Shown here piece after piece: positions 1 through 64,000 of a stretch of 64,000 bases of DNA. The position numbers and the translations under genes were made by a program. The stretch lies in the sequence record PV740454.1; one strand, 5' to 3'. How positions within the stretch are numbered: position 1 is the first letter of the stretch; each line of letters starts with the position of its first letter. Under the pieces are notes generated by a model. The model saw nothing but the letters and a program-made list of their open reading frames with translations, had not been told where the DNA came from and searched no databases.

Positions 1-204
1 GTAATCTGGTAATGTGTCATAATCGAACATTTTTGCACGATGTTCGTTGATGATATCACTGTGCCACCAATCTTCGACGTTCGGGAATGCTTCGCTTAAT
101 TGCGAACAACAGATATGATAGCCGTCTGGTTTAGCGTCTCGTGTGTTGAAGGGAGAGCCACAAAGTGGCTTCTTCCCGTCTTTAAATCCAAATTTTTCAA
201 ACAT
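1..204 (-). CDS. Partial ORF running off the window; Cys-rich SPASM/twitch-like N-terminus, possibly a radical SAM protein
   Basis: Manual translation from ATG at 204: MFEKFGFKDGKKPLCGSPFNTRDAKPDGYHICCSQ...EDWWHSDIINEHRAKM; C-x2-PF-x6-PDG-x3-CC...W-x-S pattern. Confidence 0.4.
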   Translation of the reverse strand, partial: MFEKFGFKDGKKPLCGSPFNTRDAKPDGYHICCSQLSEAFPNVEDWWHSDIINEHRAKMFDYDTLPDY

Positions 205-473
205 TAATCTAACTCATCAAGTAGGGATTGAAATTCTTCGTCGCGTTCAGCGTCGATTTCATAGGTCATCATTGCTTTTAGTGTAGCAAGAGACTTGATC
301 TCAGGTGGTCTAGGTCGTAGATCTTCTAAAATACAAATAATCGACTCTGCTGGTAAGTCATGTTCAATTATTTCTGGTGGTAGCGTGTGTTTGTAAACGC
401 AGTTATCACCCCAGTCGATGACAACTGCGTGTTCCCATTTGTCAATCTCGACAATTTTAAAATCAGCTTTCAT
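204..473 (-). CDS. Hypothetical protein
   Basis: 89 aa ORF coupled to neighbours by overlapping start/stop codons. Confidence 0.7.
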   Translation of the reverse strand: MKADFKIVEIDKWEHAVVIDWGDNCVYKHTLPPEIIEHDLPAESIICILEDLRPRPPEIKSLATLKAMMTYEIDAERDEEFQSLLDELD

Positions 474-1479
474 GTTTCAATCCCCATAGTGTTTCCCAAT
501 GTGTTTTCGTATCTTGTCGATACTTCTCAATATCAAATTTTTCGTACTGTTCGCGTGTCGCTTTCTCGATCACGTCAACGATTGTATCATTGTTTATATC
601 TGCTCGAACAACAGGAAATATGAAATCGCGTGTATATGGTGCATCATATTGAACAATGCATGGTATATGTTGACTTGCTTCAACTACTGCATATGGCATG
701 ATTTCGATATGAGACATGTGAAGAAGAACTTTGCTCTTCATCATGTGTGCAATCACTTCTTCGCGTGGCTTCTTAATGTGTACTTTGCAGTTAACACCTT
801 GCGGCACGCTAACGAAATCAGTTGTGAATAGGTGGACACTCAAGTCACTGCCAACGAGAGATTTCAGCATTTCTGGTATTTGCTTTCTCTTATACGCGCC
901 TGATACGATGATCACATCTGATTCTTTCGCGTTGTTCAACTCAGTATGCGACACTTCTGGTAGCTCAAACGGTTCGTACGCTGTGACATGATTACCACCC
1001 ATTATCTGTTCGCCCCAATAACGAATCCCATCAGATTGCGCTACGTTTGTAACAATAGCTGACTTGCCCATCATTGCTCGCCACTGATTTAAATTGTACA
1101 TTCGATTGATATCCATGTACTTCTTGTAAGAGTCTGGAACTATCAAGTCGCCGAAGTGATGCTGGTTGTAACATGCTCTATTTGCTTCTATACATGCGCG
1201 TAACGCTTCGTAAGAGTGTGTATATATGATTGTGTCGGCGCTTAGTGATTTGATTACAAGAGCGTTTGCTTTGTAGTCGTTAAATGCTCTATTCGTCAAC
1301 ACGAAATCGCAACCAAAATCCCAACTGTTCATATGCGGGCATCTGTCATCACCGAAGATGATAACCTTGACATCACAGTTGTAACTTTTCATAAGTCGAA
1401 TGTGATCTTGCAAGAATGTATAGATACCGCCACCGATGCCAAGCATGAAATCAGTGACCACGTATCGAATTTTTTTCAT
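463..1479 (-). CDS. GT-B fold glycosyltransferase (GT4-like)
   Basis: N-terminal GIGGGI loop; C-terminal E-x7-E motif (HIEIMPYAVVEA). Confidence 0.75.
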   Translation of the reverse strand: MKKIRYVVTDFMLGIGGGIYTFLQDHIRLMKSYNCDVKVIIFGDDRCPHMNSWDFGCDFVLTNRAFNDYKANALVIKSLSADTIIYTHSYEALRACIEANRACYNQHHFGDLIVPDSYKKYMDINRMYNLNQWRAMMGKSAIVTNVAQSDGIRYWGEQIMGGNHVTAYEPFELPEVSHTELNNAKESDVIIVSGAYKRKQIPEMLKSLVGSDLSVHLFTTDFVSVPQGVNCKVHIKKPREEVIAHMMKSKVLLHMSHIEIMPYAVVEASQHIPCIVQYDAPYTRDFIFPVVRADINNDTIVDVIEKATREQYEKFDIEKYRQDTKTHWETLWGLKHES

Positions 1480-1486
1480 AAAAGTG

Positions 1487-1515
1487 TTGACTCCACGTGT
1501 CTTAATATGTAGACT
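1487..1515 (+). promoter_or_regulatory. sigma70-type promoter
   Basis: TTGACT-N17-TAGACT with extended -10 TG. Confidence 0.6.
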
Positions 1516-1548
1516 ATATTTTATCGCAACAAGTACGAGATTTAAACA

Positions 1549-1752
1549 ATGCGCAAAGCATCAGAAGACTTAATTCGAATGAGAGTAGAATCCCTCCCTT
1601 TCGTGAGAATTAATGTTGATAATCAAATCAAGATATGCGAATATCTGTACTCGCTTGACGATGACGTTATCTATGCACTTGAGAAGCATACTGAAACTTC
1701 AGACGGTGCGCGTAAAATATTAAACTTTCTATTGAAGAAAATTGGAGACTAA
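1549..1752 (+). CDS. Hypothetical protein
   Basis: 67 aa ORF downstream of promoter. Confidence 0.65.
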   Translation: MRKASEDLIRMRVESLPFVRINVDNQIKICEYLYSLDDDVIYALEKHTETSDGARKILNFLLKKIGD

Positions 1753-2233
1753 AATTATGGCATATGAATCAGTATTCAACGGTACAAATCGTTATAAAGT
1801 CCTGCGTGAAGGCAGAGAATACATCAACAAAGTTGCTGAGCGTCATGGCGCAGTAGCAAACGGCATTTATGTGACAATGGATCATCACATCGTTGATCGC
1901 ATTATGGATCACTCGTTCCCTGCTCGTGTGTTTGAAATCATCGTAGGTCGATTGATCAAAAATCACCAAGATGAAATTCTAAAACTAGCAAACATGCCAG
2001 CAGAAAAACGTCCGAAGCATATCAATGTCTACGGCAACAAACCAGATTCGCCGTACATGGTAGGCATAACAGTAAACAAAGCACAGACAGGTAAAGTTTA
2101 TGTAAACTTACGTACGTGTTATAAAGAACGTAACAGCAAATATCGTCAACGCATCATCGAAGCATACAAGATTCGCGTGAAATCATCATCTGAACTTGAG
2201 AACGCAGAAAGTGAGGTTGATTCAGATCAATAA
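1742..2233 (+). CDS. Hypothetical protein
   Basis: 163 aa ORF in operon upstream of nrdA. Confidence 0.7.
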   Translation: METKIMAYESVFNGTNRYKVLREGREYINKVAERHGAVANGIYVTMDHHIVDRIMDHSFPARVFEIIVGRLIKNHQDEILKLANMPAEKRPKHINVYGNKPDSPYMVGITVNKAQTGKVYVNLRTCYKERNSKYRQRIIEAYKIRVKSSSELENAESEVDSDQ

Positions 2234-2263
2234 ATAGAAAACAATTAAACAAATGAGGGAATT

Positions 2264-4492
2264 TTGATGCTTGTAGTGAAGTCTTCTGGCATTACAGAAG
2301 AATTTGAAAAAAGTAAATTGGCGCGTGTTTTAGTAGATGCTTGTAGAAACACAACAATAGACCCGTACCAATTACTTGACCGCGTTATAGCTCAACTTAG
2401 CGACGGTATGACGAGCAAAGACATTCAAAAGGCAGCGATCAAAATCGCTGCCGATAGCATTTCAGTAGACGAGCCAGACTATCAATATGTCGCGGCTCGT
2501 CTTGCTATGTATGGTCTTCGCAAAGATGTATATGGGCAATTTGACCCAATTCCATTCAAACAACTAATCGAGAAAAACATCGAACTCGGTGTTTATGATC
2601 CTGAAATTCTTCAGAAATGGTCAGATTCAGAGATTGAATTCATTGAAACACAAGTTATGCACGAGCGTGACTTTGATTTCGCCTACGCTGGTGTAATGCA
2701 GTTCAAAGAAAAATACTTGTGTAAAAATCGTGGTACTGGTGCAATCTACGAAACACCGCAATACGCTTACATGCTAATTGCAATGTGTCTGCACCAAGAA
2801 GAGAAGTTCGACAGAATCAAGCACGTAATCAACTTTTACAACGCTGTATCAAATCAGAAACTTTCTTTACCAACCCCGATCATGGCAGGTGTGCGAACAC
2901 CAACTAGACAGTTTAGCTCATGTGTTAAAATCGAATCTGGGGACTCACTGCATTCAGTCAACAAAGTAGCAGAAGCAATCATCAACTATATCAGTAAACG
3001 TGCTGGTATCGGTGTTAATGGCGGCGCTATTCGTGCTGAAGGTTCGGTTGTCCGTGCTGGTGAAATTCGACACACTGGTGTAATCCCATTCTGGAAACAC
3101 TTTCAGACTGCTGTGAAGTCATGTTCACAAGGTGGTGTTCGTGGTGGTGCTGCAACACTGACTTACCCGATTTGGCATTTAGAAGTTGAAAAACTTCTTG
3201 TACTGAAGAACAACAAAGGCGTTGAGGAAAACCGCATTCGTCATCTTGACTACAGTGTGTCTATTAGTCGCTTGATGATGCAACGCCTAGCAACGAATGA
3301 TTACATCACGTTGTTTAGCCCAGATGAACGTAATGGTGCACTTTACGGCGAATATCACACGAACCCTGAGAAGTTTGAAGAGCTTTATCTAGAACTCGAA
3401 GCTGACCCGACAGTTCGTAAGAAGCGTATCAAAGCTACTGAGTTATTCAGCATGTTTTGTCAAGAGCGTACAAGTACAGGTCGAATCTACCCGATCTTTG
3501 TTGACAACTTGAACTCTCAATCACCATACATCGAAGCTATCAAGCAATCGAACTTGTGTATGGAAATCGCGTTACCGACGTACCCACTTGGTAGTGCTGA
3601 TGAAGAGATCGCACTTTGTACACTTGCTGCGTACAACTTAGGAGCAATGGAATCTGCAAGTGAATTTGCACATCTAGCACCTATTGTTATGCGTGCGTTA
3701 GATAACTTGCTTGATTATCAAGATTATCCTGTTGCTGCTGCTGAGACTGCGAAATATCGTCGTGCTCTAGGTGTTGGTATTACCAACTTTGCTTACTTCT
3801 TGGCTAAGAACTTTGTTGGGTATGATGCGTCTGCTAAATATCTTGTGCATGAGTGGATGGAAGCAATGTCGTACTACAACATTAAAGCATCCAATCAGCT
3901 TGCGAAAGAACGTGGCGCTAATAAATGGCATCGTAAGACCCGTTGGGCTCAAGGTAAACTACCAATCGATTGGTACAATAAAAATGTTGATAAGCTTGTA
4001 AAACCGCATTACAATTTAGACTGGGAATCACTACGAGAAGACGTGATTCGCTATGGTATGCGCAACGATACAACATCTGCATTCATGCCGTGTGAAAGTA
4101 GTTCACAAATCAGTAACAGCACAAATGGCATCGAGCCGCCACGCGATCTAGTATCGACTAAGCAGTCAAAAGATGGTGTATTCAATCAAGTAGTTCCTGA
4201 AGTTGATTTGCTAAAAGATGAATACGGTCTAGCGTGGAAAGTTTGTGCGAAAGACAACTATGGGTATCTGACTCTAGTTGCAATTATGCAGAAATTCGTT
4301 GATCAGAGCATCTCCGCTAATGAATACCACGATCCTTCGCAGATCGAAGATGGTAAAATTCAAATGGAAAGTCTTTTCAAGACTCTTGCTTTCTGTAGTC
4401 ATTACGGTATTAAAACGCTGTACTACTCAAATACAAGAGACGGTGCTGACGGCACAGAAGATGGTGAAGATTGCGACGGTTGCAAGGTTTAA
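2264..4492 (+). CDS. nrdA: Class Ia ribonucleotide reductase alpha subunit
   Basis: ATP cone; PTPIMAGVRT, QFSSC, QGGVRGG, SNLCMEI motifs; C-terminal CxxC. Confidence 0.98.
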   Translation: MMLVVKSSGITEEFEKSKLARVLVDACRNTTIDPYQLLDRVIAQLSDGMTSKDIQKAAIKIAADSISVDEPDYQYVAARLAMYGLRKDVYGQFDPIPFKQLIEKNIELGVYDPEILQKWSDSEIEFIETQVMHERDFDFAYAGVMQFKEKYLCKNRGTGAIYETPQYAYMLIAMCLHQEEKFDRIKHVINFYNAVSNQKLSLPTPIMAGVRTPTRQFSSCVKIESGDSLHSVNKVAEAIINYISKRAGIGVNGGAIRAEGSVVRAGEIRHTGVIPFWKHFQTAVKSCSQGGVRGGAATLTYPIWHLEVEKLLVLKNNKGVEENRIRHLDYSVSISRLMMQRLATNDYITLFSPDERNGALYGEYHTNPEKFEELYLELEADPTVRKKRIKATELFSMFCQERTSTGRIYPIFVDNLNSQSPYIEAIKQSNLCMEIALPTYPLGSADEEIALCTLAAYNLGAMESASEFAHLAPIVMRALDNLLDYQDYPVAAAETAKYRRALGVGITNFAYFLAKNFVGYDASAKYLVHEWMEAMSYYNIKASNQLAKERGANKWHRKTRWAQGKLPIDWYNKNVDKLVKPHYNLDWESLREDVIRYGMRNDTTSAFMPCESSSQISNSTNGIEPPRDLVSTKQSKDGVFNQVVPEVDLLKDEYGLAWKVCAKDNYGYLTLVAIMQKFVDQSISANEYHDPSQIEDGKIQMESLFKTLAFCSHYGIKTLYYSNTRDGADGTEDGEDCDGCKV

Positions 4493-4501
4493 GGTAGATA
4501 A

Positions 4502-5626
4502 ATGTCTAAAACAATTTTTAATAAAAATAAGGTTGACCATCTTGGTCAACCTCTTTTCTTGGGTGAAGACCCGAATATTTCACGTTTTGAAACAGTAAAG
4601 CACGCTGTATTTGATCAGCTCACTGAAAAGCAGCTTTCATTCTTCTGGCGACCAGAAGAAGTCGATTTGACTCGTGACGCACAAGACTTCGACCGTATGC
4701 CAGAACATTGGCAATACGTGTTCACGCAGAATCTTAAATATCAATCACTATTAGACTCGGTTCAAGGTCGCGCTCCTAATATCGCGTTCTTGCCAATCTG
4801 TAGCGACAACGCATTCGAAAACTGGGTAACAACTTGGGACTTCAGTGAGACGATTCACAGTCGTTCATACACTCACATCATGCGTAACTTGTACTCAAAC
4901 CCGAGTGCTGTGTTTGATGAAATCGTTCTTGATAAGTCAATCATGGCGCGTGCTGAAGCGGTTACAGAGCATTATGACCGTCTAATCGCAGAAACGCAGA
5001 AGCTACAGCAGCTTAAAGGCATGAATTGCGCACATGGTATTCTACGCATTCAAGAAACTGCTGTCAAAGAAGCACTTTACTTGTGTATGCACGCAGTAAA
5101 CGCGCTTGAAGCAATTCGTTTCTATGTTTCATTTGCATGTACTTTCAACTTTGCTGAGCAAGGTATCATGGAAGGCAACGCGAAAGTAATGAAACTGATC
5201 GCACGTGATGAGCAGCTTCACTTGAAAGGCACACAAGCGTTAATCAATATCTGGCACTCTGGTAAAGATGATCCAGAAATGGTAGAAATTGCTCGTCGTC
5301 TGAAACCAGAAGCTGAGAAGATTTTCATTGATGTAGCTGAGCAAGAAAAAGGGTGGGCACATTCTCTATTTGCTAAAGGCACAGTTCCTGGCTTGAACGC
5401 AAACATGCTATGCGAATACGTTGAGTATCTTTCTGACAGTCGTATGCGTTCAGTGGGATTGGATAGCCCGTTTGTTCGTCGTAAGCACCCTTTCCCATGG
5501 ATTCGAAAGTGGCTAAATAGTGATTCAGTACAAGTTGCAGCGCAAGAAGCTGAGCTAAGTTCGTATCTTGTTGGTCAAATCAACTCGACGGTACGAGCTG
5601 AATTCCTAGAAACGTTAGAGGTGTAA
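4502..5626 (+). CDS. nrdB: Class Ia ribonucleotide reductase beta subunit
   Basis: FFWRPEEV, ETIHSRSY, EAIRFYVSF, RDEQLH, QVAAQE motifs. Confidence 0.98.
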   Translation: MSKTIFNKNKVDHLGQPLFLGEDPNISRFETVKHAVFDQLTEKQLSFFWRPEEVDLTRDAQDFDRMPEHWQYVFTQNLKYQSLLDSVQGRAPNIAFLPICSDNAFENWVTTWDFSETIHSRSYTHIMRNLYSNPSAVFDEIVLDKSIMARAEAVTEHYDRLIAETQKLQQLKGMNCAHGILRIQETAVKEALYLCMHAVNALEAIRFYVSFACTFNFAEQGIMEGNAKVMKLIARDEQLHLKGTQALINIWHSGKDDPEMVEIARRLKPEAEKIFIDVAEQEKGWAHSLFAKGTVPGLNANMLCEYVEYLSDSRMRSVGLDSPFVRRKHPFPWIRKWLNSDSVQVAAQEAELSSYLVGQINSTVRAEFLETLEV

Positions 5627-5627
5627 A

Positions 5628-5927
5628 TTGTTAGAAATATTTGGTTGGGACGAAGACGATTTTCGTTGTGTTCCATGCTTAAAAGCAAAACGACTAGCTG
5701 AGACTCGTGGATTGATTTTTGATTTCATTCCACTTGCAAAAGAAAAAATCACAGAATCACATGCACACAATCGTGAAGAACTTGAAAGGCGTATGCATGA
5801 AATGGGTAAAGAGCTGAAGACTCTACCACAAGTATTCTTTGATGGTATTCACGTCGGTGGATTCGACGACTTCAAAATCAAGATTCATGAGCTTGAAGAA
5901 GCTCGTTGGGAATCAAGACTGAAATAA
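5628..5927 (+). CDS. nrdC: Glutaredoxin (T4 NrdC-like)
   Basis: CVPC active site; TLPQVF and VGGFDD motifs. Confidence 0.9.
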   Translation: MLEIFGWDEDDFRCVPCLKAKRLAETRGLIFDFIPLAKEKITESHAHNREELERRMHEMGKELKTLPQVFFDGIHVGGFDDFKIKIHELEEARWESRLK

Positions 5928-5934
5928 ATTAAGA

Positions 5935-5970
5935 AAAGGGTTGACAGATGTCAGCCCTTTTTTGTATTCT
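5935..5970 (+). terminator. Intrinsic terminator overlapping a sigma70 promoter
   Basis: Hairpin AAGGGTTGAC/GTCAGCCCTT + T tract; TTGACA(5941)-N18-TATTCT(5965). Confidence 0.65.
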
Positions 5971-5998
5971 GTGTTTGTTAAAACTAGATGAGTGAGAT

Positions 5999-6562
5999 AT
6001 GAAGAAGTTAATTGCGCTATTATTAGCTACGTGTGCGTTCAGCGCATCAGCGAGTCAATGTAAAGTAAATGGTCAAACGCTATCAGAGAAGCAATGGCAC
6101 AACGTGCGTGCAGTGTTTGTGAACGGGTGGTATTATGATCTGAGCTGGTCGCTTGCTGCAATTGCAATAGTTGAGTCTAGTGCAGGCGAGAACATGATCA
6201 ATCATCGAACGAAAGATTACGGCTTGATGCAGAATAACATAAAAACTGCAACAACACGTTTGAAGCGTTGGCGACAAGCAGGTAGAGATTTTGCACCGTA
6301 TAACATCGACAACAAAGAAGATGTCAAGACGATATTGCTTACAGATCGAACAGTTTCTGTTCAGCTTGCAATTGAAGAACTCGAATTCTGGAAAGGTGTT
6401 CGCGGTGACAACAACTGGCGTGAAATCTACTCAAGCTACAACGGTGGATATTACAAAGGTCAAAAATGGGAAAAGCGTGCTGAGAAGTATGCAGACAAAA
6501 TTGTGAATACGATGCGAGATCTAAAATCTTGCAGAAACGAACTAATGAGAGGGTTATATTAA
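5999..6562 (+). CDS. Secreted lytic transglycosylase (T4 vs.1-like)
   Basis: Signal peptide; AIAIVESS, GLMQ, SYNGG motifs. Confidence 0.85.
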   Translation: MKKLIALLLATCAFSASASQCKVNGQTLSEKQWHNVRAVFVNGWYYDLSWSLAAIAIVESSAGENMINHRTKDYGLMQNNIKTATTRLKRWRQAGRDFAPYNIDNKEDVKTILLTDRTVSVQLAIEELEFWKGVRGDNNWREIYSSYNGGYYKGQKWEKRAEKYADKIVNTMRDLKSCRNELMRGLY

Positions 6563-6747
6563 TGAGTAGTGTAATGATCTGGGCAGCCGCGTGGGCTATT
6601 CTGATGAACAATCAGTGGCTATTGAGAGTCTTTTGCTTATTCGGTTGGCACACATGGGAATATACGAAAGGTAGTAAGCGTGTATGTAAGCATTGTCAAA
6701 AGCGTCAAAGTCTAGTTCGCGTTGGTAAAGATAGCGATTGGCAATAA
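6562..6747 (+). CDS. Small membrane protein with Cys/His motif
   Basis: ATG overlaps upstream stop; hydrophobic N-terminus, CLFGWH...CKHC. Confidence 0.55.
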   Translation: MSSVMIWAAAWAILMNNQWLLRVFCLFGWHTWEYTKGSKRVCKHCQKRQSLVRVGKDSDWQ

Positions 6748-6772
6748 ATTACCAAAAGGTGGTAAAAAGTGC

Positions 6773-6801
6773 TTGCAATGGTTAACCGATATCTGTAATA
6801 T
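6773..6801 (+). promoter_or_regulatory. sigma70-type early promoter
   Basis: TTGCAA-N17-TAATAT with TG. Confidence 0.6.
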
Positions 6802-6870
6802 TGTCTACATCGAAACGAGAGACGAAAACAAAACGTCAATCACAAGACATAAACGAAGAGAGAATATTAC

Positions 6871-7902
6871 ATGTACGCAATCATCAAAAACGCACTAAAC
6901 AAAGACGAAATCGTAAACGGCACTTTTGAAGTAGTTACAAAGCATCGTTGCGATAAAGCTAAAGCTCCAAAAGATGGTCGTATTCGTGTGATTATTAATG
7001 GTGAAGCAACTACGCTACGCGCTGATCGTCAAGATGTTTCTTACACTGATACAATCGACGGTGCACCGATGCAAGTTCACAGAACTCCAGTTGCAGAATC
7101 GGTAGCAGCATCGTTCGAACCTGAAGTTAAAGAAACAGAAGACGAAATCGCACAGCGCATCGATCAAGCATTTGAAGCAATGGATATCTTTTCTGAAGGC
7201 GCTATTGAAGGTCACGTAACATCACTAATCATTTCTGGTGCTGCTGGTGTTGGTAAAACGTTTACTCTAGAGCGTGACTTGAAAGCTGCTGAAGCAAAAG
7301 GTAAGATTGAATTCAAGAAAGTCGCTGGTAAATGTACAGGTCTTGGTCTGTTCACTAAACTTTGGGAGTGTCGTCATCCAGGTTCTGTTCTTCTTCTAGA
7401 TGACGTAGACGTATTCAAAGACGAAGATCAGCTAAACTTGCTTAAAGCAGCACTAGACACTGGTGAAGAGCGTTGGGTTTCTTGGGCATCATCATCGTCT
7501 TACTTCGAAGAGCAAGGCATCGAACAAGAATTCTTATTCGAAGGCACTGTAATCTTTATCTCTAACAAAGACTTTGATCGTGAACTTCAAGCTGGTACTA
7601 AACTAGCTCCACACTTTCAAGCACTGATTTCTCGTAGCGTTTACCTTGATTTAGGCGTTCACTCAAAAGAAGAAATCATGGTTCGCATCAAACAAGTTGT
7701 TCGCTCAACTACAATGCTTCAAGATCTTGGTCTGCAAGAACCACTAATCTCTGAAATGCTAGTTTGGATTGAAGATAACATTGCTGGTCTACGTGAATTG
7801 TCTCTACGTACTTGTTTAAAGATTGCAAACATGATGCTAACATCACCTACTAAATGGGAAATGCTTGCTAAGATGACAATGCTATCTAAGAAGCGTAAAT
7901 AA
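6871..7902 (+). CDS. P-loop AAA-type ATPase
   Basis: Walker A GAAGVGKT; Walker B LLLDDVD. Confidence 0.8.
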   Translation: MYAIIKNALNKDEIVNGTFEVVTKHRCDKAKAPKDGRIRVIINGEATTLRADRQDVSYTDTIDGAPMQVHRTPVAESVAASFEPEVKETEDEIAQRIDQAFEAMDIFSEGAIEGHVTSLIISGAAGVGKTFTLERDLKAAEAKGKIEFKKVAGKCTGLGLFTKLWECRHPGSVLLLDDVDVFKDEDQLNLLKAALDTGEERWVSWASSSSYFEEQGIEQEFLFEGTVIFISNKDFDRELQAGTKLAPHFQALISRSVYLDLGVHSKEEIMVRIKQVVRSTTMLQDLGLQEPLISEMLVWIEDNIAGLRELSLRTCLKIANMMLTSPTKWEMLAKMTMLSKKRK

Positions 7903-7948
7903 ACTCTTTAACGGGGCTGAAAAGCCCCGATAATCATTTGAGGGGAAT

Positions 7949-9235
7949 ATGCAACGAACATTATCAAGTATCGTTAATTGCGAAGCGTTAGAATACGCTA
8001 TGTACACAATCGAAAATCGAGCAATCGCAAACGGAATCGATGGGCTTAAACCAGTTCATCGATTTGTTTTGTATAACGTCATAAAAGACGCTGCAACGAG
8101 TTTTGACAAGGTTGCTGCGTTAGGTAGCTCAGTATCAAAGATTGGTTACAATCACGGCGAGACGGCAGCACAAGACGCTCTAGCACTAATGGCAGCAGAG
8201 TGGACAAACAACGTCCCGATTATACAAGGTCGCGGTAACTTCGGTTCGCGAATGGTTAAAGAATCTGCATCAGCTCGTTATGTTTACGCGAAGTTGCATG
8301 AAAATTTCGACAAGTACTTTAAAGACATTCATTTGTCTCCAGTGCATAGAGACGTTGAGCACATACCACCACAGTTTTATGTTCCAGTATTGCCGATGAT
8401 TCTAATGAATGGTATATTCGGCGTTGCGACGGGTTTCGCATGTAACATATTACCACATGACCCTGAATGGGTGAAAAAAGCAGTGTTAGAATGCATTGCA
8501 GGCAAAGAAATCAGTGAACCTGTTATTAAGTTTCCTGAGTTTCGCGGTAAAATTGAAAAGCTAGAACACAACAAGTATGCGCAAATCGGCACTGTTGAAA
8601 TCAGCGGGTTGACTGCGGTTGTTACTGAAATCCCAACAGGGTTTGATCACTCAAAATACATCACTGAGCTTGACAAACTAGTTGAAAAGGGTAAAATAAG
8701 CAGCTATGTTGATGAGACTAGCGACACGTTTCAGTTTCGAGTTCGATTCAAGCGCGGTGCGAAGATGTCTGAAGAATCGGTCATCAAAACACTGAAGCTA
8801 CAAAGCAACTTCACTCAGAACATCAACGTTACTGATGAGAACTATCAGATTCGTCATTTTGACGACGTGAGAGAACTTGTGAAGTGGTTTGTTGACTTTC
8901 GCATGTCGTTCTTACCGAAACGTATTGACGACGCTCAGAAGCGCACAGAGAAGCGTTCTTCACTTGCGTGTGCAAAAGTCGAGTTCATCAAAAAAGTAAT
9001 ATCAGGTGACATAGTTCTATTCGGTAAAAAGCGTGCTGAAGTGTCAGCAGAGCTTAAAGAAAACGAGCTATTTAAAGAACATGTAAATGAGCTTCTAAAC
9101 ATGTCAGTTGATAAAATGACTGACGACGAAATCGCTAGACTTGAGAAAGACGCTGAAGCAGCGCAAAAAGAACTTACGTACTGGCAGAACACAACTGTAC
9201 AGAAAGAGTTTATCAAAGACATTAAGGCGTTATAA
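7949..9235 (+). CDS. 52: DNA topoisomerase II medium subunit (T4 gp52)
   Basis: IDGLKPVHR, YNHGE, GNFGS, ASARY (catalytic Tyr). Confidence 0.96.
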   Translation: MQRTLSSIVNCEALEYAMYTIENRAIANGIDGLKPVHRFVLYNVIKDAATSFDKVAALGSSVSKIGYNHGETAAQDALALMAAEWTNNVPIIQGRGNFGSRMVKESASARYVYAKLHENFDKYFKDIHLSPVHRDVEHIPPQFYVPVLPMILMNGIFGVATGFACNILPHDPEWVKKAVLECIAGKEISEPVIKFPEFRGKIEKLEHNKYAQIGTVEISGLTAVVTEIPTGFDHSKYITELDKLVEKGKISSYVDETSDTFQFRVRFKRGAKMSEESVIKTLKLQSNFTQNINVTDENYQIRHFDDVRELVKWFVDFRMSFLPKRIDDAQKRTEKRSSLACAKVEFIKKVISGDIVLFGKKRAEVSAELKENELFKEHVNELLNMSVDKMTDDEIARLEKDAEAAQKELTYWQNTTVQKEFIKDIKAL

Positions 9236-9477
9236 TGAACATTATCGTTGAGAATGGAAACATTCAACCGAACGATCAGAAGACGCTATTTGGTGATGAA
9301 GAAGTCGTGAGAGTGCCTAGCACTTTCACGCTCACTGATTTAGTGTGTCATCTAGATCTTTACAAATCTAAAACGCAAGCTCGACAAGCAAATCGAGTAG
9401 GTGCAATCCCAGACGGGTGGTCTGTATTCAAAGGCAATAAGAAAACACCACTATACGTCTGGAACCCAACAGAGTAG
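9235..9477 (+). CDS. Small protein resembling the S4-like C-terminal domain of tyrosyl-tRNA synthetase
   Basis: LTDLVCHLDLYKSKTQARQ resembles the L-x-D/E-LL...SK-x-EARR S4 helix motif. Confidence 0.45.
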   Translation: MNIIVENGNIQPNDQKTLFGDEEVVRVPSTFTLTDLVCHLDLYKSKTQARQANRVGAIPDGWSVFKGNKKTPLYVWNPTE

Positions 9478-9484
9478 GTAAATT

Positions 9485-10366
9485 ATGCAGGTAAAATGGA
9501 CAGAAATGTTCTATTCAGTTCAAGGCGAAGGCAAATACACTGGTCAAGCTAGTTTATTCTTTCGCTTCTGGGGCTGTAATTTAGAATGTCATGGCTTCGG
9601 TCAAGAAGATCCGACGAATAAAGATACGTGGGTATTAGACTTCAAAGACTACGACCCTAAAGCGAATAACGTAACTTCAGTCGAAGAACTGCCTGTATGG
9701 ACTCGTGGTTGTGATTCTTCATACACGTGGGCTAAAAAGTATGCTCATCTTGCTTCTAAGTCTGAAGTGTCAGACGTATGCGAAGCAATGCTTGACAAAC
9801 TGCCTAATCGAGTCTGGGGAGATATTCATTGGGTTATTACTGGCGGCGAGCCATTGATGAATCAACAGCAAATCGTAGACATGATGAAATATTTCGTCAA
9901 GATTGGTAATTACCCGACAAACATCACGATTGAAACAAACGGTACTAAAGAGCTTCATCCTCGTTTCAAAGAACATTGGGCGCTGATTCAATGGGATACC
10001 AATCGTTCAGTAACATTGAATTTCAGCGTATCTGCGAAGCTGTTTAATGTAACAGGCGAAGTGCATGAAAAGGCTATCAACCCAGATGCTGTAGTATCAT
10101 ACGCGAGACAAGGTACAGTATGGTTAAAGCCAGTTGTCGTTGATACAGATGCGTGTTGGAAAGAGCTTGACGAAGTAATAGCAAAGTTTAGAGCTAAACG
10201 CTGGTTACATGATGTTCCAGTTTATATTATGCCATGTGGTGCTACTCAGGAAGAGCAAGAGCAGCAAGGTTATATGGCGTCAATTGCTGAGAAAGCATTG
10301 GCTCGCGGTTATAACGTTTCTGTACGTGTACACGTGTGGATTTGGGGTAACGCTGTGGGTACGTAA
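9485..10366 (+). CDS. queE: 7-carboxy-7-deazaguanine synthase (radical SAM)
   Basis: EMFYSVQGEG, FFRFWGCNLECHGF...GCDS, ITGGEP, IETNGT, RVHVWIWG. Confidence 0.9.
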   Translation: MQVKWTEMFYSVQGEGKYTGQASLFFRFWGCNLECHGFGQEDPTNKDTWVLDFKDYDPKANNVTSVEELPVWTRGCDSSYTWAKKYAHLASKSEVSDVCEAMLDKLPNRVWGDIHWVITGGEPLMNQQQIVDMMKYFVKIGNYPTNITIETNGTKELHPRFKEHWALIQWDTNRSVTLNFSVSAKLFNVTGEVHEKAINPDAVVSYARQGTVWLKPVVVDTDACWKELDEVIAKFRAKRWLHDVPVYIMPCGATQEEQEQQGYMASIAEKALARGYNVSVRVHVWIWGNAVGT

Positions 10367-10394
10367 GTACCCTTCTTTAAAGTGGGAAATTAAT

Positions 10395-10649
10395 ATGATT
10401 CTATTTGGTCACGTAGTTGGTACTATCGGTATGATTCTAATCTGTCTAGCATTCTGGATGGTAACGAGTGAGAAATACAAGCCTACAGACGATACGTACT
10501 TGTGGACTAATATGTCTGGTGCAATTCTGCTGACGATTAGCTTGCTAATCAACTTCAACTTGGGTAGTTTTATGATTGAGCTATTCTGGATGTACATCAG
10601 TGGCACATCACTATACAAAAACTACAAAGAGCGTAAAAACTCTAAATAA
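10395..10649 (+). CDS. Small three-TM membrane protein (CBU_0592/PQ-loop-like)
   Basis: Start re-assigned to ATG at 10395; three hydrophobic helices; N-x2-GA-x-LL and IE-x-FW motifs. Confidence 0.6.
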   Translation: MILFGHVVGTIGMILICLAFWMVTSEKYKPTDDTYLWTNMSGAILLTISLLINFNLGSFMIELFWMYISGTSLYKNYKERKNSK

Positions 10650-10652
10650 ATG

Positions 10653-10680
10653 TTGAATAGATTGCTGATTCGTGTATAAT
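10653..10680 (+). promoter_or_regulatory. sigma70-type promoter
   Basis: TTGAAT-N16-TATAAT with TG; the -10 sits inside the inverted repeat GCTGATTCGT/ACGAATCAGC. Confidence 0.55.
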
Positions 10681-10714
10681 CAACTACGAATCAGCACATT
10701 AACGGAGAATTGAC

Positions 10715-10870
10715 ATGTCAAAAAATAAGCAAAGCAACAAACCTCAAAACTTCGTTGCGAAGCACATGAATACTTTCAATCACGCTTCAGTTGAAGAAGA
10801 TCGAAAGAAGAAATCGAAGCGTTTGACAAAGCGTAAAATGAAACACAAAGGGAAAGCCTATGACGATTGA
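10715..10870 (+). CDS. Small basic phage protein (not in ORF track)
   Basis: GGAG RBS; MSKNKQSNKPQNFVAKHMNTFNHASVEEDRKKKSKR...KHKGKAYDD. Confidence 0.7.
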   Translation: MSKNKQSNKPQNFVAKHMNTFNHASVEEDRKKKSKRLTKRKMKHKGKAYDD

Positions 10871-11159
10871 GGTATCACCAAGTTTACCGTTCCCACCATC
10901 AAAGCCTAAATTTATCCCTGAATCTGACGATCATGAATTCTTTCATGACTGTGCGAGTTTTGACTGGTACTACAAATTCAGTGATAGCTACGACGTTGAA
11001 CTACGCGGGGAACGTGCGTTATCGAAGCTAAAAAGCCGAATAACAAGCGAACGTCGAAATCTAATCTATGAAGCATGGTGTCAGTACATGTTCAGCGGCC
11101 CGAACTACGGTCTAGAACAGCTACCAGAGCCGAAATGGGAAGATTTCAAAGATGCATAA
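10860..11159 (+). CDS. Hypothetical protein
   Basis: 99 aa ORF in operon. Confidence 0.7.
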   Translation: MTIEVSPSLPFPPSKPKFIPESDDHEFFHDCASFDWYYKFSDSYDVELRGERALSKLKSRITSERRNLIYEAWCQYMFSGPNYGLEQLPEPKWEDFKDA

Positions 11160-11421
11160 AGATGTTCTAGGCAATACAATCGAAATGAAAGATATTGTGT
11201 TTCGTCTTTCAAAAGAGCGTTTGTGCGTTGAACCATGCATAGTAACTGGATTTACAGAACACAAAGTTTTATTAAATGACGGTAGACAGTGCGACCCAAA
11301 TCGCGTTGTCGTCGTGACAGAGCAAATTCAAAACAATGGTATTGATCTGTGGTCAAACACACTCGAATTTAAATACCGGGATTACATCATCAAAGGCTAC
11401 GAACGCCTAAAACATAAGTGA
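11152..11421 (+). CDS. Hypothetical protein
   Basis: 89 aa ORF in operon. Confidence 0.7.
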   Translation: MHKDVLGNTIEMKDIVFRLSKERLCVEPCIVTGFTEHKVLLNDGRQCDPNRVVVVTEQIQNNGIDLWSNTLEFKYRDYIIKGYERLKHK

Positions 11422-11428
11422 GAAAAAC

Positions 11429-11701
11429 ATGACATTCTTCCAAAAAATCTTAGCAATTTTCAGCAACACGCCTCGCGAAACAGATGACATCTTAGATGAC
11501 ATGAACAAGCGAGCCAACGAACTTCGAGCGCGTGCGCAGTATGATCAAGATCAGATCTCTGCTAACGAAGCAGAGACAGTTCGAGTGCGTGAAGAAGCAG
11601 AGCGACGTGCGCAAGAGCTTGAAGCTCAAAGCAACGTACGAGCACAATCAAAAGAGCGTGCAGAGCGTGTTGCGAAGCGAGTTGAAGAATTCACAGCGTA
11701 A
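11429..11701 (+). CDS. Coiled-coil protein
   Basis: 90 aa, E/R/A-rich helical pattern. Confidence 0.7.
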   Translation: MTFFQKILAIFSNTPRETDDILDDMNKRANELRARAQYDQDQISANEAETVRVREEAERRAQELEAQSNVRAQSKERAERVAKRVEEFTA

Positions 11702-11714
11702 ACGCAAGCATTCC

Positions 11715-11741
11715 AAAAGCCCCTTAATTGGGGCTTTTTTG
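11715..11741 (+). terminator. Intrinsic terminator
   Basis: AAAAGCCCC-TTAATT-GGGGCTTTTTT. Confidence 0.85.
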
Positions 11742-11748
11742 TGTTCAA

Positions 11749-11756
11749 CATAAATA
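11749..11756 (+). promoter_or_regulatory. T4-type late promoter
   Basis: CATAAATA (1 mismatch to TATAAATA), 21 nt before ATG. Confidence 0.6.
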
Positions 11757-11776
11757 CACTAAAATAGGGGAACACG

Positions 11777-12883
11777 ATGAAAAATTTAAAATCATTTATG
11801 GAAGAGCTTCAGCTAGTAACTGAAGTCTTCGTTCGTGGTGGTCGACCACGAAACGGGTCAAAGGTTCTTGCAAATGGCAAGAATATTTGGGTGTGGAACA
11901 ACGATAGAGAGTTCGAACGACTTGCGCCATTCATCAACCGTGAGTTAGGCACAGACTTTGACGAAGAATACGACGTTGATCAATGGTACGAAGAAGGCGC
12001 ACAAGCGGTATACGCGACGATTGAGAACGGAAGACTAGACATGTCTGGTATTTCTTCTTATCGCCCTGCTGTAACGTCTGACACGCTTCGCAAGACTGTT
12101 AAAGCTCTTAACCTTAACGGTGTTACACGTCGCACGCAATCATTCAACCCAGATTACGATGAAGTCGAACACGATTTCGAGACCAGTCGTTATGAATTTA
12201 ACAAGAAACTGGCGCAGAAAACGTTCTATCACGGTACATCAACTACATTTATTGAGTCTATGCTGAAGTTCGGCTTGAAACCAAACCCAGGCGAAACTCA
12301 ATTTGACAACATTGAACACCAAGACAAAGTTTTCATCACGACTGAGCTTGATAAAGCAATGTTCCATGCGACTCACTCAGCGAACAAAAACAACTCGTTC
12401 CCTGTTATCATCGAGCTACGCATACCAGATGAAGCAAAACTTGTGTCTGACTATGATGTTGTAATTGACACAATGGGTGCTGATTCAGACGAAGCATTAG
12501 AACTTGGGTATTCAGACATATTCTATCAGTTGCCAAATTATCGTGGTGACGGTAGCAAATATGATGATATGCACCAAAGATTCGGCAAGAGACTAGACAA
12601 GTTGAGTACTCGTGTTGGTATCTTCGGGTACAAAGGTCGTATTCCTGCAAGTCATTTCAATTTCATCTTCGCTGACGGTGATGTTATCGAAGAATCTATA
12701 CCTGAAATGTATTGGGAAATGGATGGAGAATTCGATATGTCAGAAATGCGTACAGAATCGACAAACCATCGTTCATTCGATTACTGGGATCAGTACAAAC
12801 CAGATAAATTCATCGCACACTTCGAAGATCTTTGGGATGATCTCAGAGACGAAGAAGATGAAGATGAAGACGATTGGGACTAA
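11777..12883 (+). CDS. ADP-ribosyltransferase-fold protein with capsid-targeting-like N-terminus
   Basis: FYHGTS...GLKP, VFITT, PVIIEL ART-like strands; N-terminus MKNLKSFMEELQLVTE; acidic tail. Confidence 0.6.
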   Translation: MKNLKSFMEELQLVTEVFVRGGRPRNGSKVLANGKNIWVWNNDREFERLAPFINRELGTDFDEEYDVDQWYEEGAQAVYATIENGRLDMSGISSYRPAVTSDTLRKTVKALNLNGVTRRTQSFNPDYDEVEHDFETSRYEFNKKLAQKTFYHGTSTTFIESMLKFGLKPNPGETQFDNIEHQDKVFITTELDKAMFHATHSANKNNSFPVIIELRIPDEAKLVSDYDVVIDTMGADSDEALELGYSDIFYQLPNYRGDGSKYDDMHQRFGKRLDKLSTRVGIFGYKGRIPASHFNFIFADGDVIEESIPEMYWEMDGEFDMSEMRTESTNHRSFDYWDQYKPDKFIAHFEDLWDDLRDEEDEDEDDWD

Positions 12884-12889
12884 ATACTA

Positions 12890-12912
12890 GGGAGCAATGA
12901 AGCTCCCTTTTT
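12890..12912 (+). terminator. Intrinsic terminator
   Basis: GGGAGC-AATGAA-GCTCCC + T tract. Confidence 0.75.
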
Positions 12913-12924
12913 AAGGATTGAATC

Positions 12925-13410
12925 ATGTATAAATGCAAACATTTTACAATTAAAGAGATAGTCACGCCAGATATGTATTATGAATGGGGTGATGCTTGTT
13001 GGTCTCTTTTCGACGACCGTCTATTACGCACTCTAGACGCTCTTAGAGAACGTTTCGGTCCCTGCACCATAAACGATTGGAGTTGGGGCGGATCGTTCAA
13101 ATACAGCGGTTTCAGAGACGAGAATTACTACGGAACGACTACTAAGTACCTTGCAAGTCGTTCTCAGCACAAATATGGTCGTGCTGCTGACTGTAAATTC
13201 CGAGATTTCACGTCTGAAGAAGTACGTAAATACATTTTAGAGAACCCAGACGAATTCCCATACGTGAAATTCATCGAATGTGGTCCGTTAGCTAATGGTT
13301 CTCGTATGTCGTGGGTTCACATTGACGTTCGCAACAGTGAAGACGTTCAGTGCTGGTCTCCACTTGAAGGATTTATTAGCTCAAGTGAAGTAATTCGTCG
13401 CAAACTTTAG
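12925..13410 (+). CDS. Endolysin, peptidase M15 family
   Basis: HFTIKE, SGFR, SQH-x2-GRAAD, WVHIDVR zinc-peptidase motifs; CTAAATA at 12880. Confidence 0.88.
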   Translation: MYKCKHFTIKEIVTPDMYYEWGDACWSLFDDRLLRTLDALRERFGPCTINDWSWGGSFKYSGFRDENYYGTTTKYLASRSQHKYGRAADCKFRDFTSEEVRKYILENPDEFPYVKFIECGPLANGSRMSWVHIDVRNSEDVQCWSPLEGFISSSEVIRRKL

Positions 13411-13474
13411 TTTAACAGCTATCACTTTGACGCTACTATGAATTTGTCAAACAACACAACAAAAGGTCTACTAC

Positions 13475-14182
13475 ATGGGCAAAAAGAAGAAAGAAGAACG
13501 CACAATTGAACGTGTCGAATTGCTGACTTTCAATCAAGAGCAATACGCTGAAGCATTATGGGAAGATGTTGCAGATGACGGCTCAGGCGCGTTCGTATTC
13601 GCGATTGGGTCTGCTGGTACAGGTAAGACGTGGCTGGCAACAACACTCGGTGCTGACATGTATTCAACGATGGAATATACTCAATTCATCATCTTGAAGC
13701 CAACACTTTCTTGCGGTGAAGAATTAGGCTACTTGCCTGGTACTCTTGAAGAGAAAATGGAACCGTGGATTCAAACTGTAACACAGCCATTGAAAGACCG
13801 ACTAGGCGCAGACAAATTCAAATGCGACTGGAACAAGCGCATTCACGCTGAACCTATTCAGTTCGTTCGCGGTAAGACTTTCGACAACTGCTTTATTGTC
13901 GTTGACGAAGCTCAGAACTTAACTAAGACTGAAATTCAGACTATTATGACTCGTATCGGTGAGAATACGAAAATGGTCTTCTGTGGGGACTTGAAACAAG
14001 ACGATCATAAGATGATCTATCGTACTGGTCAGAAAGAAGTTAGTGGTCTAGCGTGGATGGTTAACGAAATTCGTACGCAACAGCGTGCAGGTATCGAGAT
14101 CATTGAATTCACGAACAAAGACGTTGTACGTTCTGGTGCGTGTAAGCTTGCTCTTGACATCATCGACAAGGCAGATTATTAA
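13475..14182 (+). CDS. phoH: PhoH-family ATPase
   Basis: GSAGTGKT, GYLPGTLEEK, RGKTF, DEAQN, TRIG, GDLKQ. Confidence 0.95.
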   Translation: MGKKKKEERTIERVELLTFNQEQYAEALWEDVADDGSGAFVFAIGSAGTGKTWLATTLGADMYSTMEYTQFIILKPTLSCGEELGYLPGTLEEKMEPWIQTVTQPLKDRLGADKFKCDWNKRIHAEPIQFVRGKTFDNCFIVVDEAQNLTKTEIQTIMTRIGENTKMVFCGDLKQDDHKMIYRTGQKEVSGLAWMVNEIRTQQRAGIEIIEFTNKDVVRSGACKLALDIIDKADY

Positions 14183-14487
14183 TGAAACTTATTGACAACA
14201 AGACAGTCAAAATAATCGACATCGGCAATTTCAACAAGCTAGTCAAGCACTGGTATCCAACTGAAGACAAATATCAATCAGTCGAGTTGCTTCTTGAAGT
14301 TGATGAGATTGTAAACATCAAAGTGTATGATGATGCAACTGTACCGGGTGGTACGTATTCTGTGATAACAAAGACATCGAAGCATTACACAACAGTGCTT
14401 GGGTCTCTATTGCAAGATAGAACATCCCCTGACTACAACATCAAAAAAGATCGACACCGTATTCAGGTAACGACAAAACTCAAATAA
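14182..14487 (+). CDS. Hypothetical protein
   Basis: 101 aa ORF coupled to phoH. Confidence 0.65.
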   Translation: MKLIDNKTVKIIDIGNFNKLVKHWYPTEDKYQSVELLLEVDEIVNIKVYDDATVPGGTYSVITKTSKHYTTVLGSLLQDRTSPDYNIKKDRHRIQVTTKLK

Positions 14488-14488
14488 C

Positions 14489-14512
14489 AAAAGCTCCTTC
14501 GGGAGCTTTTTT
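14489..14512 (+). terminator. Intrinsic terminator (UUCG loop)
   Basis: AAAAGCTCC-TTCG-GGAGCTTTTTT. Confidence 0.9.
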
Positions 14513-14555
14513 GTTTAGACTGTCACAAAATTGATATAAAATACTCTGACGGGAG

Positions 14556-14777
14556 GTGTCAATGAAAGACAAACAACAATTGAAAGTTAGATGCTCTATT
14601 CATATCGCAGAACAACTACAGCAGTTACCCGAATTTCGTAATATGTCAGTTACGAAAATCTTCCACACAATATCTACAAATTATCTCAACAATAGTGCGA
14701 TTCAGCACATCGGGGCGATTAATGGACAGAACAGAAATCATCATTCCAACGAAACACGTTCGGAATGCGGGTTATGA
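14556..14777 (+). CDS. Small putative ribbon-helix-helix DNA-binding protein
   Basis: QQLKVRC strand followed by two helices; TTTAGA-N17-TAAAAT promoter at 14514-14542. Confidence 0.4.
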   Translation: MSMKDKQQLKVRCSIHIAEQLQQLPEFRNMSVTKIFHTISTNYLNNSAIQHIGAINGQNRNHHSNETRSECGL

Positions 14778-15453
14778 ATTTGAAGTAATAGACACTAGCA
14801 AGCTAGATCATTACCACGTACGATGTGTTACTAACACACTGTATGACAATAGAATTCAAGGGTCTAAGTTAGACGGGTTTCGAGCTGAAATAACATTAAT
14901 GGATGCAGAATCGCTAATCTTCTTAAACTCGATGAATCTATATGCAAACTTCACTGAATCAAATCGGGCAAACAACGGCATGAAACGTATTAAGTCAGCT
15001 CGATACGACTTTCATCATTACTATCAAGAACAAGAAAACTGGTTCAAATCTATTCTACGACAAAATAAAATCACAGTTACATATTCTAACGGCGAAACAA
15101 GAGAAAAGCTACCTACCTTTTACACTTGTGGTCTACGATTATCAAATGTGAGACGTTCAGCGGACAAAGCGTGCGCAATGCTCGTGCTAGATGAGAATCA
15201 AAAACCAAAGCTATATGCTTTTGCAATCGGTAAGTTGAGGTATGTTGTAGATGCGTATGACAAGACGCAAAACATTAACTGCCCTGCTCAAATCGGGAAG
15301 AAAACGATTGACGTTATTGAGTGTTTAGATTATAATGATGAAGACGATTGGAATGACGAAAATGAACTCGAAGAAGCTCATAAGAAAATAGTCATTCCCG
15401 ATGTATCAGACTTAGACAAAATATTAATGTCGCTAGACGAAGAAGAGTTTTAA
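14695..15453 (+). CDS. Hypothetical protein (start probably ATG 14722)
   Basis: About 243-252 aa ORF, acidic C-terminus. Confidence 0.7.
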   Translation: MRFSTSGRLMDRTEIIIPTKHVRNAGYEFEVIDTSKLDHYHVRCVTNTLYDNRIQGSKLDGFRAEITLMDAESLIFLNSMNLYANFTESNRANNGMKRIKSARYDFHHYYQEQENWFKSILRQNKITVTYSNGETREKLPTFYTCGLRLSNVRRSADKACAMLVLDENQKPKLYAFAIGKLRYVVDAYDKTQNINCPAQIGKKTIDVIECLDYNDEDDWNDENELEEAHKKIVIPDVSDLDKILMSLDEEEF

Positions 15454-15456
15454 TTT

Positions 15457-15756
15457 ATGAATGAAGTATCAACACAAACTTACAAAAGCACCCCAGAACT
15501 AGCTCTTGATATTGCAGCATATGCATCACTGTTAGTCAAGCTCGGTTATGAGGAGTGTGTCACAAATCAGAAACTCTTTGTAGAAATGTGCAACGAAGCA
15601 GGGTTTAGAACAACAACGGGCAAAGAATTCACTCAAATGTCATTCAGACAAATGTTTGCTCGACTTCCACAAGGTACAAAACGCGAAGTTCGCGAATCAT
15701 TCTCTTGGGGTAACGTGCCACAAGGTGAATCAATTCTTGAAAGCATTTATGTATAA
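15457..15756 (+). CDS. asiA: Anti-sigma70 factor AsiA homolog
   Basis: ASLLVKLGYEECVTNQKLFVEMCNEAG...TQMSFRQMFARL aligns by eye with T4 AsiA (ASILIKFSREDIVENRANFIAFLNEIG...NQNSFRKIVSEL); convergent with holin position as in T4. Confidence 0.85.
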   Translation: MNEVSTQTYKSTPELALDIAAYASLLVKLGYEECVTNQKLFVEMCNEAGFRTTTGKEFTQMSFRQMFARLPQGTKREVRESFSWGNVPQGESILESIYV

Positions 15757-15764
15757 GGTAAAAT

Positions 15765-16064
15765 ATGAATTTTGAAATAGCACTACCAGCACTAAAACGA
15801 GGTAAGAAAATATCTCGTGAGGGATGGAATGGAAAAGGCATGTTCATTGTAGCAATGCCAGCTTTATATCTCCCGCCATTTAACACGCAAGACACAATGC
15901 GCAAAGTAAATGATCGAACTGCAAAACACATCGGGGAAGATACGCCATTAGACAGTCAACCATATATCGCAATGTTCACAGCAGATGAAAAATGGCAACC
16001 GGGATGGGTCGCGTCACAAGCTGATATATTCGCTGATGACTGGTTCATCGTACTCGAAGAATAA
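15765..16064 (+). CDS. DUF2829 / Thoeris anti-defence Tad2-like protein
   Basis: MNFEIAL-x-ALKRGKKISREGWNGKGMF...QPYIAM...W-x-ASQAD-x2-ADDW family signature. Confidence 0.85.
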   Translation: MNFEIALPALKRGKKISREGWNGKGMFIVAMPALYLPPFNTQDTMRKVNDRTAKHIGEDTPLDSQPYIAMFTADEKWQPGWVASQADIFADDWFIVLEE

Positions 16065-16065
16065 T

Positions 16066-16094
16066 AAAAAGGAGAGCAAATGCTCTCCTTTTTT
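16066..16094. terminator. Bidirectional intrinsic terminator
   Basis: AAAAAGGAGAGC-AAAT-GCTCTCCTTTTTT between convergent genes. Confidence 0.9.
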
Positions 16095-16097
16095 CGG

Positions 16098-16670
16098 TCA
16101 CTGTTTCTTAGTTCGTTTGTCAAGTTCTTGAACTTTACTGTCAAGATTGTCAATACGATTATTAAGTATCTCACCATCTTTCGCTGTGAAGCGGTCGGAT
16201 GAATCGACATTGATTAATGTCTCTACCCTGGCTAAATCAGTCTCAATTTTAGAGTAACGAGAATGGGTACCGTCTATCTTGTTCATAATGGTGCTTTGAG
16301 TAATTTTCATACTCTCCACTGTATTAACTAGATTTTTGTCACCCAGCTCTGATGAACTCCTCAATGCTCTTACTTCGCTTTCAAGACTACCATAGTTAAC
16401 AAGCACTTGATCTTGCTTTTTGACCATAAGAGCTTGCGCTCCTTCTAAGCCGATAAGCTGTTGTGCTTGCGTTGCGTTTGTTAGTTTGATGTCAGTTATT
16501 TCTTGCATGATTTTAGCGTTTTGAGCAACCGCGGTTCTGCCTTGTTCTTGAACAATTTGTAATGCTTCCTGCATACCACCGTAGTTAGTCGCCACGCTCA
16601 GTGAGCTGATAGCCAGAGGGATAAGAATCGTACCTATAACAGCTAACAATATTTGCGCCATTTTGCTCAT
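16098..16670 (-). CDS. Membrane-anchored coiled-coil protein, probable holin (T4 t position)
   Basis: Single N-terminal TM helix; TATAAATA at 16712-16719; lies between tail fibres and asiA. Confidence 0.45.
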   Translation of the reverse strand: MSKMAQILLAVIGTILIPLAISSLSVATNYGGMQEALQIVQEQGRTAVAQNAKIMQEITDIKLTNATQAQQLIGLEGAQALMVKKQDQVLVNYGSLESEVRALRSSSELGDKNLVNTVESMKITQSTIMNKIDGTHSRYSKIETDLARVETLINVDSSDRFTAKDGEILNNRIDNLDSKVQELDKRTKKQ

Positions 16671-16714
16671 AGTTTTGGTCCTACGTTATCTTAATCTCTG
16701 ACTGTCAATCGTAT

Positions 16715-19700
16715 TTATAATCTTAACAATTTCTTCCACCAAGGGCGTTTAAGCTCTTGTACCTCGCTCTGAAGCGTTTCAATCTTTTCATTAAGCTCTT
16801 TAGTAGCTTCAATCAAAAGACCCACTAGATTCCCGTACGCTACCGAATAATGCCCCTCTGGGTCATCATCTGTAGGGCCACCCATTACAGCTTCAGGTAA
16901 AACTTCAAGAATCTCTTGAGCAATCACACCAGTTTGACGTGGACATTCTTGATCAGTACGGTCATAAGTGTAACCACTTATTTTCGAAACTTTCTCAAGT
17001 GGGTTATCAATTCGCTCGATATTTGTCTTGACTCGAATATCAGAGTACGCAGTTACGTTACCCGCAGTCCAGATGTTTTCACCTATCGAAGATTTTCCAA
17101 CGCCATTGATACACCAAACAGCTTGGTGTCCGCCAGCCATATTACCGCCAGTCGCGTTGTTTGTATGCTTATAAGCAAACCCATACATATTGCCGAAAGT
17201 CGAACCGTCATCTGCGATCATGAACCCCGAACCCATCGACCAGATATGTCCGATCTTTGTTGAATCATAGATTCCGTACATCCCAGAACGTCTTTGACCC
17301 GTCGTACGTGGGTAAATTCGACCAGTTGTATCAAATTGCAGACGTTCATTACACAGATACCCGTGTTTGATCTTAGTAAATCCGTCGCTAGGACGCACTG
17401 TAAGACCTTGGTTCTCAGATGCATACAATGTATCACCAGAGTGCCAAACAAGTCCGAAGAAGGCAGTTGATGTACTTGTGTTAACATCTACCGTATCAGC
17501 CCATGATGCAGTCGATGCATTACCGCTTAGTGACCCAACGAAACTACCATTTAGAGTACCACCAACAACACTTAGACTTCCGCTTGAATTACAATCCAGA
17601 CGAATATCGTAATCTGCTGTGCTATCAGTAGTATGGAAGTCAATGTATCTACCCATTTCAAGCACGCCTGAAGTCGTTACTTTAGGCAAATACTTACCTG
17701 CAATAGTAGCAAATGTTGCACCTGTTGAAAATTCACTATTCTGGGCGAATCTAGAGTTTGATTCAGATTCAGTATAGTAACGACCATCATGCGTGTGAGA
17801 GTCGTTAGCAACAGCAACTGTTAAAGTAACGTTAGATCCGCCGTTTATTGATACAGACCCAGTTGCATCACCAGCTAATGTCAGAGTACGAGCAGTTGTC
17901 CACGTGTCTGCGTTTGGATGATAGTTATCCATGAAGATACGTTGTTTTGTTGCTGCCGATGTCGTATCAGACGTGTTGTTCTTGTACGCATACCACAATT
18001 GCGCCATAGCTGCGTTATCAGCAAATGAATACAGTGTATGTCTGTACTTCGAACCACCGTTATGACCCCATTGAATCCAGTTCAAGAAACTCGACACTCC
18101 CGAGCCAGCAGGTGCGCTAGTTGTACCAGTACGGAACTCTTGCGTTTGCGAGTTCCAGTTGGCGTTCATTGGATTCAATCTATTATGAGTGTGCGAATCG
18201 TTAGTAACCTCAGCCGATAATGTAACATTTGCACTACCGTCGATTGACACTGAACCAGTCAAGTCACCAGCTAATGTAATAGTTCTAGCAGTTGTCCATT
18301 TATCAGCATTTGGGTGGTAGTTGTCTGCGAACAATCGAGACCACGATCCAGTACCGCTACGATGATGCACCTGACCTGATGAGTTGAACGATAGCTGATG
18401 ATTATACGCACCAGTATGTGTATTAATCGTGATTACACCATTCGCGTTGTTTGTCACGCCACTAGGTCTGTTTGCAGTCGATGATTCATACGTCGTATAT
18501 GACAACCCACCTTCATTTGTAAATAGACGTGAATTCAAATCAATCGAAGAGCGAATACCTAGTATATTAGGCAATGTGACATCACCACCAGACTTGAAGT
18601 TGACTAAGTTTGAACCCATAGTCAAGTTTCCAGTCATCGTGTCGCCACCAATATTCACGTAACGAGCATCAGATTCTGATTCAGTGTAGTAACGACCATC
18701 GTGCGTGTGAGAGTCATTAGCAACTGTAGCAGTCAGCGTTACGTTAGACCCGCCATTGATTGATACAGAGCCAGATAGATCCCCTGCAAGTGTTATCGTA
18801 CGAGCAGTTGTCCACGTGTCTGCATTTGGATGATACGCATCATGGAATACTCTCTGATTGACTTTTGCAAATATCTCACCTTCAACTTCCAAGCCAGCCT
18901 GAGCAACAGTACCACCATTAGAACGAATCTGAAGTGCTTGTCCATTACCGCCAGTTGTGTTAAGCTCACCGTCAGTTATTTCATGAACAAGTTCAAGATT
19001 TTGTCCCGCGGATGTAATCCAGTTAATACCAGAATTAGTGTTAACGTAGTCAGTTTCATTAAAGCTAAGACGCCCGCCTGCCTTACTAATAGCAACATTA
19101 CCAGTGAACGTATCACCTGTCACATTAGCAAAGCGTGAGTCTGCTTCTGTTTCAGTGTAGTAACGCCCATCGTGCGTATGAGAATCGTTTACAACTGCAA
19201 CTGTCAGTGTCGCATTTGATGACCCATCAATTGACACAGACCCTGTTGCATCACCAGCTAATGTCAGTGTACGAGCAGTTGTCCATTTATCAGCATTTGG
19301 GTGATATGCGTCATGGAAAACGTTGCCTCCCTTGTATGTGAACACAGAAGCATTTACATTGAACGTATCTCCATTTGAAATCTGAAATGTCCCGTCAGTG
19401 CGAACAAGAGAAGACCCGAAATACACCCCCGTAACGTACGCAGCTTGGTCATTAATTCTCAACCAAGAATCGAAACTTCTAATCGTTGTCTTGTCGTTCA
19501 TATCAAGATTCGACAAGTTCAAATTCAAATTGTCAGTTGCAATGCGCATTCTAGTCGTAGCAGTTGTATCCTCACGAATACTCAACGTGCTATTATCAGC
19601 AATCACAAACCATTGTTTGTTCGTTGCATCAGTTTCTTTCAATAACAGACGCGGTGATGTGCCATTAATCTCGATTTCATTAGCTGAGTTTGTCAGCTTG

Positions 19701-19954
19701 CCTGTCATCGTATCGCCGTCTTTCTTGACATACCCGCCAGCATGAATCGGAGCGAATAAAGCATTAGATTCAGTTTTCGTATACGCAGAAGTAGTCCCAC
19801 CATTGCCTAGTTCGCCTGGCAGCGGTGTATCGAATTCTGTGTATATCTTGTAGCCTTGGTACAGAATCGTGTCGCCCTGAGGGTCAAAGCGAAGATTTCC
19901 TCCGTGCCAGACTATATTACCGCCAATTGCAGTAGTAGATCTTAGTTCTGCCAT
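16715..19954 (-). CDS. Distal long tail fibre A (gp36/37-like) with C-terminal intramolecular chaperone (peptidase S74)
   Basis: gp36-like N-terminus MAELRSTTAIGGNIVWHGGN; C-terminal YSDIRVKTNI...GVIAQE...VAYGNLVGLLIEA; CATAAATA at 19984-19991. Confidence 0.9.
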   Translation of the reverse strand: MAELRSTTAIGGNIVWHGGNLRFDPQGDTILYQGYKIYTEFDTPLPGELGNGGTTSAYTKTESNALFAPIHAGGYVKKDGDTMTGKLTNSANEIEINGTSPRLLLKETDATNKQWFVIADNSTLSIREDTTATTRMRIATDNLNLNLSNLDMNDKTTIRSFDSWLRINDQAAYVTGVYFGSSLVRTDGTFQISNGDTFNVNASVFTYKGGNVFHDAYHPNADKWTTARTLTLAGDATGSVSIDGSSNATLTVAVVNDSHTHDGRYYTETEADSRFANVTGDTFTGNVAISKAGGRLSFNETDYVNTNSGINWITSAGQNLELVHEITDGELNTTGGNGQALQIRSNGGTVAQAGLEVEGEIFAKVNQRVFHDAYHPNADTWTTARTITLAGDLSGSVSINGGSNVTLTATVANDSHTHDGRYYTESESDARYVNIGGDTMTGNLTMGSNLVNFKSGGDVTLPNILGIRSSIDLNSRLFTNEGGLSYTTYESSTANRPSGVTNNANGVITINTHTGAYNHQLSFNSSGQVHHRSGTGSWSRLFADNYHPNADKWTTARTITLAGDLTGSVSIDGSANVTLSAEVTNDSHTHNRLNPMNANWNSQTQEFRTGTTSAPAGSGVSSFLNWIQWGHNGGSKYRHTLYSFADNAAMAQLWYAYKNNTSDTTSAATKQRIFMDNYHPNADTWTTARTLTLAGDATGSVSINGGSNVTLTVAVANDSHTHDGRYYTESESNSRFAQNSEFSTGATFATIAGKYLPKVTTSGVLEMGRYIDFHTTDSTADYDIRLDCNSSGSLSVVGGTLNGSFVGSLSGNASTASWADTVDVNTSTSTAFFGLVWHSGDTLYASENQGLTVRPSDGFTKIKHGYLCNERLQFDTTGRIYPRTTGQRRSGMYGIYDSTKIGHIWSMGSGFMIADDGSTFGNMYGFAYKHTNNATGGNMAGGHQAVWCINGVGKSSIGENIWTAGNVTAYSDIRVKTNIERIDNPLEKVSKISGYTYDRTDQECPRQTGVIAQEILEVLPEAVMGGPTDDDPEGHYSVAYGNLVGLLIEATKELNEKIETLQSEVQELKRPWWKKLLRL

Positions 19955-22900
19955 GTTATGTTCTCATTTGTTCATTTATCATGTATTTATGCAGATATAA
20001 AAAAAGCTCCCGAAGGAGCTTAATTAACTTAGTAATGATTCGAGTCTTGCAAGTCGCTCTTCTAGTGCTTCACGCTTGCGTTTCTCTTCTTTGATGCCTT
20101 CAATCAACAGACCAACCATGTTTCCGTATGCTACTGAATACATACCATCATCATCTTCGATTACTGCTTCAGGTAGTACTTTTAGAACTTCTTGAGCAAT
20201 AACACCCGTTTGACGTTCTTCGATGTCTGTACGGTCATATGTGTAACCGTTTAGTTCATCAATCTTATCGAGCGGGTTAACGATTTTCTCAACATTTGTC
20301 TTCAAACGTGAATCTGAGTATGCAGTTACGTTACCGGATGCAGTCAATGCGCCAGTAACAGTCACACCAGCAGATGTTGTTTCTATCCTATTGGCACTGT
20401 TGTAATACAGACGAACGCCAGCATTTTCAGTCATCTGAACAACCCAGTCGCCATTCTGATCATCGTAAATGCCACACGTCGCGCCGTCTGTCATGAACGA
20501 CCAGATACCCTCGTTTGCAGAGTTTGATATCTGCAAACCACCCCATGAAGAAGTAGAACTCTTAATCATCAACAAGTCAGCACGGTCAGTTGATTCATTT
20601 AGAACAACTTCACCACCAAGTTTCAATTCATTTAGAATCGCACCAGACCCGTAGTACCACCCACCAGTTGAGATTCGCGCAACGGGTGTATCGAAGCTTG
20701 AGAATAACCAACCACTCACACCACTACCACTAGAACGAAAACGATGCCAATATCCACTGATGCCTGTTATGTCATTGCGAATCTGTGACAAACTCTGGCG
20801 ACCGTCTTTCGATACAGAAAATGCCGCACCATCTGCGTTTAATGTTCCGTTTGTAATCGTACTGCTTCCGCTTGTCTTCACATACTGAGTATCGTGAGTG
20901 TGCGAATCGTTTGCAACAGCAGCAGTCAAAGTTACATTAGACCCACCATTGATTGATACAGAACCGGATAGATCACCAGCCAATGTCAGAGTACGAGCAG
21001 TTGTCCACGTGTCTGCATTCGGGTGATAGTGATTGCTATAACCAGTACGCCAGCCAGGTGAATAAGTCGAGCCGTTGTCAATGTATATAAACTCGCGACG
21101 TGTATTACCACCGCCTGAGCTAGTGGTCGCCGTTGTAACTCTAATCGTACACCCAGTTTGCGATTTGCCGATTACTTCAATGACTGAACCAGCAGTTCCG
21201 AATTTGCCAACACCTGTGTCAACAACAACTTGAGCAGCATACGACCAAGAACCACGACAAACCCAATATTGGGTTGAAAATGCCCCTTTAGTATTCAACA
21301 GAGATAAAAATTCAGCAGTAGTTACAGATTGGCCACTACCAAACGATATGTTTGCATCACCTTCAGCCCCAGTCAGTTCTTCAGGAGACCATGACACGTT
21401 AGCAGTACCGTTAAATGACTTTGCAGTATTGCCGATAGTTAACGTTCTTGATGTTAGCAATTTAGTTGCAGATGATGCATTGCCACTAAGAGCCCCGCTA
21501 AATGTCGGTGCAGTGACAGTATGACCGAACACAGCAGTACCGTTTTCATTCAATGCGAAATCAGCATCTAACCCGTTGTATCTAAATGAAAGAACACCAT
21601 TCTGATGATCAAGCTGCCAATAGTTATCACTGTAAGTTGAATCCATCAAGTTCAACTGAACGTTAGTATGGCGAACTGTCAACGGGCCGTTGATTGTACT
21701 AGCGGCATCAGAACGCAAGAATTGACTCGCTTGCAGACCATCAAGTTTATCTGCATCAAGACCGCTACCTGCACCATCATTACCTAAGTGCCATACCGTG
21801 TTTCCTTTAAATGTGATATCATTTGTCGAAACACGTAACCCGACTGTATCTGAGCCTGCGTGGATCTGAACGTATTCAGTCGTTCCGTTATTATCGTTAT
21901 TAGCATGAATAAGAACGTTGCCTGACCCTGATAGAGTTGGAGTATGTTGAGTACCCCCATCAGACAGGTATGAAGTGTTACCGCCGCCGATATATAACTT
22001 GGTGCCTAACGCAAGTGTTGTATCGCCGCTCAATACTCCACCAGTTAGAGCCAGAGCGCCTATGTCAGCAAGAGACCATGAAACATCAGAACTACCGTCC
22101 ACTAGTTTGCCGGTGTTACCGATTGATAATGTACGTGCAGTAGTCCACTTGTCTGCATTTGGATGATACTCATCATCAAATACAGCAACCCAATCACCGG
22201 CAGTTGTTGCTATTGTACTTTGCCACCATAGACGTTGCGTGTTTTGACCGACTGCAAGGTTCATTGAGTAACCATTTGCATTATTGTGCTCGGCGTGAAC
22301 CCCCCACAGCCATCCAGTCTCACCTGCTGGTCTGCCTGTCACAGATGTGCCAACGTCAATGAACCCACTTCGCGTTATATCAGACACATCACCAGACGTA
22401 TATTGCATTGATCCACGAAGACCGTTACTTGTACCACCAAACCCATAGATGATATTCGTTGCGTTTGCGTTTGTGTTTGGCAGTGTCAAGAACCCAGTCA
22501 TTGCGTCGCCAGTAACATTCACAAACCTAGCATCTGATTCTGTTTCAGTATAGTAACGACCATCATGCGTGTGTGAGTCATTGCCAACAACTGTAGTTAG
22601 CGTCACATTAGAGCTACCATCAATCGAAACTGAACCAGTAACGTCACCTGAAAGCGTCAACGTACGAGCTGTTGTCCATTTATCAGCTTCTGGGTGAAAC
22701 TCTGTGTGATATAGAGTTGACCAATCATCCCAAACACCACTGTATCGTGTTCTGAACGATATTGTACCGTTTCCCGCAGATGTTCCGTATGGTATTGCTA
22801 GTTGAGTAAGATTGCCAGATGTTCCATATGTGTAATTCTGTAGATACCAATACCCAGTTCCGTTTGGAGGCAAGTTAATGGCAGTGCTACCAACGAGTTT

Positions 22901-23150
22901 ATAATACGTACCCGCCTGATTTAGCGCATCAAGATCTGACGTTGTATCGCTACCGTTATCAGTTTTACCCGTTGCTCGATAATTTGAATTAGACGCACTT
23001 ATACCAACTTCTTCAAATGTAGTATGGTTCGGTAGAACAGCATTTATCGTAACGTTTGATGTGCCGTCGATTGACACTGATCCAGTCACTTCACCTGCTA
23101 ATGTCAGCGTACGTGCAGTTGTCCATTTATCTGCATTCGGGTGATAGTTG
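17800..23150 (-). repeat. Eight dispersed coding repeats of the HPNAD(K/T)WTTART-x-TL...NDSHTHD fibre module
   Basis: Four copies in each fibre translation, plus one partial copy in fibre B; high DNA identity (GAGCAGTTGTCCA core). Confidence 0.9.
19999..20021 (-). terminator. Intrinsic terminator between the two fibre genes
   Basis: AGCTCC-TTCG-GGAGC + T tract on minus strand. Confidence 0.85.
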
Positions 23151-23596
23151 TCTGCAAAAATTCTCTGAGTTGTGTTTAAGTACCCAATACCATTAACAAC
23201 GATATTGTTGTTTGAACGAGAACCGTACATTACAACATTTTCAACGCCACTTTCACGCCTGATTAATTGCCACTGATTTACAGTACCGTCATAGTGATAA
23301 CGAACACCGTGATTTCCATTATCTTCAGTCAAATACAAACTAGCATCTGTGTTCGCAAAGCTGCTTAAATGCAATTGTGCTGATGATTTATAAATCGTCA
23401 AATCACCGCTCATCGTATCACCAGCAAGTTTTACAACTGCTTCTGTCAAGTCTGTGTGGGGATCTGGCTTGTCGTTTTCTGTGTATAGCTTGTACCCGTT
23501 GTAAAGTACAGTTTCGCCTTGTGGATCGAAACGTAAATTACCTCCGTGCCATACTATATTACCGCCAATTGCGGTTGTTGAGCGTAATTCTGCCAT
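20024..23596 (-). CDS. Distal long tail fibre B (gp36/37-like) with C-terminal S74 chaperone
   Basis: Same first 27 aa as fibre A; YSDSRLKTNV...GVIAQE; CATAAATA at 23633-23640. Confidence 0.9.
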   Translation of the reverse strand: MAELRSTTAIGGNIVWHGGNLRFDPQGETVLYNGYKLYTENDKPDPHTDLTEAVVKLAGDTMSGDLTIYKSSAQLHLSSFANTDASLYLTEDNGNHGVRYHYDGTVNQWQLIRRESGVENVVMYGSRSNNNIVVNGIGYLNTTQRIFADNYHPNADKWTTARTLTLAGEVTGSVSIDGTSNVTINAVLPNHTTFEEVGISASNSNYRATGKTDNGSDTTSDLDALNQAGTYYKLVGSTAINLPPNGTGYWYLQNYTYGTSGNLTQLAIPYGTSAGNGTISFRTRYSGVWDDWSTLYHTEFHPEADKWTTARTLTLSGDVTGSVSIDGSSNVTLTTVVGNDSHTHDGRYYTETESDARFVNVTGDAMTGFLTLPNTNANATNIIYGFGGTSNGLRGSMQYTSGDVSDITRSGFIDVGTSVTGRPAGETGWLWGVHAEHNNANGYSMNLAVGQNTQRLWWQSTIATTAGDWVAVFDDEYHPNADKWTTARTLSIGNTGKLVDGSSDVSWSLADIGALALTGGVLSGDTTLALGTKLYIGGGNTSYLSDGGTQHTPTLSGSGNVLIHANNDNNGTTEYVQIHAGSDTVGLRVSTNDITFKGNTVWHLGNDGAGSGLDADKLDGLQASQFLRSDAASTINGPLTVRHTNVQLNLMDSTYSDNYWQLDHQNGVLSFRYNGLDADFALNENGTAVFGHTVTAPTFSGALSGNASSATKLLTSRTLTIGNTAKSFNGTANVSWSPEELTGAEGDANISFGSGQSVTTAEFLSLLNTKGAFSTQYWVCRGSWSYAAQVVVDTGVGKFGTAGSVIEVIGKSQTGCTIRVTTATTSSGGGNTRREFIYIDNGSTYSPGWRTGYSNHYHPNADTWTTARTLTLAGDLSGSVSINGGSNVTLTAAVANDSHTHDTQYVKTSGSSTITNGTLNADGAAFSVSKDGRQSLSQIRNDITGISGYWHRFRSSGSGVSGWLFSSFDTPVARISTGGWYYGSGAILNELKLGGEVVLNESTDRADLLMIKSSTSSWGGLQISNSANEGIWSFMTDGATCGIYDDQNGDWVVQMTENAGVRLYYNSANRIETTSAGVTVTGALTASGNVTAYSDSRLKTNVEKIVNPLDKIDELNGYTYDRTDIEERQTGVIAQEVLKVLPEAVIEDDDGMYSVAYGNMVGLLIEGIKEEKRKREALEERLARLESLLS

Positions 23597-23645
23597 TATT
23601 ATTCATTCCATCATTGAAATAGTATATGACAGTATTTATGCAAAT

Positions 23646-23668
23646 AAAAAAGGCGCCACTAGGGCGCC
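23646..23668 (-). terminator. Intrinsic terminator
   Basis: GGCGCC-CTAGT-GGCGCC + T tract. Confidence 0.8.
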
Positions 23669-23680
23669 AAAATCATTCAA

Positions 23681-24205
23681 CTATTTTCTTCGACTTGCTT
23701 TATTTGCTTTTCGCTTCGCTCTTCTAAGCTCTTTACGTTTAGCAATCTTATCAGCACGTCGAACAGCATCATAATCCGCTGCACAAGACGCTGCAAACGC
23801 ATCTGGCTTGAATACCGGCTCTTGACCCACATAGCCAAGAATCGTACCTTTAGCTTCGTTATACGCGATATGAGAACGATGTGCTGGGTCTGGGTTGATA
23901 TCGACGTGAACTTCGAAGCCTCGCGGACCGCACATCGGTTTAACTCTCAGTGCAGTTTCACCGGCTTTATAAACTTCAGTCATCAAACGACTTCGAATAC
24001 CATCTTTACTAGACATATAAGCTGGTTCAGTTTCGACAGATTTGAAAACTTGAGCACCTTTACTACCTTCAAGATGTATGATTATCACAGTAGCGTAACT
24101 GATCATGTCACTTTTACGCTTGCTATCACACCCGACGTATATAGTACTATTCGGATGACTGTTGTTGATAGCTGTTTCTATTGCTTCCCAATCGAACATT
24201 TTCAC
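23681..24205 (-). CDS. RNase H-like YkuK/DUF458 family protein
   Basis: IYVGCDS, RL-x2-EV, EVHVDIN, KPDAFAASCAAD acidic-residue motifs. Confidence 0.85.
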   Translation of the reverse strand: MKMFDWEAIETAINNSHPNSTIYVGCDSKRKSDMISYATVIIIHLEGSKGAQVFKSVETEPAYMSSKDGIRSRLMTEVYKAGETALRVKPMCGPRGFEVHVDINPDPAHRSHIAYNEAKGTILGYVGQEPVFKPDAFAASCAADYDAVRRADKIAKRKELRRAKRKANKASRRK

Positions 24206-24218
24206 CTCTATTCAAAAC

Positions 24219-24244
24219 AAAAAAGGGCAGCATAATGCCACCCT
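24219..24244 (-). terminator. Probable terminator after the TROVE-like gene
   Basis: AGGGTGGC-ATTAT-GCTGCCCT + T tract. Confidence 0.6.
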
Positions 24245-24251
24245 TAGTCAA

Positions 24252-25691
24252 TTAAAAACTGTATCGGTCAACGCCGACAGTTTTCAGCATGATCTTGACT
24301 GGCTCAAGTTCACCACCTAACAGTGAAGTTAGAATTGATGGGCTACAACCCGAAACCAGTGCAGTACCTGCTTCACCTGATTTAACAGGAACGTTGTCTA
24401 GACGACCACGAATGTTCCAGAAAACTAGCTGAGGCATATCATAACCAGCACGTGCGTACTTAGCTTTGATTGCATCGAAGTTAGCAACTTCTGCTCGACC
24501 ATACCAACCACCACCGCGATTTGCTTGGTCGAATTCCATGTCACTCATGATAAGCAACTTGGTTGGCATATCTTCTTGTGAAAGATTTGCACGACTAGCA
24601 CGTTCTAAAAGAACGTCGAAACATTTCCCGATGTTAGTGCTCATGTCTTCGCCTGAGCGATTCATGTTCGAAAGACGCTCTTTCAGCGTGTTACCGCTCA
24701 ACTTGTGGAAGTGCGGATTACTTGAGAACGAAATGAATTGATCTTTGAAGATACCTTCATTGCGCTCAGCAACGTAAATGCCGAGAGACATTGCTACTTG
24801 CTTACAAGTAACTGCGTTAGCAGCGTGTACACCGTTGATCGGTGTGCTCATAGATCCAGACACGTCTACAACAGGGATGATACGCTCATCAGAGCCTTCC
24901 ATGTAGTTCGGTAGAGCTTTCCATTGCTCGTTCGCTACAGATGCGTTACCGCGTTCAACGCTTTTAACAACATCGTATGGGAACAATGCACCAGCGTTGA
25001 TCTTCGCTTCACCTTTTTGTAGTGATTCGATGTAGTTTGTGTAACGAGTTTCAGCGTTACGACCGAATGCTTTTTGATAACGAGCAGACGCTACAGAAGG
25101 CAACTTACCGAAGTCGATTGCATCCCAATCTTTCGCACACATCTTTTGTTCAACAGTGTCAGACAAAAGAGCAAGAATCTTACGCCACTGCTTAGCAGTT
25201 ACACCAAGAGATTTGATCGTGCGCTTGAACACGTGACCGTTCTTGCTGTTTTCACGAGGGAACCACTTAGCAGCAAGCCCGTTTTTGTCATTGACAATCG
25301 CATTTGACCACATAGTGATCGCGTCTTTTTCGAGTTTAGTACCGAAAGCAACGATTAAGTCATCGAAACGACCTAATTCTGGTACTTTTGACATTACAGC
25401 GCGTGCCACTTCTGGCTGTTCATTACAAAGTTTAGCGAACAGAGTACGGAAAGTACCACGTTCACCTGCGCCACCTCGAACGTCACGAGACCATAGCAAG
25501 ATGCGTGTCGCCAGTTCTGGGTTTTCTGCAAACGCACGACCGAACAGTGTTTTAGACTGATCGTTGCCACGCATAGCAGCAATACCGAAGAACAAGTTTA
25601 GACACTCGTTACCTGAAGTGCTGTGCGTAACTGCACCGTTTGCTGTACGTGAATCGTTTGATTGCATAGCGTTCATAAATAGACTTGTCAT
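24252..25691 (-). CDS. TROVE/Ro60-like RNA-binding protein (DUF2828-type helical domain + vWA)
   Basis: RD-x-RGG-x-GER, GRFDDL, LAAKWFPRE; vWA MIDAS VVDVSGSM...T...SDMEFD; start re-assigned to ATG 25691 (GGAG + 9 nt). Confidence 0.8.
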   Translation of the reverse strand: MTSLFMNAMQSNDSRTANGAVTHSTSGNECLNLFFGIAAMRGNDQSKTLFGRAFAENPELATRILLWSRDVRGGAGERGTFRTLFAKLCNEQPEVARAVMSKVPELGRFDDLIVAFGTKLEKDAITMWSNAIVNDKNGLAAKWFPRENSKNGHVFKRTIKSLGVTAKQWRKILALLSDTVEQKMCAKDWDAIDFGKLPSVASARYQKAFGRNAETRYTNYIESLQKGEAKINAGALFPYDVVKSVERGNASVANEQWKALPNYMEGSDERIIPVVDVSGSMSTPINGVHAANAVTCKQVAMSLGIYVAERNEGIFKDQFISFSSNPHFHKLSGNTLKERLSNMNRSGEDMSTNIGKCFDVLLERASRANLSQEDMPTKLLIMSDMEFDQANRGGGWYGRAEVANFDAIKAKYARAGYDMPQLVFWNIRGRLDNVPVKSGEAGTALVSGCSPSILTSLLGGELEPVKIMLKTVGVDRYSF

Positions 25692-25724
25692 TGCTGTAAG
25701 CTCCATTATCAAGGATCAAAAATT

Positions 25725-26318
25725 ATGTTTCATATTGTATATCAAATCACAAATATAATAAACAATAAAATTTATGTCGGTAAACACTCAACTGAGAATA
25801 TACACGACGATTATATGGGTTCTGGTAAATTATTACTCAGAGCCATTTCAAAGTATGGCAAAGAAAATTTCACAAAAGAGATATTATTCGTATCTCACGA
25901 TGAGAATGAAGCATATCATAAAGAATCTGAAATTGTCAATGAAAATTTTGTGTTGCGCGAAGACACATACAATTTAAAAATTGGAGGTCTAGGTGGCTCA
26001 TCAGGTATAGAATCGCCATGCAAAGGTCGCGCTTTGAGTGAAGATACTAAACGAAAAATGAGAAAGAGTAAACACTTTTCTCAAAAACATTTAGATTTTC
26101 TTTCAGAAAAGCTATCAGCGTACAACAAATCTAGAAAGGGTAAATCTAGAACTGATCTTAACGGCTCATCTAACCCTATGCATAAAGGTACATGGGTAAC
26201 GCCAAAAGGTAAATTTGAGACATCAGAACTAGCTGCAACGGTAAATCAATGCAGCCAGTCTACTGTTGTAAGACGATGCAATAACCCAAATTTCACAGAT
26301 TGGTTCATCGAAAATTAG
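25725..26318 (+). mobile_element. Free-standing GIY-YIG homing endonuclease (Seg-like) with NUMOD3-like repeat
   Basis: IVYQITNIINNKIYVGKH...YMGSG...AISKYGKENFTKEIL; antisense to all neighbours. Confidence 0.9.
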
Positions 26319-26619
26319 CACGAATCATCGTTGCTGTATTTTCAAATACCTCAACAACGATGTAACCAGATGTTTCATACTGAGTTCGAACATTACGATA
26401 CCCGTGTGCGTCTAGCAATGATCTTACAATCGAAGCACCGCGCTTGTCTTTGTCAGATGCATGAATCGGCACAGATATTGTGAACGGGAATGTGATATCT
26501 TCTTTCAACGCTTCAGTGAATGACAATTCACATGCGTCGCGATAGTGCTTATTCAACACAATATTGAGATCACGTTCACGTTCGTTTATTTTCTGACTTA
26601 ACTGATCGTGTGTAATCAT
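26305..26619 (-). CDS. Hypothetical protein
   Basis: 104 aa; resembles the next ORF. Confidence 0.7.
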   Translation of the reverse strand: MITHDQLSQKINERERDLNIVLNKHYRDACELSFTEALKEDITFPFTISVPIHASDKDKRGASIVRSLLDAHGYRNVRTQYETSGYIVVEVFENTATMIRANFR

Positions 26620-26948
26620 TGTTCAACTCTCTTGTGATTCTTATTGATGGTGATCTGAACATACGAATAAGACACGTCTCGAACGTCTCTCACATCACCG
26701 TTGTACTTACCGAATTGAGCTTTGAAATTTTCAAACCCTTCTCGACGCAACACGTCTTGAACAAGAGTCATCATTTCATCACAGCATTCGTTGTATTGCA
26801 ATCGAACTTGAATAGTTACAGGGAATGAAAACCCACCAACACTACTGATTCTACGTTCAATCGCAGCTCGAACATCAGTTATGAACTTATCTTCTCGCGC
26901 TCGTCGATTGCTATCTACTTTCTGAATTAATGCGTCATACAAATTCAT
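26616..26948 (-). CDS. Hypothetical protein
   Basis: 110 aa; overlapping start/stop. Confidence 0.7.
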   Translation of the reverse strand: MNLYDALIQKVDSNRRAREDKFITDVRAAIERRISSVGGFSFPVTIQVRLQYNECCDEMMTLVQDVLRREGFENFKAQFGKYNGDVRDVRDVSYSYVQITINKNHKRVEQ

Positions 26949-27316
26949 AGATAATCCTTAATTGTCCCCGTGAAGTGACGAATACATGAGCTGTCAAGAC
27001 GTTTTCGACCATCACCTTCTACATCTGGCAGCGTATATTCATCGTTAAATGGTTGACCGCTTTCTTTTGCGATCTCGTAAGCATCAGCTCGATTGAAGTA
27101 CTCACCACAATAGTTGATGAATCCCTGCCCACGATCACCTAGTTCACTTCGATGTTCAATTGTGCAACCAAGCTCTTTGATTAGCTTGAACACGCTTTGC
27201 ATGTTTCTACCGAAATGACAGCTATCGGCGACTACGACTTCACGTTGTTCACCGTTTGGTAATGTAACGCGAATTGCGTTTGCAGCAGCAGAGATCACAT
27301 TGACGTGTTCTGACAT
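26945..27316 (-). CDS. Conserved phage hypothetical protein
   Basis: I-x-AAA...H...QGF-x4-GE-x2-NR-x2-A-x-EIA-x3-GQ pattern. Confidence 0.7.
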   Translation of the reverse strand: MSEHVNVISAAANAIRVTLPNGEQREVVVADSCHFGRNMQSVFKLIKELGCTIEHRSELGDRGQGFINYCGEYFNRADAYEIAKESGQPFNDEYTLPDVEGDGRKRLDSSCIRHFTGTIKDYL

Positions 27317-27654
27317 GAATCATACCTCATAAAAATAGAACCAACACGCTTGTATTGATCAGTGTTCATTAATAGACGTGCCATTTTAGTGTGAGCAACT
27401 GGATTACTTGTCACTAGAATTACAGTCTTCGGATAATTGCCATGATCAATTGCATGAGATAAAATGTGATATCCCTCATGACCTAGTGCATCGCCTAAGT
27501 CATTGTCCATGAATAATGTGATATCAGTTAGATTCGTGTGCTTGATGAATTTCATGCCTTCTTTATATGTGCGAAGAACTAGCTTTTCATCTTCACGAAC
27601 TGTATCTGCGGTTAACTTATTAATGTCACGCAGATCATCGATCAATACATACAT
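27295..27654 (-). CDS. Cyclic-phosphate-processing receiver (REC)-like domain protein
   Basis: LIDDLR...RTY-x-EG...LFMDNDLG...EGY-x-IL...TSNPV; start re-assigned to ATG 27654. Confidence 0.7.
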   Translation of the reverse strand: MYVLIDDLRDINKLTADTVREDEKLVLRTYKEGMKFIKHTNLTDITLFMDNDLGDALGHEGYHILSHAIDHGNYPKTVILVTSNPVAHTKMARLLMNTDQYKRVGSIFMRYDSCQNTSM

Positions 27655-27715
27655 AATATTTCTCTTGCTTATTGAATAAATACTATCATACAGTTCAAAC
27701 AAAGAGAAGTCAACA

Positions 27716-28087
27716 ATGAATGATGAAAAAATCGTATCTTTTGAAGAATACCTAAATGAGGGATGGTTTGAAAGACAATGGTCGCGTTATAAAGCAGGAG
27801 CCGACTCTAGAAGCATCAAGAAGCTCGCTAAGATGCATACAAAGCTTCTGCATATAGAACAGAAGGCAAAGCAAAACAAATACCGCTACGACGTTGTGCG
27901 CTACAATTACGAGCATATTAAAATGAATGTGCTTGACGCAAAGCGACTTATCAACAAACTTCGATACAAGAAAGGAATTAGTCAAGAGCTAGTTCAAGCA
28001 ATGGATAAACTAGATCTTGAATTGGATAGATTGAATGACTTTGCAGTCGAGGGATTGCATATGCTCATGATTAATCACAAGCTATAA
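27716..28087 (+). CDS. Hypothetical protein with capsid-targeting-like N-terminus
   Basis: IVSFEEYLNE; AATAAATA at 27675; own terminator at 28089-28112. Confidence 0.7.
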   Translation: MNDEKIVSFEEYLNEGWFERQWSRYKAGADSRSIKKLAKMHTKLLHIEQKAKQNKYRYDVVRYNYEHIKMNVLDAKRLINKLRYKKGISQELVQAMDKLDLELDRLNDFAVEGLHMLMINHKL

Positions 28088-28088
28088 G

Positions 28089-28112
28089 AAAGCCCCATAT
28101 TGGGGCTTTTTT
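28089..28112 (+). terminator. Intrinsic terminator
   Basis: AAAGCCCCA-TAT-TGGGGCTTTTTT. Confidence 0.85.
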
Positions 28113-28116
28113 GTTT

Positions 28117-28329
28117 TCAGTGTGAGTGGCGTAACTTTTTCTCGATCATACGATCTACAATCGTGGAGTACAGTAAATGTTCTTTGTAATATTTCTCATC
28201 AACTCGGTTGCATTGGAATTGTCGAAAATCTTTGCGCAGACGTGCAATAAATTTATTAAGTGCTTTGCGTACTTTGCAAACTTCAGATAGTTCCATGCTC
28301 TTTAGTGTTTCTTCAGAAAGTATTTCCAT
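28117..28329 (-). CDS. Hypothetical protein
   Basis: 70 aa; GAGGTG RBS. Confidence 0.7.
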   Translation of the reverse strand: MEILSEETLKSMELSEVCKVRKALNKFIARLRKDFRQFQCNRVDEKYYKEHLLYSTIVDRMIEKKLRHSH

Positions 28330-28357
28330 GATTGTTCACCTCTTAGTTAATAGAATA

Positions 28358-28403
28358 CGGGAGACACGGGAATCGAACCCATTGCCTTGACCACATATCT
28401 CCC
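28358..28403 (-). ncRNA. tRNA minihelix-like element (acceptor stem + T arm only)
   Basis: GGGAGAT/GTCTCCC stem; ATGGG-TTCGATT-CCCGT T arm; 14 nt replace the D and anticodon arms. Confidence 0.6.
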
Positions 28404-28425
28404 ACTGAGAAGTTACGCCAATCTG

Positions 28426-28650
28426 TTAATGTGCTAATCTCATCAAACGGCGCATACGTTCTCTTTCTGATAGCTCATCTAGATTTTCTGTTTTCACCTC
28501 TTTGACTTCTTCTGACTGCTCATCGTCTGATGCTTTTTTCTTAGCATCTGGGCCGATGTTGTCCCATAATGAGCTGTTACGCCAGTTTTCGTTATATCCG
28601 TTACCCAACCCGCGACCTTCGCGTGCGTGTGATTTTCTGTATTGACTCAT
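28426..28650 (-). CDS. Hypothetical protein
   Basis: 74 aa charged ORF. Confidence 0.65.
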   Translation of the reverse strand: MSQYRKSHAREGRGLGNGYNENWRNSSLWDNIGPDAKKKASDDEQSEEVKEVKTENLDELSERERMRRLMRLAH

Positions 28651-28847
28651 TCGTCTGAATTCTTTGTTACTTGTTTTACCGCACCAGCTACAGCAACAGC
28701 ACCTGCCACTTTAGCACCCGTTTTAGCTTTTTTAGCTACAGACTTTGCTTTTGATTTCACCTTGTCACGCAGCTTACGTTTTTTGTTATCGACTGGCTTC
28801 TTGTCTTCAATTTCCGACATGAATACGTCGAATGTTTTATCACTCAT
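28647..28847 (-). CDS. Small basic protein with capsid-targeting-like N-terminus
   Basis: MSDKTFDVFMSE; GGAG RBS; ACTAAATA at 28880-28887. Confidence 0.65.
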   Translation of the reverse strand: MSDKTFDVFMSEIEDKKPVDNKKRKLRDKVKSKAKSVAKKAKTGAKVAGAVAVAGAVKQVTKNSDE

Positions 28848-28921
28848 GGCAATTCTCCATCTGTGTTTGAGTATAACTGTATTTAGTATCAAAATAACTT
28901 AAATTGCAAACTCCATAAACA

Positions 28922-28946
28922 AAAAAACCCGCTCAATGGCGGGTTC
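28922..28946 (-). terminator. Terminator ending the tRNA island transcript
   Basis: AACCCGCC-ATT-GAGCGGGTT + T tract. Confidence 0.8.
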
Positions 28947-28961
28947 TAATGTGCAATCAAC

Positions 28962-29235
28962 AGACATTCGAGAAGTGTTTTTTCGTCTTTCCTTAAATCT
29001 CATTTGACTAGCTTGTTTCTTATACAAGCAAGCATTTACGTATTCAGCGCAACGCCCATTCCGTTTAACGATACGAAAATCGTCGAAGTCATTTCCTACT
29101 TCACGAGAACACAGTTCCCTTAGCTGTCAGGCTTACGTCATCACTGAGAATGCAGCTAGTACGCCCCGGTCGTCACCTTGAAGATGACTATTCCAATTTT
29201 AGCTTCTTTGATTAGAATATTGCTGTACAATGTCT
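28962..29235 (-). ncRNA. Long structured RNA 1 (274 nt), Y-RNA-like closing stem + TACAGCAA
   Basis: AGACATT/AATGTCT closing helix; paralog of 33372-33581. Confidence 0.7.
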
Positions 29236-29246
29236 TATTGCGAATT

Positions 29247-29335
29247 TGGCGGAGATACTGGGAGTCGAACCCAGAGAACGCTATTAACGTCCGACACCTT
29301 AGCAGGGTGCTGTCATACCTTTAGACCATATCTCC
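29247..29335 (-). tRNA. trnS: tRNA-Ser(GCT)
   Basis: Cloverleaf, loop CTGCTAA, long variable arm, CCA. Confidence 0.95.
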
Positions 29336-29337
29336 AG

Positions 29338-29517
29338 TTATTTCTCACCGCGTTCTGCTTTGCTAATTTCAACAGCCGCTATTTGTGCGTTTGCTTCTTC
29401 CTCAGTATCATGTGTACCAAGTACGCGACCTTTAGACGAAAGAGCAACCCACTTGTTACCACGCTTCTGCACTTTCTCAGTCAGTTCGTGATATTCATCA
29501 AACGTTTTCAATTTCAT
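29338..29517 (-). CDS. Small protein with capsid-targeting-like N-terminus
   Basis: MKLKTFDEYHELTE; TATAAATA at 29543-29550. Confidence 0.75.
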   Translation of the reverse strand: MKLKTFDEYHELTEKVQKRGNKWVALSSKGRVLGTHDTEEEANAQIAAVEISKAERGEK

Positions 29518-29569
29518 GTCTAATCCCTCAGTTAGTTTATAATATTTATAACTGAGCAACTTTTAATCA

Positions 29570-29750
29570 GTGGCATGCTGCTATCATGCTCAGACATATA
29601 TTTGCTCTTAATGCAGGCGTATGCCACGCGCAGCGCAGATCCCATTTGATAATTTAACGACTTACGGGACTCGTAGCAAGTCTACACATAGCCTTTCAGC
29701 TATATCTTCTTTTAAGACCATAGTGTCGTACGGTCTACTCACCTAAGTGA
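29570..29750 (-). ncRNA. Multi-hairpin structured RNA candidate
   Basis: Hairpins AGACC/GGTCT, TAGC-TGAAAG-GCTA, GACTT/GAGTC, GTGGCAT/ATGCCAC; no ORF. Confidence 0.5.
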
Positions 29751-29753
29751 ATT

Positions 29754-29820
29754 TGGTAGTCACGAGGGAATCAAACCCTCACTCAACGAGTTTTAGAGGC
29801 TCAGAGCAATCATTGTGACC
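29754..29820 (-). tRNA. Degenerate tRNA with CUA (amber-suppressor) anticodon and truncated D arm
   Basis: GGTCAC/GTGACT + ACCA; loop CTCTAAA; T arm GAGGG-TTTGATT-CCCTC; 67 nt. Confidence 0.6.
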
Positions 29821-29821
29821 A

Positions 29822-30163
29822 TTATAATTTGAATCCGATGCTCAACACCCAACGAGATTCATTAGCTTTAGTCGTGCGGTGATAGAACTTATCAGCACGA
29901 AACCCAAACAACCTATCTTTGATGATATGAAATGCACCATTACAGATGAATTCACCGCCAGATTTCGGTTTCTTTACAACCCAATTTATTCTATAATGGA
30001 ATTTACCAGGGTCTTTATGTTTAGGAATATACGAGTCTTTAGGATAATGAAACAAGTAGAAATCAAAGTGTTTGCTGTAAAACAGCGTGAATACTCGATA
30101 TCCAGTTGCCCATTTATCTAAGCCCCATTTAAATCTTCTTAACGTTGGTTTTTGAGTCTACAT
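29822..30163 (-). CDS. 2OG-Fe(II) oxygenase with in-frame TAG at codon 2 (read-through or pseudogene)
   Basis: AAAGG RBS-ATG-TAG-ACT...; same frame continues KWGLDKWATGYRVF...HYPKDSYIPKHKDP...GGEF...FYH...RWVLSIG. Confidence 0.7.
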
Positions 30164-30179
30164 ACAAATTACCTTTAAT

Positions 30180-30256
30180 TGGTGCCCAACCCGAGATTCG
30201 AACTCGGATCATCTAGTGTTTGAAACTAGCGCCTCTGCCAATTGGACTAGTTGGGC
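30180..30256 (-). tRNA. trnL: tRNA-Leu(CAA), short variable loop
   Basis: Loop TTCAAAC, 5-nt variable loop, ACCA. Confidence 0.9.
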
Positions 30257-30262
30257 GAAATA

Positions 30263-30339
30263 TGGTACGCATGGGCGGATTCGAACCGCCATCCCTGAGA
30301 ATTTAAACCTCATGCCTCTGCCAATTGGACCACATGCGC
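30263..30339 (-). tRNA. trnL: tRNA-Leu(TAA), short variable loop
   Basis: Loop TTTAAAT, 5-nt variable loop, ACCA. Confidence 0.9.
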
Positions 30340-30345
30340 GTTATT

Positions 30346-30536
30346 GTGTCGTTATGTCGATGTTCACGACACTGCTAGGCTGCCGAGTTATCAACTCATT
30401 ATACTAGCCAAGGGCTTCTTACACACTAATCACTACTCGCAAGTAGCAACTCAAACATGCTCAGTTCCGAGCGATTAACCTCTTAGACCGTAGTCTCGAA
30501 CCATAACCGACCCCTATGCACATCCAACTTGTGCAT
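30346..30536 (-). ncRNA. Multi-hairpin structured RNA candidate
   Basis: At least six hairpins (ATGCAC/GTGCAT, AGAC/GTCT, GCTC/GAGC, GCTACT/AGTAGT, GAGTT/AACTC, GTGTCGT/ACGACAC). Confidence 0.55.
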
Positions 30537-30541
30537 CGTCT

Positions 30542-30763
30542 TTAATACTGATCTTGCAACCCGCACTTCGTGCATGTCGCAGTAATTATTTCCATACAAC
30601 CATCAGCTATCATTTCATGTTCACAATCGACTTGCTTGTTATATTGATGCAAGTTTATACGTTCTTGATGAAGCTCAACTTGAAGCTTTCGAATTCGTTG
30701 CTTAGAATAAGCGACATTCGCTTCAGCTTGTCGAGTAAGTATTTCTTTAACTTCCGGTTTCAT
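30542..30763 (-). CDS. Hypothetical coiled-coil protein with C-terminal Cys cluster
   Basis: Start re-assigned to MKPEV (the track start overlaps tRNA-Cys). Confidence 0.65.
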   Translation of the reverse strand: MKPEVKEILTRQAEANVAYSKQRIRKLQVELHQERINLHQYNKQVDCEHEMIADGCMEIITATCTKCGLQDQY

Positions 30764-30780
30764 GATATAGTTCTCAAATT

Positions 30781-30854
30781 TGGAGCTCGAACAGGGAGTC
30801 GAACCCTGACCTGCGGATTTGCAATCCGTCATACTGCCATTATACGATTCGAGC
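30781..30854 (-). tRNA. trnC: tRNA-Cys(GCA)
   Basis: Loop TTGCAAA, TCCA end. Confidence 0.93.
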
Positions 30855-30859
30855 GTTGT

Positions 30860-31162
30860 TTAGTATGTTGCAAAACGAATTTTAATGTTTTGCTCATCTA
30901 CTGGCAATACTGCAAACAGATAAAAATGCGCAAAGTCAGGCATTTCATTTTTATGTCGTTTTATCTGCTCATTTTCTATTGCTCGTTCAATCAACCAATA
31001 GAAGTCAATTCGATGCATATCATCAGTAAATGGTATAATCAATGAGCGAGATTCAACGTGCGCTGCGTTTAATGAACTACCATGTATAACTTCACCAGTT
31101 CTGCTATCAACCGCATTACACGGACAACAGATTAAGTGGATTTTCTTGCCATGAATATACAT
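30860..31162 (-). CDS. Hypothetical protein
   Basis: 100 aa ORF between tRNAs. Confidence 0.6.
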   Translation of the reverse strand: MYIHGKKIHLICCPCNAVDSRTGEVIHGSSLNAAHVESRSLIIPFTDDMHRIDFYWLIERAIENEQIKRHKNEMPDFAHFYLFAVLPVDEQNIKIRFATY

Positions 31163-31169
31163 AATTTAC

Positions 31170-31310
31170 CTACGGAAAATAAACTAGTGCTTCGTGATTA
31201 ACTAGACCTTCGATTTCTTCTTCAGTCAGTTCTTCAAGTCGCTTGATTACTTCATCTGGTAAAACACCATCGGGAACTTTAACAGATATCGTCATTAACA
31301 CTTCAGTCAT
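31170..31310 (-). CDS. Small hypothetical protein
   Basis: Start re-assigned to MTEVL (the track start overlaps tRNA-His). Confidence 0.5.
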   Translation of the reverse strand: MTEVLMTISVKVPDGVLPDEVIKRLEELTEEEIEGLVNHEALVYFP

Positions 31311-31336
31311 AATATATTTCTCATTCAAATGTACTT

Positions 31337-31411
31337 TGGGGTGACCGACGGGAATCGAACCCGCGAGTTCCTGAATCACAATCAGGGGCATTACCACTCT
31401 GCCACAGCCAC
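31337..31411 (-). tRNA. trnH: tRNA-His(GTG)
   Basis: Loop TTGTGAT, C73, CCA; genomic -1 base is T. Confidence 0.93.
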
Positions 31412-31486
31412 ACCAAAGTACACTTAATGAACTTTGGGATACATTTACGTGGATCATTCGAGCGTAGCACTACTACGCTAGTAAGT

Positions 31487-31798
31487 TTATTTGATTTTCG
31501 ATAGCATTTTATGCATATCTTTCGTGTTGTTTAGAAAGTCAACATAATGAGCAAAATCAACGTCTCTGTCGTATTGACGAACTAGAGAACTAGTCTTTGC
31601 TAGCCACTCATCGGTGATGATATCATTCAACCCGAAGTTTTTCTTCAGAGCCATTAAGCGTCGCTCGTAATCATCACCGTCGATGTTCATTGGGTCAGGA
31701 GCGATATAGTCAGAAAGAATCTCAGCATTTTTGTCGATACGTTTCATATCGAACTTTTCATCAAGTTGAGATTCAGTGTATTCTTTAAATGATTGCAT
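31487..31798 (-). CDS. Protein with capsid-targeting-like N-terminus
   Basis: MQSFKEYTESQLDE; ACTAAATA at 31824-31831. Confidence 0.75.
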   Translation of the reverse strand: MQSFKEYTESQLDEKFDMKRIDKNAEILSDYIAPDPMNIDGDDYERRLMALKKNFGLNDIITDEWLAKTSSLVRQYDRDVDFAHYVDFLNNTKDMHKMLSKIK

Positions 31799-31822
31799 AG
31801 TCTTATCTCTTGTATTAAAAAC

Positions 31823-32065
31823 TTATTTAGTGTTCTTGAGATAGATACTATCACTCGAAAGCTCTCTTGTAAACATATTTTTGAAATAAATTTCAATATC
31901 GTCTGAAGTAGTAGAAGATTCAATGCTCAATGCAAGTTCTAGAATCTTACCACGTTTATAACCTGCACGCCAACAGTCAAACATAAGTCTGTCCATTTGT
32001 TTCAGTTTTTCAACTTGATTTGGGTGTACGTATTCGTGAGATTCTAGCAAAGCTGGTGTGTTCAT
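31823..32065 (-). CDS. Hypothetical protein
   Basis: 80 aa ORF. Confidence 0.65.
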   Translation of the reverse strand: MNTPALLESHEYVHPNQVEKLKQMDRLMFDCWRAGYKRGKILELALSIESSTTSDDIEIYFKNMFTRELSSDSIYLKNTK

Positions 32066-32087
32066 AATATAGTTCTCATCATAAGAA

Positions 32088-32161
32088 TGGTAGCCCCTGT
32101 CGGATTCGAGCCGACTCTACTTCTGTGTAAGAGAAGCGTACTCCCATTATACTAAGGGGCT
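32088..32161 (-). tRNA. trnV: tRNA-Val(TAC)
   Basis: Loop CTTACAC, AGCCCCT/AGGGGCT, ACCA. Confidence 0.92.
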
Positions 32162-32162
32162 A

Positions 32163-32306
32163 TTAGACTGGGTAATTGTATTTCCATTGATCTGGGTCTG
32201 GTCTACCACAACGAATACACGATGTGCCTAACCAATTTCTCTGACCACAAACACAAGTGTAACCTTGTTGTTCGAAGTTTTCACCACCGATACTAAGAAT
32301 TTTCAT
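32163..32306 (-). CDS. Small zinc-ribbon-like protein
   Basis: MKILSIGG...CVCG-x7-CIRCG. Confidence 0.55.
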   Translation of the reverse strand: MKILSIGGENFEQQGYTCVCGQRNWLGTSCIRCGRPDPDQWKYNYPV

Positions 32307-32321
32307 ACAATCACCAAAAAT

Positions 32322-32395
32322 TGGAGCGGGTACACGGACTCGAACCGACTCTACTTCTGTGTAAGAGAAGCGTACTCCCATTATACTAAGGGACT
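32322..32395 (-). pseudogene. Chimeric tRNA: Val 5' portion fused to Gly 3' end; acceptor stem unpaired
   Basis: 5' part near-identical to 32088-32161; 3' GTGTACCCGCTCCA identical to tRNA-Gly 32763-32837. Confidence 0.85.
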
Positions 32396-32402
32396 ATTAA
32401 CC

Positions 32403-32747
32403 TTATTTGACTTGAACTACAAACGAATTAGGTATAGCTGTTATTACAGGTAATATAAATTCAATCGTTCGTTGAGATAATGCATGAGTCGAAATCAACC
32501 CATTGATCGCCATCGATCTCATTCTACCCAAGTCTTCGTTCAGAACAAAACGAAATCGAACGCGAATATCTTGAATATCAAGATCATTTTTATTACCACT
32601 GATACGATACACCGACTTTAACTTCAAGTATTCAGTAATTAAATCACGCTCAGCTTTGTTACGAACACAAATTATATATGTTCGTTCATTACTCATGTGA
32701 ATCAACATCGCATTTAGAGCATCGATTATATTAGAAGTTTCGTTCAT
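32403..32747 (-). CDS. Hypothetical protein
   Basis: 114 aa ORF. Confidence 0.65.
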   Translation of the reverse strand: MNETSNIIDALNAMLIHMSNERTYIICVRNKAERDLITEYLKLKSVYRISGNKNDLDIQDIRVRFRFVLNEDLGRMRSMAINGLISTHALSQRTIEFILPVITAIPNSFVVQVK

Positions 32748-32762
32748 AGTATTGCCAGAATA

Positions 32763-32837
32763 TGGAGCGGGTACACGGACTCGAACCGAGACGAACGACT
32801 TGGAAGGACATCATGCTACCAATTACATCATACCCGC
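32763..32837 (-). tRNA. trnG: tRNA-Gly(TCC)
   Basis: Loop CTTCCAA, TCCA end. Confidence 0.9.
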
Positions 32838-32842
32838 ATTGT

Positions 32843-33049
32843 TTAATCTGAAGCGTCGAACAAATCACGTATTGCACGTAGATTCGTAAGCTCTACTGTA
32901 AGTGTTCTAATAAAGAACGGGTTAGTCTCTTTAGCGAGACGATTTTCAACATAACGAATTTTATCGCGTATGTTGCCCTTGCTTAGTGTAAAGTAGTCAT
33001 GCTTCTTAACCTTTTTGAATGAATTTAAGCTTGTGTTTAAGCTTGCCAC
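32843..33049 (-). CDS. Hypothetical protein
   Basis: 68 aa basic ORF. Confidence 0.5.
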   Translation of the reverse strand: MASLNTSLNSFKKVKKHDYFTLSKGNIRDKIRYVENRLAKETNPFFIRTLTVELTNLRAIRDLFDASD

Positions 33050-33155
33050 GAGATTTATGTCGCTTACACAGTTTTGTACCGTGATAGCTATGATATTGAT
33101 AAAAGCTAGTTAGCTTCTTATACAACGATTTCATGCATACCCTCATGATTGAAAT

Positions 33156-33231
33156 TGGTGGAGACACCGATACTCGAAATCGGATCTAACGCCGTATGAA
33201 AGCGCCGCTCTACCACTTGAGCTACATCTCC
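33156..33231 (-). tRNA. trnM: tRNA-CAT, probably elongator Met
   Basis: Loop TTCATAC, ACCA. Confidence 0.85.
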
Positions 33232-33244
33232 GTATCTTGGTTTT

Positions 33245-33360
33245 GTATGTTTTACATGACGATAACCAGAAACGTGCATAATAATGCCACGTGATACATC
33301 CTATATCACGGCTAACTGAGTTAGCATATCGTGCCTTGCGGCTGTAGTGTCGTTTCCGAC
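33245..33360 (-). ncRNA. Multi-hairpin structured RNA candidate
   Basis: GTCG-GAAA-CGAC, GCC-GCAA-GGC, GCTAAC/GTTAGC, GTGATA/TATCAC hairpins. Confidence 0.5.
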
Positions 33361-33371
33361 GAATTAAGTAC

Positions 33372-33581
33372 AGACAATACCGAAGTGTTTTTTCGTCTTT
33401 GACATGAATCGGAGTTGACTATCTTATTGGTTCTCAACAAGCAAATATCGTCTGTTTCAGCGACGCGCCTATCTGACTATTTCTAGACAGAGAGAATCTT
33501 TCCTTTCAAGCTGCACCGAAGCACTGCCCAGGTTAAGATCATCACCTTTTTAAGTAAGTAATTTGTTGCTGTATATTGTCT
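33372..33581 (-). ncRNA. Long structured RNA 2 (210 nt), Y-RNA-like closing stem + TACAGCAA
   Basis: AGACAATA/TATTGTCT closing helix; 19-nt identity with RNA 1. Confidence 0.7.
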
Positions 33582-33646
33582 AACTATCTGCACTCGTACG
33601 AATCTCGAAAGGTATCGTAGTTGTCGTGCAGAAGTTCTTAAATCTT

Positions 33647-33883
33647 TTACTCGTCCATCAATCCGTCGTAGAAATCATCCAATGCTGAATGCACACGACG
33701 TAAACGATCAACGTTCCCACGACCGTAGTTCATGTCAGTTTCACGCGCCCAATCCATCATTGCACTAGATTGCATGATTGAATAAGCCTTGTGAAAGAAG
33801 TCTTCAAACTGTTCTGACGATTCAAACTCACGTGGTAATGTTCTTGCTTCGTTTAATTTCTTAAACTCGTTATATGTTTTCAT
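33647..33883 (-). CDS. Internal-head-protein-like small protein
   Basis: MKTYNEFKKLNE; TATAAATA at 33905-33912. Confidence 0.8.
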   Translation of the reverse strand: MKTYNEFKKLNEARTLPREFESSEQFEDFFHKAYSIMQSSAMMDWARETDMNYGRGNVDRLRRVHSALDDFYDGLMDE

Positions 33884-33920
33884 GAGATTCTCCTATTAAA
33901 AACATATTTATACAAGAACT

Positions 33921-33996
33921 TGGCATCCCCACTAGGATTCGAACCTAGAACCACATCCTTAGAAGGGACGTGCTCTTCCAATTGAGCTATGAGGAC
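33921..33996 (-). tRNA. trnR: tRNA-Arg(TCT)
   Basis: Loop CTTCTAA, GCCA. Confidence 0.95.
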
Positions 33997-34070
33997 ATTA
34001 AAAAGATTCGATCCATAAGCTCGTGCAGATGATGGTAGTAAAGAGAATCCGCGCTCATGTGATCGAAATT

Positions 34071-34145
34071 TGGTGGACCGTAAGGGATTCGAACCCTTGA
34101 CTCTGCCTTGCAAGGGCAGTGTATTCCCAATTATACTAACAGCCC
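34071..34145 (-). tRNA. trnA: tRNA-Ala(TGC)
   Basis: Loop CTTGCAA, G3:U70. Confidence 0.95.
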
Positions 34146-34154
34146 ATATTTTAT

Positions 34155-34364
34155 TTACAACTGCGTGATTGAGATATGATCCCAGCCATATAGACCATCA
34201 AGCTCTTCAATCGGCTCACACACAATGTCAGAAATATACTCAGCAACTTTTGCTTCAATTTCTTCATCAGATAGTTTTTCATCAACGGAAAAAGCATCTT
34301 CGTTATTGTTGCCACCGAAATAACCGCCAATGTCATATTCACACCATATTGAAATATATTTCAT
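34155..34364 (-). CDS. Acidic hypothetical protein
   Basis: Start re-assigned to MKYISIW. Confidence 0.6.
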   Translation of the reverse strand: MKYISIWCEYDIGGYFGGNNNEDAFSVDEKLSDEEIEAKVAEYISDIVCEPIEELDGLYGWDHISITQL

Positions 34365-34389
34365 GTTATTCTCACAGTTGTTTTGAAAA

Positions 34390-34465
34390 TGGTGCCCTGA
34401 CACGGATTTGAACCGCGAACCTGCTCATTACAAGTGAGCTGCACTGCCAGTTGTGCTATCAGGGC
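34390..34465 (-). tRNA. trnT: tRNA-Thr(TGT)
   Basis: Loop CTTGTAA, ACCA. Confidence 0.95.
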
Positions 34466-34468
34466 GAT

Positions 34469-34585
34469 ACTGAGTGTCATTACTTGCGCCATCCGAGACT
34501 AGAGATACCAACTCTAAACGGGATTCGAACCCGAAACATTTCTTTTATCGGAAGAATTTGTAATTGTTTGCTGAAAACACTCAAT
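34469..34585 (-). ncRNA. Y-RNA-like tRNA mimic (117 nt)
   Basis: 10-bp closing helix ATTGAGTGTT/GACACTCAGT; TTCAGCAA; anticodon-like hairpin TTCTT-CCGATAA-AAGAA; T arm CGGG-TTCGAAT-CCCG; no D arm or CCA. Confidence 0.75.
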
Positions 34586-34591
34586 GGTATT

Positions 34592-34665
34592 TGGCTGGGA
34601 TATAGAGATTCGAACTCTAACTGACGGAATCAAAATCCGTAGTGCTACCATTACACCATATCCCA
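34592..34665 (-). tRNA. trnQ: tRNA-Gln(TTG)
   Basis: Loop TTTTGAT, GCCA. Confidence 0.95.
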
Positions 34666-34672
34666 ATTGTTC

Positions 34673-34921
34673 TTATCGCTGAAAATAGCCGTGACTCATT
34701 TTGATCTTATCGGCAAATTCGCGAAGCATACGGTCTGCAAGTTCAAACGATAACTCTTTATCAGCGTCACCTTGTTGCTGCAAATCGTGTGCAATTTTAC
34801 TTCGAAGCTCTTCTGGCTTGTACCCGAACACTTGTTTACCCCAGTGTTCTTTAACTCTATGGTACGATTCCATCGAAATGCTATCTCGTCTAGCTTCTTG
34901 AAATTCTGAAAATGTTTTCAT
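34673..34921 (-). CDS. Internal-head-protein-like small protein
   Basis: MKTFSEFQE; TATAAATA at 34945-34952. Confidence 0.75.
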   Translation of the reverse strand: MKTFSEFQEARRDSISMESYHRVKEHWGKQVFGYKPEELRSKIAHDLQQQGDADKELSFELADRMLREFADKIKMSHGYFQR

Positions 34922-34961
34922 GATTATTACCTTTCGTAAAATCATATTTATAAATTATCTT

Positions 34962-35037
34962 TGGCGGAACCGACGGGGCTCGAACCCGCTTCCTTTCCCG
35001 TGACAGGGGAATATGCACCCAGTTACACCTCGGCTCC
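34962..35037 (-). tRNA. trnD: tRNA-Asp(GTC)
   Basis: Loop CTGTCAC, GCCA. Confidence 0.95.
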
Positions 35038-35256
35038 CCAAAGACAACTTACGTTGCTTTGTGCTCGTGCAAACCAAACACTAGCTAAACGACTTCTTGA
35101 TTTCTTAGTTGTACTATACATTCCCTGCTAAGGGCATCATCGTTCTTGTTTTTAACAAATGTCATGAAAGTGAGATCTTGTTATGCAAGAGGTTTCAAAT
35201 CCCTGCATACAAGCAGACATAACAACCAATGCTCTCATACATTGTCATGGTCAAAC

Positions 35257-35332
35257 TGGCGCTCCATGTTGGACTCGAACCAACGACTCTCTGATTAACA
35301 GTCAGACACTCTACCGACTGAGTTAATGAAGC
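35257..35332 (-). tRNA. trnN: tRNA-Asn(GTT)
   Basis: Loop CTGTTAA, GCCA. Confidence 0.95.
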
Positions 35333-35338
35333 ATAATA

Positions 35339-35413
35339 TGGCGACGAAGGAGAATTTCGAAATCTCGACCTGTCGGTTAACAGCCGACTGCTCTGCCTCT
35401 GAGCTACTCCGTC
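35339..35413 (-). tRNA. trnN: tRNA-Asn(GTT), second divergent copy
   Basis: Loop CTGTTAA, GCCA. Confidence 0.9.
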
Positions 35414-35425
35414 ATTAAATTAAAC

Positions 35426-35484
35426 AGTAATCATTCTTTGCTTTTTCAAAATAAAAGTTTAGTATTGTTTGCTGCAAGATTACT
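35426..35484 (-). ncRNA. Minimal Y-RNA-like element (59 nt)
   Basis: AGTAATC/GATTACT closing helix, TGCAGCAA, hairpin CTTTT/AAAAG, AAAGAAT before the 3' strand. Confidence 0.65.
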
Positions 35485-35489
35485 TAAAC

Positions 35490-35563
35490 TGGCAGGGACA
35501 TAGAGATTCGAACTCTAACGAACGGGTTTGGAATCCGTCATGCTGCCGTTACATCATGTCCCT
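35490..35563 (-). tRNA. trnW: tRNA-Trp(CCA)
   Basis: Loop TTCCAAA, GCCA. Confidence 0.93.
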
Positions 35564-35569
35564 AAAATT

Positions 35570-35643
35570 TGGTAGCCCCAGACAGACTCGAACTGTCAAC
35601 GTGCGATTATCGGTCGCGTGTTTTACCGTTAAACTATGGAGCT
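35570..35643 (-). tRNA. trnI: tRNA-Ile(GAT)
   Basis: Loop CCGATAA (C33), ACCA. Confidence 0.92.
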
Positions 35644-35705
35644 AAAGTGAGCACCGAAGTGCTCTTGTTAATCGGTTAAGTGACTAAACTCCCCGGTTAA
35701 CAAAT

Positions 35706-35802
35706 TGGCGGAAGACTAGGGATTCGAACCCTAACAAGCATTTCTGCTCCGACGGTTTTCAAGACCGTTGCCGCTACCCCGAATCTTTCGGCTAAGCCTT
35801 CC
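35706..35802 (-). tRNA. trnS: tRNA-Ser(TGA) with enlarged D loop
   Basis: Loop CTTGAAA, long variable arm, about 17-nt D loop. Confidence 0.88.
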
Positions 35803-35808
35803 TTAATT

Positions 35809-35885
35809 TGGATGCGTGAGGTTGGATTCGAACCAACGACCTTCGGCTTATGAGACCGATGAGCTGACCACTGCTCTACTCCGCA
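35809..35885 (-). tRNA. trnfM: Initiator-like tRNA-Met(CAT), atypical
   Basis: fMet-like D arm (GAGCAGTGGTCAGCTC) and CTCATAA loop; bulged acceptor, U73. Confidence 0.8.
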
Positions 35886-35895
35886 TTTATTCAAC

Positions 35896-35981
35896 AGCTT
35901 GCGTTCTTTGGTCTGTTTATCTCTGTCTGAACTAAGTTCGTCTAGTGATCAATAGATTAAGTAATTTGCAGTATGCAAGCT
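35896..35981 (-). ncRNA. Y-RNA-like element (86 nt)
   Basis: AGCTTGC/GCAAGCT closing helix, TACTGCAA, AAAGAAC before the 3' strand. Confidence 0.65.
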
Positions 35982-35986
35982 AAATC

Positions 35987-36073
35987 TGGTGGTTCGCCTA
36001 GGACTCGAACCTAGAAGCCCGATTAAGGGCGAGGGATTTACAATCCCCTGACTTACCATTAGTCTAACGAACC
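35987..36073 (-). tRNA. trnY: tRNA-Tyr(GTA)
   Basis: Loop TTGTAAA, long variable arm. Confidence 0.95.
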
Positions 36074-36079
36074 AGAATT

Positions 36080-36154
36080 TGGTTCACCCGACGAGATTCG
36101 AACTCGCGCATACTTCCTTGAAAGGGAAGTGACCTACCGTTAGTCTACGGGTGA
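36080..36154 (-). tRNA. trnE: tRNA-Glu(TTC)
   Basis: Loop CTTTCAA, ACCA. Confidence 0.92.
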
Positions 36155-36218
36155 ATTATATTGTATATTGATTTGCAAGCTAATCAACTTGCAAAGCGAT
36201 ACACAATGTATCTGAATT

Positions 36219-36292
36219 TGGTGGGTCCACAGAGATTCGAACTCTGACTGAAGGATTAAAAGTCCCATATGCTACCATTACATCATAGACCC
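36219..36292 (-). tRNA. trnK: tRNA-Lys(TTT)
   Basis: Loop CTTTTAA, ACCA. Confidence 0.93.
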
Positions 36293-36380
36293 AATTTGAT
36301 TTTCACGTTAAGAGCGTTTGCAAAATAACCCAAAACTAAAATCTCTTGCTTGATTTAACTCTTACAAACAAGCTATAATT

Positions 36381-36456
36381 TGGTGCACCCTACGGCTATC
36401 GAGACCGTGACCTGCGGGACTTCAATCCGCCGCTCTACCAACTGAGCTAAGGGTGC
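36381..36456 (-). tRNA. trnF: tRNA-Phe(GAA)
   Basis: Loop TTGAAGT, ACCA; T loop CTCGATA. Confidence 0.9.
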
Positions 36457-36508
36457 AATGTGCGAAGATTTATGTTTTAAGTCAGCTATCGCAAACAGAC
36501 TACATGTT

Positions 36509-36586
36509 TGGTACGCATGAAGAGATTCGAACTCTTAACTTCTGGTTTCTAAGACCAGTGCCTCTGCCAGATTGGGCTACATGCGC
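36509..36586 (-). tRNA. trnL: tRNA-Leu(TAG), short variable loop
   Basis: Loop CTTAGAA, 5-nt variable loop. Confidence 0.9.
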
Positions 36587-36611
36587 ATTAAATTGTAAAC
36601 TTCTTTTCTTC

Positions 36612-36660
36612 ATTATACATGATGTTTTTATCTTTGTAAACATCTTTTTTAATTTATTTT
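36612..36660 (-). promoter_or_regulatory. Strong sigma70/T4-early-type promoter driving the tRNA array
   Basis: GTTTACA-N17-TATAAT with TG and an A-rich UP element. Confidence 0.8.
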
Positions 36661-36791
36661 GAAGAACTTCGTTTTCTATGTGTTAATATTAACACTCACT
36701 CAAGACATCTTAAACACTAATTTGTGAAAAAGTTCGTTAAATTCTATCGTCTCGACAGTACTTAACGAGATACGGTCCTAAGCGTATCAAA

Positions 36792-36867
36792 TGGCACCCA
36801 ATACAAGATTCGAACTCGTAACCTTCGCCTTCGTAGGGCGCTGCTCTTCCAATTGAGCTAATCGGGC
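36792..36867 (-). tRNA. trnR: tRNA-Arg(ACG)
   Basis: Loop CTACGAA, GCCA. Confidence 0.95.
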
Positions 36868-36874
36868 ATTAAAT

Positions 36875-36951
36875 TGGTCCGCGACAAGCGATTCGAACGC
36901 TTAACTTCTCCGCCCCAAACGGAGTACTCTACCAGATTGAGCTAGTCGCGG
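36875..36951 (-). tRNA. trnP: tRNA-Pro(TGG)
   Basis: Loop TTTGGGG, ACCA. Confidence 0.95.
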
Positions 36952-37265
36952 TTTGTTCTTTAACTTTGTTTATGATACTCTGTAATCAAAATACGATAAA
37001 CAAAATTTTCAAATTATTTTCATTTTCTTCAGATAATAAAAAAGGACGCTATTTGCGTCCTCAAGTATACTTCTATGTTATACTATCGGACTACAAGAGG
37101 GAATCCCAGTTTTGTTTCGCACACGGATTCGCAAGATACACGAATTCTGAGCGCAGAAAATCGCTGCGTAAAATCTCAGTTGAATGTGTAATCGAATGTG
37201 TCATTGAATGCTCTCTTGCAAAAATTAAAATTGTTTTTCTTCTTTATTTTATTTATATTCGTGTT

Positions 37266-37493
37266 TCAATCGTATAGACAAATTTTACCATGTTTTTCAA
37301 AATATTTTAAAATTTCTTCATATTCAACGTCAGAAAGTGTGCGAAATTCACGAAATCCGTCACCAGTAGAAGCGTCGTAAGGAAGTCTTGTGTATTTTTT
37401 ATGCAAGTACGATTCATGCATACGAGCATCATTAACAGTTATAGACAATAAATTGTGTATATCAGTCCCACGTTTTCTCGCACATTCATACAC
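37266..37493 (-). CDS. Hypothetical protein
   Basis: 75 aa ORF. Confidence 0.55.
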   Translation of the reverse strand: MYECARKRGTDIHNLLSITVNDARMHESYLHKKYTRLPYDASTGDGFREFRTLSDVEYEEILKYFEKHGKICLYD

Positions 37494-37526
37494 TCTCTGT
37501 TTGACACGATAACTATTGCAAATTAA

Positions 37527-37760
37527 TTAACCTAGATGCTTACGCTTATTCATTTCAACTAGAATTTCATCGTTGTAATGCTTGTTAAGCTGTACAAACT
37601 TCTTGTGTTGATCTTCTGTCAACTCATTCGTGTCATTTAGGTGCTTCAAGAACCCAAGAGGCTTACGAAACGACTTACGATACTCGTTTAGACGTTCATC
37701 TGTTAGATTATGCAACTGTTTCGGAGTAAGCAGTACTTTATTAATATCAAAATTACTCAT
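37527..37760 (-). CDS. Hypothetical protein
   Basis: 77 aa; GAGG RBS. Confidence 0.7.
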   Translation of the reverse strand: MSNFDINKVLLTPKQLHNLTDERLNEYRKSFRKPLGFLKHLNDTNELTEDQHKKFVQLNKHYNDEILVEMNKRKHLG

Positions 37761-37785
37761 GTGTAACCTCTCTTTGTTTGTAAAA

Positions 37786-37901
37786 TGGTAGTCGGGGCTG
37801 GATTCGAACCAGCGACCACGTGCTTAACAGGCAATTGAAAGAGTGCTGGAGCGATACTTGACAGTATCATTCTTCGTGCTCTACCACTGAGCTACCCGAC
37901 T
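37786..37901 (-). ncRNA. tRNA-like RNA with about 40-nt insertion in the anticodon arm
   Basis: Normal acceptor, D and T arms + ACCA; insert AAGAAT-[GATACT-GTCA-AGTATC]-GC-TCCAGCAC...TGC-CTGTTAA-GCA. Confidence 0.8.
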
Positions 37902-37906
37902 GTAAA

Positions 37907-38200
37907 TTATTTAATGTTAAAGTCACCGCGTTCAAACGCTGCTAAAAATTCAGCAGTCGAATCAAATGCAATGTATTCTTTACCAGTATGTTCTTTTGTT
38001 CTTACTCTAACCTTACCACCACGAACTGCTACTTCGAACTGCCCAGATTTAACATGAGCGTCTTTTCGAATCGAACCTGACATCATTTTCTCAAGCTTTT
38101 TCGCAAAGTTTACGTCGTTGACAGTCGTAGGGTTCTGTGGCATCAGAGTATCCCAACGAGAATCGCGCATTTCGGTAACAAACTCATCAAAAGTTTTCAT
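37907..38200 (-). CDS. Internal-head-protein-like small protein
   Basis: MKTFDEFVTE; CATAAATA at 38223-38230. Confidence 0.8.
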   Translation of the reverse strand: MKTFDEFVTEMRDSRWDTLMPQNPTTVNDVNFAKKLEKMMSGSIRKDAHVKSGQFEVAVRGGKVRVRTKEHTGKEYIAFDSTAEFLAAFERGDFNIK

Positions 38201-38225
38201 TGTACTCTCCTTTTAAAGAAAGTAT

Positions 38226-38753
38226 TTATGTTCGAAGTTTGAACTTCAGATTTCGCCATTCAAAGTTACGTTTGTTCTTTTCTTTGTAGAACGAATCCCA
38301 GTCAATTGAAATAGGACAATTCTTACTTCCAACACGTGCAATGAACACATCGTGAGTCTTGCTGTATCGCGTTCTAAGCTCGTTTACGCGCTTATCGTAG
38401 TTAGCGATATAATCAGAGCAAGCTTTGTTGTACGCTGCTTTAGAGAAGCGTTCGTTGCTTGCAAACACGTGACCTAGATATGGGCGAATTACACGAACAC
38501 GTTCTCGCGACCATCCCATATCGAAACTGTTCTCGATCTCACCGGTAATCCTTCCCGTCTTTTTACAACGAGCTAGAATAACCCAACAACGCTCACGTCG
38601 AAAATCTTTTCGCGTGTACACGTTAACATGTTCTTCAACATATTCAGCGTGTTTGTTGTTGTAAATCGCTCGAAGACGCTTTCTCTCTTCAGGATCCATT
38701 GCAGCACGTTCTTCTTTAGAGAACGCTTGAGCAAATGTCATTGGCACATTCAT
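38226..38753 (-). CDS. Basic hypothetical protein
   Basis: 175 aa ORF. Confidence 0.7.
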   Translation of the reverse strand: MNVPMTFAQAFSKEERAAMDPEERKRLRAIYNNKHAEYVEEHVNVYTRKDFRRERCWVILARCKKTGRITGEIENSFDMGWSRERVRVIRPYLGHVFASNERFSKAAYNKACSDYIANYDKRVNELRTRYSKTHDVFIARVGSKNCPISIDWDSFYKEKNKRNFEWRNLKFKLRT

Positions 38754-38959
38754 AACATACCTCGCTTACGCTTCAACTGACTTCGCTCAATCTGAGTAGT
38801 AATTTGCTTGTCTTTAGCTTTACTGCGACGAGAGTTACCCCATCGAAACCCAGCACACAGCCCATGTTGATCACGCTTTAACTTTTTTGCAAGCCAATGC
38901 GGAATTTCTTCACCTTTGCGCTGATAGTGTTTAGCAGTATCAGTGTAAGTTTTACCCAT
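38750..38959 (-). CDS. Small basic hypothetical protein
   Basis: 69 aa; GGAG RBS. Confidence 0.65.
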   Translation of the reverse strand: MGKTYTDTAKHYQRKGEEIPHWLAKKLKRDQHGLCAGFRWGNSRRSKAKDKQITTQIERSQLKRKRGML

Positions 38960-38970
38960 AATATTCTCCG

Positions 38971-39208
38971 TGGCGGGTGAGAGAATCGAACTCTCTACTG
39001 GCGCAACACATCGTCAACCCGATAAGAGTTTCGAAGTAAGAGCCTATCAGCATATCAAATTCATTGTCTTTATTTCAACACACAACAGTTCGACCTATCG
39101 ATGTGTTTTTTCTCAACAAGCCCGAGTGATTCAGCACCACCACAGATAGCGAATCTGCAACTGTACTAATGTTCGGTATACACTGCACACAGAGCACCAA
39201 GCCCCGCC
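38971..39208 (-). ncRNA. Large tRNA-like RNA (238 nt): acceptor + T arm enclosing an insert of about 200 nt
   Basis: GGCGGG/CCCGCC stem; GAGAG-TTCGATT-CTCTC T arm; insert shares GCTGAA, GCTTGTTGAGAA and GAAAAAACAC with long RNAs 1 and 2. Confidence 0.7.
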
Positions 39209-39219
39209 ATAATAAATTG

Positions 39220-39297
39220 TGGTGACCCCAACAGGACTCGAACCTGTAACCTACCGATTATGAGTCGGTTGCTCTAACCGAGTTGAGCTATAGGGCC
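39220..39297 (-). tRNA. trnI: tRNA-CAT, probably Ile2 (lysidine type)
   Basis: GGCCC start and GGTTAGAGCAACCGACTCATAATCGG resemble enterobacterial ileX. Confidence 0.85.
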
Positions 39298-39300
39298 ATA

Positions 39301-39669
39301 TTAATTCTCAAGAAATCGACCAATCTTCGCTGCAAAAATGTTCTCTTCTTCTGCAATCAGAGCAACAGATTTTACCTGATGAAATACATCTTGATCATGT
39401 AAGTTATCTAGTTTGCCTGCACATTTTGTCAGTTCTTTGATTGTACGTCTAATCTCTATACCGTCATGCTGACTTACTTCAGGATGCGTGTTGAGATTAT
39501 CCATAACGGGAATTATTTTACCATAACATCCCATTCCGATGAAGTTTATCACAAGTCTATACTGCATTTCAACAGCAAATGAGCAATATTTTCTAAGATT
39601 GCGCTTTACAATCTCACAACGATGCAAGATGCAATCTAGCTCGTCGTTAATGTCATCAAACTTATTCAT
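39301..39669 (-). CDS. Hypothetical protein
   Basis: 122 aa; GAGG RBS. Confidence 0.7.
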   Translation of the reverse strand: MNKFDDINDELDCILHRCEIVKRNLRKYCSFAVEMQYRLVINFIGMGCYGKIIPVMDNLNTHPEVSQHDGIEIRRTIKELTKCAGKLDNLHDQDVFHQVKSVALIAEEENIFAAKIGRFLEN

Positions 39670-39682
39670 AAAACCTCGAAAG

Positions 39683-39803
39683 TGGTGGAGAGTACGGGAT
39701 TTGAACCACGTGACAAAAAGATTTACCTAGTTAAGGTTGCAGCATGAATGCTTGTCAGAATTCTTTAACATTCTTTCGCTCTACCAGACTGAGCTAACTC
39801 TCC
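39683..39803 (-). ncRNA. tRNA-like RNA with about 45-nt anticodon-arm insertion
   Basis: GGAGAGT/ACTCTCC-ACCA; normal D arm; AAAGA/TCTTT stem around an insert containing TGCTGCAA. Confidence 0.75.
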
Positions 39804-39817
39804 GTTGTAAAAACATA

Positions 39818-39941
39818 TTGATGCGGGTGCAGGAGTCGAACCTGCGTCACGATCTTATGAATGATATGCGAATTGATTGCCGTACAGATTCTTATCAGAA
39901 TCAGTTTTTGCTACGTGTGCTAACCACTACACCAACCCGCA
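39818..39941 (-). ncRNA. tRNA-like RNA with anticodon-arm insertion (paralog of 40192-40338)
   Basis: TGCGGGT/ACCCGCA; hairpin GATTCT-GATA-AGAATC then TACGGCAA; T arm GCAGG/CCTGC. Confidence 0.78.
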
Positions 39942-40191
39942 TCAATATGTTTTCGGGAGTGCTTGCATAGACATTTCTCTACACAAGCACAAAATCCTAT
40001 TATATGCCTTATCTAATCATAACACAATCTGGAATCGTGCGCTTTAAGTACGGGATTGATGACCCGTTCGCATATGATTAGCGTAAAAGTATGATTACGC
40101 ACCTTTTCTTCTTCAATGTCCAAGGCAAATAGGACGATGAATACTAGTGCGAGAAGATATACAATCAAATTGTTCACCTCGCTTTGTTAGT

Positions 40192-40338
40192 GAGAGTACA
40201 TTGGTCGAGTGTAACAGAATCGAACTGTTCCCACGATCTCCCTATGATATGCGTAAATTGGTTGCTGAATATAATCATGTCTGATTACAGTATGCTACGT
40301 GTGCTGCCACTACACCAACACTCGACCAATGTACTCTC
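40192..40338 (-). ncRNA. tRNA-like RNA with anticodon-arm insertion and 21-bp extended acceptor helix
   Basis: GAGAGTACATTGGTCGAGTGT perfect inverted repeat; hairpin TGTAATC/GATTATA then TTCAGCAA. Confidence 0.78.
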
Positions 40339-40340
40339 TA

Positions 40341-40489
40341 TATTTTAAATGTGCGCTACTTGCACGCCGACTGAGCGAATTTTAACTCAGCTAGTTTTTG
40401 TTCGTGAGTTAGTCCGCTAAGACTTCTCGCTGCTCGGCAGAACTTAACTGCCCCTATGTATTCATTGCGGCTAGCGCACATTTAAAATA
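40341..40489 (-). ncRNA. Structured RNA with 18-bp closing helix and multiway junction
   Basis: TATTTTAAATGTGCGCTA/TAGCGCACATTTAAAATA; internal GGCAG/CTGCC, TTAG/CTAA, CTGAG/CTCAG hairpins. Confidence 0.65.
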
Positions 40490-40602
40490 TAACTCATCTT
40501 CAGAAAAGAGACAGAAACGATGAGTCTAGTCTGTTTATCAAAGTGTTCATCTTCAAGAAGAGGCGAAAACGATGAACTTAGTTCGCTTAATCAACTGTGT
40601 TA

Positions 40603-40723
40603 ATCTTAACATCTTTTCAGTGTAAGTCAACAACTTTTTTCATTTATTTCATCGAGTTGAAAGTTTGTGTTTCTGTCTCTCGACTCGATGAAATACATTC
40701 TACAGATTTATTTTCGAAAGTCA
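40603..40723 (-). promoter_or_regulatory. Two tandem sigma70-type promoters at the head of the RNA island
   Basis: GTTGTTGACT-N16-TAAGAT and GTTGTTGACT-N16-TAGAAT, each with an A-rich UP region. Confidence 0.7.
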
Positions 40724-40742
40724 ACAACTTTTTCAAAATAAT

Positions 40743-41006
40743 TTAAACAGAAAGAATAATACCGCTTTCCGTCTCACCGCGCTCAAGCGCAGCATGTTTG
40801 ATCTGTAGTTGTGATACCGCTTGTTGAAGCTCAAGAATAGCTTTGTCATAAAGCTTGTTGTTCTCTTTAAGCAAAGTAATCTGATCAGTCTGCAAGCCGA
40901 CAATATACGTCAATAGAACGACGCTCTCATCTGAATTAAGTGATTCAGGGTCTTCTTGATACTTCTTCAATACTGCTTCGGTAGATAGATCAGTCATTGT
41001 TAGCAA
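40743..41006 (-). CDS. Coiled-coil hypothetical protein
   Basis: 87 aa; heptad pattern. Confidence 0.7.
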   Translation of the reverse strand: MLTMTDLSTEAVLKKYQEDPESLNSDESVVLLTYIVGLQTDQITLLKENNKLYDKAILELQQAVSQLQIKHAALERGETESGIILSV

Positions 41007-41445
41007 CCCAATTTAAGTCTAGTGGTTCGATGTATTCATCAACAAGACGAACTTCAGCGTTAACAAACATCGGTGTGATAACGTCATCATAAGATAACGT
41101 AACGTGAGGTTGATAGTCAGGGTAGTCGTGAGTACCACCGATAGAGATAAGATCTTCGTGACGTTCAACTAGTTCATCACATTTCATTTTAGCGACGACT
41201 GCGTGTTTACCGTCTTGTGTTTTCCAGCAGTCAATCTGCTCTATAGTAGCAACGAAGGTTGTATCTACTGTAGGCACGTCAATTTGCTTACGACTATAAA
41301 GCACAGTCACATGAAAATCATCTGGTTCTAGCGGATTTTGCAGACGAAGCGTTTTCTGCAATCGAATAAGTTCTTGTTTGCTTGCTTCGTCTAGCTTGAT
41401 ACCAACGTAAGTTCCCTGACTCTCAAGGAACTTAGATAGTTTCAT
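40990..41445 (-). CDS. 57B: 2H phosphoesterase, T4 gp57B / Acb1-like
   Basis: Two HxT motifs (FHVTVLYS, PHVTLSY); synteny with 57A and gene 1. Confidence 0.88.
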   Translation of the reverse strand: MKLSKFLESQGTYVGIKLDEASKQELIRLQKTLRLQNPLEPDDFHVTVLYSRKQIDVPTVDTTFVATIEQIDCWKTQDGKHAVVAKMKCDELVERHEDLISIGGTHDYPDYQPHVTLSYDDVITPMFVNAEVRLVDEYIEPLDLNWVANND

Positions 41446-41720
41446 TATTCAGCTTCTTCTTCTGTTGGCTCAGTAGGTGTTTCACCGGCAACTGGGCGCT
41501 CAGCCTTACCAGTGATGAAAGCGATTTCGTCAACATAGTTCTGTAGTGAACTTGCTTTTTCCTGATCGAAATCAAGTAGTTGCGCTAGTACGTTAACGAA
41601 TTGACCGAAAGAGCTACGTTCTGCTTGAAGTGCTTCTTGTAGGTCAAAGGTACGAACTTTAAGATCTTTGATTACTTCGCCTTGCTGTTCGATTACTTGT
41701 TCTGGAGTTTGTTGTGACAT
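41445..41720 (-). CDS. 57A: Tail fibre assembly chaperone gp57A-like
   Basis: Acidic coiled coil with LK-x-R-x-FD; position between gene 1 and 57B. Confidence 0.65.
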   Translation of the reverse strand: MSQQTPEQVIEQQGEVIKDLKVRTFDLQEALQAERSSFGQFVNVLAQLLDFDQEKASSLQNYVDEIAFITGKAERPVAGETPTEPTEEEAE

Positions 41721-41729
41721 TTCTTCACC

Positions 41730-42368
41730 TTAAAATAAATTGTTAATTTGTTCATGTAGCTCTTCAAGAGAGCCATTATTGTCTATTTGAATTGCGCCAT
41801 CGATATGACCCAACTCAGTATCGCTAATGTGATTTGATGCAAGAGAACCGTCTCTGGTTACCTGAAGCATCGTGCCACCAAGCTCTTGTACTAATTGCAA
41901 TTCGTTTTCAAAACGAACATCAGTAATTATAAAGACTAAATTAGGATTGTTAAACACTAGCTCATTGTATTTATTGCGTGCGTAATTTATCCAATGCTGA
42001 TCGTCAAGTGAACGAGCGACATCAGTACCAGTCATTTGCAATAAATCTCGAATACTGAACAATTCAGTATGTCGTAAAAGCGAGTAATACACATAATTAT
42101 AATCAGCATCAACCTTTGCGTATTCACAGCAAGTCAATACGATTTCTACCGCTTCGTCGAAAGTGAATGTAGGGACTTCTCTATCAAAATTGTTTTGCCC
42201 GTCGATGTCTGCGTACTCATAGCCATATTCTTTCAGTTTAATAAACAAACCCTCTTTAATCGGGTCTGCAAATTTGTAAATGTAAGCATTGTCACTATGA
42301 GATTCTTTTAGGATTTCAGCGACTGTATCTTTTCCAGAACGCTTCTGCCCATTGATTCCTATTATCAT
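41730..42368 (-). CDS. 1: Deoxynucleoside monophosphate kinase (gp1)
   Basis: GQKRSGKDT, FADPIK, R-x-LLQ-x2-GTD, ITDVRFENE. Confidence 0.92.
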   Translation of the reverse strand: MIIGINGQKRSGKDTVAEILKESHSDNAYIYKFADPIKEGLFIKLKEYGYEYADIDGQNNFDREVPTFTFDEAVEIVLTCCEYAKVDADYNYVYYSLLRHTELFSIRDLLQMTGTDVARSLDDQHWINYARNKYNELVFNNPNLVFIITDVRFENELQLVQELGGTMLQVTRDGSLASNHISDTELGHIDGAIQIDNNGSLEELHEQINNLF

Positions 42369-42452
42369 AATGAGTTACCAGTCAATTATTGTTTCGTGTC
42401 TTGATTATACGACGAAAGTGGAGTTATCTAAACAGAACTCTATTCTCATTCC

Positions 42453-42506
42453 CTAATATCTCTAATTCCTCTAAGTTCACTAAAACCCCTAATACTACTA
42501 AGATGA
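42453..42506. repeat. Six CTAA units at an exact 9-bp period
   Basis: CTAA starts at 42453, 42462, 42471, 42480, 42489, 42498. Confidence 0.7.
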
Positions 42507-42562
42507 TGCGGAATTTTTCCGCCTCACCAACTTCAATCTCCGCTTCGCTCAGTTTCAAATAC

Positions 42563-42585
42563 AAAAAAAGCCCCGAAGGGGCTTT
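42563..42585 (-). terminator. Terminator after gene 3
   Basis: AAAGCCCC-TTCG-GGGCTTTTTTT. Confidence 0.85.
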
Positions 42586-43123
42586 AAAGACTGTCAGTAT
42601 AAGGTGAGATAGTAATCTCTTTCCCATCGACTTTATGAATCATTTCGAAGTAAGCATATTCGAACTCAACATCACAAGTTACAGTTTCAACATCACCAGA
42701 TTCAGTATAGTTCCATTCTATTGCACTTAGTGACTTTGGGAATGGGTTGATGAATCGATATGTTGCTATGACTTTATCTTTGTTGTTGTCTAATACATGC
42801 AATAGCATCGTTACTGGAACTTTACCATCACTGTTACTAGGTCCTGTTGGGTTATTCATGGTGATCATCCACTTGTATAACTCAGCATAGGTACGCATTT
42901 CTTCATCGACTAGAAATTGAATTGATAAGTCATCATAAGAAGTACCAGACCCTGCTATATTGTTGTTAGCTAGTTTTGAATACTTCGGTCCGCGACTAAC
43001 ACTTGCAACTTCCATGTTAACACCAGGAATAGTGGCAGTTTGTATCTGCCACTGAAATGTTTCTGTTGCACCATTATCTGGAATGTCGATTCGGAAATTA
43101 TTCTTCATCGTCAAGTTTTTCAT
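42584..43123 (-). CDS. 3: Tail tube terminator / tail completion protein gp3
   Basis: NFRIDIP, IPG, FLVDEEMRTY-x-ELYKWM, FP-x-SLS. Confidence 0.85.
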   Translation of the reverse strand: MKNLTMKNNFRIDIPDNGATETFQWQIQTATIPGVNMEVASVSRGPKYSKLANNNIAGSGTSYDDLSIQFLVDEEMRTYAELYKWMITMNNPTGPSNSDGKVPVTMLLHVLDNNKDKVIATYRFINPFPKSLSAIEWNYTESGDVETVTCDVEFEYAYFEMIHKVDGKEITISPYTDSL

Positions 43124-45084
43124 TAGTTAACATTCCCTCTTGTTGGGTTAGAGATCTTAGCTTGACCACCACTTGTAATAGGGTGAGAAAGATTCGTCGT
43201 GTTCTGAACGCTGTTAACAGCTTGATTAACGAAGTTTGTTCCCACTTCTCTAGTTTGCTGTGCTGCTCTAGCTGCTGCTTCACGAGCTGCAACTGCTTCT
43301 AGAATGACCGAACGCTTAATCTCTTGATACGGCTTGATAACACCTTCATCAAGCATACGCTTCATTTCAGCAGCGACGATTGCATCTTCTTGCATTTGCT
43401 TCTTCTCAACTTCTGCTGCTAAGAATGCGTCAAGAGATTCCGCAGATGATGCAAGTTGCTTAGCTGGATCTTTGATGCTTTCCATTACGCCTTTAGCACC
43501 GTCTACAACCGCTTGTGCGCTGTTCTTAGCGCCGTTGATGATAGCATCTTTAGCGTTGTTCAAATAATCCGTTTGGTAGCGTGCAGTGAGTCTAGCGTTA
43601 ACTTCTGCTTTGTCTGCTTCCAACTTATTGCGATCAGCAGATAGCTTATCTTTTCCAAGCATTTCAGGTCTATCAATTCCCGGTATCCAGTCGATGATAC
43701 TACCAGCAACTTCTTTGATGTTTAACATCATGTTTTCTATTGCTATCATAAGCAATCTAAACGAGTCGGGTATTGACAAGAAACTTGCGATTATTTGGTT
43801 GACAGCAGTTACATACATGTTGAACGCTTTCTCGACGAAAGAAGTCAGCTTCTGGAACCCAGAAACAACACCTTCGACTGCACCTTCTGGTACTGCATCG
43901 ACGATATTGTCACCTACTAATCCAAACCAGTCAGCAATTCCCTGAACCATATCGTTGAACCAGTTCGATACTATGCTGAATAGCATTTCTCGTTTATCTG
44001 AATCACTGAATATGCTTTTTAGTGACACGAATATTCTGTCAATCTCGTCTTCGAATACTTTGTAAATTGAGTAACCAGCTAGGATTGCAATTAATCCCGG
44101 GCCTGACAACATCATGCCTACCATTCGACCTAGACCTAAAAATGCTTGTCTAACAACAACCATCATCCATTTCTTGATCGTTCCGCTCATATCATCAGCT
44201 AATGATTGAATGACATTACCAGTACCTTTAGTAAATTTTCCGAATCCGAGTAGTATCATTGATGCGATACGACCTAGTTTCCCGAATTTACTAGCAGCAG
44301 CGGCAGCGGTTGCTAAGTTCCCAGCTAAACCGATAACTTGAGTACCTAAGAACGCAACTCCTACACCGAGAATTTGAAATAGTCTAGCAATCCATCCAAG
44401 TTTTTTGCCTGTAAGATGTATTGCGATTTTCTTCAAATCACTTGCTTGGTTTCGCTGAACTTTCATGTTCTCTTTGTAACGATGGAGTTCAGTTTTGCGA
44501 TTTCTCGACTCGGTCATTACTTGATACGCGAATATCTTCTTGTATAACGCACTGATAAAGCCCACAGTCAACGGAGCGTTGTTACCCGCACCATTCTGTA
44601 GAAAACTATTCAAATCGTCAGCAGCCGTCTTCTGAAGCCCGATGACGCGCTTCATGTCATTGACTCTGAAGATCAATCTTTCAAACCAACGAGTAAACCC
44701 CTCCTGTAAACGAGCAAATTGCATTTTAGCTGTAAGTTGAAGTTGTTGAATTCCGTTATTGATTCGAGAAAGATGACCCTTGAAGTCCAGAGTTGATTTG
44801 ATGATATCGGTTAACGATAAGATCGCAGCGCGAACTTTATTGGATGATTGCTCGAAGTTTTCAACGACACGTTGAAACAACCCTTTTTGCTGTGTAACTG
44901 CTTTTTCATTTGTTTTGAAAACCGATTCCATTGTCTTCATCATGGACGTCGTAGTCACATCAATATTACTAATATGACGTGCTACACGTTGCATGGTATA
45001 GACTTCTGGTCGGTCTTCTTGTTGTAAAATGATGAGATCTAATCTTCCGATTATCTCATTCATCTTTTTTTCGTCAGCCGCCAT
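43123..45084 (-). CDS. 29: Baseplate hub / tape-measure protein (gp29-like)
   Basis: 653 aa helical protein with central G/A-rich hydrophobic stretches; next to gp51/gp26. Confidence 0.65.
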   Translation of the reverse strand: MAADEKKMNEIIGRLDLIILQQEDRPEVYTMQRVARHISNIDVTTTSMMKTMESVFKTNEKAVTQQKGLFQRVVENFEQSSNKVRAAILSLTDIIKSTLDFKGHLSRINNGIQQLQLTAKMQFARLQEGFTRWFERLIFRVNDMKRVIGLQKTAADDLNSFLQNGAGNNAPLTVGFISALYKKIFAYQVMTESRNRKTELHRYKENMKVQRNQASDLKKIAIHLTGKKLGWIARLFQILGVGVAFLGTQVIGLAGNLATAAAAASKFGKLGRIASMILLGFGKFTKGTGNVIQSLADDMSGTIKKWMMVVVRQAFLGLGRMVGMMLSGPGLIAILAGYSIYKVFEDEIDRIFVSLKSIFSDSDKREMLFSIVSNWFNDMVQGIADWFGLVGDNIVDAVPEGAVEGVVSGFQKLTSFVEKAFNMYVTAVNQIIASFLSIPDSFRLLMIAIENMMLNIKEVAGSIIDWIPGIDRPEMLGKDKLSADRNKLEADKAEVNARLTARYQTDYLNNAKDAIINGAKNSAQAVVDGAKGVMESIKDPAKQLASSAESLDAFLAAEVEKKQMQEDAIVAAEMKRMLDEGVIKPYQEIKRSVILEAVAAREAAARAAQQTREVGTNFVNQAVNSVQNTTNLSHPITSGGQAKISNPTRGNVN

Positions 45085-45305
45085 TATTGCTGTTCCTTAC
45101 TCTTTTCTTGAATGTGGTGAATAAGCTGTGCGGCATAGATTTCACGCTCGAATAGAACCATAGTTTCTAGATCGTGAAGAGAAAAATTGCCATGAGTGAT
45201 CATGGCAAAGTTTTCTTTGTAATACTCTTCAAGTGAGTATCTACCGAGCATTATACGAAAAAATCTTCTATGCCTTGTAGTGTTACTTTTTCGTGATTCC
45301 CGCAC
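45084..45305 (-). CDS. 51: Baseplate hub assembly protein gp51-like
   Basis: YYKENF-x-M...FSL-x-DLE-x-M-x2-FEREIY. Confidence 0.8.
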   Translation of the reverse strand: MRESRKSNTTRHRRFFRIMLGRYSLEEYYKENFAMITHGNFSLHDLETMVLFEREIYAAQLIHHIQEKSKEQQ

Positions 45306-46099
45306 TTAGGACATGTTACGTCAATGTGAGTTGTCACACGCGGCACTGAGTCTACAAATGACTGAACTTTCTTGAACGCTGCTGTATCAAGTTCGCCCAT
45401 GATGTCAACAAGTTTTTCTTGTGCTGCTAATTCTTCTTTCGTGTATACAGTATCACCGACATGAACTTCGTGGATCGATTCAACTGCGATATTAAACAAC
45501 CCTTGTGGTGTATTTGGATCGTTGTTCTCGTACACTCGAATACCTGGGTGTTTTAAAATAATTGCGACGTTTTTGTTTACTTTGACGAGATTTTCGCCAT
45601 TAAACTCTGGGACGAATGCTGCATTCAAGTCAATAAATGCAGTGATTTTCTCACCGCACAGATGTTTATCTGGTGCAAGGACTTTTTCAATCGCCTCTTC
45701 ATCTGATTGTTGCATAATCTCAGCAAACAAATCATCAGCAGTTTTTTCTAGTTCAGCTTCTTCCTCTTCAGAAAGTGCTTGCAACTCTTCTTCTGGTTTG
45801 TCAGCACAGCAGTTGTACTCTGCTTTGATTTCTGACACGCCATTACTATTCATATACATGTGGATGAACAGATATTCAGCGTCCCCAACTGACAAATCTT
45901 CCATTTTAATGTCTGAAACGATACAGTTTTCTAGGCATTGCTCAATCGCATCAACTTTAGCGTCGGATTCGTTTGCTATGAGTAGTGCTTTATGCTCTTT
46001 CGCAAGCATTGCACGCAGCTTCACTTCTTCGCCTGTTGATGGTAGTGTTACAGTATATTGTGGCGCAGCGAGTACGCTAATATCAAATGCTTTAGTCAT
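45251..46099 (-). CDS. 26: Baseplate hub subunit gp26
   Basis: LPSTGE-x-V-x-LR...KE-x-K-x-LL, D-x-EYLF, C-terminal CPKCG...LQGIEDFF. Confidence 0.88.
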   Translation of the reverse strand: MTKAFDISVLAAPQYTVTLPSTGEEVKLRAMLAKEHKALLIANESDAKVDAIEQCLENCIVSDIKMEDLSVGDAEYLFIHMYMNSNGVSEIKAEYNCCADKPEEELQALSEEEEAELEKTADDLFAEIMQQSDEEAIEKVLAPDKHLCGEKITAFIDLNAAFVPEFNGENLVKVNKNVAIILKHPGIRVYENNDPNTPQGLFNIAVESIHEVHVGDTVYTKEELAAQEKLVDIMGELDTAAFKKVQSFVDSVPRVTTHIDVTCPKCGNHEKVTLQGIEDFFV

Positions 46100-46108
46100 G
46101 ATGTTACC

Positions 46109-46855
46109 TTAAAATAAATTTGAGAATGTTTCAGATGCAGTATTGTAAATGCTGTTGTAAGTCTTCTCGAAATTCTGAGTTATGTTAAGTGAATCTGCGA
46201 TTGTGTTTGACAAATCTTCACTCATATATGTTGCACTTTCGTAAACGAATTCAACTTCAAATTCAGCTACCGCGTTGTTATTTTCATAACCAAGTTGGAC
46301 ACCACCTACACGAATAGGGAAAGCGTTTTTCAAACTGGTCATGGTTGCCATATTTGAGTTGCGGTCGTACGTGTAGATCTCGATTGTTCTTGCATAGTTT
46401 GCAAAGAATCCGACTTGTGCAGAGTCATTCGAATAGATCTGTTTAAACCACCCCATAAGCATCTTTCTTTCTGGGTGTGACGGCGACAAGTACAGCGACA
46501 TCGTAACCGTCTCGTCTGTTTTTGCCTTTACTACGTGATGTGGGCGACGGCGCGTTTTGTCAACGTCAGTTTCGTATGATGAACCTGGTAAATTGACTGA
46601 CTTAACCATCATTCCAATGTTTCGTTCAAGCTCAAACCCAGTACCAAATAATGCCGCTGTTGATGCGAGTGCATCTTTAACTCCGATACCTTTTATCACG
46701 TCGATATCAGAGTTTAAAAACGATTCACCCGTGTTCATTATCTGTTTTGCTGTATCTTGCAGCGATGCAAATCGCACCGCATACAAGTTCTGTCTTGCTA
46801 AGTCGTTCTTAGACACATGAGATAAGAACTTCTTAACATCTATACCGATTGCCAT
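46109..46855 (-). CDS. 54: Tail tube initiator gp54-like
   Basis: DLARQNLYAV, SVNLPG, AFPIRVGGVQLGY. Confidence 0.75.
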   Translation of the reverse strand: MAIGIDVKKFLSHVSKNDLARQNLYAVRFASLQDTAKQIMNTGESFLNSDIDVIKGIGVKDALASTAALFGTGFELERNIGMMVKSVNLPGSSYETDVDKTRRRPHHVVKAKTDETVTMSLYLSPSHPERKMLMGWFKQIYSNDSAQVGFFANYARTIEIYTYDRNSNMATMTSLKNAFPIRVGGVQLGYENNNAVAEFEVEFVYESATYMSEDLSNTIADSLNITQNFEKTYNSIYNTASETFSNLF

Positions 46856-46858
46856 TCG

Positions 46859-47455
46859 TTATCTCCTTCTATAACGATCATCGTAAGCACGAACAGCAGA
46901 AATGTTACGACCATTTTTAGCAACGAATTGTTGCAACGGCATGTGAATAACATTGTACCAGTCATGTGGCTTCACTTCTTCAAGAGACCCTTTGATCCTC
47001 TTCATGATGTAAAGCTTCACCATGTGCTTACTAAACTTAATGTTCTTAACTCGACCCCAATCTATAACCAATCGAGTAGAGTTTGAAACTGTTTTTGTGT
47101 TTGCATAACGAAGTAGTGTAGTCAAGAACTTTTCACGTTCTTTTGGTGGGATATAATGCAAGTTAAGACCTAGCATATAACCTTTCTGTTGACCAAGACA
47201 AAGAATACATGGGAATTTATCCCAGTATGGTAGTTTATCTTTAGTTTTTGCGTCGTATGCAAATACGTACATGTTTCCCTTGTACGGCACTTGCACTTTT
47301 CTGCTTCGTATAGCGTCGTGTACTTTCTTTTTGAACCAAGCAAACGATTTGCGTTGATTTTTTGCTATCGGTTGACGACCAAGCTCGTGAGTTTGAGCTT
47401 TGAAGCTGTCAAGAAGACTCTCTTTCTTCTTCTTTGCGCGTTCTGTTCTAGCCAT
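46859..47455 (-). CDS. 2: DNA end protector protein gp2
   Basis: Y-x-YDAKTKD-x-LPYWDKFP, GLNLHY-x-PP. Confidence 0.92.
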   Translation of the reverse strand: MARTERAKKKKESLLDSFKAQTHELGRQPIAKNQRKSFAWFKKKVHDAIRSRKVQVPYKGNMYVFAYDAKTKDKLPYWDKFPCILCLGQQKGYMLGLNLHYIPPKEREKFLTTLLRYANTKTVSNSTRLVIDWGRVKNIKFSKHMVKLYIMKRIKGSLEEVKPHDWYNVIHMPLQQFVAKNGRNISAVRAYDDRYRRR

Positions 47456-47910
47456 TACACTCTCAGTCCTATTAGTTTTCTCAACCCATGCTCAGTAAGC
47501 ACGCGAAAAATCCAACCCTTTTGTTTAGCGAATTTAATCGCTGCTTCCCACTTGTCTTGATTTACTTGGAATGTGTAAACTTCTTTGAGTAGACGTTTCT
47601 TAGCCTTCTCAGTGAGACGTTGTGGTTTTTCGGGTGGCATTGTTTCTTTATGAGGTTTTATCTCGAATATGAACTTTCTACCGTCATCAAACTCGACGTA
47701 AAAGTCCATAAAATATCTACGTTTTTTACCGCCATCCGCAGAGCTAACATACGGTATGACTATTTCTTCTGAGTTCCAACGAACAACGTGCGTGTTGTTA
47801 TCACACCAGCGCATAAAAGACAATTCCCACGAGCTTCGATACTCGATTTTCTGATAATTGCCTTTGTACTTTGACTTGTTCGACGGTACAAATTTTCCAG
47901 AGTATGCCAT
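47455..47910 (-). CDS. 4: Head completion nuclease gp4
   Basis: MAYSGKF-x-P-x-N-x2-KY-x-G, YRSSWE, RRYFMDF, EIKP. Confidence 0.95.
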   Translation of the reverse strand: MAYSGKFVPSNKSKYKGNYQKIEYRSSWELSFMRWCDNNTHVVRWNSEEIVIPYVSSADGGKKRRYFMDFYVEFDDGRKFIFEIKPHKETMPPEKPQRLTEKAKKRLLKEVYTFQVNQDKWEAAIKFAKQKGWIFRVLTEHGLRKLIGLRV

Positions 47911-47979
47911 ATTTACGCCTCCTTTCTATTATTTAGTTCTTCTCTAAATACAGATATAGATTTATACGGAGACGATAAA

Positions 47980-49137
47980 ATGGGATTACTAGATGGGCTA
48001 TTTAGCCCAATTAGCGCAAAGACTAGAGAGGGACTAAACCGAATTGAGACTGTTGGTGGTGTTGATAGCACAACAACTGAGGAAGTGACTTCTGAGACAG
48101 ACCAAGGTCGAGTAAGTCAATCTGGATCCGTTGCGCACACTTACCCGTCTAACTTAGGCGCTAGATCGGGACACCCGAACTTTTTCATATTCCGCGCTTA
48201 TGATATGGCTAGTATTACAAAACAGCACTACACGACTATGAGACAGTCATTCAGCTCACGCACACAAGACGATGAGCAAGGTGCTGCTATTAGCGGTACA
48301 TTAATGGCTACTCTTGCGCTGTATGCTCCTAACTTGGTCGAAGAGGTTTCACATGAGTTTGACAAGACGACGACATCAGTTCTGAAAGACTTCTTGGCAG
48401 ATGCCGCAGACATTCGCGGTGCTGATTCAGCAGGAGAAGCATATGATGCGGGTAAACGAGCCGCAACGACTGCTGCTGGTGCAGCTATTGCTCAGATTCA
48501 GCGTTCATTCATTCAGTCAAATGCCGCTGCTGCGCTTGAGCGTGGTGGTCAAGTAGTAACTGATAACGTTTCAGTGACTGCATACAAGGGAACCTCTCAA
48601 AGAACGCAAACAATGATGTATCAGTTCCATCCAAAATCACTTGAAGAGTTGAAAGAAGTTGCTGGTGTGATCAAGACGTTTTATCGTCTATCTCTACCGG
48701 TAAAAGGCAAATTTGATTCAGAACTGATTAAAGCGGGTACGGAAGTTTTCGGTAGCGGCTTTGCAGCAGGCGCTAGTAAATTTGCGACTGTATTAAAAGC
48801 ACCTCCAGTATGGATGATTGAAGAAGTATCAGACACTGATGCTGATAGATACACACCAAGATTTGTATTCGGTCCTGCTGGTATCACATCAGTTAAATTA
48901 AACAGAACACCAGATCAATACTGGAGAACATTCAGAGGTACAGCGGGTGACCCTGCTGGTATTGAACTTGAAGTTACATTCACTGAATTGATCTCACTAG
49001 ACCGCGCTCTATACGATAACGACATTGCTTCGTCATCACGTGGGTATGATAAGGGATATGAGACTCAGAATGGAACAAATACAAACTCTGGTTCGTTCTT
49101 TGGTGATATTACTGGTACAATTAGCGGGTTATTCTAA
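47980..49137 (+). CDS. 48: Baseplate tail tube cap gp48-like
   Basis: C-terminal R-x-Q...F-x-PKS-x2-E...FGPAGITSV...LEVTFTEL; divergent late promoters at about 47929 and 47944. Confidence 0.7.
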   Translation: MGLLDGLFSPISAKTREGLNRIETVGGVDSTTTEEVTSETDQGRVSQSGSVAHTYPSNLGARSGHPNFFIFRAYDMASITKQHYTTMRQSFSSRTQDDEQGAAISGTLMATLALYAPNLVEEVSHEFDKTTTSVLKDFLADAADIRGADSAGEAYDAGKRAATTAAGAAIAQIQRSFIQSNAAAALERGGQVVTDNVSVTAYKGTSQRTQTMMYQFHPKSLEELKEVAGVIKTFYRLSLPVKGKFDSELIKAGTEVFGSGFAAGASKFATVLKAPPVWMIEEVSDTDADRYTPRFVFGPAGITSVKLNRTPDQYWRTFRGTAGDPAGIELEVTFTELISLDRALYDNDIASSSRGYDKGYETQNGTNTNSGSFFGDITGTISGLF

Positions 49138-49715
49138 TGATTTTTTCAATATTTGACAAGACTGAGTATCTTGGGTTGAATACTGCTGATATTTTCAAGA
49201 ACTTGAATTACTATCATAAGCAAATCATACCAGGATACACGACAATACAATATAAAATTAGGGGCGATTATCGCCCTGAACAAATTGCATACGAGTTATA
49301 CGGCGACACGTCTCTTTACTGGCTGATTATGCTTCTTAATAGAAGAGTTGACCCGTATTACGATTGGATTCAACCAAACGAAACTGTATCTGAAAATTCA
49401 ATATATCGCTATCAATATGTTGGTGGTAATGAGCAAGTTCATCATTACGTCGATGAGGGCGGTCGTTGGTGGTTCGATATGATAGAAGATCCAGAAAACC
49501 CACGAAATTGGTATAATAAATTCGACTGGGAAAATAATGCGCCTGAAGAAGGGCAGGAAGATTATAGGGAAATTCTATATCACGGTGTTATGATACCAGT
49601 TTCGATTGATGAACATGAGTTTAATAAAAATGAAGAACTGCGAGTTATTGACGTACTTTCGAGTGATGATGTCAGCACATATATAAACTCGTTTTTGAGA
49701 TTAGCAGGGGTATAA
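49137..49715 (+). CDS. 53: Baseplate wedge subunit gp53
   Basis: RPEQIAYELYGD-x2-LYWLI...DPYYDW...VHHYVD. Confidence 0.92.
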   Translation: MIFSIFDKTEYLGLNTADIFKNLNYYHKQIIPGYTTIQYKIRGDYRPEQIAYELYGDTSLYWLIMLLNRRVDPYYDWIQPNETVSENSIYRYQYVGGNEQVHHYVDEGGRWWFDMIEDPENPRNWYNKFDWENNAPEEGQEDYREILYHGVMIPVSIDEHEFNKNEELRVIDVLSSDDVSTYINSFLRLAGV

Positions 49716-49716
49716 A

Positions 49717-50988
49717 ATGTTTGAAATGCGCTCAGCTAACCCAGTTGAAAACTTTGTGGTTAGCAAAATTCGTGTGAGAGGATTGAATTTCTCAGCATCT
49801 GTTGAGAATGAAATAACGCATCTTGAAGTGTATGAATCGCTTGATGGATTAATATCAGGCGTATTTATGTTCAAGGACTCTATTGGTGTTGTTGATACTC
49901 TTAGAATTTCTGGCTTTGAGGCAGTCGATCTTGAATTTGCGTCATACGTCGGTGCGAGGGCGCATAAAGTATACCAGAGATCATTTCGTGTAACTGGTAT
50001 ATCACGAATGCCGTCGAGAACTGGTGGGTTCGAATCTACCATTATTCGTTTCACCAATAACTTGATTACTCTGAACGATTATGTTAAACGCCCTTATGTA
50101 TTCAAGAAGACAAGTATTTCTAATATTATAAAGACGATATTGGATGGTCTTGGTGATGAAGCACCGCAATACGAACTCGAATCGTCGCTTTATCAGAGAG
50201 ATTTTGTGACTGGAATTGCTAGACCTTATAACGTGATCAGAAGTGTTGTTGATTACGCAAGTACTGACGTGAACAACAGTTGCAAATTCTTCTTTTATGA
50301 AGATCGCGATTCTATCAAGTTTGCATCACTTGGTACTATACGCAATAAAGATTACGAATTTATTATTCGTAAAGGTGCTGATACTGGTGATGTCAAATGG
50401 ACATCAGGAGACACGAATGTAATAACTGCATTGCGAGTTGTTGTGAAAGAACAGTCTAACATGCATGAGATTTCTAGTGGATTATTCGGCTCAAGAACAT
50501 ATTCGCATAGTTTAGTTCGTAAAAAATTGACGACGAAGGATGTGCGTCGAAACGACTATATTCAGCAAGTTGGCATATTGAACGACGTTGCTCATATGTA
50601 CACGACTGACGATGAATTTCCTAGTGAAGTTGAAGAGACATTGCAGCCTCTAAACAGCATTCAGCTTGTGTCTAACGATGGGTTTTATTCAAACGATAAT
50701 AAGCACACGCTTGGGTCTATTCATGGTGTGTCGCTTATGGAAGAGACGTATCTAAACGCGAAACAAATACTTGTTGAGATACCCGGGAATACGAACATTA
50801 CTGTTGGTGATGTCGTGTTCTTAGATTATCACTCAGTGACTGGTGACAATCACTCTAGTTTAGATGCATCAGGTCGTTGGATTGTACACGAATTGAAGCA
50901 CAGAGTCGAGCCAAATTCATTCATCACGACACTTGAGTTGTCATCTGATTCATCAGTAAATACGGCAGTATCTGGGAGCGAAAAATAA
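49717..50988 (+). CDS. 27: Baseplate hub subunit gp27
   Basis: 423 aa; FFFYEDR, PGNTNITVGDV; position before gp5. Confidence 0.75.
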   Translation: MFEMRSANPVENFVVSKIRVRGLNFSASVENEITHLEVYESLDGLISGVFMFKDSIGVVDTLRISGFEAVDLEFASYVGARAHKVYQRSFRVTGISRMPSRTGGFESTIIRFTNNLITLNDYVKRPYVFKKTSISNIIKTILDGLGDEAPQYELESSLYQRDFVTGIARPYNVIRSVVDYASTDVNNSCKFFFYEDRDSIKFASLGTIRNKDYEFIIRKGADTGDVKWTSGDTNVITALRVVVKEQSNMHEISSGLFGSRTYSHSLVRKKLTTKDVRRNDYIQQVGILNDVAHMYTTDDEFPSEVEETLQPLNSIQLVSNDGFYSNDNKHTLGSIHGVSLMEETYLNAKQILVEIPGNTNITVGDVVFLDYHSVTGDNHSSLDASGRWIVHELKHRVEPNSFITTLELSSDSSVNTAVSGSEK

Positions 50989-52133
50989 TGTTTATGGGAT
51001 TAGAAGGGTTTGAATGGTGGACTGGTGTTGTCGAAGATCGCACATCGGACCCTCTCAAGCTCGGTAGAATTAAAGTTAGGATGATTGGATTGCACCCTGA
51101 GAAGAAAAGCTCAGAGCAAGGTATTAGAACTGAAGAGTTGCTATGGGTTCACCCTATGCAATCGATTGATAACGCTGCAATGAATGGTATCGGCAAGACA
51201 TCACTCGGCGTTGTTGAAGGGACATGGGTTTTTGGTTTTTTCAGAGATAAATTACGTCAAGATGCAGTCGCAATGGGAGTGTTCCCTGGCATACCAGAAG
51301 ACATCCCAAATGGAAGCAACGGGTTTAATGACCCAAATGAGAAATACCCGCTTGCAGACAAATTGAATGAGCCCGATACAAACCGCCTAGCTCGTAACGA
51401 TGTCGATCCAGATGCGTATGACGAATCGCAATCGCAATCGAATTTCGACAGTGGTGAAGCAGAATACGTCTACAGACCACATCCTGTTATCGCTAGTAAG
51501 CGTTCGATGGAAGAAAAAGGCATTACAACTGCGGGGTATAACGCTTCTGGTCAGACGTACGATGAACCCGCAACACCGTACGCAGCTCAATATCCATTTA
51601 ATCACGTTCATGAATCTGAGTCTGGTCACATCCATGAAATTGATGACACTGAAGGCGCAGAGCGTCTACACACGTATCATAGAACAGGTACATTTGAAGA
51701 GATACATCCAGATGGTAGTCGTGTTACTAAAATCGTAGGTGATGACTTTGAGATAATCCACAGCAATAAGAATGTGCTAATAAAAGGGAATCTTAACATT
51801 ACTGTTGATGGTGACGCGACATTTTACTGCAAACAGAATGTAACTCAGCAGATTGATGGTGACTTGAAGCAACACATTAAGGGTAACGTAGATCAGCACG
51901 TTGAAATGAATGTAACTCAAACAGTTGGTGGTAATGTCCAGAGCAATGTATCAGGTGATTACACTCAACATGTTAGTGGGAATTACACTATTACAGTTGG
52001 TGGTTCTATGTCTGAGAGTGTCAGTTCGTCATATACTCGCTCGGCATCATCAATTAGTGATAACGGTGGTGGCGCGACGTTAGACTTAGCTGGATCTGCG
52101 TCATTAGACGGTACGACAGTGAATCTAGGGTGA
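50988..52133 (+). CDS. 5: Baseplate central spike gp5 without lysozyme domain
   Basis: OB fold (WWTGVVEDR-x-SDPLKLGRIKVR); ESGHIHEIDDT-x-GAER; V-x-G-N beta-helix repeats. Confidence 0.93.
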   Translation: MFMGLEGFEWWTGVVEDRTSDPLKLGRIKVRMIGLHPEKKSSEQGIRTEELLWVHPMQSIDNAAMNGIGKTSLGVVEGTWVFGFFRDKLRQDAVAMGVFPGIPEDIPNGSNGFNDPNEKYPLADKLNEPDTNRLARNDVDPDAYDESQSQSNFDSGEAEYVYRPHPVIASKRSMEEKGITTAGYNASGQTYDEPATPYAAQYPFNHVHESESGHIHEIDDTEGAERLHTYHRTGTFEEIHPDGSRVTKIVGDDFEIIHSNKNVLIKGNLNITVDGDATFYCKQNVTQQIDGDLKQHIKGNVDQHVEMNVTQTVGGNVQSNVSGDYTQHVSGNYTITVGGSMSESVSSSYTRSASSISDNGGGATLDLAGSASLDGTTVNLG

Positions 52134-52137
52134 TTAA

Positions 52138-52623
52138 ATGGCTAGCATATTACCATTAACACTAGCAACAATCGCAGAAGGAGAGAACGTCGATGTGACG
52201 TTCTCTGCTGTCTTAGAGGTAGGCGAAACGCTAGTTGACATCAACATAACAGATCATCGAGCTAATACGGGTATAACCGTTACTGGCGCTAGATATCACG
52301 GGCAATATCAAGACTCATTTGATCTAGGACCGAGTGGGTTGAAATATCGAGATACGCGAGATAATACGTATCACACTGTTAGTAAGTTCAGTGATCTACC
52401 TTCAAATCCAGCTCACGGTCACGTATACAGATTTGAAGCACCAAGCCCGTTATCTACTGATTATTTTTATGAAGTGACTGTGAATTACACATACGAAGAC
52501 CCACTTTTGCCAGGAATTGTCGATGAACTTCAGATAGTTCAAACGTTCACGCAGACTGTGAAAGGTAAGTGGGATAATTGGGCTACACAACTTAGAAATT
52601 ATATTGCAGCAGGGAGTACATAA
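52138..52623 (+). CDS. gp5.1-like protein
   Basis: Between gp5 and PAAR; C-terminal W-x-NWA-x-QLR-x-YI. Confidence 0.7.
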   Translation: MASILPLTLATIAEGENVDVTFSAVLEVGETLVDINITDHRANTGITVTGARYHGQYQDSFDLGPSGLKYRDTRDNTYHTVSKFSDLPSNPAHGHVYRFEAPSPLSTDYFYEVTVNYTYEDPLLPGIVDELQIVQTFTQTVKGKWDNWATQLRNYIAAGST

Positions 52624-52919
52624 TGCCAGCATTAGCAGGAGCAAACGAGCCAACAACAGGGCATGAAACATATCCACCAACTGAAGTCACTGGTGGTAGT
52701 TCTAAAGTGTTTGTACAAGGTAAGCAAGCGTTATCGAAAGATAATCTAGTGCATATCACACACTGTAACACGGTAGAACCACATGATTGTCATGCAGGTA
52801 GCGCAGCGACGTATAGTCCGAAAGTGTTCATAGAAGGGAGCAATGCAATCCGCATCGGCGACACATTAACGTGCGGCGACACGGTTGCAGGTGGTTCAGG
52901 GAAGGTATCTAGTTCGTAG
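52623..52919 (+). CDS. 5.4: PAAR spike tip (gp5.4)
   Basis: TGH-x2-YPP, S-x-KVF-x-EG, RIGD-x-L-x-CGD. Confidence 0.92.
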   Translation: MPALAGANEPTTGHETYPPTEVTGGSSKVFVQGKQALSKDNLVHITHCNTVEPHDCHAGSAATYSPKVFIEGSNAIRIGDTLTCGDTVAGGSGKVSSS

Positions 52920-53301
52920 CTGAGTGATTTTTGATTAGCTCTTCACTTTTGAGTGTAGTGACATCAACTTCTTCTGGAGTGAATGCGTTGTTTTTTATCA
53001 CTGGTGCTTCGATCTTTTTGAATTCATCTACTTTGTGCTTGTGTACATCGGTAACGACTTCAGTCGCAGTAGGTCGAGTGATTGGTGACGTTGCAATTTT
53101 GTAACCACTGAACACTAGAGTCAGAAGAACAGATGCAGCAATGATTTTACCGTATGGTAATACAACTTTAATTTTAAAGATTGATGAGATTATGTATACG
53201 ATCAGAAGTGCTAGTAATACCACTGAAAGTAGTCCAACAACCGGTGCAACGACAAGTAAGAATTCCATTATATTTTCCTTTTGAAGAGAGGGCAGCGACA
53301 T
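52909..53301 (-). CDS. Two-TM membrane protein
   Basis: Hydrophobic N-terminal half; co-transcribed with the SPFH gene. Confidence 0.7.
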   Translation of the reverse strand: MSLPSLQKENIMEFLLVVAPVVGLLSVVLLALLIVYIISSIFKIKVVLPYGKIIAASVLLTLVFSGYKIATSPITRPTATEVVTDVHKHKVDEFKKIEAPVIKNNAFTPEEVDVTTLKSEELIKNHSATN

Positions 53302-53320
53302 GCTGCCCTTTTTGTTTTGA

Positions 53321-54196
53321 TTATTTAATCGGAGTTTGTACTGCGATATTGTCTAGCATTTCAGTCGGGACGAACACTTTGTTCGTAGATTTAGCAAGCT
53401 CACGTAGAGTTTTTTGCTCTTCTAGGAAACGTACGTTTTCGTTCATCAGCTTGTCAGCAACCAGTTTCTTGGTTTCAGCTTCGTACAGTTCGATCTCACG
53501 CTCACGTTTCGACACTTCTTCGCGAGTTGCGATTGTTAGTAAGTCTAGCTTACGCTGTGCTTTAAGCGTATCTTCTGCTTGACGACGTTCAGCAGACTTA
53601 ACTTGTGCGTCGGTGATCGTTGGTGGATACACGACATCAGTAACGCCTACGACTTTAAGTACGAACGGTGTATCTGATAGCTCTTTATTCAATCGATCTT
53701 TAACGAACTGATTCAGTGCTTCACGACTCGATGCCACCTCTGCAATGCTGTATTCAGCGATGATCGATGGGATGATTGTATTCAGCTTAGCTCGTGCATA
53801 GCGAACGAACACGTCTTTCTGTGAAATCACACCGAGTTGATCTGTTTTCGCAGCAAACGGAACTTTCGCAAACACGAAGTTGTACTTCGCAGGATCTACA
53901 GTCATCGTCATTTCAACGTCGTAGTCAAGCATCAGTTCGTCTTTCGGCATGAACGTTTTGAACTTCATTTCGTAGAAGCTATCTGACACATCTAGAAGAA
54001 CTAGACGATCAGGGTAGCGCCATGCGTAGTCAAGACGGAATTTTGATGGTTGACGCGGTTCAGCACTCAAGTCGAAGCCATCTTTCGTTTGAATCTTACC
54101 GACAAAGCCGGTTGGGATTTCAGCAGGCGTACCACAGCCAACAAGTGCTAGACCTAGACCAGCGACTGCAAGTAGTTTTGAAAATTTCTTAATCAT
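53321..54196 (-). CDS. SPFH/band-7 family lipoprotein
   Basis: Lipobox LALVGC; SPFH-like core (IPTGFVGK, T-x-D-x-LML, SREAL) and C-terminal coiled coil. Confidence 0.75.
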   Translation of the reverse strand: MIKKFSKLLAVAGLGLALVGCGTPAEIPTGFVGKIQTKDGFDLSAEPRQPSKFRLDYAWRYPDRLVLLDVSDSFYEMKFKTFMPKDELMLDYDVEMTMTVDPAKYNFVFAKVPFAAKTDQLGVISQKDVFVRYARAKLNTIIPSIIAEYSIAEVASSREALNQFVKDRLNKELSDTPFVLKVVGVTDVVYPPTITDAQVKSAERRQAEDTLKAQRKLDLLTIATREEVSKREREIELYEAETKKLVADKLMNENVRFLEEQKTLRELAKSTNKVFVPTEMLDNIAVQTPIK

Positions 54197-54271
54197 GTAT
54201 TGCTCTCTTAGTTAATGAAGTTTAAATCACAATCTCGTTTGTTTGTGCGCTTCGTTGCGCTGACGAGATAC

Positions 54272-54316
54272 ATATTATTCAAAACGTATCGCAGTGTCAA
54301 CACTTTTTTATAAATA
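54272..54316. promoter_or_regulatory. Divergent promoters: sigma70 (minus strand) and T4 late (plus strand)
   Basis: TTGACA-N17-TAATAT on minus (54300-54272); TATAAATA at 54309-54316. Confidence 0.8.
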
Positions 54317-54337
54317 ATTTTAAATTAGGAGAAAACT

Positions 54338-54757
54338 ATGGCTATAGCAGAGCTAAACACACTGAAGCCGGGACACTACTACTATAGTGATATCCCTGCT
54401 AACTTTAGCAAAAGCGTTGTTAATAATGACATCAGTGCATCGTATGACTTAAAAGCAATACAAGAATCAATTGTCGGCATCGTAGGGACGAAGAAAGGCG
54501 ATAGACCGTTCAATCCCGAATTCGGATGTGATATCAGCAATCAACTTTTTGAAAACATTTCAGCAGCAAGCGCGTTTGCAATCAAATACAGCATCGAGAA
54601 CGCGATCTCTAAATGGGAGCCGCGTGTAATCATCAAAAAGATTGAAGTTCTACCGTTATATGAACAAAACACGTACGAAGTTGTTGTTCAGTATCACTTA
54701 CGAACGAACTTCGACCGATTGTTCGCACTGAAAACAAGTCTCAACAATAGACTTTAA
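54338..54757 (+). CDS. 25: Baseplate wedge subunit gp25
   Basis: YSDI, T-x-KGDRPF-x-PEFG, I-x2-WEPRV. Confidence 0.95.
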   Translation: MAIAELNTLKPGHYYYSDIPANFSKSVVNNDISASYDLKAIQESIVGIVGTKKGDRPFNPEFGCDISNQLFENISAASAFAIKYSIENAISKWEPRVIIKKIEVLPLYEQNTYEVVVQYHLRTNFDRLFALKTSLNNRL

Positions 54758-54761
54758 CAAT

Positions 54762-54785
54762 AGCCCGCAATAGCGGGCTTTTTTG
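54762..54785 (+). terminator. Intrinsic terminator
   Basis: AGCCCGC-AATA-GCGGGCTTTTTT. Confidence 0.85.
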
Positions 54786-54835
54786 TGCATTAAATATAAG
54801 AAACGAAAATACAAATTTACCAACAGGGGAATAAC

Positions 54836-56794
54836 ATGGCAACTAACTCGAATTTACCTGTTAGTTCTGGCTCATTTGAGACAATCAAACAAGACTTGAT
54901 TCAATTCCTAAAAGGACAGGATGAGTTTAAAGATTACGATTTCACGGGAAGTCGTCTTAATGTACTGACAGATTTGCTTGCATACAACACAATGTATATT
55001 CAGCACTACTCGAATGCAGCGTTGTTCGAGGGTTTCATGCGAACAGCACAGAAACACAGCAGTGTTGTTCAACACGCACAAGACATGGGATATGCACCAA
55101 GCTCGTTGTCAGCAGCAACACACACAATTGGCATCAAAGCATATCACGCAGCTAACCCAGTTGAGATCACACTAGGCACTGGTACTCGTTTCAGTGCAGA
55201 CGTTGATGGTATTGATTACTACAGCTACATCGTATGGGAACCGCATATTCTAATCGGTGCTAAGCAAGACCCGCTAAATCCTGCTAGTCCGTTGATCTAT
55301 CAAGATCAGATTGATTTGGTTCAAGGTACGCTAGGTCGATATGAAACGTTGTTTAGCGAAACCGAAGCAATTACAATCAAAGATCCAGATTTAGATCGCA
55401 ACTATGTTCGTGTATTCGTTGACAATGCAGAGTGGACAAACTGGACAGACAAATCGATTGTAAACGTTACAGGCGGTTCTAGCGTGTTTTATCTTCGCGA
55501 AACAGTAGATGGATACACAGAAGTGTACTTCGGTGAAGGCGAATTGACTGATTTTACAGAGAATGCGGGAGCGTATAACCCTGGCTATATTGGTGGTCTA
55601 CGACCAGTTGAAGGTCAGCGTATTCGTGTTCAATATGTTAAAACATCTGGCCCGCTTGCTAACGGCTCTAAGAACTTCACGTGGGCTGATGACATTCCGA
55701 ATTTCCAATTAGATGATAAGAACATCGACGACAACCCAAATGACGATGAGAACTTCGTAGGGTCAATTGGTGGTGGTTTCGCAGAAGGCACAGAACGTAT
55801 TCGTGAACTTGCGCCTATATTCCGCGAGTCTCAACGTCGTTGTGTTACAAAACTTGACTATGAAACGTTCGTTTCGCAGAAGTTTGGTAATATAGTTCAA
55901 GCAGTACAGGCGTTCGGTAGCTCAGATAAACCGGGATATGTTTTCATTTCGATCAAACCTAAGAGCGGATTGACATTGCCGCAAGTAGCTCGTAATGACA
56001 TCGAAGATTATCTTAAAGAGTTCAACATCGTTACCGTTACACCAAAAGTTGTAGACCCTGACTATCTGTACATTAAGCATAATCTACGCATTAACTACAG
56101 AACTGGATCATTAACTGAAGGTGCTGACTATCTTAAAGCTCAGATAATCAATGCTATTTCTGACTATTACTACAACGAAGTAGAGATTTTCAACGCATCG
56201 TTTCACGTATCTAAGATGCTTAGCTATGTTGATGAAGCGCACACATCGATTCTAGGTTCTCGCTGTGACATCAGTCTTGTTCGAGAACTGAGAAACTTCG
56301 CCCAAACGCCGATGAGTGGATATAGCTTCTTGAACCCAGTAGAAGAACGTTCTGTTCGTTCTGAAGATATTAGATTCTTACCTGAAGGGTATGACGTACA
56401 GATCAGAACTACTGATGCAAGAACTGCACCAACACAAGAAAACATCGGTACTGTGTTGTTAGGTCCATTCGCAGCAGGCGATATTACGTCACCAATAGAC
56501 CCAGAAACTGGTCTTGCTACTGGCGCATATACAGCAAACGATTTTGATCGTACGGTTGTTGGTGGTCGTAGTCTGTACTACAGAGTCGGGACAATAAACT
56601 ATGAATCTGGGTTGATGGATTATGATTTCATAAACTTGGGAATTAACTCATCGGATTGGGATGTTACAGGTAATCTAATCGTTACTGCATCACCAGATCG
56701 CGTGAATATATACACAGAAGATGGTAGCTTGATTGTATATGAGAACGAGCTACGTCCTCAATACACTGACATCGTTCTAGAAGGTATTTCATAA
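54836..56794 (+). CDS. 6: Baseplate wedge subunit gp6
   Basis: FKDYDFTGSRLNVLTDLLAYNT, QRRCVT-x2-DY. Confidence 0.97.
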   Translation: MATNSNLPVSSGSFETIKQDLIQFLKGQDEFKDYDFTGSRLNVLTDLLAYNTMYIQHYSNAALFEGFMRTAQKHSSVVQHAQDMGYAPSSLSAATHTIGIKAYHAANPVEITLGTGTRFSADVDGIDYYSYIVWEPHILIGAKQDPLNPASPLIYQDQIDLVQGTLGRYETLFSETEAITIKDPDLDRNYVRVFVDNAEWTNWTDKSIVNVTGGSSVFYLRETVDGYTEVYFGEGELTDFTENAGAYNPGYIGGLRPVEGQRIRVQYVKTSGPLANGSKNFTWADDIPNFQLDDKNIDDNPNDDENFVGSIGGGFAEGTERIRELAPIFRESQRRCVTKLDYETFVSQKFGNIVQAVQAFGSSDKPGYVFISIKPKSGLTLPQVARNDIEDYLKEFNIVTVTPKVVDPDYLYIKHNLRINYRTGSLTEGADYLKAQIINAISDYYYNEVEIFNASFHVSKMLSYVDEAHTSILGSRCDISLVRELRNFAQTPMSGYSFLNPVEERSVRSEDIRFLPEGYDVQIRTTDARTAPTQENIGTVLLGPFAAGDITSPIDPETGLATGAYTANDFDRTVVGGRSLYYRVGTINYESGLMDYDFINLGINSSDWDVTGNLIVTASPDRVNIYTEDGSLIVYENELRPQYTDIVLEGIS

Positions 56795-59700
56795 TGGCGA
56801 ATCTATTACAGGCACCTCCAATTATGGAGGTGTCAATCGACAAATTGACGCGAAATTACGCTGAATTGTCGTGGACAACTGTCGGCATGAATTTCAGATA
56901 CGAAATTCATGTTCGTTCAGCGAGTAGCGCGGAAAGTGTATCGTCGCAACTGTACACGCCACTATACCCAAACCCATTCACTAGCGAAACTCGACTTTTC
57001 ACTGACATCAACCCGTCAGTTCGTTACTACCAGTGGCGTATTCGTTCTGTATATAAAGGCTTTGAGCCTAGCGAATGGATTGAATCTGATATTGGGTATG
57101 CGTCTAGTACAAACGACTATGATGTTAATAGTCAAGTCGAGTTTACTCCAGCTACATCGTTTATCGAGGCTAGACTGAACAACGACAACGACCAATATCT
57201 GAACAGTCGAAATCAAATACAAGCGACACTAGTACGTCCTGGGTTTGAATTCGACCCAAACATGATTAATGCTGATTCTGCATCTTACTGGTTCGTAACA
57301 AACCCTGGGTTTAGTGCAAACTACGGTAAAGTGCCTTCAGTTTGTCAGTCAAACACTCGCGTAATTCCGTCTGTGATTGATGACGTTGTATATGCATTCG
57401 AGCGTTGGCAAGAAGTTTGTAAAATATCGAATGATGGGGGTCAAACTTGGCAAACATATCGAGCAACTAACACTCGACTTGGAAATCCAGTATACGATTG
57501 TATTTGTCAGCAGTCAAACACGTTTAGTTACTTGCTTGGGTATGATTACTTGATTCAAGGCGTATCGTCAACCGATATCGACTATTCACATGATAATGGT
57601 CTTGAGTATTCACATGCTTCGGTTGATCTAACATTCGACCGTCTTGACTTTGACCTTGGATTTGGTTATGAAGTAGAACGATTCAAAGATCTAGCTATTC
57701 TTCCGCCACAAGTTCGCCAAAAAGCAGATGCGTTTGGTGTTGACGATGTGATGACAGTCGTTACGTATGGAAACACATACGTATGGCATAATAACAGAAT
57801 TCCAAGAATCTTTGATAACGTTCTATCTGAGTTATATGGTGAGCGTATTTTCGAAACGACTGGTGAATTGAATAATGAACCTGTTTATTTCGAAGCTAAA
57901 GTTGTTCTAAACGACATCAGTCGTCCAGATTTCGACGAAGACACAGCAGACGTTTGTGTAAAGAAAATTCAGTACTATGATGACCCGTCGCAAGGTCTAG
58001 ATTATCAAGACGGAAACATGTATGCGCTTGTTATCGGTGAATGGGAACATGACTCTAATGGAAAACGTATCGGAACATCCGATCCGAATAACATTCGAGG
58101 CGTGTATCGTCTAAATCGAACAGCAATACTGGATTCTGCGATTGTAATAGGGTACGAAAATCTTGCGTGGGAGCGCGTATACGGTAATATACAAGAAGAG
58201 CGTGACTTGTTAAATGAACGTTCTGTTATCTCTCGTGATACCACACACTTGATTGTGGGGCATGATCTGACTAAGAACTATGGCGAAGAGGGAAATCCTG
58301 CATACGACAATCGCCAAGAATCAAGTGGTGCGCCTGGAAATTATCACTCACTACCGGGAAGTCACTACGGTACTATCGATGACCCAGATTTAGTTCTTGA
58401 AAATCCAGATGTCAGCGAAGCAGTTCGTATGTTCTCGAAGCCATTCTTCACAACGTACGTTAAGCCGATGTCTCAGATTATCGCGACTACAGATGGTGAT
58501 ACGTGGGATTATAAACCTCAAGATTACTACGGTGCTGCTCATTTTAACTGGATGCAACGTTCTCAGACTCGTGATTGGAAATCATGGATAAATGAGATCA
58601 TGTACTACAAACAAGAGTCTATTTTCAGACGTGATTTCGCAGATGGGCAAGATGTTCGTTGGAAAGAAACGTACAACGAAGGCGAATATTTGTTTGAAGC
58701 ACCAAACTTGACAATCTTCGGATTCAACGGATATGCAGCAGGCGCGATTATTCATTCTAAGAATGATAACAAAGTGATTGGGTACTACAAGTTCACTTAT
58801 CGCGTAGACATTACTGCTCCGATACGTTGGTCTCCAGAGCGTAGAGTAATGGATGCTAGTTTGTCGAATTATACGCCAGTTATAATTGAACAACCAGCTC
58901 CAGACCCAACATCTATCATAGACCCAACGCTAACACCGTTAGTCTACAAGATGATGCCTGAAAACTACTTGGATTCAGATGGATTCTACAAGCAATTTGC
59001 GAAGTATTATCTTGATTTCATCAGTAAAGGTGATGGTACAGCATACAACAATGTGTACAACTTGTTGAATAGCAAAAACCCACTTGATGATCATTACACT
59101 GAGTATCTACACAAGCTAGTATACGAGCGTAACCGAATTCTAGAACCCGAAAAACGTGATGCAGTTGTTAAGTTCTTCTTAGCAAGACGCGCAGACTTCT
59201 ACAGCACGAAGGGTATTCTCGATTCGTACAAGTTCTTGTTTAAATTGCTATACAATGAACAAGTTGATGTTGAGATCGAGTCTCTTAATACGTTCGAATA
59301 TTCAATCGTTGTAAACTCTAATGATGTAACAGATGACATTGTTGGTCTTCGAATATTCACAGACACGGGTAATGCTGATGTGACATACGTTGATCGTCAT
59401 TACATCGATGGTAAACGCTATTGGAAATTGACTATTAACAACTTGATTGGTGAGTTGAATATCGGCGATTCTCTGCAAATTGATGGGCTTGATTTCACTG
59501 CAACTGCAATTACGGGCGTGCAAGGCGACAGGATCGACTATGATTCGAATGAATTCTTGGACAGAAGTAAATCGTATTATGTTATGAAATTGCGTTCTGA
59601 ACTTCAATTGAGTCAGTACAAAGACGACGTAATTCGTTTCGTGCATCCAATTGGGTTTGGGTTCTTGGGAATCACGCTGTTAACAGTACTGATAAATCAT

Positions 59701-60291
59701 GGTATTTCAGTTGAGCATCATGAAACGGTAGTTGACTCATATCGATTAGTTCGTTATGACAACGGCATTGGATTGAACTTCACAGAAGAAACATCATTGC
59801 TTGATTTCAACGATGAGCGAGTATACAACTCGTTCGGTGAACTTCAATTGAAGCCAAACCCACTTGCGCTAGAAGATCCATTAGATCATGCTATTCAAGA
59901 TAGACTTACAAACACACAAGGTGTGACTGTAACGCAGTACAACGACTACTGGAGCAATGAACGTATAATTGCACTTGACGAGTATACGGCGATTGATGAG
60001 CAGAGATATATAGAAACAGACACCGGTGACATCAATGACATCTGGGGTGGCAAGCAGAGAGTTCTAAATCCAGATTACAACCCAACTGCGAAAGTTCATC
60101 CAGCAGATGCTAACGGTTCTATCCAGTGGGGAATGACACCGTATGAGCGTGCACCTGCATTTATGTTTGACTGGTCGACTGGCGCAATGAGTATTTCAGA
60201 CATGTACGAAGATAGCGACAATCGCCTGAAAGACAATGTTGGAAACCCATATGATCCAGAAACACCGACTCAAAAACAAATAGGTGAATAA
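56794..60291 (+). CDS. 7: Baseplate wedge initiator gp7
   Basis: FYSTKG-x2-DSYKFLFKLLYNE; FVHPIGFGF. Confidence 0.93.
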   Translation: MANLLQAPPIMEVSIDKLTRNYAELSWTTVGMNFRYEIHVRSASSAESVSSQLYTPLYPNPFTSETRLFTDINPSVRYYQWRIRSVYKGFEPSEWIESDIGYASSTNDYDVNSQVEFTPATSFIEARLNNDNDQYLNSRNQIQATLVRPGFEFDPNMINADSASYWFVTNPGFSANYGKVPSVCQSNTRVIPSVIDDVVYAFERWQEVCKISNDGGQTWQTYRATNTRLGNPVYDCICQQSNTFSYLLGYDYLIQGVSSTDIDYSHDNGLEYSHASVDLTFDRLDFDLGFGYEVERFKDLAILPPQVRQKADAFGVDDVMTVVTYGNTYVWHNNRIPRIFDNVLSELYGERIFETTGELNNEPVYFEAKVVLNDISRPDFDEDTADVCVKKIQYYDDPSQGLDYQDGNMYALVIGEWEHDSNGKRIGTSDPNNIRGVYRLNRTAILDSAIVIGYENLAWERVYGNIQEERDLLNERSVISRDTTHLIVGHDLTKNYGEEGNPAYDNRQESSGAPGNYHSLPGSHYGTIDDPDLVLENPDVSEAVRMFSKPFFTTYVKPMSQIIATTDGDTWDYKPQDYYGAAHFNWMQRSQTRDWKSWINEIMYYKQESIFRRDFADGQDVRWKETYNEGEYLFEAPNLTIFGFNGYAAGAIIHSKNDNKVIGYYKFTYRVDITAPIRWSPERRVMDASLSNYTPVIIEQPAPDPTSIIDPTLTPLVYKMMPENYLDSDGFYKQFAKYYLDFISKGDGTAYNNVYNLLNSKNPLDDHYTEYLHKLVYERNRILEPEKRDAVVKFFLARRADFYSTKGILDSYKFLFKLLYNEQVDVEIESLNTFEYSIVVNSNDVTDDIVGLRIFTDTGNADVTYVDRHYIDGKRYWKLTINNLIGELNIGDSLQIDGLDFTATAITGVQGDRIDYDSNEFLDRSKSYYVMKLRSELQLSQYKDDVIRFVHPIGFGFLGITLLTVLINHGISVEHHETVVDSYRLVRYDNGIGLNFTEETSLLDFNDERVYNSFGELQLKPNPLALEDPLDHAIQDRLTNTQGVTVTQYNDYWSNERIIALDEYTAIDEQRYIETDTGDINDIWGGKQRVLNPDYNPTAKVHPADANGSIQWGMTPYERAPAFMFDWSTGAMSISDMYEDSDNRLKDNVGNPYDPETPTQKQIGE

Positions 60292-61315
60292 AGTGGCAAA
60301 AATTTACAGATCTACAATCACAACAGAGTATCGAGTTAACAACTTGATGAACTTCTACAACAACGTAGGTGATGGAGACGACCAGAACACAATTTACCTC
60401 ATGTTCGGTCGTGATGAACCATGGTCAGATCGCGAAGATGAAATAAACTTCGCGCCACCATATCCGAACGATAGCCCAGATGGAAAAGCTGATGTTTGGG
60501 CTCGTTCTCTTGGTATGATCAAAATACCTAAATCTCAGCTTCGCCCTGTACTTCCTCGTAAGGATTGGGGCGACCCTGATTTGACAGATCCGCTACGTTT
60601 CACTTTTGGTGATATTGTAACAGTTAACACACTGAACATCAATAGCCACCCAAGTGCTCTTAGCGGTTATATGGTATATCGATGCGTTGATATACCTGAA
60701 ACTGATCCTAATAACACGAATATTAGAGGGACGTGTTCAATCGTTACTGTGACAGACAAAAACGACTGTGTTGCAGTCGGTGGTACGTGGAATGCTCCGT
60801 CATCGCCGGGTAACCAAGAGAACATCCCTCATGGTACAGGGAATGCAATAGAAACTGGCGACGGGTATGTATGGGAATATCTGTACACGATACCGCCAAG
60901 TGAAGTGTTGACTAGTGTGACACGAGAATACATTGTTTGTCCATTCCCAGAAGATGTTATTTCAAATCGTGAGGCGTGGGGATTAGATCAGAACATCGTA
61001 TTCAATGAGAATTACGATGAAACGATCTTCAGTGTTGGCGCAGTTCAGCTACGTTTTAGAGCAAAACTTGCGGGATCTGATTTCATCCACTTGTTTGGAC
61101 CTGGGAATCAGGGATATCGTCAACTTTCGCTTGTTCAAAACCCTCTTCTAATTCGAGAAGAAGGTGAAACAACAGATACAAAAGCGACTGCGACACGATA
61201 CAACCCTCACGAGATTCAAGAAGGTACGGGTCAGATAATTTACATGGAAAATCGTCAACCGATAAGAAAGACGCTCGACCAAGTAGAAGAGTTCAACTTG
61301 ATCTACAACTTCTAA
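60284..61315 (+). CDS. 8: Baseplate wedge subunit gp8
   Basis: IYL-x-FGR-x-EPW, PPYP-x-DS, RKDWGD, GDGYVWEYLY-x-IPP, YMENRQPI. Confidence 0.96.
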   Translation: MNKVAKIYRSTITTEYRVNNLMNFYNNVGDGDDQNTIYLMFGRDEPWSDREDEINFAPPYPNDSPDGKADVWARSLGMIKIPKSQLRPVLPRKDWGDPDLTDPLRFTFGDIVTVNTLNINSHPSALSGYMVYRCVDIPETDPNNTNIRGTCSIVTVTDKNDCVAVGGTWNAPSSPGNQENIPHGTGNAIETGDGYVWEYLYTIPPSEVLTSVTREYIVCPFPEDVISNREAWGLDQNIVFNENYDETIFSVGAVQLRFRAKLAGSDFIHLFGPGNQGYRQLSLVQNPLLIREEGETTDTKATATRYNPHEIQEGTGQIIYMENRQPIRKTLDQVEEFNLIYNF

Positions 61316-61337
61316 TAAATATAGTAAATAACTCATT

Positions 61338-61360
61338 AGGCGCGAGTTCGCGCCTTTCTT
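61338..61360 (+). terminator. Probable terminator
   Basis: AGGCGCG-AGTT-CGCGCCT + TTCTT. Confidence 0.55.
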
Positions 61361-62327
61361 GGAGATTAAGATGGGACGACAAAGATTAGAAACTGGTACT
61401 GCTGGTTCAGTAGGTACTGGTGACACTATTCACAACGGTGGTAACAAGCTTCGCGATAATTCAGATGAATTTTATCACATCAATGCGGATTTTGAACTAA
61501 CCGATGCTGGCGAAAACTACATTCCAGCATATAACGACAACGCGCCTAGACCTCATGCAGGTGGTTACTGGAATAGAATACCACCAAGTTCAACAGCAGG
61601 TGGTTCGGGTGGTCCGAACAATACTAACTTGCTAACATCTATTGTCACTGGTGGTAAGTATGATATCGACACATCAGCGTTAGGTGGTGGTGCTTCAATG
61701 ACTCTGAATTTGCCTAAGATTGGCACATCAGCAGGTCAAGCTAAGCGCGGTGAGCGTATCGAGTTTCAGAATACAACAGCGACACTTGACACAAACCCAA
61801 TTACAATTCAAGCGTCAGCGGGTGATGCGATTGTATCTGCATCTGAATTAAACGGCACTCACATCGTCAGAACAAATTACTGTCATATTGTATGTACGGT
61901 AATCGATGACGGTACTGGATTAGCAGGTACACCTCAGTGGGGTATTAAGATAAATCCACTTGTTGGTGATTTTAGCGCGCCTGTTAATGACACGATATTT
62001 TCTATTCCAGATACTGTAACAGCAACCATGCCATTGTTCGATATACTTTCATTTGCATCATGTAAATTGATGGTTTATGCAGAGAACAGCGACCCGCTAC
62101 AAGGTGGTGCTGTAACTCGAAGAATGACATCGGAAATATTGCTGCTAAATAATATAACAGATGTCTATATTGATGAATATTCAGTAGTCAATACAGATAA
62201 AGAATTCGGCAACTTGATTCTGATTGAACCACGTGTTGATAATGGCGTAATCGTTCTTGATATCACATCAAACGACGACAACGTTTCAATTGCTATTAAA
62301 TCAATCGAAACAATCAGACTATCATAA
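61359..62327 (+). CDS. 9: Baseplate wedge tail fibre connector gp9
   Basis: G-x-GD-x-I-x2-GG-x-KL-x2-N, PHAGGYW, IAIKSIETI. Confidence 0.9.
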   Translation: MEIKMGRQRLETGTAGSVGTGDTIHNGGNKLRDNSDEFYHINADFELTDAGENYIPAYNDNAPRPHAGGYWNRIPPSSTAGGSGGPNNTNLLTSIVTGGKYDIDTSALGGGASMTLNLPKIGTSAGQAKRGERIEFQNTTATLDTNPITIQASAGDAIVSASELNGTHIVRTNYCHIVCTVIDDGTGLAGTPQWGIKINPLVGDFSAPVNDTIFSIPDTVTATMPLFDILSFASCKLMVYAENSDPLQGGAVTRRMTSEILLLNNITDVYIDEYSVVNTDKEFGNLILIEPRVDNGVIVLDITSNDDNVSIAIKSIETIRLS

Positions 62328-62336
62328 GGGACAGCA

Positions 62337-64000
62337 ATGAAACAGACTATCAACGTCGGACAAATTGTCGATGACGGTACTGGTGACTACCTTCGTCAAG
62401 GTGGTATCAAGACCCGTGACAATTTCGACGAAATATACAGTCATTTAGGCGACGGTAGCAGACTTTATGCTGCCGGTGCTTGGCGAACTTGGAAATATGC
62501 TTCCACATATCTTAACGGCGATACATCATACAACTCTGCTAATGCTGACCTATATTTCGACGAGTACGGTGATGGTCAAGGTCCAGAGCTTCACGCGAAT
62601 TTCGGTGAATCATGGACAATCGATACGACATTAGGCGATGTTGATGTTTATCTACCAGCAGGCGTAGAAGAAGCAGACTACGGTAAAGCGATTCGTATAC
62701 GCGACGTTAAGGGCGTTTGGGACAAGAACATAGTAACAGTATACCCAGACTCTAAAGACTCTATAAAGCGCGTTGCAGCGTCTACACAGACGGATCTAGG
62801 TACGGGAGCTGAGTTTACTAACGCTTATCAAGATCTAGAGCTTGTTTTCACTCCGCCACGTCACTGGGAATATGTTGCTCAGAAATACGTTAACGGATTG
62901 ACGTTCGGTGATGTTCCTAGTGTTCTACGTCGAGCGATTATTTCTAGACAAGGTCAGCGTGATTTTAACATGTCACTAGAGCTTAATGGTGGTCTATACA
63001 ACCAAGCAGCAGTTGAAGTTTATCGTCGAGGGAACTTGATGTACTTCGGCGACGATCTTAGCGATTTCAGCGACTACGGCTCAATCCCACTACACACAGT
63101 CGAAGATTGGGTTGAAAATAACCCAGAGACGTATTACGTAGGTGACTTAGTTCGTGGTGATGACATCACAGGTCGTGACGACCGTATTTGGCAATGTATC
63201 GTAGAGCATAACAGCATAGGTGCATGGGAAGAAACAAAATGGGCTGAATTTGCAGATTTCCCAGACTATGCGTATCACGCTGGGTCTACTGCATATAGTG
63301 TAGGCGATATTGTTATTCAAGATCATGATGGGTATGTTCAATCATTTGAATGTTTGATTTCACACACATCAGCATCTGGATATACAGATTTAACAGCAGA
63401 TAGTCGATGGAAACAGTTGACTAATGACGATCTAGCTCCACTGGATGGACGCACAATTAGATTGCGTTTGGCAGCGAATGCAGGCGACCCACTAGCTATG
63501 GTAACATATCTAAGTGATGTGTCAAGTTTCCGCAGCAGCTATATGCTGAAATCGATTAAGTTAATCGACGAGAATAACTACGGTGTGGAAGAACAGCCGG
63601 GTGCAGTTGTTAAGAAAGAATTTGTACCGGGTATGTCGTTGAATCTAGTTGATTTCGGTCTTCCAGATTATACACAGTACAACACTGAAACTCTAGAAGT
63701 TCTAGTGAACGGTAGCCAACTTACTCGTGCTAACACAGCCGGTAACGGTGATAGTGAGAATGGCGGCGAATATGACTTCGACCATGTTCAAGACGCTGAA
63801 GGGCGTTGGAACACAATCGTGTTCGCTGAATCATTGTCTGACAGTGATATCGTAACAGTTCGTTGGTATGACAACGTAATCGGTACATTGCTTTCATGGG
63901 ATGATGGCGATGACAACCTACAAGAACGTACACGTGAAATATTCGTGTCTCGTGATGACTGGGCTGATGTGCGTAGATTCAATAAGATTCTATACACGGA
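62337..64000 (+). CDS. 10: Baseplate wedge subunit / tail pin gp10 (partial, runs off window; not in ORF track)
   Basis: MKQTINVGQIVDDGTGDYLRQGGIK...NFDEIY-x2-LGDG matches the T4 gp10 N-terminus. Confidence 0.93.
   Translation, partial: MKQTINVGQIVDDGTGDYLRQGGIKTRDNFDEIYSHLGDGSRLYAAGAWRTWKYASTYLNGDTSYNSANADLYFDEYGDGQGPELHANFGESWTIDTTLGDVDVYLPAGVEEADYGKAIRIRDVKGVWDKNIVTVYPDSKDSIKRVAASTQTDLGTGAEFTNAYQDLELVFTPPRHWEYVAQKYVNGLTFGDVPSVLRRAIISRQGQRDFNMSLELNGGLYNQAAVEVYRRGNLMYFGDDLSDFSDYGSIPLHTVEDWVENNPETYYVGDLVRGDDITGRDDRIWQCIVEHNSIGAWEETKWAEFADFPDYAYHAGSTAYSVGDIVIQDHDGYVQSFECLISHTSASGYTDLTADSRWKQLTNDDLAPLDGRTIRLRLAANAGDPLAMVTYLSDVSSFRSSYMLKSIKLIDENNYGVEEQPGAVVKKEFVPGMSLNLVDFGLPDYTQYNTETLEVLVNGSQLTRANTAGNGDSENGGEYDFDHVQDAEGRWNTIVFAESLSDSDIVTVRWYDNVIGTLLSWDDGDDNLQERTREIFVSRDDWADVRRFNKILYT

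What the first reader, a model, noticed from the sequence alone, without database searches (positions are those of the whole stretch)
28962..33581. Two paralogous 210-274 nt structured RNAs of unknown class
Seen: 28962-29235 and 33372-33581 share, in order on the minus strand, the closing helix + TACAGCAA, AAGGTGA, GCGY...GCTGAA, TGCTTGT, TAGTCAA and an identical 19-mer AAAGACGAAAAAACACTTC. The linkers differ and include hairpin indels. Conserved AAG(G)TG could pair with conserved CACTT. Inference: a conserved tertiary core. By eye the 3' blocks (CTAGTCAAATGA...GACGAAAAAACACTT) loosely recall the RNase P CR-IV/CR-V regions, but the CR-I GAGGAAAGUC is missing, so this is only a hypothesis.
Basis: partly seen in the sequence, partly recalled or inferred. 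Interest (0 to 1): 0.72.

Follow-up and report, generated by a model that had tools for sequence, protein, structure and literature searches.

The report
Two Ro60-linked structured phage RNAs
Two related, unannotated structured RNAs sit inside the tRNA gene cluster of a KVP40-like Vibrio phage. Their conserved 5' module recurs in front of the phage's Ro60-like gene, so they are more likely that protein's RNA partners (Y-RNA-like) than an RNase P.

Summary
The window is Vibrio phage CZ01, a relative of nt-1 and KVP40. Both elements are real: RNA A (28962-29235) and RNA B (33371-33581), both on the minus strand. They keep their positions in the tRNA operon in seven lineages of KVP40-like phages. 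No record annotates them, and Rfam gives no hit even at E<=10.

Compensatory changes support a closing helix P1, several hairpins and a newly recognised helix P6. P6 stacks on P1 to give a constant 12 bp, the length of a tRNA acceptor plus T stem.

The main new result concerns the 5' module GACAWU-N-UACAGCAA (P1 5' strand plus the junction J1). It occurs exactly three times in a complete 250-kb relative genome: at RNA A, at RNA B, and just upstream of the start codon of a DUF2828/DUF7788 gene. In that mRNA leader it pairs with AAUGUC, which contains the AUG. The protein's predicted structure matches Ro60 (TROVE plus vWA) over its full length.

Best reading: a new Y-RNA-like family, matured like tRNAs and bound by the phage Ro60-like protein, which probably represses its own mRNA through an operator mimic. 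That these are structured RNAs is near certain. The partner and the function are inferred.

The parts
28962..29235 (-). RNA A, about 274 nt. It is the last gene of the tRNA operon, 11 nt after tRNA-Ser(GCU).
   Evidence: It is conserved at 70-96% identity in KVP40-like phages, and P1, PA1, PA2, PA4 and P6 covary.
33371..33581 (-). RNA B, about 211 nt, between tRNA-Arg(UCU) and tRNA-Met.
   Evidence: In the B alignment 92.6% of cells are paired. Sixteen pairs show double changes, against 5.6 in shuffles (0/500).
29220..29235 (-). RNA A 5' module: P1 5' strand AGACAUU, then G, then J1 UACAGCAA.
33566..33581 (-). RNA B 5' module: P1 5' strand AGACAAUA, then J1 UACAGCAA.
28962..28973 (-). RNA A continuous 12-nt 3' strand: P6 3' strand UCUCG (28969-28973) plus P1 3' strand AAUGUCU (28962-28968).
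33372..33383 (-). RNA B continuous 12-nt 3' strand: P6 3' strand UCGG (33380-33383) plus P1 3' strand UAUUGUCU (33372-33379).
28998..29010 (-). RNA A: UAGUC (29006-29010, candidate pseudoknot 5' strand) and P6 5' strand UGAGA (28998-29002).
33409..33421 (-). RNA B: UAGUC (33417-33421, candidate pseudoknot 5' strand) and P6 5' strand CCGA (33409-33412).
28972..28990 (-). RNA A: the invariant 19-mer in the P6 loop. It contains GACGA (28983-28987), the candidate pseudoknot 3' strand.
33382..33400 (-). RNA B: the same 19-mer in the P6 loop.
29036..29052 (-). RNA A hairpin P4, with a CUGAAU(A) loop.
   Evidence: helix 1: all 5 pairs show double changes.
33449..33465 (-). RNA B hairpin P4: 5 bp, a bulged A and a CUGAAA loop.
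29011..29029 (-). RNA A hairpin P5.
   Evidence: helix 2: 7 of 7 pairs show double changes.
33423..33441 (-). RNA B hairpin P5.
33473..33540 (-). RNA B-specific domain: P2/P2a/P2b (33495-33540) and P3, which carries a GAAA loop (33473-33490).
   Evidence: helices 3-6.
28924..28947 (-). Intrinsic terminator that closes the tRNA/RNA operon after RNA A.
24252..25691 (-). Ro60-like gene (Pfam DUF2828 + DUF7788, PHROG 850), with its ATG at 25689-25691. The J1 motif UACAGCAA at 25691-25698 runs into the start codon: its last A is the A of the AUG.
27295..27702 (-). cREC_REC (cyclic-phosphate-processing receiver) gene, which recurs with the Ro60-like gene in the contigs examined.
23681..24205 (-). 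PF04308 RNaseH-like gene, immediately after the Ro60-like gene.

Best explanation
RNA A and RNA B are two paralogues of a previously undescribed family of structured non-coding RNAs, about 190-275 nt long, specific to KVP40-like vibriophages.

Shown:
- They lie inside the phage tRNA operon on the strand that carries the tRNA genes.
- They fold into a multi-hairpin body closed by helix P1.
- The 3'-terminal 12 nt form one continuous strand of a P1+P6 coaxial stack of constant length.
- The 5' module (P1 strand plus UACAGCAA) is duplicated in the leader of the phage's Ro60-like gene. There it pairs with a segment that contains the start codon.

Inferred:
1. The RNAs are cut out of the polycistronic tRNA transcript by the tRNA-processing enzymes, RNase P at the 5' side, because the 12-bp stack imitates a tRNA acceptor/T minihelix.
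2. The mature RNAs are bound through the P1/J1 module by the Ro60-like (TROVE+vWA) protein. On this reading they act as Y-RNA-like partners in a phage RNA quality-control or repair module that also includes the cREC and PF04308 RNaseH-like proteins.
3. The same protein binds the look-alike hairpin in its own mRNA and represses its translation when free of RNA. This would be an operator mimic, as in ribosomal-protein and ThrRS autoregulation.
For: - Conservation and synteny. Both RNAs occur in 48-50 Vibrio phage records and two metagenomic lineages.
- Covariation in B. 92.6% of cells are paired. Sixteen pairs show double changes against 5.6 in shuffles (0/500) and 1-4 in slid controls.
- Covariation in the shared 3' domain of A+B. 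The covariation score is 0.447 against 0.162. The P6 pairs read GC12/CG9/GU3 and CG11/AU8/UA4.
- Covariation in A. PA1, PA2, PA4 and P6 are supported.
- P1+P6 equals 12 bp in 27 of 29 sequences while the split shifts from 9+3 or 8+4 to 7+5.
- An operon terminator follows directly after A.
- The DUF2828/DUF7788 protein model (pLDDT 79.8) matches full-length Ro60 structures. These include Thermus phage phiLo Ro60 (9kop, 9l5y) and Xenopus and human Ro60, with E from 1e-8 to 1e-5 and TM 0.53-0.60 for nine of the ten hits with E<=0.001, 0.43 for the tenth.
- The motif GACAWTNTACAGCAA (up to 1 mismatch) occurs exactly three times in the 250,514-bp VS2 genome: RNA B, RNA A and the Ro60-like leader. 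Shuffles give 0.2.
- The same leader motif is seen in KVP40, nt-1, VH7D, L034 and L036. It is also seen in L038, L205 and L206, where no A/B RNA was found in the DNA held.
- The leader helix GACAUU/AAUGUC pairs in 48 of 48 cells, with one compensatory pair. It encloses the Shine-Dalgarno sequence and J1, and the AUG sits in the stem.
- The gene context points to RNA repair: cREC and the PF04308 RNaseH-like gene here, and Rnl1, PNKP and a 2H ligase next to the homologue in L207.
- Precedent. Ro60 genes, including phage ones, have Y RNAs encoded nearby, and Ro60 contacts mainly the 5' strand of the Y RNA stem (PMC4201824, PMC12135203).
Against: - No transcript, processing or binding data exist for these RNAs.
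- They are 3.3 and 7.7 kb from the Ro60-like gene, not adjacent as in classic rsr-yrlA loci.
- They lack the GNCGAA(N0-1)G motif near the 5' end and the D/T tRNA-like domain of YrlA, and the Rfam YrlA and Y_RNA models do not hit them.
- The Ro60-like protein is far more widespread than the RNAs. No A/B RNA was found near it in D479, L037, L038 or L207.
- Among about 50 more distant homologues the leader motif is absent, apart from VH7D itself and one partial case, L389.
- The factor that reads the shared module could be another protein, such as a nuclease.
- The leader helix is almost invariant, and its 3' strand is also constrained by coding.
- Single-sequence folding energies are unremarkable (z = -1.6 and -1.1).
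- In this very window (CZ01) the leader P1 strand has been replaced next to a homing endonuclease, so autoregulation cannot be essential.
Confidence: 0.45

Rival explanations
1. They are stable RNAs of the tRNA operon with a function unrelated to Ro60, like T4 rnaC/rnaD. They might be decoys or sponges for host tRNA-targeting nucleases, or scaffolds. The shared helix + UACNGCAA module would then be a processing or stability signal read by a nuclease, either host RNase E/P or the phage PF04308 RNaseH-like or cREC proteins.
For: RNA A occupies the same place as T4 rnaD/rnaC, the end of the tRNA operon. The tRNA-like 12-bp stack fits this reading. The module also occurs in the inserts of three tRNA-like genes, which would fit a processing signal.
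Against: A pure processing signal does not explain why the only non-RNA-gene copy in a 250-kb genome lies in the translation-initiation region of the Ro60-like gene with the AUG inside the helix. There is no sequence or model similarity to T4 rnaC/rnaD.
Confidence: 0.25
2. The RNAs, the insert-bearing tRNA-like genes and the Ro60-like/cREC/RNaseH-like/RNA-ligase proteins together form a protein-dependent tRNA splicing or repair system. UACNGCAA would mark the sites of cleavage and ligation.
For: The module sits in every 45-54-nt insert of the tRNA-like genes. The phage clade encodes RNA ligase, PNKP and phosphoesterases.
Against: No splice junctions are known, and clean removal of the inserts does not obviously restore anticodon arms in all three genes. 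RNAs A and B are not interrupted tRNAs.
Confidence: 0.1
3. They are cis-regulatory elements, either a riboswitch or an attenuator. In this view RNA A plus its terminator controls the downstream ORF at 28647-28892.
For: RNA A is followed by an intrinsic terminator and then an ORF.
Against: RNA B has no terminator and is followed by a tRNA. The terminator stem shares no alternative pairing with P1. The simplest reading is an operon-end terminator. In ValKK3-type phages other genes follow.
Confidence: 0.03
4. It is a minimal RNase P-like or other ribozyme.
For: There is only a loose by-eye resemblance of AGAUAG..GAUU and GAC(G)AAAAAAC to the CR-IV/CR-V regions. The location among tRNA genes also fits.
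Against: No hit to any RNase P or self-cleaving ribozyme family at E<=10. CR-I is absent, there is no P4, and CACUUC pairs locally in P6. The host supplies RNase P.
Confidence: 0.02
5. It is not a functional RNA: either short protein-coding ORFs or decaying remnants of a mobile element.
For: A few GenBank records call 'hypothetical proteins' across the regions. Homing endonucleases abound in the array.
Against: Indels are not multiples of three. The substitutions are compensatory in helices. Position is conserved in seven lineages, and B is 95% identical between CZ01 and KVP40.
Confidence: 0.02

Closest known systems
Bacterial and phage Y RNAs (YrlA/YrlB, D. radiodurans Yrn1, Thermus phage phiLo Yrl1/Yrl2) bound by Ro60/Rsr
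   Same: More than one paralogous ncRNA is encoded upstream of a Ro60-fold gene on the same strand. The 5' and 3' ends pair in a terminal stem. A conserved motif sits on and after the 5' strand. There is some tRNA mimicry. The setting is RNA repair.
   Different: There is no sequence or covariance-model similarity. The GNCGAA/CGAA motif is not at the 5' end, and there are no D/T arms. These RNAs are 2-3 times longer and embedded in a tRNA operon 3-8 kb from the gene. The protein belongs to the DUF2828/DUF7788 branch, not Pfam TROVE. To my knowledge, an mRNA-leader mimic of the RNA has not been described for Ro60.
Phage T4 rnaC and rnaD (species 1 and 2 stable RNAs)
   Same: They are small stable RNAs of unknown function. 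They are co-transcribed with, and lie at the distal end of, the tRNA gene cluster of a T4-like phage, in the syntenic genome region (gene 1, 57A, 57B/Acb1 ... tRNAs).
   Different: There is no detectable homology. One T4 RNA carries a canonical T arm (GGGUUCGAAUCCC) and the other ends in CCA. The T4 RNAs are 119-139 nt, and T4 has no DUF2828 gene in that region.
Operator mimics in translational autoregulation (E. coli ThrRS-thrS leader, ribosomal proteins L1, S8 and L20, T4 gp32, gp43 and RegA)
   Same: A copy of the protein's RNA-binding site is placed over the translation-initiation region of its own mRNA.
   Different: Here the regulation is only predicted from sequence.
Large phage-associated ncRNAs next to tRNAs (GOLLD, ROOL)
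   Same: They are structured ncRNAs of unknown function in phage genomes, adjacent to tRNA genes.
   Different: Those are 500-800 nt and have their own Rfam models, none of which match. No protein link is known for them.
Bacterial RNase P RNA
   Same: Only the tRNA-related context and a few short A-rich strings.
   Different: CR-I, P4, the S-domain and the C-domain architecture are all absent.

Membership tests
RNase P RNA (bacterial A/B, archaeal, minimal T type) | Match to the family covariance models | tested here: not met
   There is no RNase P hit over 28500-34000 even at E<=10, and none at the gathering threshold.
RNase P RNA (bacterial A/B, archaeal, minimal T type) | CR-I (GAGGAAAGUC) pairing with CR-V to form the P4 long-range helix | tested here: not met
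   The motif is absent. The 'CR-V-like' CACUUC pairs with the adjacent N4-GAU segment to form P6, with covariation.
RNase P RNA (bacterial A/B, archaeal, minimal T type) | Pre-tRNA 5' cleavage activity | not testable with these tools
   This needs an enzymatic assay.
Y RNA / YrlA (Ro60-associated ncRNA) | Encoded close to a Ro60/TROVE gene | tested here: inconclusive
   A Ro60-fold gene lies 3.3 kb downstream of A and 7.7 kb downstream of B on the same strand. It is not adjacent, but it is linked by the shared 15-nt module.
Y RNA / YrlA (Ro60-associated ncRNA) | Terminal stem formed by the 5' and 3' ends | tested here: met
   P1 is 7-9 bp, with compensatory changes between A, B, L036-B and 1.081.O-B.
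Y RNA / YrlA (Ro60-associated ncRNA) | GNCGAA(N0-1)G (bacteria) or GGUCCGA (vertebrates) motif near the 5' end (PMC4201824) | tested here: not met
   The 5' motif is GACAWU-N-UACAGCAA. GACGAA occurs only in the P6 loop and is not universal: it reads GACGAU, GACUUU or GACAAU in relatives.
Y RNA / YrlA (Ro60-associated ncRNA) | tRNA-like D and T arms (YrlA), or a match to Rfam YrlA / Y_RNA | tested here: not met
   No YrlA, Y_RNA or tRNA hit falls on either element. Only an acceptor/T-like 12-bp stack is present.
Y RNA / YrlA (Ro60-associated ncRNA) | Physical binding to Ro60 | not testable with these tools
   This needs RIP or EMSA.
T4 rnaC/rnaD stable RNAs | Location at the distal end of the phage tRNA operon | tested here: met
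   RNA A follows the last tRNA and precedes the terminator. The T4 layout is shown.
T4 rnaC/rnaD stable RNAs | Sequence or structure homology to the T4 RNAs | tested here: not met
   The covariance model R1 finds nothing in the T4 locus L040. One T4 RNA carries a canonical T arm and the other ends in CCA, neither of which is seen here.
Riboswitch / transcription attenuator | Aptamer whose closing helix competes with an expression platform upstream of a conserved gene | tested here: not met
   Only A has a terminator, and it has no alternative pairing with P1. B is followed by a tRNA.
Ro60 / TROVE proteins (for the linked protein 24252-25691) | HEAT-repeat ring plus a C-terminal vWA domain | tested here: met
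   The AF2 model has pLDDT 79.8 and pTM 0.76. All ten Foldseek PDB hits with E<=0.001 are Ro60/TROVE and are full length (alignments of 515-575 columns); vWA-only hits follow.
Ro60 / TROVE proteins (for the linked protein 24252-25691) | Match to the Pfam TROVE domain | tested here: not met
   Only DUF2828 and DUF7788 match, even at E<=10. Sequence search of the PDB gives nothing significant.

The most novel reading that the evidence does not exclude
The helix + UACNGCAA module is the address label of a phage-encoded RNP built on the Ro60-like protein together with the cREC phosphoesterase, the PF04308 nuclease and RNA ligases. On this reading the RNP acts on a whole set of phage RNAs. It would excise or remodel the 45-54-nt inserts of three tRNA-like genes, which amounts to protein-dependent tRNA splicing or editing in a bacteriophage. 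It would use RNAs A and B as scaffolds or regulators, and it would feed back on its own mRNA.
Probability: 0.1. Interest if true: 0.92.

Novelty: new variant of a known kind. Interest (0 to 1): 0.74.

Why it matters
Ro60-Y RNA particles are known from animals, some bacteria and a few phages, but what they do in phage infection is barely explored. DUF2828/DUF7788 proteins are common: more than 7,800 relatives turned up in a single search, and most of the long contigs I examined that carry them look like T4-like phage genomes. No RNA partner is known for them.

This locus offers three things:
- two concrete candidate partner RNAs with a defined, covariation-supported architecture;
- a 15-nt recognition module;
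- a predicted autoregulatory operator.

Each can be tested directly with EMSA, reporter fusions and phage deletions in Vibrio natriegens or V. parahaemolyticus. The locus also adds a new structured RNA family to the small set of phage ncRNAs embedded in tRNA arrays. It points to a tRNA-like minihelix as the route by which such RNAs are matured.

Tried and rejected
- Rfam at the gathering threshold and at E<=10 found only tRNAs on or near the elements. The weak Trp/Leu-leader hits (E 0.5-0.7) cover the terminator.
- RNase P, group I intron, self-cleaving ribozyme, tmRNA, 6S, SRP, HEARO/omega RNA, GOLLD and ROOL gave no hits.
- The AAGGUG/CACUU pairing was rejected on relatives.
- I considered a box C/D-like reading, with GUGAUGA as the C box and CUGA as the D box. 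I dropped it because GAUGA is not conserved: relatives read GUAAUGA, GUGAUUG or GUGACU.
- J1 pairing with the P4 loop (CAGC/GCUG) or with the P5 flank (UUGCU) is not maintained in relatives.
- The pseudoknot UAGUC/GACGA has three invariant pairs, one covarying pair (UA19/AU3) and one mismatch. I keep it only as a candidate.
- Collection scans for distant members returned only KVP40 and VH7D plus chance matches. This covers three IMG/VR pattern scans and one metagenome scan (checked with nhmmer).
- The covariance model R1 for the 3' domain found no copy in T4, D479, L037, L038 or L207.
- No transcriptome paper for KVP40-like phages was found. The KVP40 genome paper and the Burroughs & Aravind 2016 paper are not held.
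- My first register for the leader helix was off by one column and was corrected.

Full report
**Identity of the window and of the two elements**

The window is 100% identical to Vibrio phage CZ01 over both elements. Phage nt-1 is 96-98% identical. These are T4-like Straboviridae related to KVP40.

The finding lies in the phage's tRNA array. ARAGORN finds 26 tRNA genes and Rfam finds 28 tRNA hits, all on the minus strand.

- RNA A (28962-29235, minus) starts 11 nt after the last tRNA, Ser-GCU. An intrinsic terminator follows it at 28924-28947.
- RNA B (33371-33581, minus) lies between tRNA-Arg(UCU) and tRNA-Met.

The 19-mer has 2 matches against 0.07 expected.

**Conservation**

BLAST against 50,697 phage records finds A in 48 records and B in 50, all of them Vibrio phages. 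In nearly all of them the regions are unannotated; a few carry 'hypothetical protein' calls. B is 95% identical between CZ01 and KVP40, while A is only 70-74% identical.

I fetched twelve phage loci. Two metagenomic relatives came from contigs that encode the neighbouring protein (L034 and L036).

Both paralogues keep their places in seven lineages:
- nt-1/CZ01
- the KVP40 group
- the ValKK3 group
- D482/K566
- 1.081.O
- L034
- L036

B always lies after tRNA-Arg(UCU). A always lies after tRNA-Ser(GCU), at the end of the array. In 1.081.O, copy A keeps P1 and the central domain but has lost the shared 3' domain.

Pattern scans of IMG/VR and of metagenomes, and an nhmmer or covariance-model screen of everything fetched, found no member outside this clade.

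**Not a known RNA family**

Rfam 15 gives nothing on either element at gathering thresholds or at E<=10. That includes RNase P, Y_RNA, YrlA, ribozymes, introns, GOLLD and ROOL.

T4's rnaD and rnaC occupy the equivalent position, the end of the tRNA operon, in a syntenic region (gene 1, 57A, 57B/Acb1). They share no similarity with A or B. One carries a canonical T arm and the other ends in CCA.

**Secondary structure of RNA B**

On a 14-sequence MAFFT alignment:

| Measure | Observed | Control |
|---|---|---|
| Cells paired | 92.6% | 33-44% in slid controls |
| Pairs with changes on both sides | 16 | 5.6 in shuffles (0/500); 1-4 in slid controls |

The helices are:
- P1, the closing helix. AGACAAUA/UAUUGUCU becomes AGAUAAU/AUUAUCU in 1.081.O and AGGCAAU/AUUGCCU in L036.
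- P1a, a small hairpin.
- The P2/P2a/P2b arm.
- P3, with a GNRA loop: GAAA in most, GUGA in L036.
- P4, 5 bp with a bulged A and a CYGAAW hexaloop.
- P5.

**The shared 3' domain**

For the 3' domain shared by A and B, I built a covariance model and aligned 29 copies to it. Counts on that alignment give a covariation score of 0.447 against 0.162 in shuffles. Sixteen pairs have double changes. The alignment was fitted to P4, P5 and core P6, so it leans towards those helices.

The N4-GA segment after UAGUCAA pairs with UC-NN immediately 5' of the P1 3' strand. The pair types are GC12/CG9/GU3 and CG11/AU8/UA4. In L034-A a U-U mismatch becomes G-C, as GAUU changes to GAGU and CACUUC changes to CACCUC.

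The invariant 19-mer is the loop of P6. An H-type pseudoknot, UAGUC/GACGA, is possible but rests on a single covarying pair.

**RNA A and folding energy**

RNA A has its own central domain, with covarying helices PA1, PA2 and PA4. PA2 reads GCYG-CWUUCU-CRGY.

Single-sequence folding energies are not exceptional, with z = -1.6 and -1.1. The evidence for structure is therefore comparative.

AAGGUGA is not a shared core block. In B it is the 3' strand of P1a, which covaries locally. In D482 that local pairing is kept while the proposed AAGUG/CACUU pairing is broken. In A it sits in a hairpin insert found only in nt-1/CZ01. CACUUC belongs to P6.

**A tRNA-like minihelix**

P1 and P6 share one continuous 12-nt 3' strand. 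Their summed length is 12 bp in 27 of 29 sequences, and the junction moves from 9+3 or 8+4 in B to 7+5 in A and in 1.081.O-B.

Twelve base pairs is the length of the tRNA acceptor/T coaxial stack, which RNase P and other tRNA enzymes measure; this is established knowledge. I infer, but have not shown, that the RNAs are released from the polycistronic tRNA transcript by the tRNA-processing machinery.

**The neighbouring genes**

Downstream on the same strand lie:
- a cREC_REC gene (27295-27702);
- a T4_Y16D-type gene;
- a gene with Pfam DUF2828 + DUF7788, PHROG 850 'RNA-binding protein' (24252-25691);
- a PF04308 RNaseH-like gene (23681-24205).

The cREC, DUF2828 and PF04308 genes recur together in other T4-like contigs. 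In one contig the DUF2828 gene sits beside Rnl1, PNKP and a 2H ligase.

An AlphaFold2 model of the DUF2828 protein, built from 36 sequences, has pLDDT 79.8 and pTM 0.76. It matches Ro60 structures over its full length. The hits include the Thermus phage phiLo Ro60 (9kop, 9l5y) and Xenopus and human Ro60 (1yvr, 1yvp, 2i91, 9nf8), with E from 1e-8 to 1e-5 and TM 0.53-0.60 for nine of the ten hits with E<=0.001 (the tenth, 9nen, has TM 0.43). vWA-only hits follow.

The protein is therefore a Ro60-like TROVE+vWA protein, although Pfam TROVE itself does not match.

**The link between the RNAs and the Ro60-like gene**

While checking the junction motif UACAGCAA, which occurs 11 times in the window against 2.7 expected, I found one copy abutting the start codon of the Ro60-like gene. 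In relatives the whole 5' module of the RNAs is present there. KVP40 reads GACAUUUUACAGCAA 21 nt before the AUG. The same holds in nt-1, VH7D, PVA8, phi-pp2, L034 and L036. It also holds in L038, L205 and L206, where I found no A/B RNA in the DNA held.

In the complete 250,514-bp genome of phage VS2, GACAWTNTACAGCAA with up to 1 mismatch occurs exactly three times: RNA B, RNA A and this leader. Shuffles give 0.2.

In the leader, GACAUU pairs with AAUGUC, which is the -1 base, the AUG and the next two bases. The pairing holds in 48 of 48 cells, with one compensatory pair in L038 (GACAUA/UAUGUC), against 15-48% in slid registers. The leader thus reproduces P1 plus J1 of the RNAs, with the Shine-Dalgarno sequence in the loop and the start codon in the stem.

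This is the layout of a translational operator that mimics a protein's RNA ligand. The simplest reading has two parts. The Ro60-like protein binds the P1/J1 module of RNAs A and B, and it also binds its own mRNA. Ro60 is known to contact mainly the 5' strand of the Y RNA stem, and phage Ro60 genes have Y-like RNAs upstream (PMC4201824, PMC12135203).

**Caveats**

- The helix in the leader is almost invariant, and its 3' strand is also constrained by coding.
- Among about 50 more distant DUF2828 genes the motif is absent, apart from VH7D itself and one partial case.
- D479 has a diverged leader and no A/B RNA in its tRNA array.
- In CZ01 itself and in D482 a homing endonuclease lies just upstream. 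The P1 strand of the leader has been replaced, and only UUACAGCA-AUG remains.

**A related observation**

Three tRNA-like genes in the same array (39821-39942, 39686-39803 and 37789-37901) have normal acceptor, D and T arms but carry a 45-54-nt insert at the anticodon arm. They are conserved in the clade and in D479.

In all 12 homologues printed that carry an insert, the insert is a short hairpin followed after 1-2 nt by U(A/U/G)C-N-GCA(A/C). This is again a helix followed by a UACNGCAA-like string. These RNAs are closer to YrlA-type tRNA mimics than A and B are. They may be further ligands of the same protein, or substrates of a splicing or repair activity.

**Verdict**

- The elements are a new family of structured phage RNAs (confidence about 0.9).
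- They are not RNase P.
- Their most likely role is as Y-RNA-like partners of a Ro60-like protein, with an autoregulatory operator mimic (confidence about 0.45).
- The main rival is that the shared module is a processing signal read by another factor.

All functional steps (maturation by RNase P, protein binding, autoregulation) are inferences that need the experiments listed.

Noticed in passing
window 39821-39942, 39686-39803, 37789-37901 (minus): Three tRNA-like genes have intact acceptor, D and T arms but a 45-54-nt insert at the anticodon arm. Rfam scores two of them about 50 bits as tRNA and the third (39821-39942) only as a weak tRNA-Sec hit, while ARAGORN is silent. KVP40 annotates one as a pseudo-tRNA. 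Each insert is a 5-6-bp hairpin followed by a UACNGCAA-like string, the same module as P1/J1 of RNAs A and B and the Ro60-like leader. A weak YrlA hit at 39778-39849 spans the junction between two of them.
   Followed up: partly
window 25689-25760 and 25725-26318 (+): A GIY-YIG homing endonuclease gene sits immediately upstream of the Ro60-like gene in CZ01, and a homing endonuclease sits at the same place in D482. The first codons (MTSLF instead of MSAF) and the P1 strand of the leader differ from nt-1 and KVP40. This looks like a co-conversion tract that removed most of the predicted operator.
   Followed up: partly
window about 32320-32400 (minus): A chimeric pseudo-tRNA: its 5' part copies tRNA-Val(UAC), and its 3' part copies the T arm and acceptor of tRNA-Gly(UCC). 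It lies between small ORFs (32163-32381 and 32403-32747) that separate tRNA-Gly from tRNA-Val, which are adjacent in KVP40. This looks like a recombination scar. Rfam gives a partial tRNA hit of 27 bits.
   Followed up: partly
window 29757-29822 (minus): A tRNA-like sequence with an acceptor stem, a T arm and a CCA end but no obvious D arm, and a loop containing CUA. Neither ARAGORN nor Rfam calls it.
   Followed up: no
window 30340-30540 and 29530-29760 (minus): Two further gene-free, hairpin-rich stretches of about 200 nt inside the tRNA array, with no Rfam hit. They could be additional ncRNAs or degenerate tRNAs.
   Followed up: no
window 33232-33370 (minus); L034 4334-4515; L036 4624-4770: The spacer between RNA B and tRNA-Met is also conserved. 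It includes the hairpin UCGUCG-GAAA-CGACA and a GCC-GCAA-GGC hairpin. L034 and L036 share a different conserved element of about 130 nt at this place.
   Followed up: no
window 40990-41445 (minus): An Acb1 (anti-CBASS 2H phosphodiesterase, T4 57B) homologue lies upstream of the tRNA array, next to the dNMP kinase (gene 1), as in T4.
   Followed up: no
L207 5738-9216 and 14989-15546: In a freshwater T4-like contig the Ro60-like gene is flanked by a PNKP kinase plus HAD phosphatase, T4-type RNA ligase 1 and a 2',5' RNA ligase-family protein. This is a compact RNA-repair island. A 490-nt gene-free gap follows the Ro60-like gene.
   Followed up: no
L004 9907-10056 (phage 1.081.O): Copy A in this phage keeps P1, J1 and the A-specific central domain but lacks P4, P5, P6 and the 19-mer. 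The 3' domain is therefore dispensable for at least one paralogue.
   Followed up: partly

What the first reader, a model, noticed from the sequence alone, without database searches (positions are those of the whole stretch)
37786..40338. Four tRNAs with the motif module grafted into the anticodon arm, apparently as a circular permutation
Seen: 37786-37901, 39683-39803, 39818-39941 and 40192-40338 keep acceptor, D and T arms but replace the anticodon loop with a 40-50 nt insert. In the free RNAs the order is strandA-motif...AAGAAT-strandB. In the inserts it is AAGAAT (or AAAAAC/GCATAC)-strandB-loop-strandA-motif, which is the same junction with the chain opened elsewhere. Some retain a small anticodon-like hairpin (CTGTTAA, TTCATAA). 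39818 and 40192 are clear paralogs; 39683 fits least well. Inference: chargeable or CCA-ended tRNA bodies that carry a protein-docking site, neither introns nor pseudogenes.
Basis: partly seen in the sequence, partly recalled or inferred. Interest (0 to 1): 0.82.

Follow-up and report, generated by a model that had tools for sequence, protein, structure and literature searches.

The report
tRNA-shaped carriers of a Y-RNA-like module
Four conserved phage genes encode tRNA-shaped RNAs whose anticodon arm carries a small RNA module, found elsewhere as free RNAs beside a Ro60-like protein gene, so they look like a rearranged version of the bacterial Y RNAs that partner Ro60, not like broken tRNA genes.

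Summary
The window is Vibrio phage CZ01, a KVP40-like T4 relative. All four elements are real and lie on the minus strand.

- **Structure.** A covariance model finds exactly these four in the window. On 19 homologues from Vibrio, Aeromonas, cyanobacterial and Erwinia phages, 97.5% of cells pair and 23 of 27 pairs show compensatory changes.
In three elements the 41-49 nt insert splits the 5' strand of the anticodon stem (nt 28/29). A small anticodon hairpin remains, so the loop is not replaced. Only E1 and E2 encode CCA; E3 and E4 end in conserved 20-21 bp stems.
- **Permutation.** This holds. Free RNAs have strandA, then C-N-G-C-A-A, then an A-rich strand, then strandB. The inserts have the reverse order, and their loop CUG-NN-AAG looks like the joined ends.
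- **Protein.** It is Pfam DUF2828+DUF7788, not TROVE, but its model matches Ro60 structures. The module lies within about 400 nt of this gene in Listeria, Campylobacter, Mycobacterium, E. coli and Synechococcus phages.
- **Relatives.** It resembles Dictyostelium Class I RNAs below the Rfam threshold. YrlA has the opposite topology.

Best reading: stable Y-RNA-like partners of the Ro60-like protein. Binding and lack of splicing are untested. KVP40 annotates them as pseudo-tRNAs.

The parts
37786..37901 (-). E1: tRNA-Asn(GUU)-shaped RNA with a 7-bp acceptor and encoded A-CCA. A 41-nt module insert (37834-37874) splits the anticodon stem after nt 28. The anticodon hairpin UGC-CUGUUAA-GCA is kept (loop 37824-37830).
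   Evidence: Rfam tRNA 49.8 bits; model R1 105.4 bits; covariation; ARAGORN calls tRNA-Asn(gtt) once the insert is removed; 98-100% identical in 11 KVP40-like phages.
39683..39803 (-). E2: tRNA-shaped RNA with a 7-bp acceptor, encoded A-CCA and an intact 5-bp anticodon stem (AAAGA/UCUUU). A 43-nt module (about 39723-39765) lies in the 3' part of the anticodon loop, after AUGUUA.
   Evidence: Rfam tRNA 50.2 bits; R1 59.2 bits; orthologues 86-96% identical with compensatory changes in the module hairpin; tRNA-Asn(gtt) after insert removal.
39808..39954 (-). E3: tRNA-shaped core (39821-39941) with a 48-nt module insert (39866-39913) after nt 28. It has an anticodon-like hairpin with an 8-nt loop AUUCAUAA and no CCA. 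The acceptor continues into a 20-bp terminal helix.
   Evidence: R1 122.6 bits; terminal helix conserved at 7+13 bp with sequence changes in KVP40, phi-Grn1, D491s and 1.081.O; loop sequence and length vary among close relatives.
40192..40338 (-). E4: paralogue of E3. tRNA-shaped core (40205-40324) with a 49-nt module insert (40249-40297) and anticodon-like loop AUAGGGA. No CCA; 21-bp terminal helix.
   Evidence: R1 102.4 bits; 97-99% identical across KVP40-like phages and 80% in D491s, with compensatory changes; fold z-score -6.65.
35422..35487 (-). F1: free (open) form of the module in a tRNA-array spacer. AGUAAUC-UUGCAGCAAACAAUAC...CAAAGAAU-GAUUACU-GU.
   Evidence: Rfam Dicty_Class_I_RNA 27 bits, E 0.23, full-length alignment, below the gathering score of 41.5.
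34467..34586 (-). F2: free form of the module with an internal T-arm-like hairpin (UCGGGUUCGAAUCCCG).
35892..35984 (-). F3: free form of the module. AGCUUGC-AUACUGCAAAUUAC...CAAAGAAC-GCAAGCU-GU.
24252..25706 (-). Candidate protein partner (CZ01_174, 484 aa): Pfam DUF2828 + DUF7788 (vWA-like), with a Ro60-like predicted fold.
   Evidence: Pfam and PHROG 850; AF2 model pLDDT 76; Foldseek best hits are Ro60 of Thermus phage phiLo 9l5y (E 5e-8, TM 0.54), D. radiodurans Rsr 2nvo and Ro60 9nfa.
40603..40724 (-). Two tandem sigma-70-like promoter matches (TTGACT-16-TAGAAT and TTGACT-16-TAAGAT) upstream of the E4-E3-E2 cluster.
   Evidence: Consensus scan only.

Best explanation
E1-E4 are expressed, stable non-coding RNAs. 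Each is a tRNA body whose anticodon arm carries a conserved RNA module: a 6-8 bp helix flanked 5' by an A-rich strand and 3' by ..U-W-C-N-G-C-A-A... The same module occurs as free small RNAs whose 5' and 3' ends form the helix, so the tRNA-borne copies are circular permutations closed by a CUG-NN-AAG loop. Inferred: the module is the docking site of the phage's Ro60-like ring protein (DUF2828+vWA, window 24252-25706). The RNAs would then work like bacterial YrlA Y RNAs, with one part holding the Ro-like protein and a tRNA-like part engaging tRNA-recognising enzymes or acting as a decoy. The particle would serve RNA surveillance or repair, or counter-defence, during infection. Shown here: the structure, selection, permutation, wide distribution, gene-RNA adjacency and the Ro60-like fold. 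Not shown: binding, absence of splicing, aminoacylation, and the biological role.
For: (1) Structure and selection: 97.5% paired cells, 23/27 pairs with double changes, 0/500 shuffles; the same helices from RNAalifold; E1 and E4 97-100% identical where flanks are about 85%. (2) Same module in both topologies, 20 closed and 15 open copies. (3) Module RNAs lie within about 400 nt of the DUF2828 gene in unrelated phages: Synechococcus BUCT-ZZ01 (two closed-type tRNAs immediately downstream, two open-type upstream), Listeria AG20 (three), Campylobacter F356 (two), Mycobacterium Gabriela (three) and E. coli JH2. (4) Every carrier of the closed type checked also encodes the protein: KVP40-likes, Aeh1, BUCT-ZZ01, and the Erwinia and Serratia jumbo phages. 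T4 has the syntenic 57B-tRNA region but no R1 hit above ordinary tRNA scores, and its rnaC/rnaD sequences show no C-N-GCAA. (5) The protein model matches Ro60. (6) In Gabriela the same parts (module strands, CCA-CUGUUAA-UGG hairpin, T arm, closed acceptor, D arm) occur in YrlA topology. KVP40 Pseudo-5 and D479_28 have the module directly capping a 5-bp anticodon stem with no anticodon loop. (7) Published hint: Bas63 gp130, Ro60-like and just upstream of the tRNA array, counters the Ppl defence, and its authors guessed that some 'tRNAs' are Y RNAs (10.1101/2024.10.10.617714).
Against: There are no binding or expression data. In CZ01 the protein gene lies 12-15 kb from E1-E4, and in the jumbo phages about 190 kb away, so adjacency holds only in some lineages. 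Salmonella phage SE_PL shows no obvious module in the two gaps beside its gene, by eye. The protein is not Pfam TROVE and has no sequence-level PDB hit. Removing the inserts in silico gives perfect cloverleaves, and E1-type RNAs keep an Asn anticodon loop CUGUUAA across Vibrio, Aeromonas and cyanophages, which also fits a decoding or spliced tRNA. Rfam YrlA and Class I models stay below their thresholds.
Confidence: 0.55

Rival explanations
1. The inserts are small introns. They are cut out and the halves ligated, giving ordinary tRNA-Asn (E1, E2) and other tRNAs.
For: Removing the insert in silico restores 5-bp anticodon stems, and ARAGORN then calls tRNA-Asn(gtt) for E1 and E2 and tRNA-Pro(agg) for E4. 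Some relatives carry RNA ligases near the DUF2828 gene (RtcB-type 'tRNA splicing ligase' and an RNA ligase in Listeria AG20; RNA ligase in SE_PL).
Against: The module is conserved in sequence across very distant phages and also exists as free RNAs with no exons. KVP40 Pseudo-5 and D479_28 have no anticodon loop at all. E3 would give an 8-nt loop, and its loop varies in length and sequence among close relatives. E3 and E4 have 20-21 bp terminal helices and no CCA. CZ01 already has two normal tRNA-Asn(GUU) genes. No ribozyme or intron family hit the region. Position 28/29 is not a canonical intron site, and bacteria are not known to have a tRNA splicing endonuclease (background knowledge).
Confidence: 0.12
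2. The RNAs are functional as described, but the module is recognised by something other than the DUF2828 protein, such as a host RNA-binding protein, a nuclease or processing enzyme, or another phage protein. The adjacency to DUF2828 would then reflect shared placement in tRNA and early-gene regions.
For: In Dictyostelium the only proven direct binder of the look-alike Class I RNAs is the RRM protein Rnp1A/CIBP (PMC7919456). DUF2828 genes usually sit next to tRNA arrays anyway. In CZ01 and the jumbo phages the gene is far from the RNAs.
Against: In Gabriela, Campylobacter F356 and BUCT-ZZ01 the module RNAs fill the gaps directly flanking the gene, with few or no ordinary tRNAs around. This mirrors the known Ro60-Y RNA gene arrangement (PMC4201824; PMC12135203).
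Confidence: 0.2
3. They are unspliced but translationally active or chargeable tRNAs with an extra arm, for example special tRNA-Asn species that resist host anticodon nucleases.
For: E1 and E2 have canonical acceptor, D and T arms and an encoded CCA. The E1-type loop CUGUUAA is kept in most E1-type RNAs from Vibrio, Aeromonas and cyanophages (D479 has CCGUUAA), and G73 is present in several.
Against: A 41-nt arm at nt 28/29 lies where the ribosome contacts the anticodon stem (background knowledge). E3, E4 and the Pseudo-5 type cannot decode. The same module occurs without any tRNA.
Confidence: 0.08
4. They are decaying tRNA pseudogenes hit by a small mobile repeat, as the KVP40 annotation 'tRNA-Pseudo' implies.
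For: GenBank annotations: tRNA-Pseudo-3, -4 and -5 in KVP40, tRNA-OTHER in phi-pp2 and phi-Grn1. The set of elements varies between close relatives: E2 is replaced by a Pseudo-5-type in nt-1 and QD01, while KVP40 has both.
Against: They are more conserved than the neighbouring protein genes, all helices show compensatory changes, and homologues exist in Aeromonas, cyanobacterial and Erwinia phages. A DNA insertion cannot produce both permuted topologies.
Confidence: 0.03

Closest known systems
YrlA (bacterial and mycobacteriophage Y RNA, Rfam RF02553), partner of Ro60/Rsr
   Same: It combines a tRNA-like domain (D arm, T arm, acceptor-like stem) with a protein-binding helix that has a conserved internal loop. 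The YrlA consensus has AUGCu on the strand 3' of the outer-stem 5' strand and AaAcUuG before the 3' strand. Here the corresponding strands are C-N-GCAA and A-rich AAAAAC. It is encoded next to a Ro60-type ring + vWA protein. Mycobacterium phage Gabriela shows the present module in YrlA topology.
   Different: The topology is opposite: in YrlA the ends lie in the Ro-binding stem and the acceptor is closed by a loop, whereas here the acceptor is open (with CCA in E1 and E2) and the module helix is closed. E1, E3 and E4 also keep an anticodon hairpin. No RF02553 hit reaches the gathering score of 69 bits; the best, 28.2 bits, is an artefact spanning the E3 T arm and the E2 D arm. The protein is DUF2828, not Pfam TROVE.
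Dictyostelium Class I RNAs (Rfam RF01414)
   Same: Applies to the free form: a 6-7 bp stem joining the 5' and 3' ends, the motif ..UUACAGCAA.. right after the 5' stem strand, an A-rich run before the 3' stem strand, and a CUGU 3' tail (PMC7919456; consensus). The Dictyostelium-trained model aligns end to end with phage RNAs at 27, 22.8, 20.1 and 18.9 bits.
   Different: All scores are below the gathering score of 41.5, and the motif is short. Class I RNAs were reported as restricted to dictyostelids, with the RRM protein Rnp1A as direct binder. The four tRNA-borne copies are permuted. Whether Dictyostelium has a DUF2828 protein could not be established here.
tRNA pseudogenes / tRNA-OTHER of KVP40, phi-pp2, phi-Grn1 and Aeh1 (GenBank annotation)
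   Same: These are the same loci: tRNA-Pseudo-3 is E1 and Pseudo-4 is E2. E3 and E4 are annotated tRNA-OTHER in phi-pp2 and tRNA-Cys/tRNA-OTHER in phi-Grn1; KVP40 itself leaves them unannotated.
   Different: The annotation implies loss of function, whereas conservation and covariation show selection on the whole structure including the insert.
Circularly permuted tRNA-like RNAs (two-piece tmRNA; permuted tRNA genes of red algae) - recalled from background knowledge
   Same: The same fold is reached with the chain opened at a different place.
   Different: Those cases permute the tRNA or tmRNA itself. Here the tRNA is in normal order and the grafted module is permuted relative to its free form.

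Membership tests
tRNA (RF00005) | Score at or above the Rfam gathering score (29 bits) with acceptor, D and T arms | tested here: inconclusive
   E1 49.8 and E2 50.2 bits pass, with 54- and 45-nt insertions. E3 reaches only 25.7 bits to tRNA-Sec and E4 has no hit.
tRNA (RF00005) | Continuous 5-bp anticodon stem with a 7-nt loop | tested here: not met
   In E1, E3 and E4 the stem is split 2+3 bp by a 41-49 nt insert. In E2 the stem is intact but the loop holds a 43-nt insert. E3 has an 8-nt loop.
tRNA (RF00005) | 7-bp acceptor with an unpaired discriminator and CCA end | tested here: inconclusive
   Met by E1 and E2 (encoded A-CCA). Not met by E3 and E4 (20-21 bp continuous helix, no CCA).
Intron-containing tRNA | Self-splicing group I core or another known ribozyme in the insert | tested here: not met
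   No such Rfam family at E up to 10 in 37700-40400; the inserts are only 41-49 nt.
Intron-containing tRNA | Excision and ligation of the insert in vivo | not testable with these tools
   Needs RNA data. In silico removal restores cloverleaves.
YrlA / Y RNA (RF02553) | Score at or above the gathering score (69 bits) | tested here: not met
   Best hit 28.2 bits, an artefact across the E3/E2 junction; 21.4 bits in phage Gabriela.
YrlA / Y RNA (RF02553) | 5' and 3' ends form the protein-binding stem and the tRNA-like acceptor is closed by a loop | tested here: not met
   E1-E4 have the opposite topology. The free RNAs F1-F3 and the Gabriela RNA have the YrlA-like topology.
YrlA / Y RNA (RF02553) | Encoded with a Ro60 (TROVE + vWA) protein | tested here: inconclusive
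   The protein is Pfam DUF2828+DUF7788, not TROVE, but its model matches Ro60 structures. It lies 12-15 kb from E1-E4 here and is adjacent in other phages.
YrlA / Y RNA (RF02553) | Binding to the Ro60-type protein | not testable with these tools
   Needs pull-down or gel-shift experiments.
Dictyostelium Class I RNA (RF01414) | Score at or above the gathering score (41.5 bits) | tested here: not met
   F1 27 bits; Listeria phage RNAs 22.8 and 20.1; Gabriela 18.9. E1-E4 give no hit because they are permuted.
Dictyostelium Class I RNA (RF01414) | Terminal 6-bp stem, motif ..UUACAGCAA next to the 5' stem strand, and a CUGU 3' end | tested here: met
   Met by the free form (F1, F3, the Listeria, BUCT and JH2 copies). 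In E1-E4 the same features appear in permuted order.
tRNA pseudogene | Relaxed constraint: decay of helices, faster change than the flanks | tested here: not met
   More conserved than the flanks, with compensatory changes in every helix.

The most novel reading that the evidence does not exclude
The helix + A-rich / C-N-GCAA module is an ancient, cross-kingdom ligand of DUF2828 Ro60-like proteins. Phage free RNAs, the tRNA-borne permuted copies and Dictyostelium Class I RNAs would then be one RNA class. E1 and E2 would be matured, and perhaps charged, like tRNAs, bringing the Ro-like ring to tRNA-handling machinery to defeat host defences such as Ppl. This would give a function to 'pseudo-tRNAs' unexplained since the first KVP40-type phage genomes were annotated, to an uncharacterised protein family found in phages, plants, fungi and protists, and possibly to Class I RNAs.
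Probability: 0.3. Interest if true: 0.9.

Novelty: new variant of a known kind. Interest (0 to 1): 0.78.

Why it matters
Ro60-Y RNA particles are known in animals, bacteria and a few phages, but the DUF2828 branch of Ro60-like proteins has no known RNA partner. That branch occurs in over 700 sequenced phages here and in plants, fungi and protists. These loci offer a concrete, sequence-defined candidate ligand in two topologies, which is a natural circular-permutation experiment. They also reclassify 'pseudo-tRNAs' of KVP40-type, Aeromonas, cyanobacterial and jumbo phages as selected RNAs. One homologous protein (Bas63 gp130) is already reported to counter an anti-phage system, so the RNAs may be cofactors of a counter-defence. 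The resemblance to Dictyostelium Class I RNAs, whose mechanism is unknown, gives a testable cross-kingdom lead.

Tried and rejected
- **Loose descriptor scan** (stem + C.GCA + A-rich) over the window: 7 closed and 26 open matches on the RNA strand, against 2 and 35 on the other strand and shuffle means of 3.9 and 27.9. It is not specific and was dropped.
- **12-mer and 8-mer motif searches** in the window were near chance on their own. They helped only to locate the free RNAs.
- **IMG/VR pattern scan** (16 specified bases): at least 120 matches, about what chance would give. Model R1 confirmed only Aeh1 itself plus three further contigs, L057, L062 and L078.
- **Acb1-based locus search in IMG/VR** returned only KVP40 and VH7D.
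- **The YrlA hit at 39778-39849** is an artefact of the E3 T arm lying next to the E2 D arm.
- **Dictyostelium DUF2828 homologue.** A length-window trick exposed plant and fungal homologues. A full HMMER search from a fungal homologue plus cluster look-up of the ten most AT-biased hits gave Naegleria, Willaertia and mites, but no Dictyostelium. This is inconclusive.
- **Avesson 2011**, the Class I RNA pull-down paper, is not held.
- **Single-sequence MFE folds** did not recover the cloverleaves. Only comparative analysis did.
- **An L1-L2 helix** was considered (GAAG/YUUC in E1) but is not conserved in other members and not predicted by RNAalifold.
- **Negative control.** T4 has the syntenic 57B-tRNA region. 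Its rnaC and rnaD sequences lack C-N-GCAA, and R1 gives no hit above ordinary tRNA scores.


Full report
**Source and context**

The window is Vibrio phage CZ01 (PV740454.1; window x = record x + 62000), a KVP40/nt-1-like member of Straboviridae. Its minus strand carries a long tRNA array: 26 ARAGORN genes at 29247-36951, plus tRNA-Met at 39220-39297. The four elements lie just upstream of this array in transcription order. They sit among small ORFs of unknown function and downstream of gp57B, which Pfam assigns to Acb1 and not to an RNA ligase. Two sigma-70-like promoter matches on the minus strand (40724-40697 and 40630-40603) precede the E4-E3-E2 cluster. This is a consensus scan only.

**Observation**

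- **Rfam.** The tRNA model passes its threshold for E1 (37789-37901, 49.8 bits) and E2 (39686-39803, 50.2 bits), each with a 45-54 nt insertion at the anticodon arm. E3 scores only 25.7 bits to tRNA-Sec, and E4 scores nothing.
- **Earlier annotation.** KVP40 annotates E1 and E2 as tRNA-Pseudo-3 and -4. Phi-pp2 and phi-Grn1 annotate E3 and E4 as tRNA-OTHER or tRNA-Cys, and other records call the set 113-123 nt 'tRNAs'.
- **Conservation.** Against eleven relatives, E1 is 98-100% identical and E4 97-99%, where the region as a whole is about 85% identical. The divergent phage D491s keeps all four at 78-86% where its region is about 71%.

**Distant homologues**

A BLASTN search turned up homologues in several other phages:

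- Aeromonas phage Aeh1
- Synechococcus phage BUCT-ZZ01
- Vibrio phages D479 and 1.081.O
- the 355-kb Erwinia and Serratia jumbo phages

**Structure**

I aligned nineteen such RNAs with MAFFT (A2) and tested a structure derived by eye. It comprises a 7-bp acceptor, the D arm, a 2-bp outer anticodon stem, a 6-bp module hairpin P, a 3-bp inner anticodon stem and the T arm.

- 97.5% of cells pair, 23 of 27 pairs change on both sides, and no shuffle of 500 reaches this. Sliding the partners drops pairing to 32-44%.
- RNAalifold independently returns the same helices, except the 2-bp outer stem.
- A covariance model built from this alignment (R1) scores the family above 90 bits. The loop-located variants (E2 and the Pseudo-5 type) score 58-72 bits, and ordinary tRNAs at most 49 bits. 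It finds exactly the four elements in the window.

**Corrections to the description**

- In E1, E3 and E4 the insert (41, 48 and 49 nt) does not replace the anticodon loop. It interrupts the 5' strand of the anticodon stem between nt 28 and 29, creating a three-way junction that keeps an anticodon-like hairpin.
- Deleting the inserts in silico gives ARAGORN tRNA-Asn(gtt) for E1 and E2, an 8-nt loop for E3, and tRNA-Pro(agg) for E4.
- E1 and E2 have normal acceptors and an encoded A-CCA. E3 and E4 have none; their acceptors continue into uninterrupted 20- and 21-bp helices. The length of these helices is conserved while the sequence changes across orthologues. Aeh1 Y1 and D479_29 share this long-stem form. 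The cyanophage and Erwinia members have the CCA form.

**The module and its permutation**

The tRNA-array spacers hold free RNAs F1 (35422-35487), F2 (34467-34586) and F3 (35892-35984). Their order is strandA, then ..UWC-N-GCAA.., then a variable part, then an A-rich strand (AAAGAAU), then strandB. The inserts read A-rich strand, strandB, loop, strandA..C-N-GCAA...

- In 20 closed and 15 open copies the C-N-G-C-A core lies 3-4 nt after strandA, and the 9 nt before strandB are A-rich.
- The closed loops read CUG-NN-AAG. Many open copies end in CUGU or CAGU after strandB. The loop therefore looks like the two ends of the free form joined by one or two nucleotides.

**Link to a protein**

- **Fold.** CZ01_174 (24252-25706, minus strand) is Pfam DUF2828+DUF7788 and PHROG 850 'RNA-binding protein'. 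It is not TROVE and has no sequence-level PDB match. An AlphaFold model from a 30-sequence alignment (pLDDT 76) has Ro60 structures as its only strong Foldseek hits: phage phiLo Ro60 9l5y (E 5e-8), Rsr 2nvo and Ro60 9nfa.
- **Distribution.** Homologues occur in 711 phage records.
- **Adjacency.** The module lies directly beside this gene in unrelated lineages:
  - BUCT-ZZ01 has two closed-type tRNAs (CAU type and Asn type, both with CCA) immediately downstream, and two open-type RNAs in the upstream gap.
  - Listeria AG20 has three open-type RNAs in the 395-nt upstream gap.
  - Campylobacter F356 has two between tRNA-Met and the gene.
  - Mycobacterium phage Gabriela has three in the 370-nt downstream gap.
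  - E. coli phage JH2 has at least two within about 600 nt downstream.
- **Chance estimate.** The 8-mer WACAGCAA is expected about 0.01 times in such a gap, assuming equal base frequencies. Two or three copies are seen in each (counts; the arithmetic is mine).
- **Co-occurrence.** The jumbo phages that carry closed-type RNAs also encode the protein, although about 190 kb away.
- **Negative control.** T4 shares the 57B-tRNA synteny. Model R1 gives no hit above ordinary tRNA scores, and its rnaC and rnaD sequences lack the core motif.

**Relation to known RNAs**

- **YrlA.** This tRNA-mimicking partner of bacterial Ro60 has its ends in the protein-binding stem and a loop-closed acceptor. Its consensus internal loop has AUGCu on one strand and AaAcUuG on the other (PMC4201824). 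The Gabriela RNA shows the present module, a CCA-CUGUUAA-UGG hairpin, a T arm, a closed acceptor and a D arm in exactly that topology. KVP40 Pseudo-5 and D479_28 have the module capping a 5-bp anticodon stem with an open acceptor. E1-E4 are thus permuted relatives of a YrlA-like design, but no member reaches the RF02553 threshold.
- **Dictyostelium Class I RNAs.** Unexpectedly, the free form matches the Rfam model RF01414 end to end, at 27, 22.8, 20.1 and 18.9 bits. It shares the defining terminal stem, the ..UUACAGCAA motif, an A-rich run and the CUGU tail (PMC7919456). All scores are below the gathering score of 41.5, so this is a resemblance and not membership.
- **DUF2828 in eukaryotes.** The family is present in plants, fungi, heteroloboseans and mites. 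I could not establish whether Dictyostelium has one, nor whether DDB_G0281243, an uncharacterised protein pulled down with a Class I RNA, belongs to it.

**Mechanism**

- **Most likely (0.55).** These are stable Y-RNA-like RNAs whose module docks the Ro60-like protein and whose tRNA body supplies tRNA mimicry. The role would be in RNA surveillance, repair or counter-defence.
- **Context that fits.** RNA ligases sit beside the gene in Listeria AG20 and SE_PL. Bas63 gp130 is Ro60-like and is reported to counter the Ppl defence; its authors speculated that nearby 'tRNAs' are Y RNAs.
- **Status.** Binding, processing and function are inferences.
- **Rivals.** The alternatives are spliced introns (0.12), a different binding partner (0.20), decoding-competent tRNAs with an extra arm (0.08) and pseudogenes (0.03).
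- **Unexplained.** The Asn anticodon loop CUGUUAA is kept in most E1-type RNAs from Vibrio, Aeromonas and cyanophages (D479 has CCGUUAA), and it recurs in the Gabriela RNA. This suggests that the loop itself is recognised by something.

**Novelty**

In the searchable literature I found only 'pseudo-tRNA' annotations and the Bas63 speculation. I found no description of the module, its permutation, its spread or the Class I resemblance. I rate this a new variant of a known kind, namely Ro60-type RNPs with tRNA-mimic RNAs.

Noticed in passing
window 38965-39212 (-): A noncoding stretch of about 245 nt whose ends look like a tRNA acceptor (GGCGGGG.../...ACCCGCC) with a T arm (GAGAGUUCGAUUCUCUC) and about 170 nt in between. 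ARAGORN finds no tmRNA; R1 hits only the T-arm end (16.6 bits); fold z-score -2.4.
   Followed up: partly
window 34467-34586, 35422-35487, 35892-35984 (-): Free small RNAs in tRNA-array spacers resemble Dictyostelium Class I RNAs (terminal stem, UUACAGCAA-like motif, CUGU tail). That class was reported as restricted to dictyostelids.
   Followed up: partly
window 35710-35802 (-): A tRNA-Ser(UGA)-like gene missed by ARAGORN (Rfam tRNA-Sec 40.5 bits). VH1_2019 annotates a tRNA-Ser(tga) in the corresponding part of its array.
   Followed up: no
window 40341-40360 and 40468-40490: A 20-bp inverted repeat (TATATTTTAAATGTGCGCTA / its complement), about 105 nt apart, lies between the promoter-like repeats and E4. 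It may form a long hairpin in the same transcript.
   Followed up: no
window 40500-40740 (-): Two tandem units of about 95 nt, each carrying a strong sigma-70-like promoter match (TTGACT-16-TAGAAT / TAAGAT).
   Followed up: partly
window 40990-41445 (-): gp57B, annotated 'RNA ligase' in many T4-like records, matches Pfam Acb1 (anti-CBASS, E 1e-47) and only weakly the 2H phosphoesterases.
   Followed up: partly
window 23681-24205 (-): The gene directly downstream of the Ro60-like gene encodes a 174-aa RNaseH_like (PF04308) protein, which could be a partner nuclease.
   Followed up: no
window 29247-36951 (L002 annotation): The CZ01 GenBank record lists no tRNA features in this stretch and calls many tiny 'hypothetical proteins' over the tRNA array.
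   Followed up: no
L016 4174-4290 (-), Aeromonas phage Aeh1: A tRNA-like RNA with two consecutive T-arm-like hairpins (GAACGGUUCGAUUCCGUU and CACUGGUUCGAAUCCAGU), next to the two module-bearing tRNAs.
   Followed up: no
L022 10758-16230, Listeria phage AG20; L024 2438-3646, Salmonella phage SE_PL: The DUF2828 gene sits next to RNA-repair genes: an RtcB-type 'tRNA splicing ligase', an RNA ligase and a phosphoesterase in AG20, and an RNA ligase in SE_PL. This recalls the Salmonella rsr-yrlBA-rtcBA operon.
   Followed up: no
L001 5378-5490 (KVP40 tRNA-Pseudo-5); L004 5117-5228; L007 5242-5353; L018 5474-5589: A fifth element type, in which the module directly caps a 5-bp anticodon stem with no anticodon loop, is absent from CZ01. 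It replaces E2 in nt-1 and QD01 and coexists with E2 in KVP40, so the element set turns over between close relatives.
   Followed up: partly
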